Shown here: positions 1-64,000 of the stretch, in pieces
Layout of the letters: each line of letters opens with the position of its first letter
Position numbering within the stretch: position 1 is the stretch's first letter
From: Atractiella rhizophila
Taxonomy: Eukaryota
Direction: 5' to 3'
Assembly: GCA_021432655.1 (NCBI GenBank)
Contig: MU271309.1
Coordinates: 1-64,000 of the forward strand
DNA length: 64,000 nt
Notes under the pieces: model-generated
Seen by the model: the letters and a program-made list of their open reading frames with translations, nothing else
Told to the model about the DNA's origin: nothing
Databases searched by the model: none
Translations under genes and position numbers: made by a program

Positions 1-722
1 CAGCCACTTTGTCAGGACCTTGTCGCTGCGCTGATGAGCATGAGGCTAGCCCTACCAGGTATGGCACTAGCCCGCGTAGGGTAGAGCTCGGACGGGCGTT
101 GGTGGAGCAGAGAATTGGTTCAGGATTGAGGCGAGTACATCATTATATTACACCTCCACTCCACTGTTAGCTTACTTTTTTCAAGCAGTTCCCCACCCTT
201 ATGTGTCCGCATTTCCGAATCCTATCTCTCTCGCTGGTTTTGACGGCTACAAGGTACTTCACACGCAAGGTTGGATTCCGCAACTCATCGAGATGCCAAG
301 CGTCGTCCTCTTCCTCGAATTCCCTAGTTTCTTCGAAATCCCTTCCAGCTCACACACTATATTGAGGAGTCCTTCGTGCCACGAGAATGCAGTTGCTCCT
401 GCATTCCGTCGCCTGCATGTGCCCATCCCTGCCTGCGCGATGGAACAACTTCGAAAGCCCTCACTTCAGTAGATTCTCGCCGCCAAATATGACATTACTC
501 CTCCAGATGTGATATCTTACTGCGTTGTTGAAGGATCCACCCCGGAGAGAGCATCCATTTCTGTGAGAACATGACCTTGTTGTCGCTATCTTATTTGATT
601 GCTATCTAGATGTAGGTTCATTCCAAGTCAAGCCCCTCTTGTTTCCTATATCCAGCTGTGACCTTCCAAACCTCCCTCGTCCCGCTCCTGCTCTTATCCG
701 CACTAATAGAGATGCCAACAAG

Positions 723-850
723 TAGGACTCGCAAGTACAGGTACCCTTACTCATGAGTATCAATCAGCTTAAAGCCTGATTTGTAACTTGTTGTGACCTT
801 TGATACAGGTACCCTTGTACTCATGAGTACTACTCACGGGTACCCTTGTA
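723..850. repeat. Orphan transposon-like terminus with palindromic subterminal repeats
   Basis: Starts TAGG, as the TSD-verified hAT ends in this window do. It is followed by two copies of ACAGGTACCCTT(GT)ACTCATGAGTA (containing the palindrome TACTCATGAGTA) and a third GGTACCCTTGTA. No partner end was found. Confidence 0.4.
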
Positions 851-1560
851 TTAACTTAGACTCTACTCATCAACATAATTTTACAGTTTAGGTACATTAG
901 TTTATATAGATGACTTATTATACATTACTTATGGTTTAAACACCACTATTACTTGTATCTCAGAGCCAGATAGAGCCATTTTGAATGTGAAAAAGATCAA
1001 AAATTGATATAAAACTCTCTTTAACTCTTTCAAATAAGTACTATGGGTTACGGAGATATTGAACATACCTAGATATTGAACACCCATATATTAAAAATTT
1101 TTCAAAATATACATCAATTCCTTAGCTTTTGTATATTCAGGATCACCTACTATCCACGCACATTCTCACAAAAATATCTAACCGGTTGTGGAATCGGTCT
1201 TTGAGATATTGTAAAAAAAATGACATCGCTCCTAAACCCCCAGATTTCTAAGAATCTACATGCAAATTCATATCTTTTTTGTGCTCAGATTCAAAACAGA
1301 AGGCTCAGAAGCAACTTCTCATTGTTTGAAAGTGATTGGTCAAAGTGGGGCCAGATGGTCAGTTGTTGAAAGTTGCCAATGCTCAGCTCCACAGATGCGC
1401 AACAGACTGCGCAATAAAGTTAAATTGCGCACTTTGACACGACCTTTTGGGTCACATGGTGCCGGAAACACGGACTTGGACTTGTTATTCATAATGCGCT
1501 GTCCCCAGTTGCGACTTCGACACAGTTCCTTCCTCTCCAGCACACGGCAGCATCCCTCAA

Positions 1561-3389
1561 ATGCCCCCGAAGAAGAAGGAGTTAACAGAGGAGGACTGGG
1601 TGGCAAGAAAGGAAAGAGATTTGGTGGAGGCAGCAGACATTTACTGGAAGAGTCAAAAAGAAGAGCAGATCAAGAAGGGGTGCGCACTTTCCTATCGGCA
1701 AGTGGCACAGCGGTATTCCTATCCAGATGGAAAGGGTGGTTTTGTGTTTATGAAGCATACTACTCTCAGGAACCGCTGTCAAGGAGGATTAAATGCTGTT
1801 GAGAGTCACTTGAGCCAAAGATTATTAACTGAAGGCGAAGAAGAAGGTTTAGTTGACTGGCTTCGATGGGTTGGGGGATTCTGGACTTCCCTCTTAGTAA
1901 AAGAGGCCTATATTTGGTGGTCAAGAAGATTGTTGGAAGACGGCCAGGACATGGATGGTACTATCGTTTTATGAAGAGGAATGGGAAAACGATCAAAAGC
2001 TTCAAAGCAAACCCTCTTGATCCGAAACGAGCACAAGCTTTTCAATCGGAGGAATGTGCAATCTTATTATGATCTGCTAGAAAAAAAGATTGAGGAGTAT
2101 GGCTTATTAGCAGAAGATATAACAAATATGGATGAGAAGGGTTTGCAGTTAGGAGGAGGCCGCAAGATGGGGATGCGACGAGTAATTGGACCTGCGGAGC
2201 GACAGGCTATCTATCGTGCGAAGTCAGATAAGCTAGAATTGATCACACTCATTGAGTGTGTTTCTGCAAGTGGGCAATCGCTGAACCCACTCTTTATTTT
2301 CTCGGGAAAACGGTATCAGAAAGGCTGGCTCCAAGGGTTGACGGAACAACAGAGGGACGAGATTTTGTTCATCTTTCTCTATATCCATTAGTGGAGTGTT
2401 GTTGACATTAAAATTGCTTAGCGTGGCTGTTTCCAAAAATGGTTGGACGGATGAAGTACTTGGCTATCTGTGGTTCACGCTGGTCTATGTACCATGGGTT
2501 AACAGCCGGGCAAATCCAAGACGTCCCTGCCTTCTTATTGTCGATGGCCATGGCTCTCACTCGTCGGCACTCATTATCCGCTACGTTTGGGAACATCTTC
2601 ACAATATCGTCCACATCATTTGCCTGCCGCCACACACGACGCATAAACTTCAACCGTTGGACGTCGGTGTTTTTGGACCAATCGGAAAGGCCTGGAGCCA
2701 GGTCACGGACGATATGCTCGAAGAAGGACGTGATATTTCAAAGAAAAAACCTCAATTCAAGGTATTTGAAGTGTCGTGCAGATGGTCTGAAGCCATCAAC
2801 AATCGTCAACAGTTGGAGAGCCACTGGTGTTCAAGTTGATGATCTTTCTGGAGCAGTATCAATTGATCGCAGTCACTTCACAGAAGCTGATTTTGCACCA
2901 GCTCGGTATTCATCAACACGCACACAGTTTCCAGACTGCATTCCTTCCGACCTTCTCAACTTTGACGATCCTGCTCCTACTGAAACACCTACCTCTCCCT
3001 CTCTGCAAGATGATAACAAAGCAGATGGTATCCAGGTTAGGGATATTGCCCTAGAACCATCGACAATTCATGCCGGATTCCAGCTTATCAACCTCCACAC
3101 CTCACAAGCCTACTCAGATCAAGAACTCGAGGCTCGCAAATTTCCCATAATCCGGTTGCCTCCCATTTCATCTGCTTCCAATGCCGGTAGCGACATTGAT
3201 CAACTGCCAGATAACCCTTCGCAATCACAGTCCGCTCCCTCCTTATCTTGTACTCCCATCCAACGGACTAATCCCGATGTAACCATTCCAATCTCCTTAA
3301 CCAGTCCAATCAGGCCTCGTGATTTCTATCCAAAGAAACCACTTCATCGAGCCATTAACTTACGATTTTGTGATCTGCAGAGTGAATAA
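1561..3389 (+). pseudogene. pogo/Fot1-type (Tc1-mariner, DDE_1/CENP-B-like) transposase, frameshifted
   Basis: HTH-like N-terminus (LLTEGEEEGLVDWL, PGHGWYYRFMKRN), then NMDEKG, LLIVDGHGSH and LPPHTTHKLQPLDVGVFGP. These are spread over several frames with a probable intron at ~2367-2420. Confidence 0.9.
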
Positions 3390-5204
3390 ATCCTTACTCC
3401 TTATTCTGTTCCTTTCTCCTCAGCCTTTCACTCATGGCCGAGCCGTCCTCATTATTTTTCTTAACCATCGGTCAGAATGGTCTAGGTGCATCCATTTGTA
3501 TCATGTCTGAGACCAAAAAGACATGAAGAATGTGGGCATTCTTCAGAAATCTAAAATGTATCCCAATCCTCTTCAGCCTTTAATTATGATTAGTCATTAA
3601 AATACCGTACCGTCCTACCAGAACCTATCGTCCACTCAGGTCTGATGGGTGAGATGACAATATTCTCCTCCCCATCCTCGTCTCGTTCGTTGTCTTCTCA
3701 TCTGACGGACTGTTGGCAGACTGTGCCAGTCCTGGGCACTCGTCCAACAGGACGAACCAGACCGTAGCCATCCCTATATTCTTCCATCCAAGTGTTGAGG
3801 CCGCTCAAAAGAAGCCGCTCAAGTACTATGATGAAAGGAGGAAGTGGAGGAACTATAATGTCATGGCTGGCTATGATCAAGGAAGCCGAGGTGAAATTGA
3901 GCAGGATTTAGGACACAGTTCGGATTTATGGCATGTTATACGAAGCAGAGCCAAAACAAATGTAACTTCAAGTTACATTAATATCATTTGGCATTTCATC
4001 AAGTACTATGCTGGTTGAATCATAATGAGCAAGAGTAAAGGGACGACAAGGTAGTTTAGTAACTGTATTAATTCCAGGGAATGTTGAAAATGTGGATGAA
4101 CAAAGTACATAGTCATAAATGCACATTTGCAATACTAACGACTACATTGTCAAAGTGTATCGTAGTTAAACGCTCATCGTGGGACTCATTTTAAGTCAAA
4201 ACAGAACTAATGCAGAGACGCTTTGAGGCAAGGTACTATAATCTGCCGTGGGGTTGAGCAAACATTAAAGGGGGGGAAAGCCACCTTCAAAACAGCAAAT
4301 CACACTTGCGCTCGAAATAGATCCTAATCCAACTGTGAACAGCGCCAATGGAAGCGCTAGCCACACCTGTTTTAGAACGTACTATCTATGATAATGTTCA
4401 TTGCAAAATAAAATAACCGAAGAATGAAAACCTCACCTCAAAATTCCAAACTACAGTTAATCACCACACTATCAAATTTCGCTGTAGATAGTCACGGGTT
4501 CTGTACTGCACCAGGAATGCCTTGAGTTAACGGAATATTCGGCGGGATAAATGAAGGGAGCAAGAAAGCATATCACCGCCTTCAGATTGTGCGAAATAAA
4601 TGGATCAACAGTGTAAATTTTAACTATAATGGGCCTTAAGTCCTAACCAAAGTCGTAGCAACGGATTCCAATATATACCAGTTGAGACAGTTGAGTGAGG
4701 ATTAGGACAAAGTGAGTCAGGTCGCACCATCATCTGCAGAGTCAAAATTAATGAGACGCTGTCACATTTATCACCACTGCGACATTAAGACAAATCAAGC
4801 CATACAAAATAGCGCTTATGTGTTAAGTCTAGCCAATAACCCATTCCCTACACCTTCTCAAACACCTGGTCGTCCCCCTGACATTGTGAACCACTCCCAG
4901 CCGTTAAACTGCCCCTCTTTTCGATGTCTCTCCTCTCACAGCCGTCGTCAAGGTACAAGCTGTCCCGCGATCAATGATGACCACGTAGCTGAGGTGGAGG
5001 CCCGACTTGTGCAGTAACATATCAGTTAATGAGATCATGACAAGAAAGATGAAAGCATACCTTTTATGCCGTTACTTATATCATCGCGACCATTGCGAGG
5101 GCATATTAAAACTAAAGAGGGTATGAGAGGAGGGCAAATGGGCAGGAGAGAACGACGAATGAGAGAAAGGGATTAGGGTTGTGCCAGTAGGAACCCTCAT
5201 TCAT

Positions 5205-5610
5205 TTAACTCAGCTGTTGGACGTAGCTAGTTTCCATCTGGGCACTCCGAACCGGGTCATACAGCGAGCGACTAACTCCCAGCGTTGCAGGTGCAGATGG
5301 CAGCCAGCCGTTGCTCAAGGTAGTGTCATGCAGTTGAGACCTAGCCTCTTCCTCTGTCCCACGCCTCTCTGTTGGATGCAGACTCTTCATGTGTCTTCTG
5401 AGATTACTATGGACGTTGAACCGCCTCTTGTATTTAGAACAGCTGTGAGGCTGTTCACCAGAATGGGCAAATATGTGCGTGTGGAGGGCTGGAGGACGGG
5501 CAAATGATCGGCCACAGAGCGGACACCCATCTATCCATCGACTTAGCTTTGCTTCTTGTACGTAGTATAGGAAAGTCTCACGACGCTTTGGTTCCTCTTT
5601 TGTGTGCTTC
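5205..5610 (-). CDS. Tandem C2H2 zinc-finger protein (probable transcription factor), possibly degenerate
   Basis: Manual translation upstream of ORF 5205..5390 gives CPLCGRSFARPPALHTHIFAH-SGEQP-HSCSKYKRRFNVHSNLRRHMKSLH. A GT-AG intron at ~5531-5581 joins it to EEPKR. The second finger has C->Y, and an in-frame TAG lies further upstream. Confidence 0.7.
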
Positions 5611-6084
5611 TCCGGGTTGCTACACTACTGGAGTGCTGACCATGGCGATGTACTCCCACGTTTGGAGGAAGTAAAGCCCCTATCCCTTGACCGCAGTGCA
5701 TTTGGGAATGTGAGCTATGGCGAGCGGCGTGTCCCGGTTCAGTCCCTTGAGGATTCAGCCACGAAGCGTCAGTCGACAGCGGGACACAAGTGGACGACGG
5801 TGCTGTCAGTCTTAATGGCCGAGGACATGGCCTGCCCATTGAAACTGTGATAGCGCGGCCAGTTCATCATGTTTGGTTTCTTCTGCTTGGTAGGGGCCAT
5901 ATTAGTTTGTGTGATGGATGAAGGGGTACCAAATGCGATGACCTCGACTCCAGCTATTTGTCATTCCAGGAGGCTGAGACTGCAGATCTAAAGGAACAAA
6001 GAGCTGACCCAGAACAGGCATGCGACCACGAAAGCTTCTGTAAAAGAAGTGTCATAGCTTGCATATTCAGAGCGAAGACAATAG

Positions 6085-7356
6085 CATACCCATTACGTCA
6101 CCCTGATTTGCGAAGACTCACCATTGCGGAGAAGGTTTACAAGGTGCTTGAGGAGTTTGATGTCTGTGAAAAGGTGACTTCATATTTCTGACCTTTATCT
6201 TTCACTGTCTGCTCAACGTGTTCCGACAAGGTCATCCTTCCCGTCGCTGACAATGCCTCAAACAACGACACCTTCACGAAAGCCCTTGCTGACCTCAACA
6301 AGTTCCCTCGGATGGTGCGCTGGGGAGGATTGCCTATGCGTGTTAGATGCTTTCCGCATATCTTAAACCTCATTGCAAAGGTTAGCTGTTTTACTAATCC
6401 CTTTTGTGTCACTATTGAACTAATAGCGTGATCATAGGCATTCATCTCACGCTTTAAGCGTCCCGTAACCAAGAAGTCCTCAGTTGACGGAGTTGGGACA
6501 TCTGTTGCTCTGGATGAAGCTGCATTAGCAGAACTGGATTGCGAAATCAATGAGTCGGGGTTTGGGGATGAAGCAGACATCATTGGTGAGAGTCCCATAG
6601 AGTCTGGTTCATCAGTGCTTACCAGATTACAGGCACTTCGGACGAAGCACAGGCTGATAAAGCTGCCATCATGGCAACAGAATGCTCCGCGAAACAGGAA
6701 TGCGAAGCTCGCTTCACACTCACCAAGGTTTGCCCAGTTGTTCTGACTTACAACTGAACTTCTGACTGACATTCCGTTGGATCAGATCACTAATCTGGCC
6801 AAGAGGGTTGAGGATAGTGATGCAATACGCACAAGCCTGGAAACCGAAGTTCTCCAAGCGCAGAAAGACGACCCAGCCGGATTGCTCAAGCACTTCAAGC
6901 CGCCAATTCACCTTGTTCGTGCTTGCCCCACTCGATGGAACGGTGAAGGTGCAATGGTCAATCGTGCTCTGCAGCTGAGGGAGCCGATTGCAAATGTCTG
7001 CGGAAAGCCAAGGCTGAAGCTGGAGAAATGCCGACTGACAGGGATGGAGTGGTCGATCTTGGATGAACTTGTTCCGTCGTTTGATGTGAGTCGTTTGTCC
7101 TTTATGACGAGCATGAAGCAATGTGCTGAAATGGATTCTACTCTAGCTCTTTCAGGAGACGAGCGACAAGATGTCACAATCCGACAGCCCAAATCTGGCC
7201 CGTGTGATACCAATGTTTAACAACATTGGCATTCACCTTTCCCGGTTGTATGAAGATTATCAGTTGGATGGTGAGTGGCATTTCGCCGACGCGCATATGG
7301 CTATTCGGAATGGTGCAGAGCGTGCCCACAAGCTGCTCGACAAGTATTTCTCCTGA
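6085..7356 (+). pseudogene. hAT transposase, internal fragment
   Basis: DNASNNDTF, RVRCFPHILNLIAK, CPTRWNGEGAMV and LDKYF. Homologous to the transposases at 26516-29730 and 58072-61273. It ends abruptly against Helitron sequence. Confidence 0.9.
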
Positions 7357-9460
7357 AAATTATTAGAGCTGAACTCTTTAACTTGATTCACTCACCACCT
7401 AGGACCAAAATAACTCCACCAAAAGGTGCATCTATTTTGTGCATGTCTCTAAGCATCCGGTCAACTGCTTCAAAGCACCATCGATGGCTCATTCCTACTT
7501 CATCCAAATTATCAATTCTGCCTCATGGCAAAGTCGTCCATGATCACTCTGAGCAGTAATACTACAGACTGAGTTGGCATCAATGTCCAGTGGGATCCGG
7601 AAGCATGTATGGGCCGTTTGTCCTCCTTCCAGCAGTATAGCGGCATTACCTGAAGAGGCCACTGCTAGTGTAATCTTTCTAGATGACTGAACCTTGGCAA
7701 GAAGTAAATTTTCTACAAATGTCTTTCCGTTCCCTCTTGGTCCATCGATAAAGAACAATCCACCATCACCTTGCCATGCTGCTACAATCGTGTCATAAGC
7801 ATGACATTGATCTTTGTTTAATAATGGCAACTCTGTCTCAAGGCGTGTCTGAAGTAATGATCGATCATATGCAAGCTCTTCACCAATCCTTGTCTCTCCT
7901 CCTCATCTCTCAAACCGCTCTGCCGGTTGTGGTAGTCCAAAATCAGTTAGAGTTTTACCATACGCCTGGAGAAGATCTTCAATTTCAAGGAGACAAAGGC
8001 TGATAATCTGCTCCTGTGTTGGATCGTCTGTGCTGTGCTTTATTTGTAGAAGATGTTTACAATCATCGCGGAGCTGCCCATTATGGCCATCCCATAGTCT
8101 TCTAGGTTCACTGGCAACACCAAATAATAGAATATAGACGAAGAGAGACCGCATCACAAAGCCATTCTTAACTGCACTGGCTTCATCAAGGCAGAAATCC
8201 CATTCTTGATCACTTTCTAACAACTCAAGAGCCATATACAGCCTTAAAAGTCTTGTAGATGGTTCCATCTACTGTCCGGATATCTTCAAAAGATTTTGGG
8301 CTGACAACTTTATGGAGGAGCATTCGGACATAGAATCGTTCCCTTTGTGAAGGTGCAACGTGATATATGCATCCAATGGCTTCTTGCCGCTCCTGAATTT
8401 CCAAGAGCATGTGGCTGACTTCCAAGTAAGGAATTAGGGCACTCTTGGATAGGTAAGGTCTTCAGTAATGTTGGGGTTTTCCCTACAGTAGGTGAAGAAC
8501 TCAGTCAATATCGTTTTGGTGACATTATTCCTGTTGAGAATGTCTCCCAGTGACTCATCCTGGGGATTAAAGGTCACAAAATGCCTATTAGGAAGGTGTA
8601 TTGCCAGGCGGATAACCAGTGTAGTGGGAAGTGGAAGATCCGGTAACAGGCTAGAAAGATAAATCAGACTACCCATAATATCATGTTAAGCATTACCTTC
8701 AGAAGATCCGATAAATCTAGCATCCAAGTACTCTTGAATCTCATCCAGAACCCTCACACCTTCACCTCTTGCATGATGAAGTACAGCTTGTGCCCGATCA
8801 TTTCCTTTGTAGACATATTTGAAGACGTATTTGACTGATTTAATGGAGATGCAAAGCTCCACATTGATGTGAGCTACAAACCTTAGAAAGACATAAGCAC
8901 TGAATGGTACGACCTAGCGATTGTCGTAAATAAATCTGTTCGGTGTCTTCTGAAATTTGCGTCCATTGTTACATCGCCGATAGGTGGGATAACCATCTTC
9001 GTTGATGCCTGTTTCTTGTGCAAAGGGCTTTAGAAACCCTTTGCCACAGATTTTTCTCCCAGGGTTCTTAGGATCATCTATCATGCACGGAGCATCTGGC
9101 TTGATATCTCCGCAGGGTCCATGGAGCATGTGATTGCAGACAATGTCAAATAACTCAGGATCGGTGTCCTTGTCAGGCAATTCAGCAGATACTATGCGGT
9201 CAATAGCCTCAACATCCCGGATGGTGTCTTCGGCATTGAGAATGATGAGGATGTGAGCATGAGGCAGACCACGTTTCTGAAATTCGATCACCCAGACAAA
9301 GCCAACTGTCCATCCAAAGATTGAGTTATCTTTGATGTCCTGCATATAGGCCTTCACCTTCACGTTGAAAACCCTAGAGACCAAGTCTGGCCTATCTGCA
9401 GCTGTTTGTCCAGGAAGCAGGGCTTCTGTGATTTCGGGCCATCGAGGATTGCAGGTGAAT
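7357..9460 (-). pseudogene. Helitron Rep/PIF1 helicase, truncated and frameshifted
   Basis: FTCNPRWPEI..DRPDLVSRVF, VIEFQKRGLPHAHIL (HUH Rep), HMLHGPCG, HINVE..KYVFKYVYKG, and helicase motif I FFIDGPRGNGKTF followed by AVASSG..GGQTAH. Confidence 0.95.
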
Positions 9461-9464
9461 TTCG

Positions 9465-12092
9465 AACGCTCACCAAATACTCCTCACGGGAAACTTCAGG
9501 GATAGCAGGAACCCACAAACGGGATGCGAAGGCTCCCAATACCCTCCATACTTCCCAGAGCTCCTTCGACATCAACCTGTCATCAACCATTGGTCGCGTC
9601 GCCCATGTCATGACCTGCATCAAGATCTTCAGTTCCTTTCCTACCAGTGATCCTCCATATTGGATGAGGTATTCGGCATTGATGGATGATCCAGAGTCGA
9701 GCGTGGCAGTACATGCTGCCTCAAGTTGAACCCGAAGTCGCTCCTTGAAGGTCGGTGTGATCTTGAAGATTGTGCAAGCCCAGACATACTTGACAATTCC
9801 CAGAAGAACCGTATGAAGTACTTCAACTGGTGTCTGCTGCGTGATGTCAAAACCTGTGGTTCCAGTCAGTACTGGTTCTTTGTTTAACTCTCCTACCTTT
9901 GAACTTGTACAGTAAAAATGGATTGCAATATGTTTTTAAGAGAATCTTGTCGATATCCTCATCGAGGAGTTCTTGACGTTGGGGAAGGGAGTATTTGCCG
10001 CTTTAAGACTTTTGCCATGAGAGAAAAGGGTGCTGATGAGATTCTTTGCGATATTGTCGCGTGTTCCGCTACTCGTTTGAAGGTCATCAAGTCGCTTTTG
10101 CACTGCTTCCTTTGTCACAGCAAAAATTTCGTGTAGATGTGAGATGATTGAGGCAGCAGAACGACACTCTCCGATCTGTTGGACTGATCATCCTACCATG
10201 GCAATAGGAAAGATGAATAGCGAACCTTTAATACTGTCTCAAATCCAGATACGGTTTTCTTTTCCTTTGTTGTACCGCCATAACGACAAACACGACAAGG
10301 GAAGTTGGCTATAACTCCCATATGGCTTGCAAGTTCCACGAGCATAGGATTATCACCCACAACGAGGATAATCCATGGTCGAATTAAAACGTGTTGATGC
10401 AGAAGACAATCGTAGACTTTCAAAGGTTCAGCAAACATTTGGCTACTTGAGGACTAAGAAGAAATGTGCATTATGAAAGGAAAGACGTACTCAAACTGCT
10501 CTACAATGGCAACTGCCATCTCGAGTGGGTCAGCCTTGCTTGATGTAGCAAGAAACCGGATGTATCCCTCGAGCTCTTGGACCTTTCTTTTCAGTGTGGC
10601 ATTACTCGCGTATAGGTTGTAATGTTTGTTCCATTTTTTCGATCGAGTGCCTGAGGCATCGTCACAAAAAATTTGGATTGGAACATCAAAAACCGGCAAT
10701 CCAGCAGCTTTACGACGAAGCGGGTTCGGAATAGCATGGGGTAAATCTAGGAAGAGATTAGACAGGGCAGAATGTTAGTGTCAACTTACCACACTCCTTG
10801 AATGTCAGCTGAGTTCGTGAGTTGAGCTCGTGCCAAAGCAATTTCATACTGTTGCATGGAAATGTTGTCCTAGATTCAGATTTCAAAACCCAATATCCGT
10901 CAGCTGCTTTCACAAAAACCGAAGCTTCGCCAAATTGTTGTCCGTCATCTTCAAACCAGCAACAAGGCCACACAAATTGGCCATCTTCCAACTGGACGGG
11001 TTCGTGAATGTAAGCATGGCGTACAGCTCCTGTATCGTTCCAGATCATAACCATTTGAGGGCAGTGAGTTTCCGGCACGTCTTGATTAAGGAACTCTCCG
11101 TCACAGATTTCATTCAAACCTCCATTTCGTCGAGGATAGAGATTCATCTCTTTCCGACACAGAGGGTTGCCAAATTCCTTTTCAATAATTAGATTATGAC
11201 CAGACGAGACATAACATTAACTCACTCTCTTCAGAAAGTTGGCAATACTATTGGTATAAAAGATGTTGCCATTGCATCCGTCGTGCCTGCTTTGTTGGAG
11301 ACCACCAAGAGCCTCGACAATTTTCTTCCGTTCTTGCTGAACCGCGTTGAACGTTGGAACATTCGAGGCATTCATGGCTCTGGCATATGCCAGAATGATC
11401 TTGATCATTTCGTCACTGACGGGATGTCGTGGTATTGTAGTGATCAGATGTGTCAAGAACAACTAGTAAACATCAATCGAATATTTCATGCTGGAGACAT
11501 CAACGCACCGACTTGCTACTGAATGGTGTCCAATTTTCTCCCACATCACGAGCCATTGCAGTAACTATGCTTCCCAATGCATTATCAATATCTATATCCA
11601 CCGTAGAACCACTCATATAAGTTGCCAAGTATTCAACTTCCATCTCAGCGGCAATAGCATCAGTTGAAGCCATAGCTTGCCAGAAATACGAGTCTTCGCG
11701 ATGTGGGAGTTCAGCAATTGCAACATCGCGTGCATCGAATCCTCTCCAGTTCTCAGTTGACGAATGGTTGGTTTGGGAGAAGGTAACAGACTCCGTGTCC
11801 AGACTTGGCGCACAAGATGTGAGGGCCGGAAGTAAGGTTGAAGGGATTGGTAATGATGAGATGGATGTGGAGCTTGAAGTGATAGGCTGGGCCAGCTTGA
11901 GGGCATTTTGATGGCGAACATTTTTGAGGTGCATGTCAACTCGTTTAAATGCTTCTCCGCCACACAGACCACAGTTGTAAGAGATGCCATTACCAGTTAT
12001 ACCTGATTCAGCGTGAGTATTGGTGTGTCTGAAGCAGGAGACTTACCGTGAGGCAGACCAAACTCACCATCCTTTTGCTTCTTCGGTGGCAT
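9465..12092 (-). pseudogene. Plavaka/CACTA-like fungal transposase ('DDxSG..SKKWNKH' family), 3'-truncated, multi-intron
   Basis: FCDDASGTRSKKWNKH, VGDNPML..HMG..CRVC, TPVEVLHTVLLGIVKYVW and SLVGKELK. The N-terminus has a zinc finger (CGLC..H..H). ATG is at 12092. The superfamily label is from motif memory. Confidence 0.75.
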
Positions 12093-12242
12093 TTTAACCG
12101 GTATAAAGCCAGCTGCTGCTCTTATTCAAGGAGGACTTGAAGGATGTGTAAACTGAGAAATCCGGAGGAGACTGGGGAGACGATTGCGGGATAGTAATTG
12201 CATTCGAGGGTATATCATTTTATACATGCACTAGGGCAGAGG

Positions 12243-12842
12243 TCAAACATTAAACATCATAGAAGGAAAGCCGAACTGATACTCACCCGTGCTATCCAAT
12301 AGCCTACGAGGTTGCATGTATGACACAACCACTTCTATACTCTCCTTCGACATGCTTCTAATCGGATAGAAAATCATATCCAAACCCATTCTATATCTTC
12401 GGTTAAATGAATGAGCAGTCATGCAGCAGGGCAAGGGAAAAGGGCTAAACAAACCATTGAGCATGAGGATTACATGCTTTGGATGCCTTTTGGTAAACAA
12501 ACAACCATAAGACATCGGAAAGAGCCTTTCAGGTCGCTGGACTAGAACGTTGGATATGGTAGCGGACGAGAAGTTGAAAAACATCAATTTGGTTAGTCGG
12601 TCGTCCTCACCATGCAGGGCAACTTCATCATCCGTTAGCAGCTGTATCGTTTTGGCTATATTTGCCCTAAGTAAGCGGCATAGATCAGATGTACAAGTTA
12701 GAAGAGATGGAGGTTGAGGATGCTTACGTGCCTGCTGAACCGATCCAAAACAAACACCTTGGCGCCAAAACGTATCTACCTTGATATCACCCATCATACT
12801 AGTTGTCCAAACTGCTGTCATCTCCTTTATTTGACAATGCAA
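12243..12842 (-). CDS. Hypothetical ORF (199 aa) inside the Plavaka-like element region
   Basis: Long ORF only; no recognised domain. Confidence 0.25.
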   Translation of the reverse strand: MHCQIKEMTAVWTTSMMGDIKVDTFWRQGVCFGSVQQARKHPQPPSLLTCTSDLCRLLRANIAKTIQLLTDDEVALHGEDDRLTKLMFFNFSSATISNVLVQRPERLFPMSYGCLFTKRHPKHVILMLNGLFSPFPLPCCMTAHSFNRRYRMGLDMIFYPIRSMSKESIEVVVSYMQPRRLLDSTGEYQFGFPSMMFNV

Positions 12843-13149
12843 AGCTGAGCGGTCTATTGACTGTCAAATTTGAAAACTGAAGAAACGCAATGGAGAAGTG
12901 AGAAGACCGTACGAGCAACCATACACATCATGCACAGTTCAAGCAAAACTGCAATAACAATGCACAAGAATAAAGCAAAACACAATAACGGGCGTGCGAA
13001 GAGGAGAATTGGATGATAAGATCAATCAACAGACCAAGCAAGTAACTGTATATAGAGTGGGACTGAGGAAATGGCAGTGATTGAAATAGTATAAACATTA
13101 CAATATTAATTTGCATAGCTACTATATGGATTACTTAAGGCAAAATGTG

Positions 13150-14591
13150 CGAGCAGCACTAGCAGTACCATCGTTGCAAAGATGAGGCTGTGACACTGTC
13201 ACAGTCTATCCAAGGCTACCTAGATTTGTGCTCCCATTGCCGTTGTTCTCCCAGCAAGGGGACGTGAGACATCTGGCACATAGGCAAAGATGTCAGAGTT
13301 TGTTGAATCCTGAGCGCGAGCAGGAAGTGACTGGATGATTTCAGGGGTGACCGGGTCATCCTCTGATGCATAGGTTGTAAGATCATTCGCAAGTATATCC
13401 GCAAGATAGCTGTTGAGTAGTCAGATTGGTACGAGGACTCAAAGAATCAAACTGACGTATTGACGGCTCCTGCTTCCTCCCCAGCTCTCAATCGAGCCAA
13501 CTCCTTCTTGTGGGCATCAAAAGCCTTGAACCATCCCTTTGTCCACTTATCAGGTTCTCCGATAGGCTTTTCATCGGACACTGCTGCATGTCGCTGCCTT
13601 CCATAATTAGAGAACTGCCTGAGCGAAATGGACAGAAGAGGGACGAACCAACAAGGCAAGATTTGCAAAATGTTCATATGATGCTGGAATATCATACTTA
13701 TCTCCTAGGTTAAAGGCTAGCGCCTTCAGTGACAATTTCTCTTGAATCGATGTGTAAAGCTTCTCGATCATATTAGAGCTGTGATATATGCAGAAGGAAA
13801 ACATACCTTTGCTTTGGTTGAACCTCTTAAAGTATTGAAACGATCACACACGACTCCCTTGAACTCCTCAAAAACAGAAGTGTTGAGAGCAACAAGGGCA
13901 CCAGCAGCTTTCCCTAACTGAGTTGGATTTCTGCAAAAGTAGTTCTACAATTTGGTTACAACAATCCAACATTGAAAGATAATCGAACTTGCCATTATAA
14001 TTTGGAACAGGTCTCTGTTCGACGAATAGACCGCAATGAGTGGGCAGAACCACACCAGTGCAACTGTACGCTTAATGGTTTTTTGTGGAGAAGATTGATG
14101 CTTTCAAGGTCACAAAAACGTAGAATAGAGCTGATACAGACCTTGGCCTCAGCATCTATCACCACAGATTGCAGAATGACGCTTCGTAACAACTACTCGT
14201 GATTTTGAGTTGAAGTCAAGGTGGCCAAGCTTTGGGCGGCGAGATGACCTTCGTATGTGGTGTGAAATCTTTTTTGTGCTCGATGTGTATCCGCATCATC
14301 CTCAGTATCTTCTTCTATCTTGCATTGTCACAGCCACGAAACAAAGTATGTGTAGCAACTCACTGTTCCATGAAACATAGCCAACAATCTTGTCTTTGCC
14401 AAGTTATCCAGTCGATATTCCGTCGCAATAGCATCTAAATCAACAGGCAATACAATTGGCTGACCTGCTGTTGTGGTTGCATTGCCATTCACGGAAAAGT
14501 GAGATTGTCGATTCGACGGGGTTGGAATGATCCCAAAGCGAGTGAGAACTGAAGAGGTTGTGGGAGTGGCTAGAGTCCCTGCTCTTGACAT
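13150..14591 (-). CDS. Multi-exon hypothetical protein, probable accessory gene of the Plavaka-like element
   Basis: A chain of co-oriented exon-sized ORFs (14328-14591, 13995-14192, 13607-13804, 13447-13695) separated by GT-AG introns, lying just upstream of the transposase. The 3' end is uncertain. Confidence 0.45.
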
Positions 14592-16300
14592 GATGGCTGC
14601 CGCCTCCGACTGATTAAAAGGCGGTTGGAATGATCTATAAAATACAGCAAGAAAACAGTAGAACTTGAAGTAGTGCCTGCAGCCACCAGACCACTCAGCT
14701 GATTTATATAATGATAACGGAGAAGACATCATGACAAGCCGTCAAAGATGTGTAATATAAGCACTTTCTTGCAGTAAGTTGCATCACTGAGAAGGTTGAT
14801 GGCACCGATCCAGAACGCCTTCGAAGATGCAGCCACTTCCAGTAACAGGTCTTGGATGGATGGATGTAGATGACCAATCCTGAGCTTTGACTAAGGCTCT
14901 TAGAAAGATGAAGATGATAGACAGATATCATGCAGTACAGGGTAGTAAACAACAGAACCAGGTCACCTTTATTGCAGAGAACTCATAACGAACGTGAAAT
15001 CCCGCAGACTGTGCACAAGCGGAGCAGTCATCTCTCCAAAGATGTTCATCAGTTTCGCAGGGCCAATATGCATCTGTCATGGCATGCACGCAATCGTTCA
15101 TTATATCTCGGACAAGCTGCAGAGAGTGGGTTTATTCCTGAGCTGGGCAGACAGTGAAGGTACATCGCAGTCTGGGCCTCCCTATTTTCAAATGGATCAA
15201 ACTCTGCATTTGACTGTGCAGGGCACAGCTCATTTCAGATAATTTTCCAACGGCAGTGTATGCAAACAACAGTGTAAATTACTCATGCATGATATACCTC
15301 GGCAAAGGCAGCAGTGCTGGAGTATGTACCTTTTCTGTACGGTATACAATGGTTGCAGCACCCAAAGCTGCACAGAAGGGTGCGAACAGATAGAAACAAG
15401 CCAAATGCCGTGCGCCGTGCCACCACCGGCTGCCAAGAATAGCCCAGACGTTTTGAAACCCAGGGCGGCCAGGGGTGGCGACACAGAGAGTCAACTGTAA
15501 TGCGGTGGAAGCGGAAGGCAGAGGCTTCGCGCCCTGTCAAAAGCCGTTTGGTCACTTTTGGCCAACTTTGGTCGTTTTCGGTCACTAACCAAAAAGGTGG
15601 CCAATCGTGACCAATGTGGCCAAAAAATGTACACTTTGGCAAATCTTCTGGTCACTTTCAGAAAGCAGAAACCTACAAATCCCCTCGTTTGGCCACTTTC
15701 AGTCACTCCTTAGTCGCTTTCTAGCTTTCCTCAAACGTACATTCCTCAGCCAATATTAGTCAAAATTAGTTGCGATTAGCCAAGTCTTGTATTTACACGA
15801 TTAATCCAAATCAATGCATAGATTATAAAAAGAGAGATCCGTAAAATGTAGGCACGAACATATGTAGAAAGCGAGACCGTGAGTGGTGCCTGCTTTGGAA
15901 TCCGTATCAGCGAGAGTGGAAGTACTGATAAGTCCTTACTGTCAATTCTAAGCAAGAGCTGGCGGGTAAGGGAAGACAATGTCCAGAGGTACTTGCTCCA
16001 GCCCTTTACCAACGTTGCGCCAGAACTGCAGTGCATAAATACGTATGATGGTCAGTGTCATGTTCTGTTTCGAGCGCAGGCGAAAATCGACTTGCCTGCT
16101 GCCTCCGGTCTCCTAGCAAAGAGTACTCTGCTCTGATAGCTCTGTGGGCCTCTTTCGCGGTCTTTCCAGGGCACGTAGCTGCCCACGAAGCATGATGAGC
16201 ATTCTCGTAAGCTAATCTGATCCTGCCATCAGCTACTGCACTGTAAAAGCTATACTGAAAAAGGCTTACTTTCCACTAATCTCCCTCGTGCTCCTCGAGA

Positions 16301-18840
16301 CTATTCACTGCCATTAGATCCATTTGAGGATGAATGTGAACACACACCGCTGCCTCCAGAAACATCTTCACCGCCATCCACTGCTCTCTTCCCTCTTTCA
16401 CGTTCCCCACGTCCTCCCGTTCCAAGTCCAGAACCTGCACCATTCGTCGTATCTACACCTCCGCCACCGCCTCCACTCGCAATCGCACCCACACTTCTGC
16501 CGCCACTTCCAATTTTGCTCACACCCACACTTCTACCACACATCGCGGTCGCACCGGTGGGTTTCTGGACTCTCGGAATCGCGACAGAAGGGAGGGTAGG
16601 AGGTGGGATCGATCCGGGAGGTAGATTGAGCAATTGGGTTAAGGAGCTGAGGCTGGCAGGAGGTGGTTGCTCGCTGGTTGGGATTTGAGTGGAATGTTCT
16701 ATCTTACATGGAGAGCAGCTAATTTGACGAGATGACAGACAGACCTGCAGTTGAAATATATCCGACTTGTCTGCTCTGCAGAGCAGCATCAGACACACTG
16801 AGTGGAGAACCGGAAGGAATATCAGGCTGGAGACGAGAGCTGGGCCATGCAGTTTTCTGAGAAGCGTGAGTGTGTGACGCTATAAGCAAATATCAGTCAA
16901 GGCAAAAGAAGTGCGAAAAGACAACCTTCTGTTTCAAAAGTTGGATGTCCTATGATTGGCCTGGGATGCTGAGCGCTGGTTGAAGCGTGAACAGCGGGGG
17001 CAAGGTGAGAATTAGGACGGCGGGTAGGTCGGAGAACGCACCGTTAGCGAGGAGGAGGAGGGACGATGCACCTGCACCGTAAGTAAGATCAGCGCAAACG
17101 GACAACAACAGAGCGCGCACCTGCCAATGGATCTGCTGCAGCGGGAGGGATGTAACTACCTGCATCAAACCCTGTGCCAGTAGAAACATCGTCCACAAGA
17201 TCCTTAATAGGTTCCTGAACACCGTCGTCACCACTTCCCGCCCGATTGGTCAATCCCCCTGGCACAAGTTCAGCCGCCTCCATTGTCATAGTAATCGCAG
17301 TACACTCAGTTCCAGGAGGAATGAATGTGGATGGAGAAGTGACAGATTGGGAGTCACACGTTTGAGAGCGGAGGGGAGGTTCGGTGAAGGTATACGGTTG
17401 GAGAGGAGGCTGAGGCTGCTGATTCGTGTAATCTGGGGAGGGGACGTTTGTCTCGACATTGAGATTCTCAGCTCTACATAACCAATCAGCTGTGTTCTCT
17501 CTCAAATGAAGACCTCACACGTTTATAGAGGGACTATCTTCGGCAGTAGTCGCTTTCTTTTTCTTCCTCAAATAAATATCATCATCTCCTGATTCCTTGC
17601 GCTTTTTACTTGTCTTCCTCTCTTTGGAATTCACTTCCAGGGGACGTCCGGTATTCTTCAAGATGGGCTGGGAATCCTTCAGTTCAGTCTTGATCTGCGC
17701 TTTCTTCTCCGTAAGTACAATACTCCGTTTCCTAGTATAGCTTGCAGTATTGAGAAAATAGAGAGCTTTGAAATAACCATCACAATAGCCGAGGAGAGGG
17801 AAACGTTCGATGAAGGCGTGTAAGAGTTGATTGGTATACGTGGAGTCTATTTGGCTGTAGTTCTTTCCAAGAAACCGCTGATCGTTCGCTTTCGCACCGA
17901 AGCACTCTTTCCAGGCTGTACCGATCCATTCCCTGATCTGCTCAGTTTGGATAGGTGAGATTGGTTGGCCGTCTTCACCCTGAATGAAGTCCTGTGTCGT
18001 TCCTTTCCGCTCATCTTTTCCGAGCTTCTTGTAAGCGTCATTCCAAGCCTTGAATTCCGCACTTGTCCAGCAGGTTATCATGGGGAAATCGACTCGGTTG
18101 AATCTTGGAATCGCGGTAGCATCAGAACTGCGTCGGTATGGTTCCGGGAGACTAAATGACGATCTGGAGGATTCATGAGGATGAGGCAGTGGCTGAGCTG
18201 GAGGTGGTGTGCGATTGTAATCTTTAAAGCTGTCATATAGCGATCTAACATGCCCATTGCATATGCATCATAATGTGTACTAATAAGTGCGGATGGGAGA
18301 ACGGACCTGAGAACCCTAATCTCGGTCTGCAGAGCTATATTCTCATCATGTGCTCGTCGATACACAGGACTGAAAGCGAGAAGATCAGTTGTCGTGACAC
18401 TGGCCAAGATTTGCCGAAGATTTGGGGGCTCTGAAAGGGCTAGATTATGGTGAGGCGATATCGGCGAGCCTAGGCGTGAACGACCTCGACCCTCTATAGT
18501 GTTGAGGTTGAGATGACGATTCCAGAGTTGAGAAGGATGGGATGGTTCTGGTGAATCCCTGGATGGGGTAGATAGTCGAGAGGTTGGGGTACATGATGAG
18601 ATGTTGCTTGAACGAGTGAGAAAGTGAAAGTTTGGTGACAGAACACCTAAATCAATGCCTTTAATACCCATTTCACAGCGAAACAAGAACAAGAAAGAAC
18701 GGACCGGCTGCAAAATCAACACTACTTTCGCGCTCACTGAAAGAAGCTTCTATCCCATTGCTATTTCCAAGTGCAAAATCCAAATCCTCCTGTGAATGCT
18801 CGCTTTCCTGATCATCTGATGAATAATCTTCAGAAACCAT
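16301..18840 (-). CDS. Accessory (ORF2) protein of the EnSpm-like element, multi-exon
   Basis: Long exon ORFs (18078-18737, 17515-18081, 17089-17505, 16301-16798) lie inside the TIRs, divergent from the transposase. The segment FIQGEDGQPIS..IR..W..FPLLGYC resembles basidiomycete transposon-associated hypothetical proteins. Confidence 0.55.
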
Positions 18841-18979
18841 TACACCTTCAGTTTGAAAAAGAGAAATGTGATGTTTAAAGAGGTTATTGTTTACGTGGAA
18901 TATACTTAACTGAGAAGTTAGTTGGACGTATTTGGTTATATTGTCGGTAACAGATCAGAAACAGAGATAGAGGATCATT

Positions 18980-21900
18980 ATGATGGAGAGTAGACCAATG
19001 CATCCTTCTAAGAACTATCGATGGTGTACTTGTAATAGATGCAGGAAGGAGTCCCACAGTGGGAAATGGGTGCATCGTCATACGTTTCGAAAACATCAGG
19101 TCGATCAGCAAGATAAAGGGCCTATGATGGAGACTTCATTAGATGATGATATGAACTACAATCAGGATGATACAGAAGATTCTGATAGTAATGGAGAAAG
19201 TCATGTCAGCATTATTTTCTATATTTGGGCATTTATGTAAACGGGAACGTATATAGTCAGATGGCCCGAACCAGATGGAGATTGATGATGCCAGCGTCGG
19301 GCGTCCTGCTTCCCCTAGAAATGACCAACCTCGGTCCTATATAACAGATACTCCTCAGCCAAGTTCTGCCGATGAATACTCCAGCAGCACAAGTTCCTCT
19401 TCCACTGAGGAAGAAGAAGAAGAACTTGCCAGTTCTGAGGTAGATCCTAATCTCTTGACTAGTACGCCACTTTGAAACAGTCTGAATATAACCTAAACAT
19501 ATGTGATAGCACATCATCTTGAAGACTTCTTGTCAAGTGATCATCACTATCGAGAAATGCTCAAGGAACTCACGGAGAAGGATGTAACGTTCAGCATGAT
19601 CCCAGACTCTGAGAAGTACCACTATACACCGCTATCCGAAGACGAGCTCTTCTCTGTCGAGCTTTTCATGGCCTGTAATGGTCGAGCCTCTGATGAACTG
19701 TATAAGGATCTACGCAATATCATCTCAGCAAGCTCAAACCGAACTGTTCTCTCCCTCTTTTGTGTCAAGCGATTAATTGAAAAGAAGAGTCAACTGATTC
19801 CTCAAGGTTTTGATATGTGTCCTGCTCTCTCCTGTGTAGCTTTCACCGGTCCACGAAAGGAAAAGACATACTGTCCAAAATGTGAAGCTGCTCGCTATGA
19901 TATCTTCAAGTGTCGGGGAAGAGAAGCAAAGAGATCCAAACAAAGGTACTTTATTGTCCCCTTTGAAGTAGCGATTCAAGCACGTTGGTCAACACCACAA
20001 GGAGCCTCAGCATCCAAACATCGTGCCAGGTGTACAAAGGAGCTTCTGCAACAATGCCCTCAAACTGGCAATCTGCCCAGACGGTTTGATGATGTTTATT
20101 GTGGCTCAGACTATCTCCGGGCAGCTCGTGATAACATCATTCGCCCTTCAGATTCAATGGTGTTTCTCTCAGTCGATGGAGCCCAATTATTCACCAACAA
20201 GAAACCGTCTGATGCAGTCTTTGTCATCATGATCGACTATAATCTTCCTCCTCATCTTCGCTATCTTCAGCAGTTTTCATACCTCTCTGCATAGTACCAG
20301 GTCTAAATAAACCATGGGATCTCAATTCATATCTCTATCCCATATTCGAACAGCTCAAACAACTGTCACAGACTGGATTTCCAATATTTGATGCTCAAAT
20401 AAAGACATGGTTTCGATCACGACCTTTCCTGGGTCTAGGCCGTTTTGATACCATATGTGCAACTGAGCTGGCTGGCGAAGTAGGGCATAATGGACGACGG
20501 GGTTGTCACATTCAGGGATGTGCAGCTGTAGGAGTGCACAAACCTGGCGCTTCAACTTATTACTGCCCTCTTCATCGTCCTGATGACTATCGTGAATCTG
20601 AAGCTCTACGGCCCAACTAGGATCCTCGGAACCTGCCAAGAGAATCTCCATCACAGTATCGAAAGCACATTAACGATATCATGTCCGCTGCTGCCACTGG
20701 AAATCAAACTCGAGCGAAAGAGTTATCAACCGAATACGGCATTGTCCGTGATTCTCTCTTCTCTGAGCTTGTTACTCTAGGTGGAGGTGTTCCTTATTGC
20801 TTTGTTGTGGATGGGATGCATCATCCAAACCTCAACTTTCCTCAGCTCATCATCGGCTTATGGCGTGCTACAGTCCGGCCGGATTGGCAGGCTGCAAGTC
20901 ATAAGAAGGGGAAACGAAAACGTGGTGATGATGGTAATCCACTACCTGAAGGTATGGCCGCCCATGATTTTCTCCCCTGGCAAGTTCTTTGGGGCAGGAT
21001 TTGGGAGGAACATGGAACACGTGTTGAGGCAACACGGATATATCTTCCAGCTTCATGGGATAAATATCTTCGAAACATTGATATCAAGTTTTCTGCCTAT
21101 AAAGCAAAAGAATGGGAGACTTACTTCCATGGAGTTGCACCTGGACTGTTGGAAGGAGTTGTACCAGAGCCATACTACACAAATTATCTCAAGATTGTCT
21201 CTGCAATCCGGATTCTTCGAAAGCGTGATATCTCCTCTGTGGAGCTCGATCTAGCTGAGAAACATATCATTGAATATGTTGAAGAATTTGAGCAGCTTTA
21301 TTACCAGAATGATATTGAACAGGTTCACTTTTGCCGTCCCTCTCTTCATAAGATGCTTCACCATGCTCAACAAGCTCGCCGCCTCGGACCTTTTATCTAT
21401 ATCACTCAGTGGACCCTGGAACGAACAATAGGTATTCTTGCTTCTCGTATCAAGCAACCTTCGAAGCCCTATGAAAATCTCTCACAACAGTCAATACGGC
21501 AGGCCCAATGTCAAGCCCTCCGCACAATTGATCCATCTCTTCTGCACAACGAGCGAGTCAACAACTTACCACGCGGAGGACTCCCTCTTCCAGGGGACAA
21601 GGCTCTCCTACCTGCCAGAGAGTGGTGCAAGATAGACGGCAATGAGAAAAAAGCAATTCAGCAATATCTAATGAAGAATGGATATGACGCTGCGGAGTGG
21701 GACTGCTATGTTCACAAATGGGCACGACTGCAACTCCCGAATGGTGAAAGTGTACGCACATTATGGAAAGAATCACAACGTCAACCCAATTCAGTCCGTG
21801 TCAGTCGTCAGATCAAGTATCAAGGAGCTATTGTCAATAGTCACGATAAGACTAACTATACACAATATGGTGAGGTTCAGTACTTTCTAGAACTGACTGT

Positions 21901-22120
21901 AACAGAGAGAAAATTGTTTCTGGCTCTCATTCATCATCACCAAGGCATCCAACTTCATGACAGATATGGTATTGTAATATCTTGCCAGCCAGGTAACAGT
22001 GATACACAAGAGTTGGTGGAAGTGGAGGATATAGATGAAGTGGTGGCTATTATTCCAAGGCACTGGATGATCGATTGGTTCATAGTTGAGAGGCTGGGAT
22101 TGATAGTGAATAGTGATTAG
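18980..22120 (+). pseudogene. EnSpm/CACTA Tnp2-like (Transposase_21/DUF4218-type) transposase
   Basis: N-terminal CTCNRC..H..H, DMCP..C..CPKC, LSVDGAQL..YNLPPHLRY, VDGMHH, HKMLH and QWTLERTIG. There is one frameshift at ~20280 and an in-frame TAG at ~20618, where the paralog has TAC. Confidence 0.9.
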
Positions 22121-22869
22121 GGGAAATGAAACTACTTTGCAAATTCTACTTCATTCGTAAAACAAGTAGATCACTGGATTCTCCCTTTACAACTGCTTCA
22201 GGTAACTGTCACCTGATTCCATTTCCACCTCTTTGTTTGCCTTTCAATCCTATCAATCTTGTAACCTTTGACATATATGAGGTGCATATCTTTTATTTTA
22301 TTTTATTGTTTGCTTCAGAGACAGACACATTGCATTCATAGACACTGGATCAGCCTAAATTGTATTCAAGATGAATCGTTAATCATTCCTACATTTTGCA
22401 TTCAAGAATATTCGAGTTCGAGAGGTTGACCACTTTTGTGAGGCGGCGCAAATCTCCTCGGAATTGATTGAGCGCAAAACCCTCGGGGCGACCAACGTTC
22501 CTGAGCCGAGAGAACGCGGACCGAGAGGTGGAGCGGCGAAAAATGCCCAAAAATGCCCAATTCCGACTAGCAAGTGACAGAAGTGCCAAAAAGTGACCAA
22601 TCCATTTTTGACAGGGCTTCGTGCTTCTGCATCTAAAAACCAAGTGTTCTCTCCTTGATTCTTCCCTCCATTGCCTCTTCAACTGAGCTTCGACAGCGTC
22701 AATTCCAGCTCACACCACCTCTCCTCTAACCCACAGCCCTCCACTTTGCAATCACAAACGACTCCAGTCATTCCAGGAGCAGCAAATTCCTGCCCAATCC
22801 TTCACAACAACACGTCAGCTTACCTTGCCTTTCTACGCGACAAGAACGTGCTGAGTCTTGCAGAGTAAT

Positions 22870-24294
22870 ATGGCACCTTCGCACAAAGTAAATCTTTACA
22901 TTCTTGATGATAAAAAGGGGTGGGGAGTGTGACTTTTTTTGCAAAAGGCTTTACATCCTTTTGCAGTCAAACACATACTTTCGCTACCATGTTAGTTGTT
23001 TGATGGACTGGAACTCCTCCATCAAACAACTAATAACTGTAGACAAGATGCTATCGCTGGAACTCCCTTTAGCTTCTTGGACTTACAGGTTTGGCTCCGA
23101 AAGAGGCTGTTGACCGCAAAAGGTTTCTGCCTACCCTATTCTATTTCTTTTTTGCTTCTGTCCTGATACTAATAACAATGGATCTAGCCGAAATTTCCTG
23201 AATATGAAGATCCAACCAAAGCTCAATGGCTGGAACATGGAGCCAGCGACAGCTTCTGGGAGGAATGACTTCGCAAAGCAATCAATGCTTTGCCAACAAC
23301 AGAGTGGGAGTTGAACAAAGGAAATGCAAGATATGTCCGTAACTGGAATAAGCTTATAATTTTCAAATTCGCACTATTATCATTCCTTTCACTCTTCAGC
23401 AACTTTGTAATTCGTCTTTAAAAACATTGAAGAAAATTAGACAAAATAAAACCATCATTTAGAATTTGTTGAAACAGATGTAAAGTTTGTCAGTAGTGAT
23501 GGACATATATTGCTTATTTTCTTGAAAGATAAACTCCATATTCCCTTTGGTCCTCAATTTGCAAATAAAGCTTTTGTAGATGCCTCCAATGCAGTTTCCG
23601 AGTTTCTTTCATTGACAACTGTTACTCCTCCAAAAAGTTCAGATTCTCGATGGGATCAAAAGGAAGTTGAGCATATGAAAGAGAAGGATCAACCAGTCGG
23701 AGCAATATTCACAGGCTTGTGGAATGCTCTTGCTCATCCAAGTGATGAGGTGCTGGTTTCTGCTGACACCAGAAAATCCGCAATTAAGTAAGTGATCCTC
23801 ATTCTTTTCTACGTCCTACGTCCTAATCAAGTTGCAGCCTCAATTATGTGCACTGGCTCTATCAAAATCTCACGCCATTCATTCAAATCATTGAATCCTC
23901 GTTCCAAGTTACAGCACCTGCCACTTACTCTCATTATCACGAACTTGCCCAGCTCGCCTCAAAACTCTATCCAATGGGTTCAACCTTCTTCCCTTCCCGC
24001 CGCTCCTCCCGACTCTCCCTCGGTATCATTGCCAATGCGTCTATTCAACCTCATTGTGATGCAAGTAATAGAATGGAGGGGTTTGACTGGATGAGTGTGT
24101 TTGGAGAATTCAGAGATGGTTATTTATTTGCAGAGGTTGGAGGGAATTCTTATAAGTTCAACTACAAACCACGCGACATTGTTGGGTTGAAGGGAGGAGT
24201 TATTGTGCACTGGGTCAGCAAATTTGAAGGAGAACGAAGTGGCCTGGTGTGGTTCTCTCATAAAGACACTCAAGCGAGGATTCAAAAAGAGTAG
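22870..24294 (+). CDS. TET/JBP-family 2-oxoglutarate/Fe(II) dioxygenase (putative 5mC/T oxidase)
   Basis: C-terminal double-stranded beta-helix signature PHCDASN (HxD)..SVFGEFRDGYL..YKPRDIVGLKGGVIVHWV (H)..GERSGLVWFSH (R, aromatic). The upstream exon (GAIFTGLWNALAH) splices in frame through a GT-AG intron at ~23789-23836. The 5' exons are tentative and include a TGA at ~23266. Confidence 0.8.
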
Positions 24295-24559
24295 GCACAC
24301 TTTCTGAGCTCTACTTTGCTTAAGTCTCTAACACCGTGACAAGGTATCAAGAGAGGAAAGTTGAATTTGAGGCACATCATGATATGAATGGGATCGGTAG
24401 ATAGTATTAACCTCTTTTGAATTATCAAAGAAGTTGAACAATCCTAAGTCTGATTTGCTGTTTAGGATATAGCTATTTAATTATTCATTGCATTTTCATT
24501 CAGTCTTCTATCCTTGGAAACAGTGCGAAGGGAAAGTCCATGAAAATGTTATCAAAATC

Positions 24560-26247
24560 AGCCACAATAGGCGACTAGAAATCTTGAGCATGAGTATTTA
24601 TGATGAAATGAAGGCAAAATACGTACTGGTGGCTCAGGCGTGCCCCTGGTAGAAACTTGCTTTCTCGCAAGACCATGCACCATGTGGACAATATCAAGCA
24701 TCGGTTCGGTAGAATAGTGGGGGTGAGACTGAACCTTGATGTGATGTGAAGCCATGTCTTATAAATTCAATCAAACAACGTACCAAAGGTTCAGGTGGCC
24801 TTGTAGAACTATCGGACTGTTGACTGACACGACTATTGAAGACAGTTGAAGTGAAGTAAAAAAACTGCAGTACAGATAAGCTTGATTGTGCAAGCATATA
24901 TAAAGACTGACCTTGTTATGCAACAGCGCCTCCAATCTGATTCTTTCTCAACCCATATCAGAAGTAATGGTCGGTCATGTATTTCCTGAGTTAAACTTGA
25001 CCATGCCAAAGTTAGCATACCCTGTACTGTTTCAAAATCTGGAACAGGCAGAGTCGCCTCCGAAAGTGGAACAATTTGCTGCTGAATAGCTGTCCATTGG
25101 TTCCAGAGTCTTGTGGCACAGTCTAAATCATCCTTGAGTTGTCTCTTCAGATCTGCATTTGCCTTTTTAGTTGTGTTTCGATATTGGGAGTTAATATTTC
25201 TCTTTATTTTTTGCAGTGATTCGACAACCGTCGTGACGTTCTGATGAATCAAAGATGGGAAGTGAGATCTAGATCGATTCTTTGTCTTCTGACAGAATGT
25301 TTGCCGAATTCGTTGCTGTCGTTGATCAGTATTTACTGCTCTAGACATAAAAGAGTTCTGAGACAGTGCGTGAATTGAGATTGACTGTGCCTCAGCCAAC
25401 TGTAGATTTGCAGCATCTCGAAAATCTATACTCCTCCGTCTAACGGTCTGATCACTGACAAGTCACCACTTTGAATCAAATCACATACTCGATGATGGCC
25501 TGCGGCAGTGGTAATCCTACCCCAACCCGAGCATATTGATAGGCATGAGCTTCTTCAACTAAATTTGATGAATGTGCAACTTGATCCCAGATATTCCGAG
25601 GAATAGGAGATAAAGCTGGAACTGAAGATGTCCAGAACCAGCCAATTGAATCCTTATTTGTCAACCAATCTGCAAATATACTCTATTTGTAAGCTTGACA
25701 AAGTGAAGCAGAATAAATCAAACCTTTTAGCACGGTGTTGTCAGCTGCTAGCTCTTGCGCAACCACATACCACAAACGAAAATCTAATTTGGAGAAGCAA
25801 TTCATGAACTGTTTCATAAATTGTCCTATAGTCTTTGCCTTGATGGGAGCAGCGCTGATCAGATCCTCATACACAAGATATTGACGTCGCTTCAAATCGG
25901 GCTGATGAGAATCATTGTAAAGAACGTTTCGCTTGAATAGTAGGATCTGTAGCGAGTGGAGAAACCATAGATTGGAGATTCCTAAATGGATATCAGAATA
26001 TGGCTATACTGGTAGATAGAGAAGTCTTACCGGTAAACATGAGTCTCACATGTTAAGGATGTATGAGAGATTGTATCTGCTGTAGAAGGTGGCCAAGATG
26101 GAGTCAGCTTCCAGCCCGGTAGGCGTTCAGTGGGATACCGATCAAGGATAAGCTGTCGAAAGTAATCCCCCAGCATCCCATTTGCTTGGCCCTGATGTAA
26201 ATCGCAGATGATGATAGGGCCGTTCTGGAATTTGTTGAAGTAGAGAG
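24560..26247 (-). pseudogene. Mutator(MULE)-like DDE transposase, 3' part
   Basis: IIICDLHQGQANG (second D), a degenerate ..FKRNV at the CxxH position, and W..IPRNIWDQVAHSSNLVEEAH (E). It continues the gene split by the hAT insertion. Confidence 0.65.
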
Positions 26248-26515
26248 TAGGCTTGGTACACGGGGAACCCGTGGCCCCGTGGGTTTTTCCGGGAGGTTTT
26301 GGCGCTCTGATGCCATCCCGTACCCGCCCTCGAACCCTCAAGGGTTTCCCCGTCGTTGCAGGGGCATTCCCGCAGGATTGCTGGGAGGGGACGCGAGCCA
26401 AAGGGTTCACGCGACACTGACGGGATTGGAGGGGCGATATCAATATTATTATCCATGTACTCTACTAACCTCTCTGCACAGTTCAATAATCATTAATCAT
26501 TCACCTATCAATCGA

Positions 26516-29500
26516 TCAATCAATCACCATGCTTCCCTCCCCGCGCTCCGCCTCCGCCGCCGCCTTCTTCCTTGCCGCCTCTGCTCCCTTCCTCTTCTTC
26601 CTGTCATTCTGTTTCACAGCTCCAAATAACTCCTTCATAGGAGGCATGAATCCATCCTGCTCCCAGAGCTTGACCATCATGGCCGAACGAAAGACGGGGT
26701 CCGACAATTGATGACGCAAGTAAGAAACCGTCAGACGACCCCCTGAAAAGGCACGCTCAACATCCACCGAAGTTGCTAGCACCTTCAATCAATGAAAAAA
26801 ACAGAGATGAATGAAGCTGCATACCTGGGACTGCCATAATATCCATGGCCATCTCGTGGAACTTCACACGGAAATGCTCCTTTGCGCGCTTCGCCTCTCG
26901 CCATTGCTGATAGTGGTACTTGAGGCCATCCAATTCTGTTGTCCCAGAATCATCCTGCAGGGTCTTGATAGGCAACGGGACACCTTTGATAAACTCTACA
27001 AGGTAGTCGGCAGTGGAGGTATCGTCTGCATCGTCAATCATTGCGTCGAGTTCGTACAATGTCCGAGCCTTCTTTCGTAGGCGTGGCACAGAGGTGGACG
27101 CCTGTGAGCAACAAATTAGGACTTAATTGTGGGAAGGAAAGTATAGAGGTTCCGGGTTGGACGCACAGAATTACCCGTTTCTGCTTTGTAATGCTGCTGC
27201 TGAAACTCCTGTAAGCTATCCATGGCTTCCATGATCCAAGCCTCTTCCCAATCCAATTTTTTCAAGTATGCAGCCCGGCGGTTGGGATGAAGCACTTGAG
27301 TATCTGTCAGTTTCAATGCTGAAATGTTTGAGTAGTGAAAACCTGCAAAGAGCCCATAGATAGATCTTCGAATCTTCAACTACTTTCAGAAAATATTTTG
27401 TCCAAAACTGCCTGTGCAGTTGCAGCGCCCGCTTGGACAGCAGCGTGCTTGTCAGGGAAGTGGATTTCACCATCAAGCTCGTAAGTTTCATAGAGGCGAG
27501 AGAGATGGACACCGATATTATTGAAGAGGGGGATGACACTGGCTAAATTGGANNNNNNNNNNNNNNNNNNNNNNNNNNNNNNNNNNNNNNNNNNNNNNNN
27601 NNNNNNNNNNNNNNNNNNNNNNNNNNNNNNNNNNNNNNNNNNNNNNNNNNNNNNNNNNNNNNNNNNNNNNNNNNNNNNNNNNCTCAAGTTTTAAGCTCGG
27701 TTTACCACAAAGATTTCGCAATGCGTCCTTCAAGTCTATTGCTCGATCAATCATCGCACCTTCGCCATTCCAACGTGTGGGACAGGCTTTGACAAGGTGC
27801 ACAGGAGGAGATAGAAACTTAAGAGGTCCTTCAGGATCCTCTTTTTGGAGAGCGGCAACCTCGTCGTCAAGTTTGCTTCTAAGCCCATCGTTCAAGGCTG
27901 TCCTTTTGGCCAGATTCACAAGCTATTTTGTTGATTAAAGGACGGTGAAGGGTGAAAGACAATACATGTAGCGTACCTTCGTGAGCATGAAACGTGCCTC
28001 TAATTCTTCCTTCGGAGAACAAGTTGCTTTTGGAGCAGCCTTTTCCCGAATTAGATCAATTGCAGCCGCTTGTGCTTGCACTTCTTCACTTTGGTCTATA
28101 GCAGAAGCGTTAGATTGTTAGACCAATTTGCTAAACCATACCTTCTAGTTCTGCTTCTTCAGTGAACCCCGACTCCCTCAGTTCTGCTTCCAATTGTGAT
28201 AATGCCACTTCATCCGCAGTGATGGAAGTCCCAATGCCTGCTATGACTCGTTTCTTCGTAACTGGCTTCTTGAAACGACTCAAAAATCCCTGGACATTGC
28301 CTCATCTAATCAGTCTCCCATCACATTTTACTGCCAGAACCGTACCTTTGCAACCAAGTTGAGTATGTGGTCAAAGCATCGCACTCGCAAATCTGCTCTC
28401 CAGAGAAGCATCTTCGGATACTTGACCCTTTTTTCCATTGCCATTGTGAATGTATCGTTGTTAGACGCACTGTCGCATGTTGGAGCCATGACCTGCGCAG
28501 AATGTCAACTCTCGAAGAAAGACTCCATGAGCAGACTTGAACACGCACCCTCTCGCACACTTCATATGAATCCAATAAGCCATAGACCAAAGCAGCAATG
28601 TTATCTCCCGTATGTGAATCAAGAACCCTGTTCCTAAATTAAATGGGTTCTCACAATGAAGGACTTTGTACCGAATGAAACCAAGAGCAACTTTCTTTGC
28701 ATCTCCCCGCTCGTGGAAGTGAAGGTAGACAAGGACATAACTGAAGCCCTGAGGAGCTGTCCAGCCGTCCAGCGTAATGAAAAAGTTCCCAGGAGCAGCC
28801 TTTGACAGTTATTAGTATTGTATATAGGATTCAAACTCGGCACGTACCGAAATTCTGGCCTTCACCTTAGCGCGCACGTACTCCTGCAAGAATTTCGCAT
28901 CCTCTACTACTCTGTGACGATCAATGTTTGGAACACTCTCTGATCCACTGTTCCCAGGCTTGAGGATCTCTCGGAAATAATGATCGTGTGTGACATTGAA
29001 TGGACGAGCTGAAGTGGTGCACCAGAGAGCGGCAAGGACACGTCGGTACGTGTCGCGGTCCGTCTGGTCTATCACATTGACTCATAGCTGATTCTCGCTG
29101 ACCACAAGTTTTGTTTGCTGGCTCTTTGAAGATCCTTCGTCGCCCTGTAGACAGTCTTTTTAGATCCTTATCTAAAGCTCACAAAAGACCAACCTCGACG
29201 CATTTGTCGGCGCTAACTTGCAAGCCTTTGGTGCTTCCGTCATCGCGAGCACGTTCATACGTGTGGTTCAGGTTGGTCTTGCAGACAAACGTGTAGAAAA
29301 TGCGAAGTTCTCCTGACTTTCTACCAGATCGCGTGTCCTTCAGATAGGTACCGCGACGAAGAATTGGGCGTTCGTGATAATGAAGATATACGCTCGGTTT
29401 GTCGCTATTCTTTTGAACTTTGGACCTTCCCCAGCGTTGAATATCGAAGTCTATTGTAATATCAGAAAAAGATTTGGATGGAGTCTCGGAAGAAGACCAA

Positions 29501-29730
29501 CCAATGATCTCATCATCCTTCCAACCGTCAAAGCTGCTGTCCATCTTGAAGTCCACCCCTCGTGGTAGTTCCCGAGCGTGCTTTCGAGGGGACCTGCGAA
29601 TGGCATCCCCAACATCATCATCTGATGAATCAAGCTCGATGGTAGCAATATTTTGAGGGTCAGGGGTTTGGCAGGGGCTCTGATGACTGGTGTCGGAATT
29701 CATCGAATCTTTCCGAGTGCGCTTGGACAT
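26516..29730 (-). CDS. hAT transposase, multi-intron, with an apparent frameshift at ~27400 and an assembly gap
   Basis: ARPFN, TLDGWT, CDSASNNDTF, CFDHILNL, CPTRWNGEG, VLHP, and the dimerisation motif ATSVDVERAFSGG. Confidence 0.9.
27553..27682. other. Assembly gap (130 N)
   Basis: Run of N. Confidence 1.
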
Positions 29731-30522
29731 GATGGAATACCAGACAAGAAATGAGTGCAAGTGATTGCCAGGAAATCAGTCCTGTTTTATAACTTTTCGC
29801 CTCTGGGTACGGCCGATAGAGGCAATCCTCTACCAATTGCAAGGTCAACAGAGCACACGGATGCGGTATGTCATCCCCAATGGACTCGTCCGAAGCAGGC
29901 ACTGACAATTTTTGTGTTCCAGCAGCCAGACAGAAGCTGCCGATAGCCATCAACAGCACATCCATTTGCTGGGAATTTGAATGTTTCATTTATTTCTTTG
30001 TGCTGCTCTCATCGCAGGGACTCAAACCCATCTGCACAGTTCATTCAAGGAGGAGCACATTCGGTACACTCACCGTCAGAGAACTTCTTTGGAATCACAT
30101 AATTTTGCCAATATTCTCATCCGGGTTCTTTCAGAAGCAGATTGTACTCTAAGCTTTTCATAGCTCTTTCTCCTATGCCCGCGCAGAATCGAGTGGAAGG
30201 CATCCAATTCTCTCTCCCGCTCACCCATGACATAAAAAAGGAAGGAATGACGGACTGTTCGAGGACTGTTTAAAATCTCGGGCTCTACTTTCAAGTTAAG
30301 ACGGGAGTGAAGCATAAGATCAAGCGTGAAACTTGTGCACAGTTGCTCGAGAAACCGTGCAAACCAACGGGTAGCCACGAGTTTCGAATTCGTAAATGTG
30401 TTTCCCGTCCCCTTCCCTTCCCCAGCAAGGATTTTCCCGCCGCTCCCGTGGGATCCCCTTAAGGGGAAGGGGATGGGAGGGTCACAGGTTTTGACGGAAT
30501 CCAAAACCGTGTACCAAGCCTA

Positions 30523-33136
30523 GTAGAGAGCCAAGGGATCTTCTTCTTTGTGACAGCTTCGATGCTCCGAAAAATGAGGTTGCAACCCTTTGATATCCTT
30601 AACCCAAAACATGCCCTAGAGTGTGACCTAATGGAATTCCTTATGAAAACCATATGGGCATAGAAAGATAACTAACGGGATGCATGATACATTCCTGCCA
30701 CTTCCCATTCTCTTAGATTTGTACTCCGTTCCACGCCTTTGAAGGTAACATCGATAGCCAGGAGTTCAACATGAAGAAGTGTTTCTGCTTGGAATGATGT
30801 AAAGCAGACACAATAACGGAAACCGTCAACAGGGTCTTGTTGAACATCTCGGATAAATAATCTTCTGGGATCTTTCTGAAGTTGTTCCTCTTTCCACATG
30901 TGACGGATCTCTACATCCATGCCAAGGACTAAGTGGTTTGAGAAGACTAAGAAGAGTGCACTGACCTTCCATCCAATCATCCGATGTTCGAGAAGGACCT
31001 CGAGGTATGGTCAATGGTTGAATCAAATGTTTCCCCCTTTGTACCATTTTCCTGAGTTTGTTCAGATTAATAAGAGCCGGAGCCACGGCTGCAATTGAAC
31101 CAGTTCCGAGAGAGTTATTGATTATTCGGCCTGTAAAGTAGTTAGTCCATAACAATCTGTTATGTAATGACATCGACATACTATTTAATAACTTTCCACC
31201 TGAAAGCCGCTCCTCGCTTTGAAGAACCAATTCCATGCATCGAAGAATGAAGTCTGTTTGTTCTGTTCCAGTTTTCATCGGCGGTGAGGGTGGGTGATTG
31301 TGCGCTCCAATGGGAAGAATAAAGTAGAGGCCACTTGACAACCATTCTTCATCAATCTTGTGACCCTGTGCCCAACAATGGATAACCGCAGAACAGTGGC
31401 TATTATCTTGAGATCGATGTTGTTGGGGATAATGAACACGGGAATCAGGGAGAAGCTCCAGCAGTAATAGACCCGCTCAATTACATATTATCCTTTGGTA
31501 GTGGATTTTACGTACAACAATCCTGGGCAGTAGAATTAGTAGGCATCCAATAAGGACAAGTACCTGGCCGGTACATCCAATGTGAATGATCAAAGCTGGG
31601 AGGCATCTGTTCATAAAGAAGCAGATGCTCAATGGTCTCTAAGTGACATCGGCGCGGAAGTGTTATCCTGAGGTGATTCTGATTGCTTTTTCGAACTGCT
31701 ACATCATAAACGGCTGTGCTTATCCAGATTGGAAGTTGTGAAGCTGGTTTGATTGCAGAACATCGGATTTCATGTTCATGGCCAAATCTATCAACACCCT
31801 GGAAGAATATATGATATTATCTTCAGGTTTGATGACTGAGGAATAAACTCACACTCTCAAGTTTTGCCATGATCAACTTCTCGTTGCATGTAGGACAGAT
31901 CTTCTTATATTTCTTAAGCAACACGGCACCATACCAACTATTCGGCTCATCAGGCACAACAAGGGATATAATCAGACAACATACTTAGCCGTCTGCTCTT
32001 CTACACTCCAGTCAAGAATTGTACGGCCAAAATAATCTTCACAGAGTTGAAAGAGAGAATGTGTATCATTGAGATTCGGAAAGTAAGAGGTGTACTCCTT
32101 AAGAAGTGCCCAATCAAAAAGAGAGCAGGGTTTCCCGAAGCCATGCGAGCTACACAGAAGGGGATATCGGCGCCATAATGGAGCCGTATTGTGTAGAGAA
32201 GTTGTAGAAACATCTTGATCGTCAAGGTAGGGATGAGATATTAAATCGGACTCTTTGAGAGAACCAGATAAGCCTTTGTGTACACCCTGAAGCTATTTCG
32301 AGGTCATAACGCCTTCAGTGTGCAGTAGCATGGTCAAAGAAGAACCTAAACATACCTCAGCTGCAGGCTCAGCTGCTTTACCATTAATATCATTCAATCC
32401 TCTCAAGTCGATCCGGAAACCAACTGATCCATCCTCTGTACTTGGCAAGTAGCCAGGCCACTTTGGTTTTAACTACCAAATTGACATTTCGCATTGTCCC
32501 CTGCCTAACAAACTTATTTCCTAGATACCGGGTGTCCCCTGTTGCTTGAAAAGAGCTCCAGTCAGCTCCTTTTCCCATAAGGTACCCATCGAAGCCTGAG
32601 TAGACAGAATAGTCGGTTTGAAGGGCGGCGCGAGGATCTTGAGATGAAATGTGAGGAGGCAGGTGGTCGGGAATCTTGCGTGTAGCCAGTGATTGAGCCT
32701 GACCAACAAGATCTAGTCCATTGAAGATAAAGGAAATGGGTTGATTTTTGGAGCTAGATAGAGCAGAGGAGGTCAAGGAGGTCCGAGGACGTTGAATGCT
32801 TCGAGGGTTGCATTGTCGGAGAGGGGAGATGTGCTCCAGCCCACGCTCTCCTGTAATAGGAAGAGGAGGAGTTTGAGGGCGGGTTGAGGTTGCTGAGGAT
32901 GGTGATCTATTAAAAAGCCCATTACTTATAAGACAGCATGTCATACCTGACATTGATGCATCACAAAGACCTTCCACTACACTGTCAACCTCCATTGAGT
33001 CTCTGAGACCTTTTATCAACCCATCAGTATCATTAAACCGACAATAGGGCCACATTACCCTCTCTGAATTGTCTAAACCATTCAGCATCAAAGCCTTCCA
33101 TGTCGCAGCTTCATTCCTCCTTGCTCCTGGAATCAA
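30523..33136 (-). pseudogene. Mutator(MULE)-like DDE transposase, 5' part
   Basis: GAHNHPP (WRKY-like Zn-domain end) and LLAIDVTFKGV..LREWEVAG (first D). IFRSIEAVTKKKIPWL runs into the hAT TSD. Many introns; the start is uncertain. Confidence 0.65.
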
Positions 33137-33337
33137 GGAGAGCAGATACCGTGGTTGGGGACTATTGCCTTCCGAACTTTGGTATTGAATAGAGAATAGA
33201 TGATGCTGAGTTTGTCTTTGGTTTGCGCCTGAGCTTATTCAGAGCGCAGAAAGACACGGTTCCTCTTTCAAAGCCGGAGCAGCTTTGAGTGAAGTGCATT
33301 TTGAAATAAAAGTATGATATTTCATTAAACTACCAAT

Positions 33338-34439
33338 CTACGTCAGCATACTCCCACTCTTTTGCACTCTGCCCTCAAGTACTGTCATAATCTTATCCAA
33401 CTTCATCTCCAAAACATTCAATCGGTCCTTTATCGTTGGACCATCATCCCTCTTCCTCTTTTTCTCCACTAATGGCGACAAGATACCGGATGAGGAGGAG
33501 GAGCTGGAGGGTAATGATGAGGCAGAAGTTAAGGGCTTGGGGTAAGGTGTGTAGCGATGTGACAAAGGCATCAGTTCCTTCTTAATCTTCAATCCAAAGT
33601 CCGGCATTGGAGCATCTGCGAGGCTATGAGCTTCATGGATGATTGGTGGAGTAGAAGGAATAAGTGTACCTTCTGTTGGCCAAGAGAGAGAGATATGCGA
33701 TAAAGGATGCGAGCTGGGATGGTGCTGGCGCTTGCCTGCAGGTGTTTGAACAACACAGTCCCAAATAAGAGATGGACTTACTCCACAGGTCTTGCAAATG
33801 ATGGCTAAGGCGATGAGGTCAGAGACGAGCTGTGATGCGTTTGAACTTGTGGACATATTGTCCATGGCTGTCATTGAAGCCGCGACAACCCACAAACTGT
33901 GTATTGTTGTAAATGGGGCTTCGTCGACTTGGTTTCCCCTGTGGCAACCTCTTACCCCAATGACGTGCACATAAAGTATCACTCACTGGTCCAAACAGCT
34001 TTACCACCAGCTCTCCATCACAACCGCTGTACCCGCATTCCTCCTCCACACACGTACGAGCGAAAGACCGTTCTTCCTCTTCCTTCTCATAGTTGGTATC
34101 TAGATCATAAACAATCTTTGGTTTAATATCAACATTGTTGAGTCCGGGACTTGATGTAGGCTGGACTTGAGAAGATGGGAGACGGTGAGCAGAACTTGGG
34201 GAAGGGGTTGTAAGAGAAGTGTCGTCCTCAGTCTGTGAAAGAGGGAGAGATGCAAGCCAGACTTGCAAGATCTTTTCCCTCTCCTCCATCGGAAGGGATT
34301 TGAGAATCTGAAAATTCAAAGATTAGAAGTGACTGCTGTAAGCAAGGAATGAAATAAAACAGACCTTGAGCAGCTCAGAATCTTTAACGGATCCTTTCGC
34401 TTCCGTTTCCAGCCATTCATCTGTCAACCAGTGCGCCAT
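33338..34439 (-). CDS. Hypothetical Cys/His-rich protein (third ORF of the putative element, or detached 5' exons)
   Basis: ATG at 34439, intron at ~34313-34364, then overlapping ORFs 33819-34319 and 33338-33982. Motifs: C..GCDG, FVGCRGF..H, CKTC, a basic KKRKR segment and a coiled-coil end. Confidence 0.5.
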
Positions 34440-35025
34440 TGTCTGTGCGGTTTGTTCATAAGGGTTGGAAAGGGAGTAGATGAGGGAAAAGGGCGCAGAA
34501 AGGAAAGAGGGTGTGCATTTGTATCAAAACTTGACCTGGGGACCTTGCTGGTTCTTTACAGATATTGTCATCAATAGGAATTGAAATCTGTAGGAAAAAG
34601 GCAAACTGCGGCTGCGTGTTGCCGTCAGCGTCGCCGAATCTTTCGGAAGTAGCTTGATCTCCATGCCATTGCTTGCCGTACTCATGTATACCTTACAGAA
34701 AAGTAACGTACTGGCAGTGCTGCTGGAGCTCCACCTACGGGCTAGTCGCCGAGGGGTTAAATAACAATCACACCACCATGCCAACAGAACAACGGATTGT
34801 AAATGTTTGCTTGGCTGTTAAATTGAAATTGCTAAGCTTTCTGATTCAATGTTTGCGTCACGGGTTCCATCAGGTGCTGAAATACAATTATAACAAGCAC
34901 AAGCACTGAGCACAAGTTTGAAGAAGAATAATTATAGTGTGATTGACGCCTGAGGAGCAAAGAAATTAGAAACTGTTCAAAATGTAAATTGTAACGTTGA
35001 GCTAGATCAGAGCTATCATACAGAT

Positions 35026-36784
35026 TTATTCTCTTTTGAGGAATTGGCTAAATAAGGTCGCGGGGTACCTCGTCATTGGCCATGGTCTTACTACGGTTAC
35101 AACGGTCATGACCGGATCTGTGAGAGCAGTCGCACTCCGAGTGGGAATAGGAGACAGTTGTAGACTCTTTGTGCACAATGAAGAAAACAATTCCTTTCTG
35201 AAGCGAGCGGCGTTTGCGCCGTGTGAAACACAATGAAAAGTTCCCGAGACTTGCGCTGAGACTGCATGGGAATGATGAGTAGAATTGCATAGGAGTGCAG
35301 CAGTACAAGTGAATCGAACAAGTTTTTCTGCATGCAATGACAGGACAAAGGGATAGAAACCTGACGTCCCGCTTTTACTCAGGTCGCGTTCTGACTATCG
35401 TACCTCAATAACTTATAATGATCAGTCATATATATACGATAACTCACGTATCGGGGGCCAGCCGTCCATCCGTTGGGATTGTTGATCGTAAAAGTCGGGG
35501 GTCACAAATTTCACTGCTGCAAACTTGAACGAAGAATCCCGAGACTGCTCGTCCACCGATTTGCTTGATTCATCCTTTGCTCCTCCTTCTGGAATACTGT
35601 CAATCTGAACCAAAATGGATGTCGCCATGCCGACGACATAGAGAGCACATCCAGTGGCGGCCAGTACGATCCCGGACACGGTAAACCCTTTCCTCGTTGT
35701 TGTGCGGAATGTCTGGATGTGAAGAAATCGAAGCCGCCAGCGCTGCAAAGGCGACGAAAAGTGAAAAATAACGTTTGATGGCTATCAGGTTCCTGAAGAA
35801 ATTTGAACGGCCCTGGGTCTCTGAGCCGTCTGTGGTTGCTGGAGCGCCATCGAGAATGAGATGTCGCATCTTCGTTTCGAGGATCTCGACGAGCACCCCG
35901 GTTGCGAAGAAAAAGCATGAGACTGAAGATATGGATAATATCTTCCTTCCATGCCAGGGTCCGGCTTGAAAAAGTCTGAGATCTCACCTCTCGCAGCATT
36001 TCTTTGTTTGATTCCTCGCAAATGACTCGGAATGACGAGAAAACATGAAGGTTCGAGTCCTGGAATTTGGTGGATAGGACCATGAGTTCAAAGCGTGAGA
36101 GGGGATAGGTGTAATCGTCATATATTCGCGAGACTCCATGGGTTGCTGAGGGTTGACTTCCGTCTCGGAAACTGATATACCACAAAGACTCTGGTGGTTT
36201 TGGTTGATTAGTTGGGGAATGGTAGGACAGGAACTCGTCTCGACTCGTTGATTGTCCATCCCGCCCCAAGGAACCTGAAAGTCCACCATCAGTAAGACCA
36301 AAGACACATAAAATTAGAATGAGAAACTGACACAGCGCGTTTCTCACCAGGTCCCCAACGTTCAGAAATGGAGCAGAGAATCGACTGGAGGCCGTTGAAT
36401 CAGGGCTAACCCTGCCTCCTCCAGGATCCTGAGGCTCCCCAGTTGGCAATCCCGTGCATATTGTGAAGATGTCCTGTTGGATTTTATCATCATTGCCGGT
36501 TTCTGGAACAGAGGGTGGTTGCTTTTAAATCGAACAAGGGCGTCCGACAAGGCTGCTTCTTCTTTGAGTGTGATTGAAGGCCAACCTTTGTTATAACGAT
36601 GCGATTGTTGAACAAAGAGATATGGTGGTGCCCCGAAGAGCTCAGTTGCCAGTGAGCTTAGAGTCGTAATGTTGCCGTGCTCTTCCGCTTGCTGACTGAT
36701 GCAGCGGTCGGTGCGGCCACAAATAAACTCAAGCTTAAGCTTTCCCGGCGCAGCACTGACCGCTGGCGCGGCGCAAACCGACAC
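35026..36784 (-). CDS. Hypothetical multi-exon protein, divergent from beta-tubulin
   Basis: Stack of overlapping minus-strand ORFs with plausible splice sites; no domain recognised. Confidence 0.35.
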
Positions 36785-37344
36785 TGTTTTTAAATTCAGC
36801 TGTATGCGAGGCTGACGCCGCCAATGGTTGCCGTAAGCAGAGGCCGGCCCGTATCTATCCGGTCTGCGCTTTTCTTGAAGACTGCCCCAAAGGGAATAGT
36901 AATCAACAGTAATTACCTACATCGCTTTGAAGGTATACAGTAAGGGTAGAGACGTATCGAGGAAAGGAAAAGGAGAGACCCGTCGCCCCGGGGGGTCGGA
37001 GACCGTCGGGGTTAAAACTGGTCTACCAATTTTGTGCTCAAATCTTCGCCAAACCTGGAGCAAAACCCCTTTGAGCTGGCGCTGAGGCCGCTTTCGCATA
37101 ACCCTAGGGGCGACCAGTTTGCCGTTTTTCTGCTGCTTTTTCCATCACACAGGGATTCTCCATTTCCAGGTCTCACAGCGAATCGCCTGGACTCCAAACT
37201 CAATTTGCAGTGTACACTACATCCAAGAAGAGTCGGCGAGCTTGTGATAACTTATCCGGAATTACCTCCATCTTTGTGTTCTATCTTTAAAACGCCTCTT
37301 CTCCCCTACACTAAAGTCCTTAATCACATGAAGAAGTCGACATA

Positions 37345-39250
37345 ATGAGGGAAATCATTCATCTTCAAATCGGCCAATGTGGCGTAAGTTTTCGATCCAC
37401 CGTCGAAAAAGTAACGGGTTTGGAATGCTGATAACATTGAACGGATGGTAGAACCAAATTGGTAGTAGTTTCTGGGAGGGTACATCTAAATTTCTGTTTT
37501 CTCCCGAAGTTGGCGAATGGGGCAAGAGATTGGGGAGTTCGGGGTCGTGCGCCACAGTCGAGTGATCGGTGCTGATTTCTTCTTTTTCTCCGGCCACAGT
37601 CGTCTCTGACGAGCACGGACTTGACCCCACTGGAAAGTGTGCTGCTCTATTTTTTTGAAGGTCCAATGATCAATTTTCGTTAGATACAAGGGGAACAACG
37701 ATCAGCAACTTGATCGTATCTCTGTCTACTACAATGAGATCAACGGTGCGTGACCTCTTCCTTCTGCTGCATGGTAAACCTGTGTTGAAATCTTTGCGCG
37801 AAGATCGCGAAGGCAACAAGTATGTTCCCCGAGCGGTCCTTATCGATCTCGAGCCTGGAACGATGGACACGATCCGCTCAGGAAACTATGGGAAGCTTTT
37901 CCGACCTGATAACTTCGTTTTCGGTCAGAACGGCGCTGGTAACAACTGGGCCAAGGGTGGGTCTTGTCTCATTTTGCTAATGGGTGGAACCGTCGTCAAT
38001 GAGTTTGTTCCTTGAACAGGATATTACACCGAGGGTGCGGAATTGGTCGACGCCGTTCTTGACGTGGTGAGGAAAGAGGCGGAGGGGTGTGATTGCATTC
38101 AAGGTTTCCAGTTCACCCACTCTCTTGGTGGTGGAACTGGTGCTGGAATGGGTACTCTTTTGGTATCCAAGATTCGAGAAGAGTTCCCCGACCGTATGAT
38201 GGCCACTTTCTCTGTCGTTCCGTCTCCCAAGGTCTGTCGTTTGGTTAGTAGATGCATGGTCGCTGAATTTTTCCGCAGGTCTCCGATACCGTCGTTGAGC
38301 CTTACAATGCCACCCTCTCCGTCCACCAGTTGGTCGAGAACTCAGATGAGACCTTCTGTTTGGACAACCAAGCTCTTTACGACATTTGCGAGAAGACGCT
38401 CAAGCTCCCCACTCCCTCTCACGACAACCTTAACCACTTGGTTAGCGTCGTCATGTCTGGTGTCACGACGTGCCTTCGATTTCCTGGACAGCTCAACTCT
38501 GATTTGAGGAAGCTCGCTGTCAACATGGTTCCCTTCCCTCGTCTCCACTTCTTCATAGTCGGATTCGCACCTCTCACGGCTGGAAGCTCTCAGCAATACA
38601 GGGCTGTCACCGTCCCTGAGCTGACCTCCCAGATGTTCGACCCGAAGAACATGATGGCCGCTTGCGATCCCAAGTTTATTACTTTCTTTCTATGTATCCA
38701 CGTTGTCCTCATTCCTGCTTCCTTAGGCACGGAAGATACCTTACTGTAGCGGCTTACTTCCGTGGAAAGGTGTCGATGAAGGAGGTCGAAGATCAAATTC
38801 TCGCTGTTCAGTCCAAGAATTCCTCTTACTTCGTCGAGTGGATCCCGAACAATGTTCTGACTGCGAGCTGTGACATTCCGCCAAGAGGGCTGAAGATGTC
38901 TGTTACCTTCATTGGAAACTCGACTGCCATCCAAGACCTCTTCAAGAGGGTTTCCGATCAGTTCACTGCTATGTTTAGGCGTAAAGCTTTCTTGCATTGG
39001 TACACCGGAGAGGGTATGGAGGAGTTGGAATTGTGCGTTTATACTTCCTTCATGCGTAATTGCTCCTTGATAACGTCTCTATAGCTCTGAGGCTCAATCG
39101 AATATGCAAGATTTAGTTGCTGAATATCAACAATACCAGGAAGTGTCTGTACGTCTGCTGGTTTGGACTGTTCTTCAGGTGTGTTAACTCAGTTTCTAGG
39201 CTGATGATGAGGAGATCGAGGGAGAAGAGGAAGTTTACGACGAGGAGTAA
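37345..39250 (+). CDS. tub2: Beta-tubulin (divergent, beta-2-like paralog), intact, about 10 exons
   Basis: [72 protein letters not shown], and an acidic tail ending in TAA at 39248-39250. GT-AG introns keep the frame. Confidence 0.98.
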
Positions 39251-40117
39251 GCCGCTGAAGCGTGTGAGGCTTTCTGACCTATATTGATGTAATCTGCCAG
39301 TGATTACAACAAATGTCAAATTTCGTTTAAAAGTAACCCTAAGTGAAAAAAGAATAATTAGCATCAAAGAACCCATGGTATTTGAAAAAAAAATTATTTT
39401 TTTCTCCAATCTAATACATCTTAAAAATGATGCCAGATACCACATTGGCGTTTTTGCTGTTCTCCAAAACGAAGCTTCCCCACATTCTTTCCATTCTCTC
39501 ATACTCTCCCTCATTTTGGTGAAAAGCGCAAGTTCGTTTGAGGGTATGATAGCACTGGTTGGATTCATGACATTTTAATGACTTTCTGTTTCATCATTGT
39601 TCTCATGCCTCGCAAAGTTGGAATGGCAGAGACAGAGATTGCAGCGACCCTTGGGTGGCAAGCCTTGCTGTATCCCATCATGAGGGCCATGCTCTCTATC
39701 CCAAAGGAATGGATGCCTTCTCTGGCGTCCCAGCGCTTCAGGAGGGAGGCAGCTCAAGACCAATTCATACTACCTACGGGCTCTGGTGTTATGAAGTTGG
39801 GAGCTTCACCCCACCCATTGAATATTGTTGAGACTAGGATTCTTCCTATCACACTGGGAAGTGAAAAAATCCTTGTGAGGGGGGTATATGTGTATTTTAC
39901 ATTGTGGGACAGTCATGTGATCATAGTTGTCACAGTTTGTCGCTTATCTCCAACAAATATATCCCCATCGACAGCTTGCGTGACCATTTGGGCAGCTGAA
40001 ACAACACCTCAGAGCGAGAGAATAACAATTAAGACAGCTTACAGTAAAACCTCAGATTTGCATATATCCATAGGCTAGTAGACATTTTCAGCGGCAGACA
40101 ACAAAGCATAGTGAAAA

Positions 40118-41106
40118 AGGGCTGTTCACCGTCCCATCCGTCGAATTTTGAGCTGAGGCGGGAGCGGGGCGGCTAGACCCGTCGCCGTCGCCGTATCGCA
40201 TTGATCACCAACTTCCTTTGACGCTGACGGAGCGGCTGACGGTTCAAGATGGGTTGTTGATGGATGGGTCAACGGTGTAGAAGACATGCAATATTATTGT
40301 GTTGCTGTAAAATATATCAAAAAACAGAGAACAAACCTTTGCAACCCAAAACCACTCGAGCTCCTAGTTGATAAATATTACGAGCGGTGGGGCGAGCGGA
40401 ACTGCAAGGTGCGAGACTGCAAGGTGTGAGACCAATCAAAACTCTGTTATTGTATGTTCTATATGAGAATGAAATACATACCTGCAAGGTGCGAGACCAA
40501 TCAAAACTCTGGGTCTCACACTTGCAGGGGAAGTTATTTTATAGCATAAAAGCTGAGTAATAAGAAAAAGGAACCAAGAAAATATGACTTCATACCAGCA
40601 AGAGAAAGGAGGGTGCGTTTATGCTCCCGTGGCCCCATCACTAGTCACTATCCAATTCAAGAATCACATCCTTGGACAGATGTTGAAGATGGCTCAAAAC
40701 GCCAGGACCATTTTCCATCCTTCTTCCTATCAAGCATCCACCAAGAGCGTAGCAGCATCAGCTTTCGGATCGTCTCAGCCTTGAGAGAAGCACAGTGAAG
40801 TGAGATCATATCTCTGCCCGAAGAGAACACCCGCTCCACTGCTACCGCTGATGCTAATGTTAATGTTGCGGTATCAATATATCGAGTGAAGAATGAGGAG
40901 GTAAGAGAGGACATATCAGGAATACATAGCACACTCCGTGCCAGGGGAGCCAAAGCTTTGAATCGGCCACCTTTAGCCTGCCCTTGCCACCATGCCAGAG
41001 GATCCCCAGTATGAACATCAGGCTCTGTGTCATCAAGATTTGCACTGATTTTCCGAGATTCGAACGGCCACCATGTCACCAAAACATTTTGCCTTATTGC
41101 ATACAA
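40118..41106 (-). mobile_element. hAT remnant: 3' end with dimerisation domain and terminus
   Basis: DPLAWW..LARSVLCIP..AVAVERVFSSGRD..LKAETIR. A CCGTC/GACGG-rich subterminal tract begins GGGCTGTTCACCGTC at 40118. Confidence 0.85.
40402..40527. repeat. Short direct and inverted repeat cluster
   Basis: CTGCAAGGTGyGAGA occurs three times (40402, 40417, 40482); the last two extend with CCAATCAAAACTCTG. An inverted copy GGTCTCACACTTGCAG is at 40512-40527. Confidence 0.85.
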
Positions 41107-42522
41107 GTGTGTCAGAGGCCTTCGTCCCTCAGGCCCACCAACCCACTCACATGGGGCATGGCCCCTTGAACCCTACTGTGACTCTTGTGAGGGTTCGAGT
41201 CCAGCATGAAACGCATTTTTTTATTTTCCTCGCGGATTCAGAAAGGCACAAGCATGTGCAGTAAGGTGGTGTAATTCATTTATTTTCAATGTCCCTGGTG
41301 AGGGAGGTATGAAGGATCAAAAGTGCGTTTTATGACTGCCAAGAACTGATGAATCTTAGAAGAATAGATTTTGGTTCTGCCTGCAAATCAACATCCTTGC
41401 TCACTGCACTAGCCAGACTTTCAAAAATTGGATCTCAGCTTTTCTCCCATCAAATTTTCCACGCGCCGTTTTTCCAAATCATTAAATCCAATCCAAGATA
41501 TGGATCCATTCTCTCAATGCTCCTCAAAGAACCTCAAGCAATACATTATATATTCCTGGCATTTCTCACGGTCTTTGTCGTAGTTCGCAATCTTCGATGT
41601 AGGGAGGGCAGAGCACTCAGAGCAAAACTTTTTAGAGGATGGAGAAGGCAGCCTGTGGACTGAGCTTTTGTCGACTTGTTTCCTTGCAAAGCTCGGGGTT
41701 GCATTTGTTTTGATTGTCTGCGTGGCCATAGCTGATGCCACTCTTTGCTGAGCGTTGCTCCGGTGCAGCCCAATAGACCCAATAGCGTTTTCATTGACAC
41801 AGAAGGAGCGGGGGCAGAGGCCAGCAGTCAACACGAGTCAGAATGCGCAACGAATCACAATCCCATACGTCCGACTCATCCACTGTCTCCTTTGTCGTTA
41901 CCGAGTGCACTGACCAGCGCCATATCAATCCACCGTCCCCGACGGACACAGGCAGAAATGGAAAGGGAGATGTGATTGATTTTGCTTATACGGTCACCAG
42001 TGGTGGTCGAAAAAGAGAGGAAGTCAGCCCTCAATTTTGTTCTAATCAACTGAATACTCATCCACTCCAAACAATTCTCACCCGCTTCCGTCCTCTCCCC
42101 TCAGTTCCTCGAAAGTGCCCGCCAGCGAGCATCACTGTCCTTGGTGTCGGTGTATGGATTATAATTGTGGGTATTCCCTTCACTGATGGTAGTAACGTGC
42201 GCTCGCTTATCCATTTCGCATTAGTACTCACCTTTCGAAGCTCCACAACTCCGCTCTTCCACCAGTATTCTACATCTTCAGGCTTCTATCCTATCTTGCC
42301 TGCTACCCATCCTCTCCACACCTGCGACGTGATTCTTTTGCCTCATTTCTACGTCACGACGGTCCTCTGCGACCAAAGCAATCTCAGAAGGCATAGAGGA
42401 GGAAAGCTGGATGGGGGCGGCAGGCTTTGGCGTAGTAACTTTACTAGGTCATCCTATACGTCGTGTCATTTGTGGAAGTGTAGGAGTTAGAAGCAATGCA
42501 CCTTTTTTTCTCCGGCTCTGAG

Positions 42523-43130
42523 CTAGACACCAAAATGGTGCAGTAAGGCTTTAAGCTCCACTATACGCAAACGTGATGGATCAAAGCCTGGTAAGTTCCA
42601 GCCGACACTGGAGACGTCAATAGCAGTGATCTGGGCTTGGATTTTGGACTGGCGTGCGGCTGCAGCCTGCTTCGCTTCCTCTTCAAGCTGTTTCGTGCTC
42701 TGTAGAGCTTCATGAATCAGCTCAGAATGAGGTTTGAGAGCATATGCTGGGATGAATTTGTCGAGAAGAGTGGCGTTGCGGATTGAAAACGTGTTTAGGA
42801 TGTAGCGATCCATTTCGGAAGGGTGGCAATGACCAATGATCAGTTTATGTCGCTGACCCCGCTTCCGCTCATCAGCAGTACAGCCTGCAAAGCTGCAAGC
42901 ATGCTGTACATTAACAAGGCCTCGTATTATCTGCACAAATGATTAGCAGAGCAAGAATAAATGCGGTTCGAGTGACGTGCATGATATGGAACCCGAATCA
43001 AACTGGGACTGGTCCTCTCAAGCAGGGGCATCTGAAGTGTTTTCTCGACATCCAGTATAGAGTAGTGGTGGATAATGACCACCAGAGAAGCTTCGTCAAG
43101 TGAAGAATTGCTGGAAATCACCCCCTTCAG
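42523..43130 (-). pseudogene. C-terminal fragment of a Plavaka/CACTA-like transposase
   Basis: GLVNVQHACSFAGC..IGH..RYILNTFSIRNA, which resembles the C-terminus of the DDxSG..WNKH family. Confidence 0.6.
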
Positions 43131-43133
43131 GCT

Positions 43134-43310
43134 ATGCCCTTCCATGTCAACCCATATCCCAGGATCTACAAATTTGCAAAAGAAAGAATGGAACAGGATC
43201 CCACTATACCACTACATCTTCATACAGTTGCTCCACAAGATAGGGACCCAAGACACTACAACATTCCTGTAGCCAGTGAAGTTGCTGTAGTGATGGTAGG
43301 AGAGCTATCG
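43134..43310 (+). pseudogene. Helitron Rep N-terminal fragment
   Basis: HVNPY..YKFA..DPRHYNIPVASEVAVV. Confidence 0.75.
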
Positions 43311-43329
43311 AACGCTATTCGGACCACTA

Positions 43330-44330
43330 CAAGATTCCAGAAGATGAATGCTTGTCAGAACAAGATTGGATAGGGATTTGCACAGTCTGTGGGTGGTTAC
43401 GAGCTTTTCGGGATGCAACCATCCAAGTATCAGCAACCTCAGTCCCCTGTCTCTCCTCTACCCTCCATCGATACCACGGCTTGCTCAACCACTTGAAGAA
43501 GGTCGTTAAGGAATTTCCTCCCAACATCTCAAAGGAATACCGGAGTGGGCTTGTTAAAGCACCAAAAGCTTGCGGAGTACCACTATTGTTCAGATGATTC
43601 ACCCTATTATGTCTATGCAGCCTGTATGTCATCCATATTTATCACACAGTGTGCCTGCTAACTGCTAACATCACATAGTGCTTGATCCTTGTCTTGGCCC
43701 AAAGTTCTTTGACAAATCCATTTTCAATTCAGATAAAGAGGGGATAGAAAAACACAAGGCAAATCTCATCGAGCTCTTCAAGACAAAATACTTTCCGAAA
43801 TATGGCAAGGGGCCTCTGTTCAAATGAAGAAACCGCCCACCTCTTCAAGTGGCCAGTCTTATCTTAAAAATATCGACAGCAACGATGAGGAGACACCTAC
43901 GCAACCATTCCACCACACAATGATGCAAATTGAGACAATGTGTGAAGTCAATTACTACCTATCCCTTCCTCGACTTGATTCCAGCACGGATATCTTCAAG
44001 TGGTATAGTGTTCAAGCAGGCCTGCAGCTTCGTGCTTAGTCTCAAATGGCACGGGATATTCTCTCTATCCCAGGTACACTTTTCTCATCACTTTGATTTA
44101 GTAACATATGCTGATGTTGCTTCAACGGATTAGGATGTGCGGTTGGAGTCGAGCGGGTGTTTTCTGGGGCACGTGATACTATCAGCATCAGAAGACACTG
44201 CTTGAAGCCTTCCACAAATCATATTCTCATCGTTGCAAAGGCCAAGCTCAGATTAGACCAGAATTGGGAAAGGAAGAGAAAGTTGAGAAAGTTGAAGGAA
44301 TTGCAGTTGAAGAAGGAGAGCAGGAAACAA
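43330..44330 (+). pseudogene. hAT transposase, C-terminal half
   Basis: LSEQDW..WLRAFRDAT, KLAEY, VLDP, DIFKWY..MARDILSIPG..VGVERVFSGARD. Contains stops and frameshifts. Confidence 0.88.
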
Positions 44331-44850
44331 GCTAGTGATATTGCAATGCATTATAATAAATATTATGATATGCCTGACCTGTACCTATTGAAATGGTCCT
44401 GCCGGAAAGGCCAATCGAAGGCGTATCGACCAAACAGTTCCCACACCTTACGATAGCGGCTACAATTCGATTACGGCTCAGGAATCGCATCGAACGGAAA
44501 GACCCATTCCGGGTTTGATATGATTCGGAAGCCATCCCTAGAGTCATGGATGGTCTCAAAGTTTGTCAAAGTTCGCTTTTAAAGTTTGCCATAGGGTCCC
44601 AAAGCTCGATAGGATAGACGCTATAGCGCCAGGGAAATTGCTGATGAACCCAACTACATATCAGGACAAGAGCCCTCTGCACAAACAATGGAGCCTACGA
44701 TTCACAAAAGAACATGAGCCATGGAAGACAAAGTGAAATGCACATTCAGGTGTGGCCCAATGGAAGACGAAGAACACTTATTGGCTGAGGTGATGAATTG
44801 TGGCGGAAAGCTTTTGCTGCCAAAGCAAGTCTTGATACAGGTGCGCTTTC

Positions 44851-47800
44851 TCTTTCACTATTGGGCTGTTCAACGTCACCGTTGAGATGGCTGACGGTTT
44901 GGGGTGGACGGCTTTTTCAGCAACCCGTCCTGCCACTGTTGGCACTTCCATTCCAGGAGATGGATGGGATTGGCGGAGGGCAGGGTGCTGTCCTTATTTG
45001 CCAACCCTCTTTCGAAGACGGCTGAGATGGCCGGTTGTACGAGTCGAGGGTTAACCGGAGCTTGAAGCAGTCAAAGGTTCGTGGTTCAGATCACACTTCA
45101 GGAGTATTCCAAATATTTGAGGAAGGCTTCTCACCAGTTCACAGGTTAGTTCTGATACAGTAGTCACGATCTCTCCTTGTGACGTCCTTCAACGTAGCCT
45201 CCAGCTCCTTGTCATCTCAATTTCAGGAGTTTCATCAGAGCCACAGGAAAACTTCCCGCCTCCGTAACGGTTCTCGACCTCTCCCTCCGTCGTCCTCCAG
45301 ACAATCCAAGCGCAACCTTCTGATTTTCGGTGCTGCTAGCTGCTTGCAAACTAGTTCATTGAGGAGGTTAGCTGGGACATGAAGAGGACACGATAATTAT
45401 GATGAACACTTCTGAGAGCGGAAATGCTCAGAGGAAGCAGAAGAAGGAGTGTTAAGCTGCTGTGTTTTTCCTGTATAAAAGCGTTGGTCATGGCAAGTGT
45501 TTCCCACTCAAAAAATGACAGATAACCAATCCAATATTTGCAAAATTGCTTGTCTGAAGAAACTGGTTGACATCGAGGCTAGGAATAATGAAAATGGGAC
45601 GGCCTTGTCACAATGAGACCAGAAGGTTGCATTGCACAACAAGTAAGTTTTTCACTTTTGTCGCATGGAAGTGTTGCGACTGAGAAAGTGATAGGCTGTT
45701 GAAAGATGCAAAGAGAAATGGGTATGCAGCAACAAAGTACCTCTTGTCAGAAGGAGAAGGTCTCACAAAGAGCTTGGAGAGGCTGAAGGCAAGTTCCATT
45801 GTTTTCAGATTTTAATGCGCTTAGCTGACGTTGTGACTTAGGATGAAAATGCTACCGTACCTATCGTCACAAACCTCCTCCAACACCGTCACAAAACAAA
45901 TGCCGAAGAGAACCAGCTGCTTGATGAGGATGATGAATTTATCCAGTTCGGCACCAAGAGCAGCGGATTCAAATTGGATGACATTGGTGGCCCAGCGGGC
46001 ATCAAATCCTTCAACACGCTCTGGTCCTTACTTTGGAGTCAAATTGGACGCTTTCTGGTTGTCTCTGAGCAGCTTCTTTGCCATCTGCACGTTGTTGGAG
46101 CGGCTCTTGTGTGTCTCCTCATTGAAGCCGGGGAATTGGAGGATCCTGTGCAAGATGCACAAGACTTGGATTACTTCCCTCCGGAAGTGGAAGAGAGGTT
46201 GAGCGTTGAGCCAGAGGAAGAGTATAGTGATGAAGGAGAAGCGGAGATGAACAGAGCAACTGCAGATGCTCTGAGAGAGATGCGAAAGGGAGATGATGGG
46301 ACGGGGAAGACAAGGAGTCAGAGGAAGAGAGAAAAGGAAAGGGATAGGAAGAAGAAATGGAAAGAAGTGACGGGTCGAGCAGAAGATGTGAGTCCTCTAT
46401 TCCTCTTTTGAGTCAGCCAACTGAGTGAATGTGATTGCAGGTGTTTATGGATCAAAAAGATGCGTCAACTGACAAAGAGCCCAATGTGGACGGGAAGCAG
46501 AAGGTGTGCTTGATTTTCTCTGCTCTGCCGGCAACAAGATACTGATGCACTATACAACATGTAGAAAACTGGTGGTGTAACCCGAGGGAAAGCGACGATC
46601 AAGTTTTGCTACGAGTCAATCCACGACCACACAACCCTCTCAAAGAAGACGCTTGCACTCAGTTTCGGTGACAGTGCAAAGCTTCAGCCCAGTGATCGCA
46701 TCTTTCGATGTTACAAATGCAAGCGGCTCCTTCGACAAAGCAAAGCGCAGAAATGCAACTATGATGGCCTTGTCCGACATTGGTCCGGTCATGGCTCGGC
46801 TTACCAGACCTGTATCGCACACCTTTGTGAGGTTAAGCTGGGGGAAGAGTTTGATGAACATGACCTATTGTTTGCAAAAGGAGGCATGACACAGGGAGAG
46901 TATAATCGGAAGAGGGGAAATAAGGACCTCATTCCTGCATGGGCACGACCAAGGAAAGTCGTATCAAGGGTAACACGGAAAACAGATAAGGTATTTCAGC
47001 GGTCTTATCCTATTACTGCCAAGTACTGATTGGTCTCTGAGATAGACAGTTGACCTGGAACGATTGAAATACCTCATCTCTCGCTGGACAGCGTCCTCTT
47101 CTCAACCCTTCACTGAAGTCGACTGTCCTGAACTTCATGACATGTTTACTATCTTCATGCCACTCAGATATCTATTCCAAGCACTTCAACCATCCGAAGA
47201 ACCTCCCTTGAATGTGCAGAAAACCTCTCCACAAATCTTCCCATCTTTTTTAGGGTAGCTGAGTTGATCTCCTGAGTAATATTCCAAGCTTACATTGAAC
47301 AATTTCTGAGGATTTGAATGGTGTCCGATTAAGCAATCAGGACTGGAATGCCATTGAACTTGTTTCATCATGGTTAGAAGAGTTTGCAGAAGTGACTGCT
47401 CTTATGTCCTCCACTTCCAATGTCACCATCAGTAGTGTTATCCTGCTTTTTCTTGGTTCGTTTGAAAAGCTTGAAGAGGCTATTGCCACACTCCCTCTCC
47501 ATACTCCAATACAGGTAAAAGATGGGCTTATAAAAGCTCATCAAAAGTTGGCAAAGTACCATGACAAAACAGACTCCTTTCCATATTACTTGTGGGCCAT
47601 TTGTGAGTGTATGGCTTTCCTTTGCATTTTTCGCTTTTGTTCACTTACTGTTTACTAATTTACATGAGAGGGGACAGTACTTGATCCCAGAGAAGGGCCA
47701 GCAACCTTTGAGGACAACTGTTAAGGTTTTGATTTGTTCTGGGTGGAACGTGCAAAGGACAACCTGAAGCGGAAGTTTGATCACGACTACGGCAGTGTTG

Positions 47801-47900
47801 TCACACCGTTTCTCACCACTGAGTTCTCGAAAGATGGCAAAATAAACCCAAGACTGTGCGGCAGAAGCTAAACGAGCGAATCGGACGCAATGGCACTACG
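44851..47900 (+). mobile_element. Internally deleted hAT element with BED-like finger
   Basis: Terminus-like GGGCTGTTCAACGTC at ~44852, similar to 40118. Protein motifs: FRCYKCKR..LVRHW, SSQPFTEVD, LSNQDWNAIELV and AHQKLAKY..YYLWAI..LDP. The catalytic core is missing. Confidence 0.75.
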
Positions 47901-48320
47901 AAAACAACTTCCGCACATATTCTTGATCGCTATTGGAAGCAAGTTCGAACACTACAAGACTCTGATTTCTGTGCAACGGCTAATAACAAATCATCTTTTC
48001 AGCACAAGACGTCGACAATTTGTGGCCAAAGTGTTCAAATTCAGTTTTTCTGGGCTGGGCATGCAGTCGGCACCCTGGCGCTCATCCTTGTTTGTGCGCA
48101 TTTGTCGTCTTGCGCAGTTGTCAGCCCCCATTATGTGAAATGACGTAAATTGGCCACGCGGACACGCGTGCAGAGTTTAGGAAGATCCGAATTTGTCACT
48201 TAATTTGACGGCTCAATCGTCATTTCCTCAACAAGCGTCCTAACGGATCCTCAACTGATATCAGCTTATTCACCACATTCGTCTGCATCTGCGGGCTTTG
48301 ACCAAACACAGTTCTTCCCT

Positions 48321-51162
48321 ATGTCACTATCTACGACTACTTTACTACTCGAACGAACGGACGCTGCAATTGCAGACAAACACAATAATATCACTGGTGA
48401 TTTCGAGATGCCTCCGCCGGTGTTCGGACCTCTTACTGCTGATGCTTTGGATTCTGCAGTCGAACAGGCGAGAGGTGGAAGATTAGTATTAGAGTTGAGT
48501 TTGTATGAACAGGTGCTTCAATATGTGTCTGCGACCTGGTTTGAGGTAACTGGGTATTTTTTTTTCTTTCGTTTTGCTTTTGGTATTGATTAGATTCACA
48601 GGCTGGATCCTAACGTGTGCACCAGACGTCCCATCTTGGATTTCCTTTACGAAGGCGACAAACACGTCTTCCAGCAAGCCACACGAGCGCTCGAAAAGGA
48701 CGATTCTGGCACCGTTGAAGTTCACTTTCGCATTATCTGCAAAGCTGAGACAGAGGACGATGATTTGGAGACAGCGGAGGCCACTTTGTTTGCGACGTTG
48801 GAAGGGATGGGTATGCTTATGCATGATCATATTTCAGGTCTTAATTCGCATACCATGTGGGTTTGTACGAGAGTCTGGCCGGAAGAAGCTTCTACTGACT
48901 GGAGGATCTACTCGAACACCTTCGCGCCGTCCATTAAGCATCGTCCCACCGTCCTTCGACCTCACTCACTTCCCTCCTGGTACAGTTTTATGTCAAATCT
49001 GCGAACGTCAAATACCAGCATATTGCTTCGAAAGGCACAACGAGACGTGTAGCGAGAATAGTCAGACTATTATCTACGGGGAACGTATTCGACAGGAATA
49101 GGAAGCAATGATCAAGAACTACACCTCTGAAATCTCTCAACCCCTGACAAGGCCTCCATCAACTCAGTTCTTCGCTTCTGGTGCTGTTACAGCTCATCCC
49201 GCTTCCCCATTTTACAATCAACAAAAGGACACTTCAACAGCACTAAACGAACGGCGTCGTGTCAGTGGACCCTCTCCTATTTCTCTCCCACTACCCCACG
49301 TGCCTTCACCAGCCACCTCCCCTGCCCAGCCAGTGTCTTCCACGGTAGGTACCCCCCTAACTGTACCACTTTCGCTCCACATACCCCTCATTCCTTCAAC
49401 AAGATCGAAAGCATCATCGATCAAGGATTTCGAAGTGATCAAACCGATTTCGAAAGGAGCGTTCGGAAGTGTGTATCTTGCTAGGAAGAAAATTACGGGC
49501 GATTACTATGTGATCAAGGTTCTGAAGAAGTCAGACATGATCGCAAAGAATCAAGTCACCAACGTCAAGACAGAGCGGATGATCTTAATGAACCAAGCTA
49601 AATCCGACTTCGTGGCAAGGTTGTTTTACACTTTCCAAAGCAAGGATTATTTGTACCTAGTGATGGAGTACTTGAATGGTGGAGATTGTGCTGCGTTTTT
49701 GAAGATGCTCGGTAGCTTCTCGGAGGAGTGGTCTCAGATTTATGTTGCTGAGATTACTTTGGGGTTGGGGTATCTTCATAATTCGGGTATCGTCCACAGG
49801 TTTCTTCCGTCTACATATTGTTTGAGTTTTACTAATCCATTGCACAGGGACCTGAAGCCAAATAACCTTCTCGTTGACTCCAAAGGATAGTCGAATCGGT
49901 GTACCGGGACGACCACCATGGATTCCCAGTAGTCAATATCCTACGTGTGGGAAAGGGCGATATCACCACCCCAAGCAATCAAGATCAACCTCAATAAACC
50001 CCTCGAATCTTTCCACACCAAGCTCTGAGTGTGTTATAGCTGCAGGATCTATGCAATCGCACTTCAGCGATTTCCTAGCGATAGATGACTGTGCTGCTGC
50101 CACTGAACCAGAAAGCTCTGGAGCTGGAGGAGGGTCCGGTGGGAGGTCTGGTGGTAGATCAAAGACGACGAACATTCCTCGAGTGTCGGACGGTCCGATC
50201 ATTTCTTTCCTTGCAGGAATAAACACAGCTTTTCGATCCCATCCGAACAATCCATCGCGGTCCAATATGTCGTCCAAACATGTTGTTGGCAGTCCAGATT
50301 ATCTTCCTCCAGAGAGTATTTTAGGTATTGGTATAGACGAGGGTGTAGATTGGGTACGTTTCTGCTTGCTCGGTGGCAAGACTTTTGCTGATGAGGGTGA
50401 TTCAGTGGGCGTTGGGGGTGATCCTTTACGAGTTCGTTCACCATCTGTGGTCCAAGAGTTTAATTACTGATCTATTCTTCAGGTTCCTTTACGGCATACC
50501 TCCTTTCCATGCTGCAACTCCTGCGAAAGTCTTTGAAAGATTTTGGCAGGTCGAATCGATTGGCATGAGGATGAGCTGGAGATTTCTAGCGAAGCGAAGG
50601 ATCTAATGGAGCGACTTATGTGTTCGGACACGAAACGACAGTTTGGGAAGAATGGCGCGGAGGAGGTTAAGGACCACCATTCTTCAACGGTATTGATTGG
50701 GAGAATCTGCTGTCTCAAGAAGCACCGCTCATGCCGAACGTCATGGATCCCGAGTCGACCGATTACTTTGACGCGAGAGGGGCTGTTGGAAAGCATTCTG
50801 ATGATGAGGATGTTGGAGTTGTGAAGGATATCGATACTGGCGAGCATATGCTGGACGGAGACGCTTCAATGAACTTGTCAGTTGCCGGATCAAAGAAACG
50901 TATTTCCAAAATTGTGCGAGCAGAGGCAGATCCAGGTTCAACAACCGACTTTGGGACGTTCAATTACAAGAATTTCGTTATCTTGAAACAGGCAAACGAG
51001 GATGTGATCAAGAAGCTGAGTGCAGACCAGATGGTTGGATTGAGTGCAGCGCTCGGTCAATCTCAACCCAACATTCCTCACCAACGACATTTTCAGCTCA
51101 TCGGAAAACAACCAACGCCCGGAAACGGTCCTCCATCCCCTTCAACCTCGACCGGGGGATAG
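48321..51162 (+). pseudogene. RIM15: RIM15/Cek1-type (Greatwall family) PAS-AGC kinase, decayed copy
   Basis: PAS-like N-terminus, CQICER, SIKDFEVIKPISKGAFGSVYL..KKSDMIAKNQVTNVK.ER, HRDLKP, kinase insert, GSPDYLPPE, WALGVILYEF and GIPPFHA. The DFG segment is deleted at ~49888, there are frameshifts, and no receiver domain was seen. Confidence 0.88.
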
Positions 51163-51449
51163 CTGGGAGGGGACGGGAGTCAAACGGATCCAGGGACATT
51201 GACAGGATGGGAGGGGCAATATTTGATGAATTTCATTCTAAAATTTTTGAAAACATTTTTTCCTAATTTTTTTTCTTTGTTTGAGCTTGGTTTGAGGTGT
51301 CATGTATTTGTGATTCTCAAGGAGAACGGTGGAGGTTTATGAGACAGGAATACATTAGTATCTGTAGCTAAATTATAGAGCAATAGTTTGTTACTATTCA
51401 ACATTTATGAATCTTCGTGAGATGCTTGTACCTCCGGAACCCTGTGATG

Positions 51450-53778
51450 TGAGGAGTATTGCCTTACTTGATACTCAGCAGCGACAGCACTTTTTCCATC
51501 CAACAGTGAGTCCGGTGTTCAAATTTACAGATAGTTGAGAGCGGCACTGAGCGGAGTCCCTCTGGAACTGTTTTCTTCAATCCCTCAAAAGTATAATCAC
51601 AGTTTTCAGCTTCATTGTATCAGCCAGGAGCCTCAAGAAGAGGAGCAAACATCTTACCCTAATATATCGTTTCATAGCTCACCAGAAGAATATATCATTT
51701 CATAGCTCACCAGAAGAACACAATGAAGTTCAATTTACTGTGGAACTTCGGCAAGAAAATGGCCTTGTGTCCCTTCCACTCCAAGATCTCTTGTACAAGC
51801 AGCTTCTGTTCCTGAAAATCAGGCTGAGCCGCCAGACACCGCTCTGACTGAAAGTAAGCAAAATACAAGAGGAAACTGAGCTGTCTTACAAGCACAGCAC
51901 TTATGATCATCACCATGATCAGTAACTTTCTTGCACTTTCCTCACAGTCCCGGTAGCCACAGACCAATCTCCTGCAAAACAGGCTTCATTCCTTTTGGTG
52001 TTCCATCAGCATAAGCCATCCGGTGAGCATGTTTCTCCTCCTTCACATCAACCCACCAGCCGTCTCTCAACTTGGCTTGTACACCTCCTGCTCAAAGATT
52101 GGTTGTATCATATACACTGGAGAATAAAGCACATACCTGGTTCATTTGCTTTGTATTGAGAGCATCCTTTGCAAGCGCTCCATGCCCGGTTGAGTTATCG
52201 AACATCACAAGTGCCTGATCACCTAGATGCGACCATTCAAAAACAGGTATAAACTTGGTCTCAACCTTTCCGAGCACTCAGTTAATCACCAAAGTTAAAG
52301 ATAGTAAGACAGACCTGTTCAGCAAGCTTCTCAGCATTCCAGTATCCTTCATGATTTTTCCCATACTCCAATTACTTGCCTGCTTCCTCTAGCCAATCCT
52401 TTGTTGAGCAGATCAGGTCAGATTGATGAAGACCACGACCTAGTCCCTTCTTTCAGAGATTGGATTGTCTGTCTAGCACCCATGAAAAGTGCTTGCCGTC
52501 ATGTACATTTGCAGGTGGGGGACTTGTCATGAGAGACAAGGACAACTCAACAGGTACCTGGAGGAGGAAGATCCATGACAACCTCATTCATCACATTCCC
52601 AACTTCATATTGGCGTAATCGTAGCATGTAACTTTCAAGCTCAGGGATGAAGACTTCCTACCGATACCGGATAACATCCGGTCTATCGTGTCCACTGCAA
52701 AATGTCATCTCAGTTTGCTACAATGCAACTAGTTACTCAAAGTAGAGCCCCTTCTTGTACTTGGTCCACCGGAAACCCTCTTTCCTCAACCATCTCCTTG
52801 CAGTCCCCAGTGATATTCCCTTTGGTCCTGGTTTGAATCCAATTCAGGGAAATAGCGCCAGCTTAAGATAATTCTTCAATCCTTTTGGATCTCTCTTCGA
52901 ATAGTTTGCTTCATGTACTTCTCAAGTGCAAGTGGAACCATCGTGTTAACATGAGACTTGGCAAGATTTGTCGGGTCCATGGACCACTTATTCATTCGGA
53001 ACGAGGCATGAAGGATGCCACAAACTTCAGGATCATGCAGCAGTGAAAACGTCTTTACATGTCTTCCTGTTTTCATCCAATTCCATCCGTGCCTATCACT
53101 GTCATGAAAGAGTACTCACCTCTGTTTGATACTGAGAGGTCATTTATCTCCTCATAGTGAGCAGCCCATAGACGAATACAGCATGACCCCATGTTAGCAA
53201 GAAGTGATGTGGTACTGCTGCAAGTTGCAATGCCTCCAGCTTTCCCCTCGTACCTAACTTCAACAGGTTGTAATAAGTCTCCAGTGCCTGCACCCCTCTG
53301 ACCTTGAAGGTGTGTCACAAATTTATTCTGTTGCAACAGTTGCTTGATCCAAGCAGCCCTCATTCTATACTCTACTTCTTCTGCTGAGTGCTCTCCTCCA
53401 TCATAAAGTGATTCCACTTTGGCAAGGGTGTTCCGATACAGGCTGGGTCTTCTTCTCGGGGTCTTTTGATGTTGCCATATCTAATGAAGAGGTATCTATG
53501 CATGGTGCTGTGGGAGTCCCAGGTGATGCCATGGGACCTAATGGAGAGAATGAGTGGCAGGGACTTGTTAGAGAGGGCATTAGAGGAGGGATGGATGTGA
53601 GGAAGGTGGTATGAGGATGGAGGGGAGCTTCTTCTTCTTCGTCTTCATCATTGGACAGTACTATAATGGTGTTGATTTTCTCTGCTGCTTTGTTAATCTC
53701 AAACAAATGTATTATGTTTGGCTGAGCTCTTGCAAACGCATGAGCAGCGGAGACACAAGAATAGGTGTTTATATACAT
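51450..53778 (-). pseudogene. Tc1/IS630-like (DDE_3-type) fungal transposase, degenerate
   Basis: GISLGTARRWL, GHDRPDVI.YR, YGKNHEGYW, MFDNSTGH and QPDFQEQK..GHKAIFLPKFHSKLNFI. Contains a 28-bp tandem duplication at 51661-51716. Confidence 0.85.
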
Positions 53779-54018
53779 GAGAGCTTATGGCAAATAGAAA
53801 CTTACAGAATGTTCATGAAGAAAGTATTACTAACATTTCACACATCTCCAACAAATGGTGTCTAGCATTGTAGGCGATTGGTCAAGTGGTGTTAAGGAGT
53901 GGTAGGGGCCACCGAGGAAGAGGTTTGAAGATGTTGTCAATGCTTACACATCCACTGGAATTAGAATTAACAAATACCAGAATCAGGGAATGTAAAGACT
54001 TGCCATTGCCATGCCTCA

Positions 54019-55830
54019 TTGTTTCTACGCCACACTGAAGCTGCTGCCTTTGAAGTCACTCCATCCCCATATCCCTATAACCTTGACTTCTATGTTGTGC
54101 CTTTCGAAGTTCCACTTCAAGCCCGTTGGTCGACTTCAGCAGGAGCCAAACTATCGAAGCATCGAGCTGAACAGACTGCTCTCTTGACCAAATCCTACCC
54201 TCCTGGAAGCATGGTTGATGAACTCAATGACATTTACTGTGGCTGTGATTATCTTCAAGCAGTACATGACCTCAAGATTCTTCCAACAGATTGTGTCTTA
54301 GCGCTTTCCCTGGACGGGGCACAAATCTACAACACGAAGAAACCTTCAGACTCTATTTTCATCATTCTTATCGACTATAATTTACCACCAGAGGTCCGCT
54401 ATAAGCAACAATTTGTTATCCCACGGGCCATTATTCCCGGCCCATATCCACCGTGGAATCAAAACTCTTTTCTTCTCCCAATCTTCGATCGCATCATATC
54501 TTTGCATGCAACCGGATTTCCTTTGTTTGATGGCGACCGTGAACACTGGTTTCGATCTCGGCCCTTTGTAGCATTTGGCCTTTTCGATACTCTCTGCCAA
54601 ACTGCTGTTGCTGCTGAAGTTGGGCATAATGGGTGAATGGGCTGCCATATTAATGGATGTACATTGATAGTTGCGCATCAACCTGGTGCTCCGACCTACT
54701 ACTTTCCTCTCACATGCCCCAATGATTATTTTGAGCCATTATCCATGCAGCCGAACTACGATCCTTACAACCTTCCCACGGAGACTCCGGATCAATAACA
54801 TGCCCAGGTTGCAGCCATTCTACAAGCGAAAGCAAACAATCAACCAACTCTTCAGAAGCGCCTTCAAAGAGAGTATGGTATTGTTGGAGAAAGTCTATTC
54901 TCCCAAATCGAAACTCTGGGAGGTGGCCCGCCTTTTTGTTTTGTTATTGATGGGATGCACCACTCTAATTTCAACTTCACAGAGTTGATGGTTGGGTTGT
55001 GGAGAGGCATCATACGGCCCACTGACAAGAAGACTAAGAAAACAAGGAGTTATGGCCTGGGGAAGGGAAGACCAATGCTGAGGCTTAGGAAATCCCTGCT
55101 ACAGATCAACTCCCTTGGGAAACACTTCTGGGAGCTCACTGGCAACAGCATGGGGTCGAAGTCGCGAACACTCGATGTTTTTTGCCCAGTTTCTGGGATA
55201 AATTTTGTCGCAACATTGACATCAAGTATTCTGGCTATCGGGCGAAAGAGTAGGAAACCTACTTCTATGGTTTAGGTCCTGGTCTCCTACAAAGCCATCT
55301 TCCATCTACCTACTTTCAATATTACCTGAAGATCGTCTACTGCATGCAGGCTTTACGTCAATGAAGCATCTCTCAAGATTTGCTCAACTTGATCGAGAAG
55401 CTGATAATCGAATTTGTCCTTGAATTCGAAGATATTTACTATCAGAACGACATTAAAAGGCTTCATTTTTGCCAACCTTCACTGCACAAGTTGCTCCATC
55501 TTTGTGAACAAACATGACATGTAGGGCCTTTTATTTACATTACTCATTGGGCTTCTCGGATCTCGAATACGCCAACATTCAAGACCTTATGAGAATCTGG
55601 CACAGGAAACCATGCGACAAGCTCAATGCCAGGCGGTATGCTCCATCGACCCAACTCTTATTCTCCCTCAAACACAGCGGCCGCCACCACGAGGTGCCTT
55701 GCCCTTAGGAAACTCTTTCAGTTTTCTACGCGCTCGAGAGGCTGATGTGCAGCTACTTCTTTCCACTGAGCGTTCTGCAGTTGAAGCCTATCTATCATGA
55801 TTGGTTCATTGTGGAAAGATTGGGTGGTTT
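54019..55830 (+). pseudogene. Second EnSpm/CACTA Tnp2-like transposase, degenerate paralog of 18980-22120
   Basis: VPFEVPLQARWST, LSLDGAQIY..KKPSD..YNLPPEVRY, DGMHH and LHKLLH. An internal deletion jumps to DWFIVERLG. Multiple stops. Confidence 0.9.
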
Positions 55831-56979
55831 GGGGATTGAAACAGATTGAGATACATGTCAACAATCTAGAACTAGGGAATACAACTGTTTCAACCCGTAC
55901 TGATGCCCTCCAGACTCCATTTCTTTGCTAAGACGAACTGGCTGCACCTGATTGTATGAATGATTCGGAACTCAAAGCTCATCAGCTTCACAGTCATGCT
56001 GGCTGGTTTCTTCGGAGGAGAGCTTAAGGCGTGACGGTGGGTAGGTGCTGGTGGTAATGTGGCCGAATGGCAGCGGGATATGCATGCATGGTGTCGAATC
56101 GATGATGGCTGACACACACATTAGTAGAATACTGATGGTAGAAAGACCTTTCTCTCTTCTACGACAGCTAGTCAGCAATGCGGCGAATAGGCGAAGTAGA
56201 ACTCACCCCGAAAGATATCTCAGGTACCATCTCAGTCCCTCTGCATCTCGAGCGGGTCAACAGAGGTATTGGAGGATATGAATGGTGATGAGATGTGGGG
56301 TTGAGGAGGTCGTTTGGCAAGGAGGATGTCATGGTGTGGAGATGCCAGGTTTCAGGTCGGCTGGTTTAGCCATGGGTATCATGGATTGCTTCCACCAGCA
56401 TCATACCTGTCAGGTGCATTCATTCATATCAATGATACAAGGAAATAGAAAGTAAGGAACTGACAAGTCAAGCATGTGCCTACCGCTCTACCTGTTTACC
56501 GACATGACCGTCCTTCGACGAGGGACATTCTGTGATGCTGTGATGAGGTGAGGGATAGCTGCAACAACAGGGTGACGAGAGATGAACAGATAGATCGTGT
56601 GAGAAGACCAAGGGAAGACTCACGCTTGTTGGGGACAAAGAAGATCGCTCACTCATGCCTTTACGCAAGGGTTCCAGGATATCTTCCTGACCCACAAGCC
56701 TGCTCAGGTCAGGACGAGGACAGATGGAACTAGCTAAATCACTCACAATGGAAGGAACAAGCCTAAGCATACAATCTTGTCTAAGACATCCATTCCGCCT
56801 ATGCCAGAAGACAAGCTAGCCCAAACTGGCGAGCTGGAAAGAAAAAGTGTTGCCATGCAAGTCCCAGTCTGCATTGGAATGCTGCCTCTCAAGCTGCTTC
56901 AGTGAGTACCTGTACTTGACCACAGAAATGCTCACCACGTCGGGTCGATCTCAGCACGCCTAGCGAATGAGAACGAAAT

Positions 56980-57150
56980 AGTCCCAAAAGTCCCATTCCG
57001 CTCCAAATCCTGTCCCAAATCTCACAATCAGTCGTTGTTGTTTGCCCAGCCACTCAGCTAGTTCACTTGCAAGCGCGGCTTCCCACTTTCCCCTAATCCT
57101 GCCAGAACCATCCCAAAATGTCCCAAACTCCAAACCAAACTTGACAGGGC
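56980..57150. repeat. Right terminus of the second EnSpm-like element
   Basis: CCCAAA-rich subterminal repeats end in TTGACAGGGC (57141-57150), identical to the last 10 nt of the element ending at 22617. Confidence 0.7.
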
Positions 57151-57818
57151 ATGAGCGCTCCAATCGCAAAGTTTGGAGCAACCAACCTCCAATCAGCCAG
57201 CTGGCCTTCCATCAAACCCTTATTCCTCGTGCATGCCAGTCTTTCCCTCGTTCATTTTCCTCTATCCGATCCTGGCGAGAAGCTAAATAGCAAGGATTCT
57301 TCAACAGAGCCAAACTCATCGTCAGCATATTCCATCTCTCCAATACACATCATTTATTTCGAACCCTTCTACTATTCCTGTGTATATATCCAGCTGTACC
57401 ATCGCATCTTCTTACCTTGCTTCCGCCCCATATTTCCTCTTTTTTTCAGGACATGGGAGAGCACAGTGCACGATGGAGATATTGATTGTGGAAGCTTAGC
57501 ATTTCATCTTTCACGCAACACAAAACACGACGGCGCACTTATTAACCTCGCCTTCGCCTATTAGTAACAACCTACTTTTCGACTCCAACCAGCGACGCGG
57601 CCTTCTGCGGGCTTCTGTCTCACTGTCATACTTCACTCAATTTCACCGCCTTCTCTCTTTCCTCAACCTTGGACAATGCCTCCTTTTCTCGGTTCGACAA
57701 ATTGACTATCAGCTCTACTCCGCAAACCAACCGACAATTTCATTAATCAAAACAATCCATGGATCTTTAGAACTCGTTCACGATGATGAGAAGGAAGAGA
57801 GACCATCCGAGTGTCGAA

Positions 57819-60800
57819 AAAGGCTCCCATTGCCCGTGGCCCGTACGGGGAAACCCGTGCGGGGTTGAGGTTTAAAAAGTCAACCCATCCCCTTCCCTCC
57901 CCCGTAAGCACTCCCCGTGACGGGGAAGGCGAAGGGGACCCAGCGGGGAAACAGCTCTCGGGTACCCCGAGGGATCAGACCAATGAGATAATGGATAATA
58001 ATTGTACGCAAAATAATCAGCACCAGACATGAGATTGACGGTTAGTTATGTCTTCAATTGCCGTCCCTCTGTTATCTCTTTTCCCGATTCTGCTCCAACC
58101 TATCCACCCTCTCCTCCTTTAACATTTGAACCATTTCCTTAAATGGTGGGAGCACTTTAGCTTCATCCCAAAGACGGAGCATCATTTGAGAGCGAAAGGT
58201 CACATCTGACATGGAGAGCTGCAAATAAGATATAATCTGGCGTCCATCTGAGAACTCGCATTCAACATCGGTGGAGGTTGCTAAGAGATATGTTAGAAGG
58301 AAGGACAATTGGCTGAATCACTTACATGGGACAGCAGATATGTCCATGCACATTTGATGGAAGCTTTTCAGGACCGGTTCTGAGCATGCGTCCCACTTGT
58401 TATAATGGTACTGAAGTGGGTCAATTTGCACTAAGTTTACGACCTCGACATCCTCCTTCTTCTCACAAACCCACATAGAATCTGCCGGTGCTTCAACAAA
58501 CTCCTTCGCACGGTTAGCCTCATCATCTGCTCTCCGAGGATTTTGAAAGCTGGCAATTAATTGTGGATCATATTCCGCAAGGGATAAGTTGGCCTTCATT
58601 GACAAAATAAGAGCCAATGAGAAAATGGCAGTCAATTAGAAAAGTGGACGAACTCGCTGGAGTGCAAGCTCAATCCCCATTGGGGTCACGGTGCATATAT
58701 TCTTTGGTTTGTAGAACTCTTCCCAGAATTTGACCAACCTGTCCATCGGAGGCTTGATATCCACTTCTTCATCCCATCCAAGGCAACACAGATACTCAAT
58801 TCGTCGCTGAGGGTGAACAGCTGATATCAATACACTCAGCATTCTGGAAAGGGAGCGAGAAGACTTAGAATGAAAGTTTTACCTATAGCCCAATGATAAA
58901 TGTCTGATTTGTCTGCACATTTCGTGTAGTACTTATCTAGCACTTTGTATGCCAACTCTGCACCAGCTTGAATCGACTTGTGTACCTTTGGTCTGGTGCC
59001 ATCTGCTTTTGGCTCGTACAAAGTCGAAAGATGTTGGCCAAGGTTATTGAAAAGGACGATGATTTCTCCTAAATGTGAGAGGTTAGCCTTCGACTGTTGA
59101 AGAGTGATGGTCTTTGCCAACTACGGAACGAATCAATGAGAACAGCTGTGGGAACAAGAGAGAAACCTACATTCAAGGTCGGTTTCATCTCTTTAAGGAT
59201 TGTCCATTCCGCCACAGTCAGCCGACATTTTTCCAAACCATTTAACGGAACTGCTATTAGCTGAGTGATGCCTGGCTCCAAGAGTAGAGCTCATTCAATC
59301 ATATCACCTTTACCATTCCATCGAGTCGGACAATGCCGAATAAGCTTCAGTTCAGGATCAACATCTTTGAGAGGGCCGTCTGGGTCTTGTTCTTGTTGTC
59401 GCTTTACCGCTGACAGCTCAGCTCCCAAATGTTCGGATGAGTCTCGTACACGTCTTGCAAGAGCTGTAAGCTGTTTTCTTCTTGTAAACAAGCAAAATGT
59501 GTCGAAAAAAAGTGGAACAAACCTTAGTAATTGTAAAGCGAGCTGTCTTCAACTCCTTGTCCATCGGCTTGATCTTCACTTGTTGCTGTTCTTCAGCTTC
59601 TTGAAGAATCATTGCTTCATCTGTCTCCTGAGCATCTTTGTCTATGGATGAGCCAGTACCGTAAGTGGCAGAAGGCAAACAAGGGTAAGAGTTACCTCGT
59701 TTTGCCAACTCGTCTCGGAAGGCAATGTCAATCTCTTCTTCCAGCTCGGCAAGAGCCACATCAAAATCTGGCTCTCTAACATTCAGAGCCCACACATTTG
59801 TTGCTTTCTTGGTAACTGGCTTTTCAAACCGGGAGAAGAATGCCTGCGAAAGGTATTATGGTTACATCATGTTACAAAACACAAGGGGTCATGAACAATG
59901 TGTACCTTCATTACAAGATTGAGGATGTGGTTGAAACACCACACCCTTGTTTGAGTGCCGCGGAATGCATGCATGCCACTATAATCCTGGAGGCAATCAA
60001 CAAATGTATCGTTGTTGGATGCATTGTCACTGATTGCAGCAAAGACCTAAACGTAATATCAGCGGATGAAAGGAAAATAGAATAACATTACCTTTGATTG
60101 GAGGCCAAACTCAACCAAAAGCTCAAATACTGCTGCAGCCATGTTGAATCCTGTATGGGACTCCTTCATTCTATTCCATGGATAGGAGGATAAGTAAATA
60201 AACTGAAAATAAAGGAAACGAAATATGTGGACCTGATGAAACCCAGCCCGATCTGCTTCATGTTCCCGCCATCATGATAGTGGAATATGACCGCAATGTA
60301 GCTAAAGCTATGAGGAGAGGTCCAGCCATTGAGTGAAATCGAACCGTACTTGCAGCACTGGAGTGTCTATGTAGATACATCACAGTGGTCAGTACATTAC
60401 AATGAAGGCAAAAAAAGAAATAGCAGACCGCAAGATTTCGCTTGATGTGGGCCTTCATGCATTCATGCAATGTTTTAGCATCTGCTGAGATTTGCTGAGG
60501 ATTGGGATTGTGAGTACTGCTGACCCGGTGGACGCTGTGTAAGAGCCGGGTGAAGTATTTGTCACGGGTGATCTCGAAAGGTCTGCTGGCTGTAGCGGTC
60601 CAGAGTGCGCAATAGACCCTGATGACATACAGCTTGTCAGCGGTAGAGAAGTTGTCAGCTGTTATCACATTGCCGCTGTCATCCGAGGCAAGAGTCGACT
60701 GCTTGTTTGTCTGAGCTTTCTAGAAAGACATCAGTTCAATCACTATCACAAATCTATGAGTGACAAACCATGCATTTGTCAACTTCTTTCGTCATGTCTT

Positions 60801-61549
60801 TTGTACTGGTATCATCTCGAAAGCGTGAAAAGCTATGCTGAGGGTCTTGACAGCAAGTCCAGGGTGGATCCCCGGCTCTTCCGCCTTTGAAATCTCTTTC
60901 AAAGGTGGTGCGCTCAAGGATAGGTCAAGTCTTGAAGTGCCTGTAACATTCGGCGGTCCAGCGTGCGACATCAAGATCTTCACACAAGCGCCCATTAAGA
61001 TATACTTGGTGCATTCAAACAAAGAAACGGCACACCTATTAGGTCATTGTCTGTCCACTTCTGCTCAGCAGCATAATCAAGAACAGCTTTCGTATCATTA
61101 ATGCTTGTTCGCTTCGGCAGCTTCTTTGAAGGTTTTGCTTTCTTCCCCTCACTATCCGTTTCGTGGAATCTTTTTTGGGAAGGGGTGGGAGAAGTGGTCA
61201 GATCAATAGTGGAGGTGGAGGTGGAGAGATTCCCTGGAGAAGAAGGATAGGTGGATGCGATGACAGAACGCAAGTCTGAAAAAATTGAGGGTTTACTGTG
61301 GCAGCTGTTCCTCAGGCTGTTCCTCCTTTCCTGCTCCTACGCACCATGCGTCACATCGGATTGAACCACGCACTGAACCATGCGGAGATCCACATCCACA
61401 AAAGAATTTTTTGAGAAATCCTCACCTCATCCCCGTACCCGCACCCGGTACTGGCGGTCCCCGTGACCCCACGGGTAAACCCCGTAAGGGGAAGGGGAAG
61501 GGATGGGCCAGAGGGATCCCGCGAGTTGTCAGCCCGTGTAGGAGCCTTA
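57819..61549 (-). mobile_element. hAT transposon, near full length, degenerate (transposase ~58072-61273)
   Basis: ASRPFE, CFNHILNL, CPTRWNGKG, LDKYY and ATSTDVECEFS. CCCGT-rich ends with a short AAGGCTCC/GGAGCCTT inverted match; no TSD seen. Confidence 0.88.
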
Positions 61550-62369
61550 GGAAAACACTGTACTTCGCCAGGTCTCCATTCTCTCGTTCCTGATCGCACT
61601 CCATCGATTCACTCTCCGCAACACTTTTTGTTCCCTATTCGATCACTGGGTGAAAACCTATCCCTGAATCTATCGTATTTTTCACTTAAACGGCTCCAAT
61701 TGAAAAGCCCAGCCAGTGCATGACCTTTACATCACCGTTAACTCAGATATGCACGAAACATTTGGAGGTTGTGTGTCCGATCGGAGCTTCGCAGGGATAT
61801 TATTCACTCTTTCAGGCTGCACACTGGATCTTCACAACCTATTTTCCTACCGACTTCGCTCGAATGGAAAACTTGCAATCATTTAATTTTGAGGTTACAC
61901 AGCGTTGCATAACATTTCTGACATTCAAGCATAAGGAGACAGCATGAATGGTCTGCCCTACTCTCCCACAGAACCCTAACCACTCAAGTTCCTCGCCTCT
62001 TTCCTTTCGTCGAGACTTCAATTGGCAGCTTGATTGAGTCCATTGAATGCACAGAGCCGAAAAAAAATGAGGGGTAAATGAGATTTAAAAGCACCATGCC
62101 ATCCCCAAACACTCTGTAAGACCTGTCGGATCCAGCAAAGTGAAGAAACAATATTGAGGTGCCAGCGACATAGCCCAGACCCCACAGGGTTAAATAAAAG
62201 TCTCGTCGTGTGTGAGTCATGCCTTTTGAGGTCAGACCGACCGTCGATCATCGATCACAAGTGAATGTGACGTGGACGATAGATTCTAGTAGGACAGCAA
62301 TGCTATTAACTGAATGACTGATTGTAATTAAACAACTGAAGGGGAGTGGAGGTAGCTTTGAATAGAGGG

Positions 62370-63433
62370 TAGGGATGCACAACGGGGCGTGACGGGTCCG
62401 GAACCCGTACTTCGTTCCCATCTTTTTTGGCGTGCGTGGAGCTCACTAAACACGTCTCGAACCGCACGCATTTTTGACGGGAACACGTGCGGCAGACATG
62501 AAGAAGTGTTCCCGTCTTCGTACGCCAACACATCTCCTAACGTGGCTCCAGATTTCTATAGCTGTGCAATTTATGTAGCATCTTTTAGTCAACCAGGCCA
62601 GGTAGGCTGGCTCATCAAGAACAAAGTGTCGATAGAAGGCAGCAAACCATCTTCCTCCAACAACTCTTGTTCTTCCTCACCATCGCAGCTTGACAGTACA
62701 AAACGGTGGCAACACTCTCGTATTCAGCAAAACTTACGCAGAAGGCTAATCAGCATATGAAGGCGTTTCAAGAAGATGAGGACTTGCAACCAAATATCTG
62801 ATTTAGTCTCCCTCCGCTGGTCTGGATGGAGGATCCTCTGGAATCTATCGTACAAGGTTGAAAACGGATTTGAAGGAGTGGTCTCAAATGGCAAGGGATA
62901 TTCTGTCCATTCATGGTTTGGGTTTCCTTCATTCGTCTTCTTATTCAATTCTGAGGCTGATTATTCATTTTTAGGCTGTTCGGTAGCTGTGGAATGCATC
63001 TTCAGCGGAGCATGAGATATGACAGGGATCTGCCGCACACGCCTCAAGTCCAAGACTGTTCAGTCTCTCATGGTTCTTAAGGCTCAGCTATGATTGGAGA
63101 GAGATCCAAAGGCAAAGAAACTAAAGGCAGGCCTGGCTGCCATTGCGAAAGGAGCTTCAAGTTGACAGGTTGAAAAGTTCTTTATACATACATTCACATC
63201 TTGACTTCTCAGCTTCACTCAATGTGCTTTATTTTACATTATCTAGCCTAGTAATGTCAACATTGCATGTTATTACATGACGTGAGGCGTGTGCCGGCTA
63301 CAAACCCGTTACCGCCACCTTTGACGTACGACTCAGCAAATGGAACACGTCTCGCCGTACCCACCCGCATTCACTTGACATGACGAAGCTCACGTTGCCA
63401 CCTACACACGCCATGCCACGTTGTGCATCCCTA
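62370..63433 (+). mobile_element. Non-autonomous hAT derivative (1064 bp)
   Basis: TIR TAGGGATGCACAACG (62370-62384 / 63419-63433) and perfect 8-bp TSD ATAGAGGG (62362-62369 / 63434-63441). It retains a dimerisation-domain remnant, GCSVAVECIFSGA*D. Confidence 0.95.
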
Positions 63434-64000
63434 ATAGAGGGTGCCAACATGGCATACTTGTCCGTGGGACTATTCATGATCCTGGAGGAGGAAGCGGCGA
63501 AACCGTTGGATAAGTGAATCAGAATAATGCCTCTGAAAATGTGGTCAAGAAAAATTGTTTTCATAACGGTCTATCCATGCATCTGTATTAATGACCGCTC
63601 GTCCCTACCCAAGAATGGACAGGAGTTGGCGCACCTTCCGCCCCAATTTGATTGCATGGTCCATAGTCACCGCCTCCCTTCCTCTGGCTCGCTCATTCTG
63701 TTCCTGACAACCTGCCGAATGTTTCCTCTTCCCCCCTCTCATTCGTCAGCTTCTCTTCTTCGAAGACACACCATCCCCATCCCCAGTTGTCCCATCATTC
63801 TCGTCGACTCCTCATCGCTCCCCCATCTGCATATCGTCCAGTAAAGCTCCTTATTCTTCCGGTTAGGAAAGAAGGGACTCCTGAATTGTGGCGCACGCGG
63901 TTTCCGGTGTATTGTATTGTATTGGAGGGAGAGAGGCATGTCCTTCTCGATGAAAAGTAACGCTGATGAGCAACCATCGTCGATGGTTGTCTCAGGCGTT

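Follow-up and report, generated by a model that had tools for sequence, protein, structure and literature searches.

A TET/JBP dioxygenase gene and a long transposase-like gene were found side by side in the window, that is, the whole 64,000-nt stretch of Atractiella rhizophila DNA analysed here. The dioxygenase gene lies on the plus strand (23450-24294) and the long gene on the minus strand, in a 5' part (30675-34583) and a 3' part (24836-26247), and the two converge, with facing ends at 24294 and 24836. Both are bracketed by a 41-nt imperfect inverted repeat, within which a CMC-type element and a hAT-like element are nested. The unit at 15308-34725 minus both insertions was 8,043 bp long, in line with the approximately 8 kb of the original prediction, and the two convergent genes occupied nearly all of the interval between the repeat arms. 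The layout predicted earlier was retained as repeat, TET gene (+), large convergent minus-strand gene and repeat, and lost only a separate Cys/His reading frame. For the most part, the original observations on the sequence thus held, and their interpretation was supported in part. The window was also crowded with unrelated transposons, including DDE_1, Helitron, three hAT-like and two CMC-type copies.

Two exons of the dioxygenase gene could be recognised, 23450-23787 and 23838-24291, with a 50-nt GT..AG intron between them. Neither was found to contain a start codon, which indicates at least one further upstream exon. The reading frame at 23827-24291 (+) matched Pfam Tet_JBP at an E-value of 2.7e-5; its 23.9 bits fell short of the gathering score of 34.9 bits. 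All four of its PDB matches at E<=10 were TET enzymes; the best was CcTET of Coprinopsis cinerea (7vpn, 8jkk; E 5e-5), and the Naegleria Tet-like dioxygenase (4lt5, 5cg8) matched at E 4e-4 to 7e-4. Similarity to these enzymes, extending over some 80-110 residues, was low (E 5e-5 to 7e-4). The HxD motif (24052-24060), the distal His (within 24199-24216) and the GER motif (24229-24237) aligned with those of both enzymes. The position of CcTET Asp337 (numbering per the main text of PMC12730594) was occupied by Asp in the window dioxygenase too, and that of Gly331 by Asn. With the HxD...H...R set intact, this frame is predicted to encode a TET/JBP enzyme with its Fe(II)/2-oxoglutarate residues in place, as had been called from the sequence.

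The arms of the outer inverted repeat, a candidate TIR, were located at 15308-15348 and 34685-34725. Their local alignment score was 41, against null maxima of 30, and this score was reached by none of 300 shuffles and none of 269 real-sequence pairs. The 19-nt core of the repeat matched twice in the window (0.02 expected), both matches being the arms themselves. The pair reported earlier (15309-15348 and 34685-34725, 33/41) is therefore beyond chance, and a significant repeat brackets both genes. The arms were 80% matched, with the inner half better conserved than the tips. Relative to the long gene, the right arm is upstream: RNA contigs covering the gene reach to 34583, about 100 nt from the arm, and the predicted ATG (34439) is 246 nt away. 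When a grid of 31 x 55 end positions around the repeat was searched for target site duplications (TSDs), no candidate emerged, and random grids in the same test gave 3.2 candidates on average.

The CMC-type (Transposase_21) element on the plus strand (15532-22616, 7,085 bp) begins 184 nt inside the left repeat arm. It had CCCTGTCAAAA termini and a 7-bp TSD, CTTCGCG (15525-15531) and CTTCGTG (22617-22623), matching at six of seven positions. Pfam Transposase_21 was detected on 20243-20620 (E 0.0016), and a paralog elsewhere in the window (53971-54633) matched the same family above the gathering score (E 9.5e-10). Contigs of the public DNA runs X1 and X2 joined 15522/3 to 22615/6, skipping 7,092 nt; since this length equals the element plus its TSD, the TET gene lies outside the element. 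The insertion originally placed at 15531-22622 is thus real, with slightly adjusted borders, and is no part of the 8-kb unit.

The hAT-like element (26248-30522, minus strand) ends in TIRs that match perfectly over 16 nt (TAGGCTTGGTACACGG) and is flanked by an 8-bp TSD without mismatch (GTAGAGAG; 26240-26247 and 30523-30530). Contigs of X1 and X2 joined 26241 to 30527, with 4,285 nt skipped and a shorter side of 242 nt in X1. These termini and the empty-site form bear out the insertion proposed at 26248-30530, and the joints across both insertion sites mean that forms without either insertion exist. The element contains an assembly gap (N run, 27553-27682), and hAT-like paralogs were located at about 6140-7353 and 58075-60990 in the window. 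It splits the long gene between the candidate first and second catalytic Asp, and after its in-silico excision an open frame ran across the insertion site.

The long gene was estimated at about 1,200 codons. Its 5' part, represented by the NCBI gene model P0001 (773 aa; ATG at 34439), is transcribed, and its splicing is seen in contigs of the runs X3 (RNA) and X5, which lack the introns at 34308-34364 and about 33938-33985. It holds a Cys cluster (34037-34020) and a C-x2-C (31897-31886) ... HNH (31305-31288) finger. The Cys/His frame listed earlier as an ORF of its own proved to be the 5' coding part of P0001, which spliced contigs tie to the downstream exons. The peptide motifs quoted earlier for the transposase were found on the minus strand, and the motif order was IDVTFK, IIICD, CETH and W..SSNLVEEAH. 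The candidate first catalytic Asp is that of IDVTFK (30755-30738); the 3' part, delimited by reading frames and motifs, holds the candidate second Asp in IIICD (26215-26201), a C(2)H motif in CETH (26050-26039), 51 residues past the proposed second Asp, and the W...E helix in NLVEEAH (25565-25545). HNHP, formerly listed among the catalytic motifs, is better read as the HxH of the C-x2-C...H-x-H finger and is more likely a zinc-finger motif. The C-terminal ORF spanned 25462-24836. An in-frame TAG was present in the 3' part (25685-25683), and the transposase-like frame was broken at sites besides the hAT insertion, with at least two frame breaks. Because of the hAT-like element between the candidate Asps, the in-frame TAG and these breaks, the window copy is dead, and it is a pseudogene.

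A phmmer search with P0001 against 1.84 billion representatives detected no relative outside Atractiella rhizophila; two proteins were retrieved, both gene models of this species, namely P0002 (89% identity, on another contig) and P0003 (34% identity, N-terminus only). The long gene was accordingly multi-copy within one species, at differing divergence (89% and 34%). No Pfam match was obtained with 10 ORFs of the gene, with P0001-P0003 plus two 3' pieces at E<=1, or with six queries from the gene at E<=10, and phmmer against PDB gave nothing relevant. MULE, FAR1 and FLYWCH were among the Pfam families giving nothing at E<=10. The earlier label "Mutator-like" goes back to motifs read by eye, and independent hints came only from two lists of protein-atlas look-alikes. 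The KDZ motifs (DGNF, YDIxC, DGExxER) were absent from all six frames of 14000-36000, as originally stated, and the gene's frames, inspected from the second Asp to the Glu, showed no C(2)C / H(3-4)H pair. Judged by these profile and motif searches, the long gene does not appear to belong to KDZ, Plavaka or CMC, again in agreement with the original prediction.

Protein-atlas look-alikes of P0001 residues 520-773 were FLYWCH, MULE and ZSWIM RNaseH-like clusters (0.75-0.79), and those of the second-Asp piece (26030-26245) were DDE_Tnp_ISL3 fragments (0.77-0.78), scores below 0.9 being leads only according to the tool's own statistics. The ten best named matches of the second-Asp piece all fell in one clan, and matches from the two separate pieces point, as a lead, to the same clan. 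The AlphaFold2 and Atlas models for the long gene were both of low confidence. A DDE transposase identity is plausible from the D..D..C(2)H..W..E layout together with the two sub-threshold embedding leads.

The 8-kb unit is a plausible, unproven TET-carrying DNA transposon. In the reading that we favour, and to which we give about even credence, the 8,043 bp would be what is left of a low-copy DNA transposon of the cut-and-paste type that belonged to Atractiella rhizophila or to a very close relative. The long gene would code for a strongly diverged DDE transposase from the group marked by (C/D)(2)H and a W before the Glu (MULE/hAT type), and its upstream C-x2-C...H-x-H finger may resemble the WRKY/FLYWCH/FAR1 fingers of Mutator-like elements. 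By binding the terminal repeats, this transposase would mobilise the unit, and the TET enzyme may oxidise 5-methylcytosine on the element and thereby counteract silencing by methylation, a role also proposed for other fungal transposons with TET genes.

A possible but rather doubtful explanation is that the TET gene and the long gene are mere neighbours in a transposon-rich island and form no single mobile unit, with a stand-alone or stranded TET gene, a separate, possibly transposase-derived long gene and a repeat unrelated to mobility. The repeat is short, has no TSD, matches at 80% and is conserved best towards the interior, and the window, dense in unrelated transposons, holds the one copy seen with both genes. 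However, the repeat is far beyond chance, unique in the window and closely set around both genes, and fungal TET genes occur repeatedly inside DNA transposons, according to the main text of PMC12730594. The TET gene might instead be cargo of the adjacent CMC-type element, being located 834 nt downstream of it and sharing the strand of its transposase ORFs, and TET-carrying EnSpm and Plavaka families are described in the same text (PMC12730594). Nevertheless, the element is bounded by TIRs and a 7-bp TSD at 15532-22616, contigs of X1 and X2 join exactly there, skipping the 7,092 nt and keeping the TET side, and the window holds no TET homolog for its paralog (53971-55800); this reading is close to refuted and has only a very slight probability.

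It is improbable that the long gene is no transposase at all and represents a lineage-specific Atractiella family whose D..D..E pattern is pareidolia. Neither profiles (Pfam) nor sequence comparison (phmmer vs. PDB) matched it to a transposase, relatives of P0001 are confined to one species (phmmer) and the AlphaFold2 and Atlas models are low-confidence, whereas the ordered motifs are typical of MULE/hAT-type DDE enzymes as characterised in passages of PMC5499845, look-alikes from the DDE/RNase H clan turn up for each of two independent pieces, and copies at 89% and 34% identity occur in one genome, with the inverted repeat bracketing the gene. Slightly less probable still is a TET-carrying transposon whose transposase lies outside the Mutator superfamily, in a different DDE lineage of the (C/D)(2)H type or resembling bacterial IS elements, e.g., an ISL3-like lineage, which is not known to be described in eukaryotes, or a divergent hAT relative. 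The second-Asp piece drew only DDE_Tnp_ISL3 look-alikes, no Pfam MULE match was obtained and no 8-11-bp TSD was found at the outer repeat, but the N-side piece drew FLYWCH, MULE and ZSWIM clusters, and all atlas scores were below 0.9. Moreover, D-x-T-F-K at the first Asp, the C-x2-C...HNH finger and the SN..E..H helix presumably fit Mutator-like enzymes.

KDZ (Kyakuja-Dileera-Zisupton) and CMC/Plavaka elements are basidiomycete DNA transposons and the classic companions of TET/JBP genes. A CMC-type element is nested in the window unit, but the long gene differs from these groups in having no KDZ or Transposase_21 Pfam match, none of DGNF, YDIxC and DGExxER, and no visible C(2)C / H(3-4)H pair. 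Liu and Wessler name (C/D)(2)H downstream of the second D and a W ahead of the E as marks common to MULE/hAT, with C(2)H 15-45 residues after the second Asp (passages of PMC5499845), and Mutator-like elements are described there and in part of PMC6446971 as having TIRs of 14-500 bp and extra ORFs as cargo. The window unit shares with them the ordered D..D..C(2)H..W..E motifs, the finger upstream of the core, a repeat within this TIR range and an extra ORF as cargo. It differs in the lack of a Pfam MULE, FAR1, FLYWCH or SWIM match and of an 8-11-bp TSD, in a C(2)H at 51 residues, outside the 15-45 range of those passages, and in an N-terminal region of about 540 residues without a known domain.

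The earlier premise of a classic tie between TET genes and KDZ and Plavaka transposases, and with it the claim to novelty, is outdated, as TET genes are already reported in ten DNA-transposon lineages, Dileera, Kyakuja, Zisupton, hAT7, IS3EU, PHISTA/Harbinger, EnSpm, ESTA, Plavaka and Helitron, in the main text of Kojima (2025; PMC12730594). None of the ten carriers named there is MuDR/Mutator. In that main text and one supplement, neither Atractiella nor MuDR/Mutator is linked to TET: "Atractiella" and "Mutator" do not occur, and "MuDR" is missing from the supplement and appears two times in the main text, both in a single introductory passage concerned with other cargo genes (PMC12730594). 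The window unit differs from the TET-carrying fungal transposons in being one decayed copy, with no TSD and no family reconstruction. It resembles them in its TET/JBP gene beside a transposase-like gene, between terminal repeats, in a Pucciniomycotina genome, and in the proposed role, escape from 5mC-based silencing. Iyer et al. 2014 (PNAS 111:1676) reportedly also covers TET-carrying fungal DNA transposons. If the transposon reading is true, one more lineage would be added to the several known carriers of TET/JBP genes.

An ORF on the plus strand (23827-24291) is, as judged from its sequence, a TET/JBP dioxygenase, in agreement with the original prediction. It matched Pfam Tet_JBP (PF12851) with an E value of 2.7e-5, and the match covered positions 33-164 of the 164-position profile. 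The score of this 155-aa exon (23.9 bits) was below the gathering cut-off (34.9 bits), as expected because the domain was partial; the scan was made exon by exon, and the whole protein may pass. All four PDB sequences that matched the ORF at E ≤ 10 were TET enzymes, namely CcTET (7vpn/8jkk; E 5e-5) and Naegleria Tet (5cg8/4lt5; E 4e-4 to 7e-4). The HxD...H iron triad and the 2-oxoglutarate Arg were aligned with those of CcTET (HCD, VIVHWV, and GER vs HRD, LVLHGV, and GER). The position of CcTET Asp337 was occupied by Asp, and that of Gly331 by Asn (numbering according to PMC12730594, section 3.4). A 50-nt GT..AG intron linked this exon to another one (23450-23787), for which a Pfam scan gave no match. 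No start codon was present within the two exons, and the 5' end of the gene was therefore undefined. When the ORF was compared with longer proteins, none of 264 candidates were related, which is weak evidence, with lengths of 85-271 aa excluded. Cover by RNA contigs was absent from the TET gene in the aligned runs, which proves nothing.

The two TSD-bounded insertions that had been predicted around this gene were real, having TIRs, TSDs of 7 and 8 bp, and empty-site joints in public DNA runs. The first (15532-22616; 7,085 bp) had the termini CCCTGTCAAAA (CCCTG..CAGGG) and a 7-bp TSD with 6/7 positions matching; its target site was nearly palindromic (GCAGAGG-CTTCGYG-CTTCTGC). Its ORFs were weakly matched by Transposase_21 (E 0.0016), which is a mark of the CMC superfamily in a fungal survey (PMC5751038). 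A second Transposase_21 copy was detected by Pfam in an in-window paralog (53971-54633; E 9.5e-10, 38.5 bits vs a gathering cut-off of 28.6), which spanned about 53971-55800. The 7-bp TSD differed from the 2-5 bp given for the CMCT clade (Kojima, 2025; PMC12730594). The second insertion (26248-30522) had 16-nt perfect TIRs starting with TAGGC and a perfect 8-bp TSD GTAGAGAG. It appeared to be hAT-like from its TSD length, its termini, and a C-terminal ..ERAFS.. motif, which we take to be of hAT type; no hAT match was obtained when its ORFs were searched with Pfam. Coding relatives were found at about 6140-7353 and 58075-60990, which makes three copies in the window. An assembly gap (27553-27682; 130 N) was located inside the hAT-like element, and X1/X2 contigs, which reached into it from either side and ended loosely there, could close it.

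Logan contigs from four public runs were aligned to 15000-34950, including two DNA runs of one sample (X1 and X2), an RNA run (X3), and a further run (X5). Contigs of X1 and X2 joined 15522/3 to 22615/6, leaving out 7,092 nt (6-7 letters ambiguous), and 26241 to 30527, leaving out 4,285 nt with a shorter side of 242 nt in X1. Therefore, forms of the locus without either insertion exist. The joining contigs were ~1-1.5% different from the window, and thus came from another haplotype, another strain, or a very young copy. The CMC-type element, missing at its site in X1/X2, appears to have been inserted recently or to be polymorphic, and the clean joint at the hAT-like copy indicates that this family was active recently. 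Over the four runs, insertion-free forms of the locus were seen, and no other copies. Contig depth, which is not equal to copy number, was about 300-530 (X1) and 970-2,010 (X2) within the unit, vs 280 and 625 in the last bin. Another joint (24110 to 33891), found in X2 alone with a shorter side of 29 nt, was dropped as unreliable.

Without both insertions, the unit was 8,043 bp long and was bracketed by an inverted repeat. The best local alignment between 14800-15530 and the reverse complement of 34330-35100 paired 15308-15348 with 34685-34725 at a score of 41. The score averaged 20.9 in 300 shuffles and 21.9 in 269 real-sequence pairs, with a maximum of 30 in both, so that 41 was reached in neither. 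The 41-nt imperfect repeat, significant against these two nulls, falls within the 14-500 bp reported for Mutator TIRs. Its inner half was better conserved (18/19), and its outer tips were CAGCAG..CTGCTG. Even when up to 3 mismatches were tolerated, the two arms were the only matches to the 19-nt repeat core within the window (0.02 expected); because of this, the arms were rejected as tips of two outward-facing TGT..ACA elements. A metagenome scan with the core gave 13 loci, none of which were similar beyond 21 nt; blastn found just the pattern itself in 2 of the 13, and tblastx found nothing. Outside the arms, inverted and direct repeats between 12900-15307 and 34726-37600 scored 25, equal to the shuffle mean, which indicates no additional repeat there. 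For TSDs, direct repeats of 2-11 bp were sought by pairing each of 31 left ends with each of 55 right ends. In this grid, neither a repeat of at least 7 bp with at most one mismatch nor a perfect one of 5-6 bp was found at the outer repeat, and the 8-11-bp TSD of Mutator elements had 0 candidates; 200 random grids averaged 3.2 such matches in the 7-11-bp class. The inverted-repeat pair of the original prediction was thus confirmed as a repeat above chance, but TSDs flanking it were absent.

The long minus-strand gene facing the TET gene is one gene. P0001, the NCBI gene model of its 5' part (773 aa), was mapped exon by exon to 34439-30675 on the minus strand, with several exons being 97-100% identical; from this match, the window belongs to the fungus of the model, A. 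rhizophila, or to a nearly identical strain. The Cys/His ORF (33819-34322), previously regarded as separate, was the first of the large coding exons in P0001; contigs of X5 and X3 ran from it into downstream exons and lacked the introns at 34308-34364 and about 33938-33985. This indicates that transcription and splicing of the 5' part took place in at least two studies, and that the gene family was expressed outside the sequenced culture. The spliced contigs covered 34583-32791 (minus strand) and were 98-100% identical in X3, a root metatranscriptome, and about 95-98% identical in X5, which is labelled 'DNA?' yet was intron-less.

P0001 stopped just past the candidate first Asp (IDVTFK; 30755-30738). 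When the hAT-like element was removed in silico, an open frame continued across the insertion site into PIIICDLHQGQ...LTCETHVYR, and farther 3' came ...FRLW..., followed by a TAG in frame (25685-25683), then by W..SSNLVEEAHAYQY (25565-25545), and then by a C-terminal ORF of 209 codons. In X1/X2, the form without the interruption had a single additional base behind 30569 and a total of 16 additional letters within 30527-30752. These extra bases, together with a frame change directly after CETHVYRNL, indicate that the window copy is a pseudogene.

The identity of the long gene as a putative transposase was backed by no statistical test. No relevant Pfam match was obtained with ten of the gene's ORFs, or, at E ≤ 1, with P0001, its two same-species relatives P0002 and P0003, and two pieces from the 3' part, or, at E ≤ 10, with six queries. 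No similarity to the MULE/IS256-type profiles PF10551 and PF00872 was found at E ≤ 10, the core being split by introns and the hAT insertion and scanned in pieces. In phmmer searches against PDB with three pieces of the putative transposase, two pieces had 0 matches and one had 3, all of them irrelevant (E 0.58-1.2). A phmmer search with P0001 against 1,835,955,588 representatives retrieved two proteins, both A. rhizophila gene models: P0002 (453 aa), which was encoded on another contig with 89% identity to P0001, and P0003 (197 aa), with 34% identity at the N-terminus only. A word-based search of P0001 against proteins of similar lengths agreed with this result (2/8,000 candidates). The one match of a 216-aa ORF among 1,666 longer candidates was the locus's own model. 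Further, 88 pattern stretches matched P0001 in a metagenome scan, of which 0 were confirmed, and AlphaFold2 predictions without alignment were unusable for both P0001 (pLDDT 34.9) and the TET exon (39.3). The family is of interest in its own right, as an exhaustive search with the 5' 773 residues found no relative beyond one species.

Mutator-like enzymes typically have D-x-T-F-K, HNH-ending fingers, and SN..E..[NH] helices. The long gene contained, as assigned by eye, a candidate first Asp past a hydrophobic strand, a candidate second Asp past IIIC, C(2)H with RNL behind it, a W, and SN..E..H, in this order. These ordered motifs, an upstream finger with C-x2-C...HNH spacing, and two lists of protein-atlas look-alikes speak for a putative DDE enzyme. 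Mutator-like elements are also marked by a DNA-binding zinc finger of the WRKY/FLYWCH/FAR1 type; the finger of the long gene was unmatched in Pfam, and FLYWCH clusters at 0.76 among the look-alikes gave a lead. For P0001 residues 520-773, three unnamed clusters ranked first (0.78-0.79), and FLYWCH (74% of members), FLYWCH with MULE (42%, 12%), and ZSWIM1-3 RNaseH-like with MULE (98%, 73%) were found at 0.75-0.76; scores below 0.9 are leads and not evidence according to the atlas's own figures. The 72-aa piece with the second Asp resembled DDE_Tnp_ISL3 fragments at 0.77-0.78, likewise a lead, and its best named matches were of one clan (10/10). MULE and hAT enzymes are marked by a DDE triad with (C/D)(2)H 15-45 aa past the second D and a W preceding E (PMC5499845), whereas C(2)H in the long gene was 51 aa past the proposed second Asp. 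The proposal of a Mutator-like transposase agreed with the TIRs, but not with Pfam and sequence similarity or the TSD.

For KDZ transposases, the KDZ domain and CxC clusters were searched with Pfam without a match, and none of the motifs DGNF, YDIxC, and DGExxER, as named in the original prediction, occurred in six frames of 14000-36000. The CMCT clade is characterized by Transposase_21, C(2)C and H(3-4)H between the second D and E, a 2-5-bp TSD, and CA..TG termini (PMC12730594, section 3.1.6). The long gene had no Transposase_21 match and the unit had no TSD, so that membership in CMC, EnSpm, or Plavaka was not supported. The termini of the unit (CAGCAG..CTGCTG) were like the CMCT termini, whereas Transposase_21 belonged to the nested insertion at 15532-22616 and not to the unit. 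The view of the transposase as neither KDZ nor Plavaka was thus upheld by these searches.

The window is transposon-rich eukaryotic DNA, with host-type tubulin and kinase genes interspersed among transposons. By Pfam, these included a DDE_1 (pogo/Tc1-type) transposase fragment (2342-2836, plus strand), Helitron remnants in adjacent ORFs (7498-9483, minus strand; PIF1-like helicase, E 9e-29; Helitron_like_N, E 5e-26), a tubulin gene with several exons (37659-39081, plus strand), an ORF with the dimerisation domain of a second, unrelated hAT family (40660-41172, minus strand; related fragments near 43989-44261 and 62971-63117), and a protein kinase domain (49102-49887, plus strand). Self-BLAST also revealed a 30-nt direct repeat whose copies (40417-40446 and 40482-40511) were 97% identical and spaced by 65 nt.

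In such surroundings, the TET gene could belong to a neighboring element. The nested CMC-type element is the obvious candidate owner because EnSpm and Plavaka families with TET genes are already in print (PMC12730594). However, the empty-site joints took out exactly its TIR-bounded 7,085 bp and one TSD, leaving the TET side untouched, and its in-window paralog had no TET homolog anywhere in the window. The Helitron was 14 kb away from the TET gene. The joints, the TET-less paralog, and the distant Helitron leave two readings, a repeat-bounded unit or mere neighborhood. The latter, in which the TET gene and the long gene are simply adjacent, is the main rival and seems unlikely to us; the repeat bracketing both genes exceeded both nulls, and it was accompanied by no TSD. 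The most likely reading, for which we see about an even chance, is that the unit represents the decayed remains of a low-copy DNA transposon that carries TET and whose very divergent DDE transposase is probably related to Mutator. More tentatively, it is possible that the unit is a genuine transposon of a DDE lineage so far confined to Atractiella, which may be either a deep unrecognised Mutator branch or an ISL3-like type new to eukaryotes, and that it independently captured a CcTET-like TET/JBP gene keeping the Asp337 position. If this Atractiella-only lineage is true, it would be the eleventh TET carrier lineage and would represent the second Pucciniomycotina class.

No paper that pairs TET/JBP with MULE or Mutator-like terms was found by full-text literature search among the matches listed, and none combined 'Atractiella rhizophila' with 'transposable elements'. 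Atractiella and Mutator were absent from the text and one supplement file of Kojima (2025; PMC12730594), and MuDR was mentioned solely in the introduction, in connection with other cargo genes, and was absent from that supplement file; other supplements may list relevant families. The pairing of TET with this putative transposase is therefore unreported as far as the literature searches reach. If confirmed, a Mutator-like or undescribed carrier and the class Atractiellomycetes would join the fungal DNA transposons with their own 5mC oxidase, and the case would be firmer that capturing TET is a means of countering silencing which recurs and is available to cut-and-paste transposons of any lineage.

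The principle of TET-carrying transposons is already established. In Pucciniomycetes, TET/JBP genes have been described within families of Dileera, hAT7, IS3EU, PHISTA/Harbinger, EnSpm, ESTA, and Helitron, and outside Pucciniomycetes within Kyakuja, Zisupton, and Plavaka, with the TET gene often transferred between superfamilies (Kojima, 2025; PMC12730594). With these ten lineages, the premise of the original prediction that TET genes are tied to KDZ and Plavaka transposases is out of date. The gain from the present unit is incremental, since the principle and ten carrier lineages are published, and the unit is a plausible addition to the known TET-carrying transposons.

Follow-up and report, generated by a model that had tools for sequence, protein, structure and literature searches.

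A CcTet-like TET/JBP gene, probably transposon-borne and recently inactivated, beside a decayed CACTA-superfamily transposase in a likely Atractiellomycete

The window, i.e. the whole stretch of 64,000 nucleotides that was analysed, contains on its forward strand a gene with the features of the TET/JBP family of 2OG-Fe(II) dioxygenases, located downstream of a decayed transposase, a second copy of which is found some distance further along. These features, arranged by position, are the following:

18980..22120, + strand: decayed CACTA-superfamily (Tnp2, Plavaka/EnSpm-like) transposase, copy 1 (homology to copy 2; weak DUF4218)
23188..23338, + strand: putative 5′ exon in the frame of 23188, with a TGA in frame at 23266-23268 (codon usage, phase match)
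23339..23462, + strand: putative intron of 124 nt, from the 5′ exon to exon A (inferred from the sequence; alternative paths exist)
23463..23787, + strand: TET/JBP exon A, N-terminal strands and helix of the fold
23788..23837, + strand: intron of 50 nt, GTAAGT...CAG, phase 2 (read from the sequence; the junction recurs in the relative P0002)
23838..24294, + strand: TET/JBP exon B, catalytic core, with HxD at 24052-24060, the distal His at 24208-24210 and the 2OG Arg at 24235-24237
53971..55800, + strand: second, diverged copy of the transposase, stop-ridden (Transposase_21; no TET near it in the window)

Two stop-to-stop open frames, 23450-23791 and 23827-24294, are read at the TET/JBP locus. 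The frame of exon A is open from 23450 and its likely acceptor is TTTAG/23463, at which the homology of the relatives to the genomic DNA also begins (23459-23492; tblastn of 80 relatives against 22001-24500). The last two exons had been claimed to splice in frame, and this was borne out: the donor GTAAGT at 23788 and the acceptor CAG ending at 23837 leave a split codon AA/C that preserves the frame into exon B (coding 23838-24291, stop codon TAG at 24292-94), and the junction ...SAIN/LNYVH has its counterpart ...STIN/LNYVH in the annotated protein P0002, which is 95% identical. Spliced together, exons A and B form a domain of 260 codons with neither a stop nor a frameshift, which aligns end to end, from about residue 3 to the C-terminus, with P0010 (262 aa) and P0005 (253 aa), exon A being colinear with residues 3-112 of the former.

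Concerning the catalytic residues, the segment HCD supplies the His (24052-54) and the Asp (24058-60), the distal His is that of VHWV (24208-10) and the 2OG-binding Arg that of EGERSG (24235-37). In the alignment of 28 sequences, composed of exon B and 27 of its 80 hits—hand-chosen, mostly the longer ones—these residues, numbered H72, D74, H124 and R133, fall on invariant or nearly invariant columns, that of R133 being kept in at least 90% of the sequences. The statement of the original prediction that HxD, the distal His and the 2OG Arg are kept thus agrees both with the near-invariant columns and with the alignment to the corresponding residues of CcTet, the TET enzyme of Coprinopsis cinerea. 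Judged by its sequence, the catalytic domain of this TET/JBP copy is complete.

The family assignment was approached from sequence, profile and fold. Scanned alone, the 151-aa fragment encoded by exon B matched only Tet_JBP in Pfam (E 2.8e-5), with 23.9 bits against a gathering cut-off of 34.9. Its four distinct matches at E <= 10 among all PDB sequences are all TET enzymes, namely CcTet (8jkk and 7vpn, at 5e-5) and Naegleria Tet (5cg8 and 4lt5, at ~4e-4 to 5e-4); in the alignment with CcTet, HCD is placed on H-R-D, VHWV on LHGV and GERS on GERY. Against 1.84 billion representative proteins, exon B gave 80 hits at E <= 1e-3, nine of them at <= 1e-10 and two at <= 1e-30, and because exon B alone reaches E 5.8e-45 with its best relative, chance similarity is far exceeded. 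The Tet_JBP family is matched at E <= 0.01 by 27 of the 28 aligned sequences (best E 5e-17), and the family profile searched against the PDB retrieved CcTet (1e-14) and NgTet (4e-10) as its sole matches. The AlphaFold models—that of exon B with pLDDT 94 and that of P0010 with pLDDT 89.9—gave the same picture in Foldseek: for exon B, CcTet comes first (E 3.6e-8, TMq 0.74, rmsd 2.9 A over 141 columns) and the first non-TET oxygenase only at E 2.1e-4, and for P0010, CcTet (6.6e-16) is followed by NgTET1, human TET2 and CMD1, and then by FTO at ~3e-5. Of the 30 feature hits obtained in the language-model Atlas, 29 belong to Tet_JBP sets, mostly of Basidiomycota. It should be noted that a metagenome scan with exon B gave 64 pattern matches, none of which was confirmed, and that a search for its longer homologues gave 205 candidates with none scored, the latter being a weak blank, since P0001 and P0003, two relatives retrieved from the representative proteins, were missed by it.

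The membership of the gene in the family of CcTet-like TET/JBP 2OG-Fe(II) DNA dioxygenases is therefore regarded as well supported by the sequences and the predicted folds. The comparison of Tet_JBP with other 2OG profiles, proposed earlier as a check, was performed and ranks TET/JBP first, with the 2OG oxygenases not acting on nucleic acid far behind; since the Pfam, PDB sequence, profile and fold searches all put TET first, the best hit is not one to an oxygenase of the latter kind. The two observations that could speak for another 2OG-Fe(II) oxygenase, not acting on nucleic acid, are the score of the fragment under the Pfam cut-off and the weak matches of some aligned sequences to TauD (2 of 28) and 2OG-FeII_Oxy_3 (1 of 28); set against the lead of TET by orders of magnitude in every sequence, profile and fold search, and against the E-value of the best relative where a mere chance open frame is considered, they leave this explanation a negligible probability.

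As far as the 5′ end is concerned, exon A offers no in-frame ATG ahead of an internal Met near 23672, which in the P0010 model follows two well-predicted strands and a long helix, and a product begun at this Met would miss about a quarter of the fold. The putative 5′ exon upstream ends at a phase-1 donor, GTAACT at 23339, the phase of which fits the exon A acceptors at both 23462 and 23477; the frame from 23188 reads as a plausible protein, with no ATG downstream of its TGA. The codon-usage log-odds, trained on 13 coding pieces of the window and correct for 42 of the 47 chunks (150 nt each) of a leave-one-out trial, amount over 23188-23338 to 5.39 for the frame with the TGA versus -1.65 and -14.38 for the other two, this same frame being the one in which the stretch 23304-23338 scores as coding; when the score is restricted to 23188-23303, the two leading frames hardly differ (2.99 versus 2.49). 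The tblastn search with the 80 relatives against 22001-24500 revealed no credible homology upstream of 23459 (best E 0.03-0.09, some of it on the wrong strand), and a search with the 5′ exon translated past its TGA (written as X) yielded one candidate, none scored and no homologue. The original prediction had placed a TGA at ~23266 in the putative 5′ exons; the codon itself is there (23266-68, + strand), and its membership in an exon is made plausible by the codon score and the phase, with no homologue to back it. The TGA is thus real and the exon around it likely.

A deliberately loose enumeration of start paths, allowing 13 donors, 32 acceptors and up to three introns, produced 50 that lead from an ATG to exon A with no stop; one of them, for example, avoids the TGA by proceeding from ATG 23204 through the donor GTGGGA at 23304 and an intron of 159 nt to the acceptor at 23462. 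The splice sites in all 50 paths are inferior to those of the GTAAGT intron of the same gene, and no in-frame ATG appears to reach the domain through a well-supported splice model. These paths matter for the view that the gene is still functional, i.e. transcribed with a 5′ exon free of the TGA (such as that with ATG 23204 and donor 23304) or with an upstream exon, and encoding an active TET that would serve the element family in trans. All 260 codons of the domain are open with H, D, H and R intact, stop-free paths exist on paper, the frames over 23188-23303 score nearly equally, and the reading frames of cargo TET genes are described as mostly undisrupted in passages of Kojima 2025 (PMC12730594). 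The donor GTGGGA and the 159-nt intron are, however, atypical in comparison with the 50-nt GTAAGT intron of the gene, and the stretch 23304-23338 codes, by score, in the frame of the TGA; moreover, the gene is depleted in CpG, its partner transposase is dead, its nearest paralogue is frameshifted, and for a copy of this age, chance alone would leave a frame of 780 nt open. A gene still at work is thus a tentative option, which we consider possible but on the whole rather improbable.

The transposase copy 1 occupies the same strand as the TET gene, its stop being located ~750 bp upstream of the first ATG (22870) of the putative TET 5′ region. It is composed of the ORFs 19497-20291, 20243-20617 and 20621-22117 and a probable first exon from ATG 18980, and its ORFs have no significant Pfam hit, just a weak one to DUF4218 (E 0.0016). 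Copy 1 and copy 2 share 54-55% of their amino acids, and since an ORF of copy 2 (53971-54633) matches Transposase_21 above the cut-off (E 9.5e-10), copy 1 is assigned by this similarity to the CACTA, EnSpm or Plavaka group, within which Plavaka and EnSpm are not separable here. The partner transposase had been described as disrupted, and the comparison of the two copies agrees with that. Copy 1 bears two lesions, one being a frameshift of 1 nt near 20265-20275, where ...RYLQQF is followed by the shifted ...IPLCIVPG versus the continuous RYKQQFVIPRAIIPG, and the other a nonsense TAG at 20618-20620, at which copy 2 has TAC. Copy 2 contains at least two stops of its own.

With regard to the borders of the possible element, no inverted repeats with an 11-nt seed were found in 16000-30000, and a directed scan for terminal repeats returned just 13-of-16 matches at the level of chance, with no TSDs enclosing both genes. 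Termini of the type CATCA..TGATG or CAC..GTG with duplications of 2-3 bp were not identifiable around the TET/transposase pair, and the self-BLAST of the window revealed neither a second copy of the TET DNA nor element borders. When 1677 six-frame ORFs of the window were searched with the HMM of the TET family, exons A and B were the sole hits, i.e. there is no TET by copy 2, so that the adjacency seen at copy 1 could be a chance product of nested insertions. We infer that the TET gene is cargo within the element of the transposase, because the two genes are adjacent, share the strand and the decay, and have a precedent.

The window as a whole is eukaryotic, from a basidiomycete genome, and rich in transposons, since besides the Tnp2-family copies there are pieces of Helitron, hAT and DDE_1 elements detected by the Pfam scan of its stop-to-stop ORFs of at least 120 aa. 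Its remaining features are:

2342-2836, + strand: fragment of a DDE_1 (pogo/Tc1-type) transposase (E 2.2e-14)
5208-5624, - strand: C2H2 zinc finger ORF (E 1e-5)
7498-9483, - strand: Helitron remains, ORFs split over several frames (PIF1 E 9e-29, Helitron_like_N E 5e-26)
24836-26461, - strand: chain of ORFs (209, 68, 106 and 144 aa), directly following the TET gene on its downstream side
26375-26440 and 51157-51222: direct repeat of 66 bp, 82% identical, G+C-rich (self-BLAST)
38016-39081, + strand: tubulin GTPase and C-terminal domains in three overlapping frames (Pfam; CpG 0.87)
40660-41172, - strand: hAT dimerisation domain (E 6e-12)
49102-49887, + strand: protein kinase ORF (E 5e-28; CpG 0.88)

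The chain of ORFs 24836-26461, which matched no Pfam family and had no Atlas hit, gives no help in locating the end of the element and could represent its third gene or an unrelated one. The repeated DNA of the window is confined to the two transposase copies and the 66-bp repeat, which may be the terminus of a transposon family. Further downstream, the ORFs 26516-27922 (region 26516-28100, - strand) resemble by eye the C-terminus of a hAT transposase with no Pfam hit, these hAT-like minus-strand ORFs being interrupted by a run of N at 27553-27682. The spread of the tubulin domains over three frames could be due to introns or frameshifts. For the TET exons the CpG observed/expected ratio amounts to 0.50, for the 5′ region to 0.49 and for the transposase to 0.62, as against 0.87-0.88 for tubulin and kinase, and the kinase ORF looks host-like by this measure. 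The depletion fits a long-term methylation of the locus; it is a general CpG depletion, with no sign of the TCG-specific hypermutation reported for Pucciniomycotina.

The closest annotated relative of the TET gene is P0002, a hypothetical protein of Atractiella rhizophila and the 95% identical paralogue already mentioned, which differs from the present copy in 5 of ~117 aligned residues and then, after ...NRMEG, continues in a shifted frame; the shift fits the loss of one nucleotide in the G run that the window's version has at ~24070-24080. The near identity of this paralogue suggests an Atractiella-like host from Pucciniomycotina for the present copy. As the two are only these 5 of ~117 residues apart before the frameshift, the TET family would be young, and at ~1% divergence per copy an open frame of 260 codons is expected without selection. 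In the library of representative proteins, the next-closest relatives are P0001 and P0003, both at ~55% identity. In the former, the 2OG Arg is replaced by His (EGEH), and the latter is devoid of the whole HxD segment, damage that suggests a widespread decay in this TET subfamily. The searches for homologues of exon B had no window-encoded protein among their database hits, which counts on the side of decay.

From two lesions per ~3.1 kb of transposase, ~0.5 lesions are expected in 780 nt, giving a probability of ~0.6 of finding none, and the value remains about the same when the TGA is included. The contrast put forward in the title of the original prediction—a domain intact amid decayed neighbours—is accordingly without statistical meaning over 780 nt. 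It is this contrast, the open domain versus the broken adjoining transposase, that provides the sole point in favour of a domesticated host gene, i.e. of a transposon TET captured and kept for the fungus's own epigenetic regulation. With the contrast being insignificant, such a domestication is further opposed by the transposon-rich stretch in which the gene lies, by its membership in a family with a 95% identical and decayed paralogue, by the lack of a secure start and by a CpG content that is poor as in transposons and unlike that of host genes, and we deem it very improbable.

The reading to which the evidence leans, with somewhat better than even chances, is that this copy is a recently inactivated, transposon-carried TET gene, in other words a pseudogene of recent origin. 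An active cargo TET, which would bind Fe(II) through H-x-D and the distal His and 2OG through the Arg, would convert 5mC to 5hmC, 5fC and 5caC in the DNA of the element itself, and this oxidation would counter silencing based on methylation; the present copy, having the whole 260-codon domain and an apparently broken 5′ end, would be decaying alongside the transposase. While the family, the fold, the catalytic residues, the splice junction and the lesions of the transposase are demonstrated, the cargo status, the substrate and the dead state are presumed for this copy, the dead state being favoured because no ATG reaches the domain by good splice sites, a TGA is present in the best-scoring 5′ frame, CpG is depleted and the closest paralogue is frameshifted. 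On the other side there are the catalytic domain free of any lesion, the 50 loose stop-free paths with the one from ATG 23204 dodging the TGA, the almost equal scores of the candidate frames over 23188-23303, the 5′ exon with no homologue, the absence of TIRs and target duplications around both genes, and copy 2 with no TET. Of the choice left by the original prediction between an enzyme either functional or domesticated and one recently dead, the last part has therefore gained ground and domestication has found no support, the site being transposon-rich and the family multi-copy.

Plavaka/EnSpm transposons equipped with a TET gene were reportedly first implied by Iyer et al. in 2014. With TET enzymes as cargo, DNA transposons would be able to remove their own silencing methylation, so new host lineages and new pairings of TET with transposase help to map how frequently such counter-defence is captured and exchanged. 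The present copy adds little alone, since it is probably dead and the phenomenon has been published; its value is rather that of a pointer to an Atractiella-like genome with a young CcTet-like family, intact members of which may be findable.

Passages of Kojima 2025 (PMC12730594) report that TET/JBP genes are carried in Pucciniomycetes, Agaricomycetes and Pezizomycetes by 11 DNA transposon lineages, including Plavaka, EnSpm, Kyakuja and other elements, and distinguish three types of the enzyme—PU, AG and PE. Transposase-linked TET genes of basidiomycetes are thus already described, as these passages attest. The word 'Atractiella', the genus of A. rhizophila, which belongs to Atractiellomycetes within Pucciniomycotina, is absent from the main text of that study (PMC12730594), and it did not appear among the matches listed for the literature on TET, transposons and 5-methylcytosine, although this is a weak check, the word not having been required there. 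The exact words and peptide motifs of the present gene were not found in the supplement (PMC12730594), in which cells of more than 400 characters could hide a match. According to the same source, in the passages concerned, Pucciniomycotina yielded no TET+ Plavaka.

As for the types, the AG-type TET/JBP cargo of Kyakuja and Zisupton (PMC12730594) has in common with the present protein, when passages of the supplement are compared by eye, the P-H-x-D, an Asp ~9 residues on and the H..(F)EG-x-R, whereas the PE type has HxE where this protein has HxD; an AG-like placement of this TET is accordingly a by-eye proposal from those passages. The AG type as described there differs in being partnered by a KDZ transposase, the neighbour here being Tnp2/CACTA-like, and in being reported from Agaricomycetes, the host here being likely an Atractiellomycete, i.e. 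a member of Pucciniomycotina. The TET+ Plavaka/EnSpm elements (PMC12730594), by contrast, likewise have a CACTA-superfamily transposase beside the TET/JBP gene, but their cargo is reported in the passages concerned to be of the PE type (HxE) or the PU type, with sequences that look unlike this protein.

With respect to those parts of the study (PMC12730594), two things may therefore be new, namely the presumed class of the host and the presumed association of an AG-like TET with a transposase of the CACTA type. A stronger proposal would be that an Atractiellomycete has a CACTA-superfamily element carrying a CcTet-like (AG-type-like, HxD) TET, a host class and a combination of TET type with transposon superfamily that the 2025 catalogue lacks, and that the gene is maybe still expressed, either from an unusual 5′ exon or through alternatively spliced transcripts of the transposase, in the manner of En/Spm; taken as a whole, it is unlikely. 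If true, the CcTet-like TET on a CACTA element would mean either that such a gene was captured independently once more or that it was transferred between Agaricomycotina and Pucciniomycotina.

Among the enzymes with a solved structure, CcTet (7vpn, 7w5p, 8jkk) is the closest relative by sequence, profile and fold, its H-x-D, distal His and Arg all aligning with those of the present protein, albeit at an identity of just ~20-24% in the fold alignment and with 430 aa versus the ~260-aa domain here. Its residue D337, called essential for the oxidation of 5mC by Kojima 2025 (PMC12730594), aligns with an Asp found here in GFDWM, whereas the position of G331, linked there to the recognition of 6mA (PMC12730594), is occupied in this protein by Asn. 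NgTet1 from Naegleria (4lt5, 5cg8) is likewise a minimal single-domain TET of similar size, matching the present protein both by sequence and by fold; it is, however, more distant than CcTet and represents a host gene, not the cargo of a transposon.
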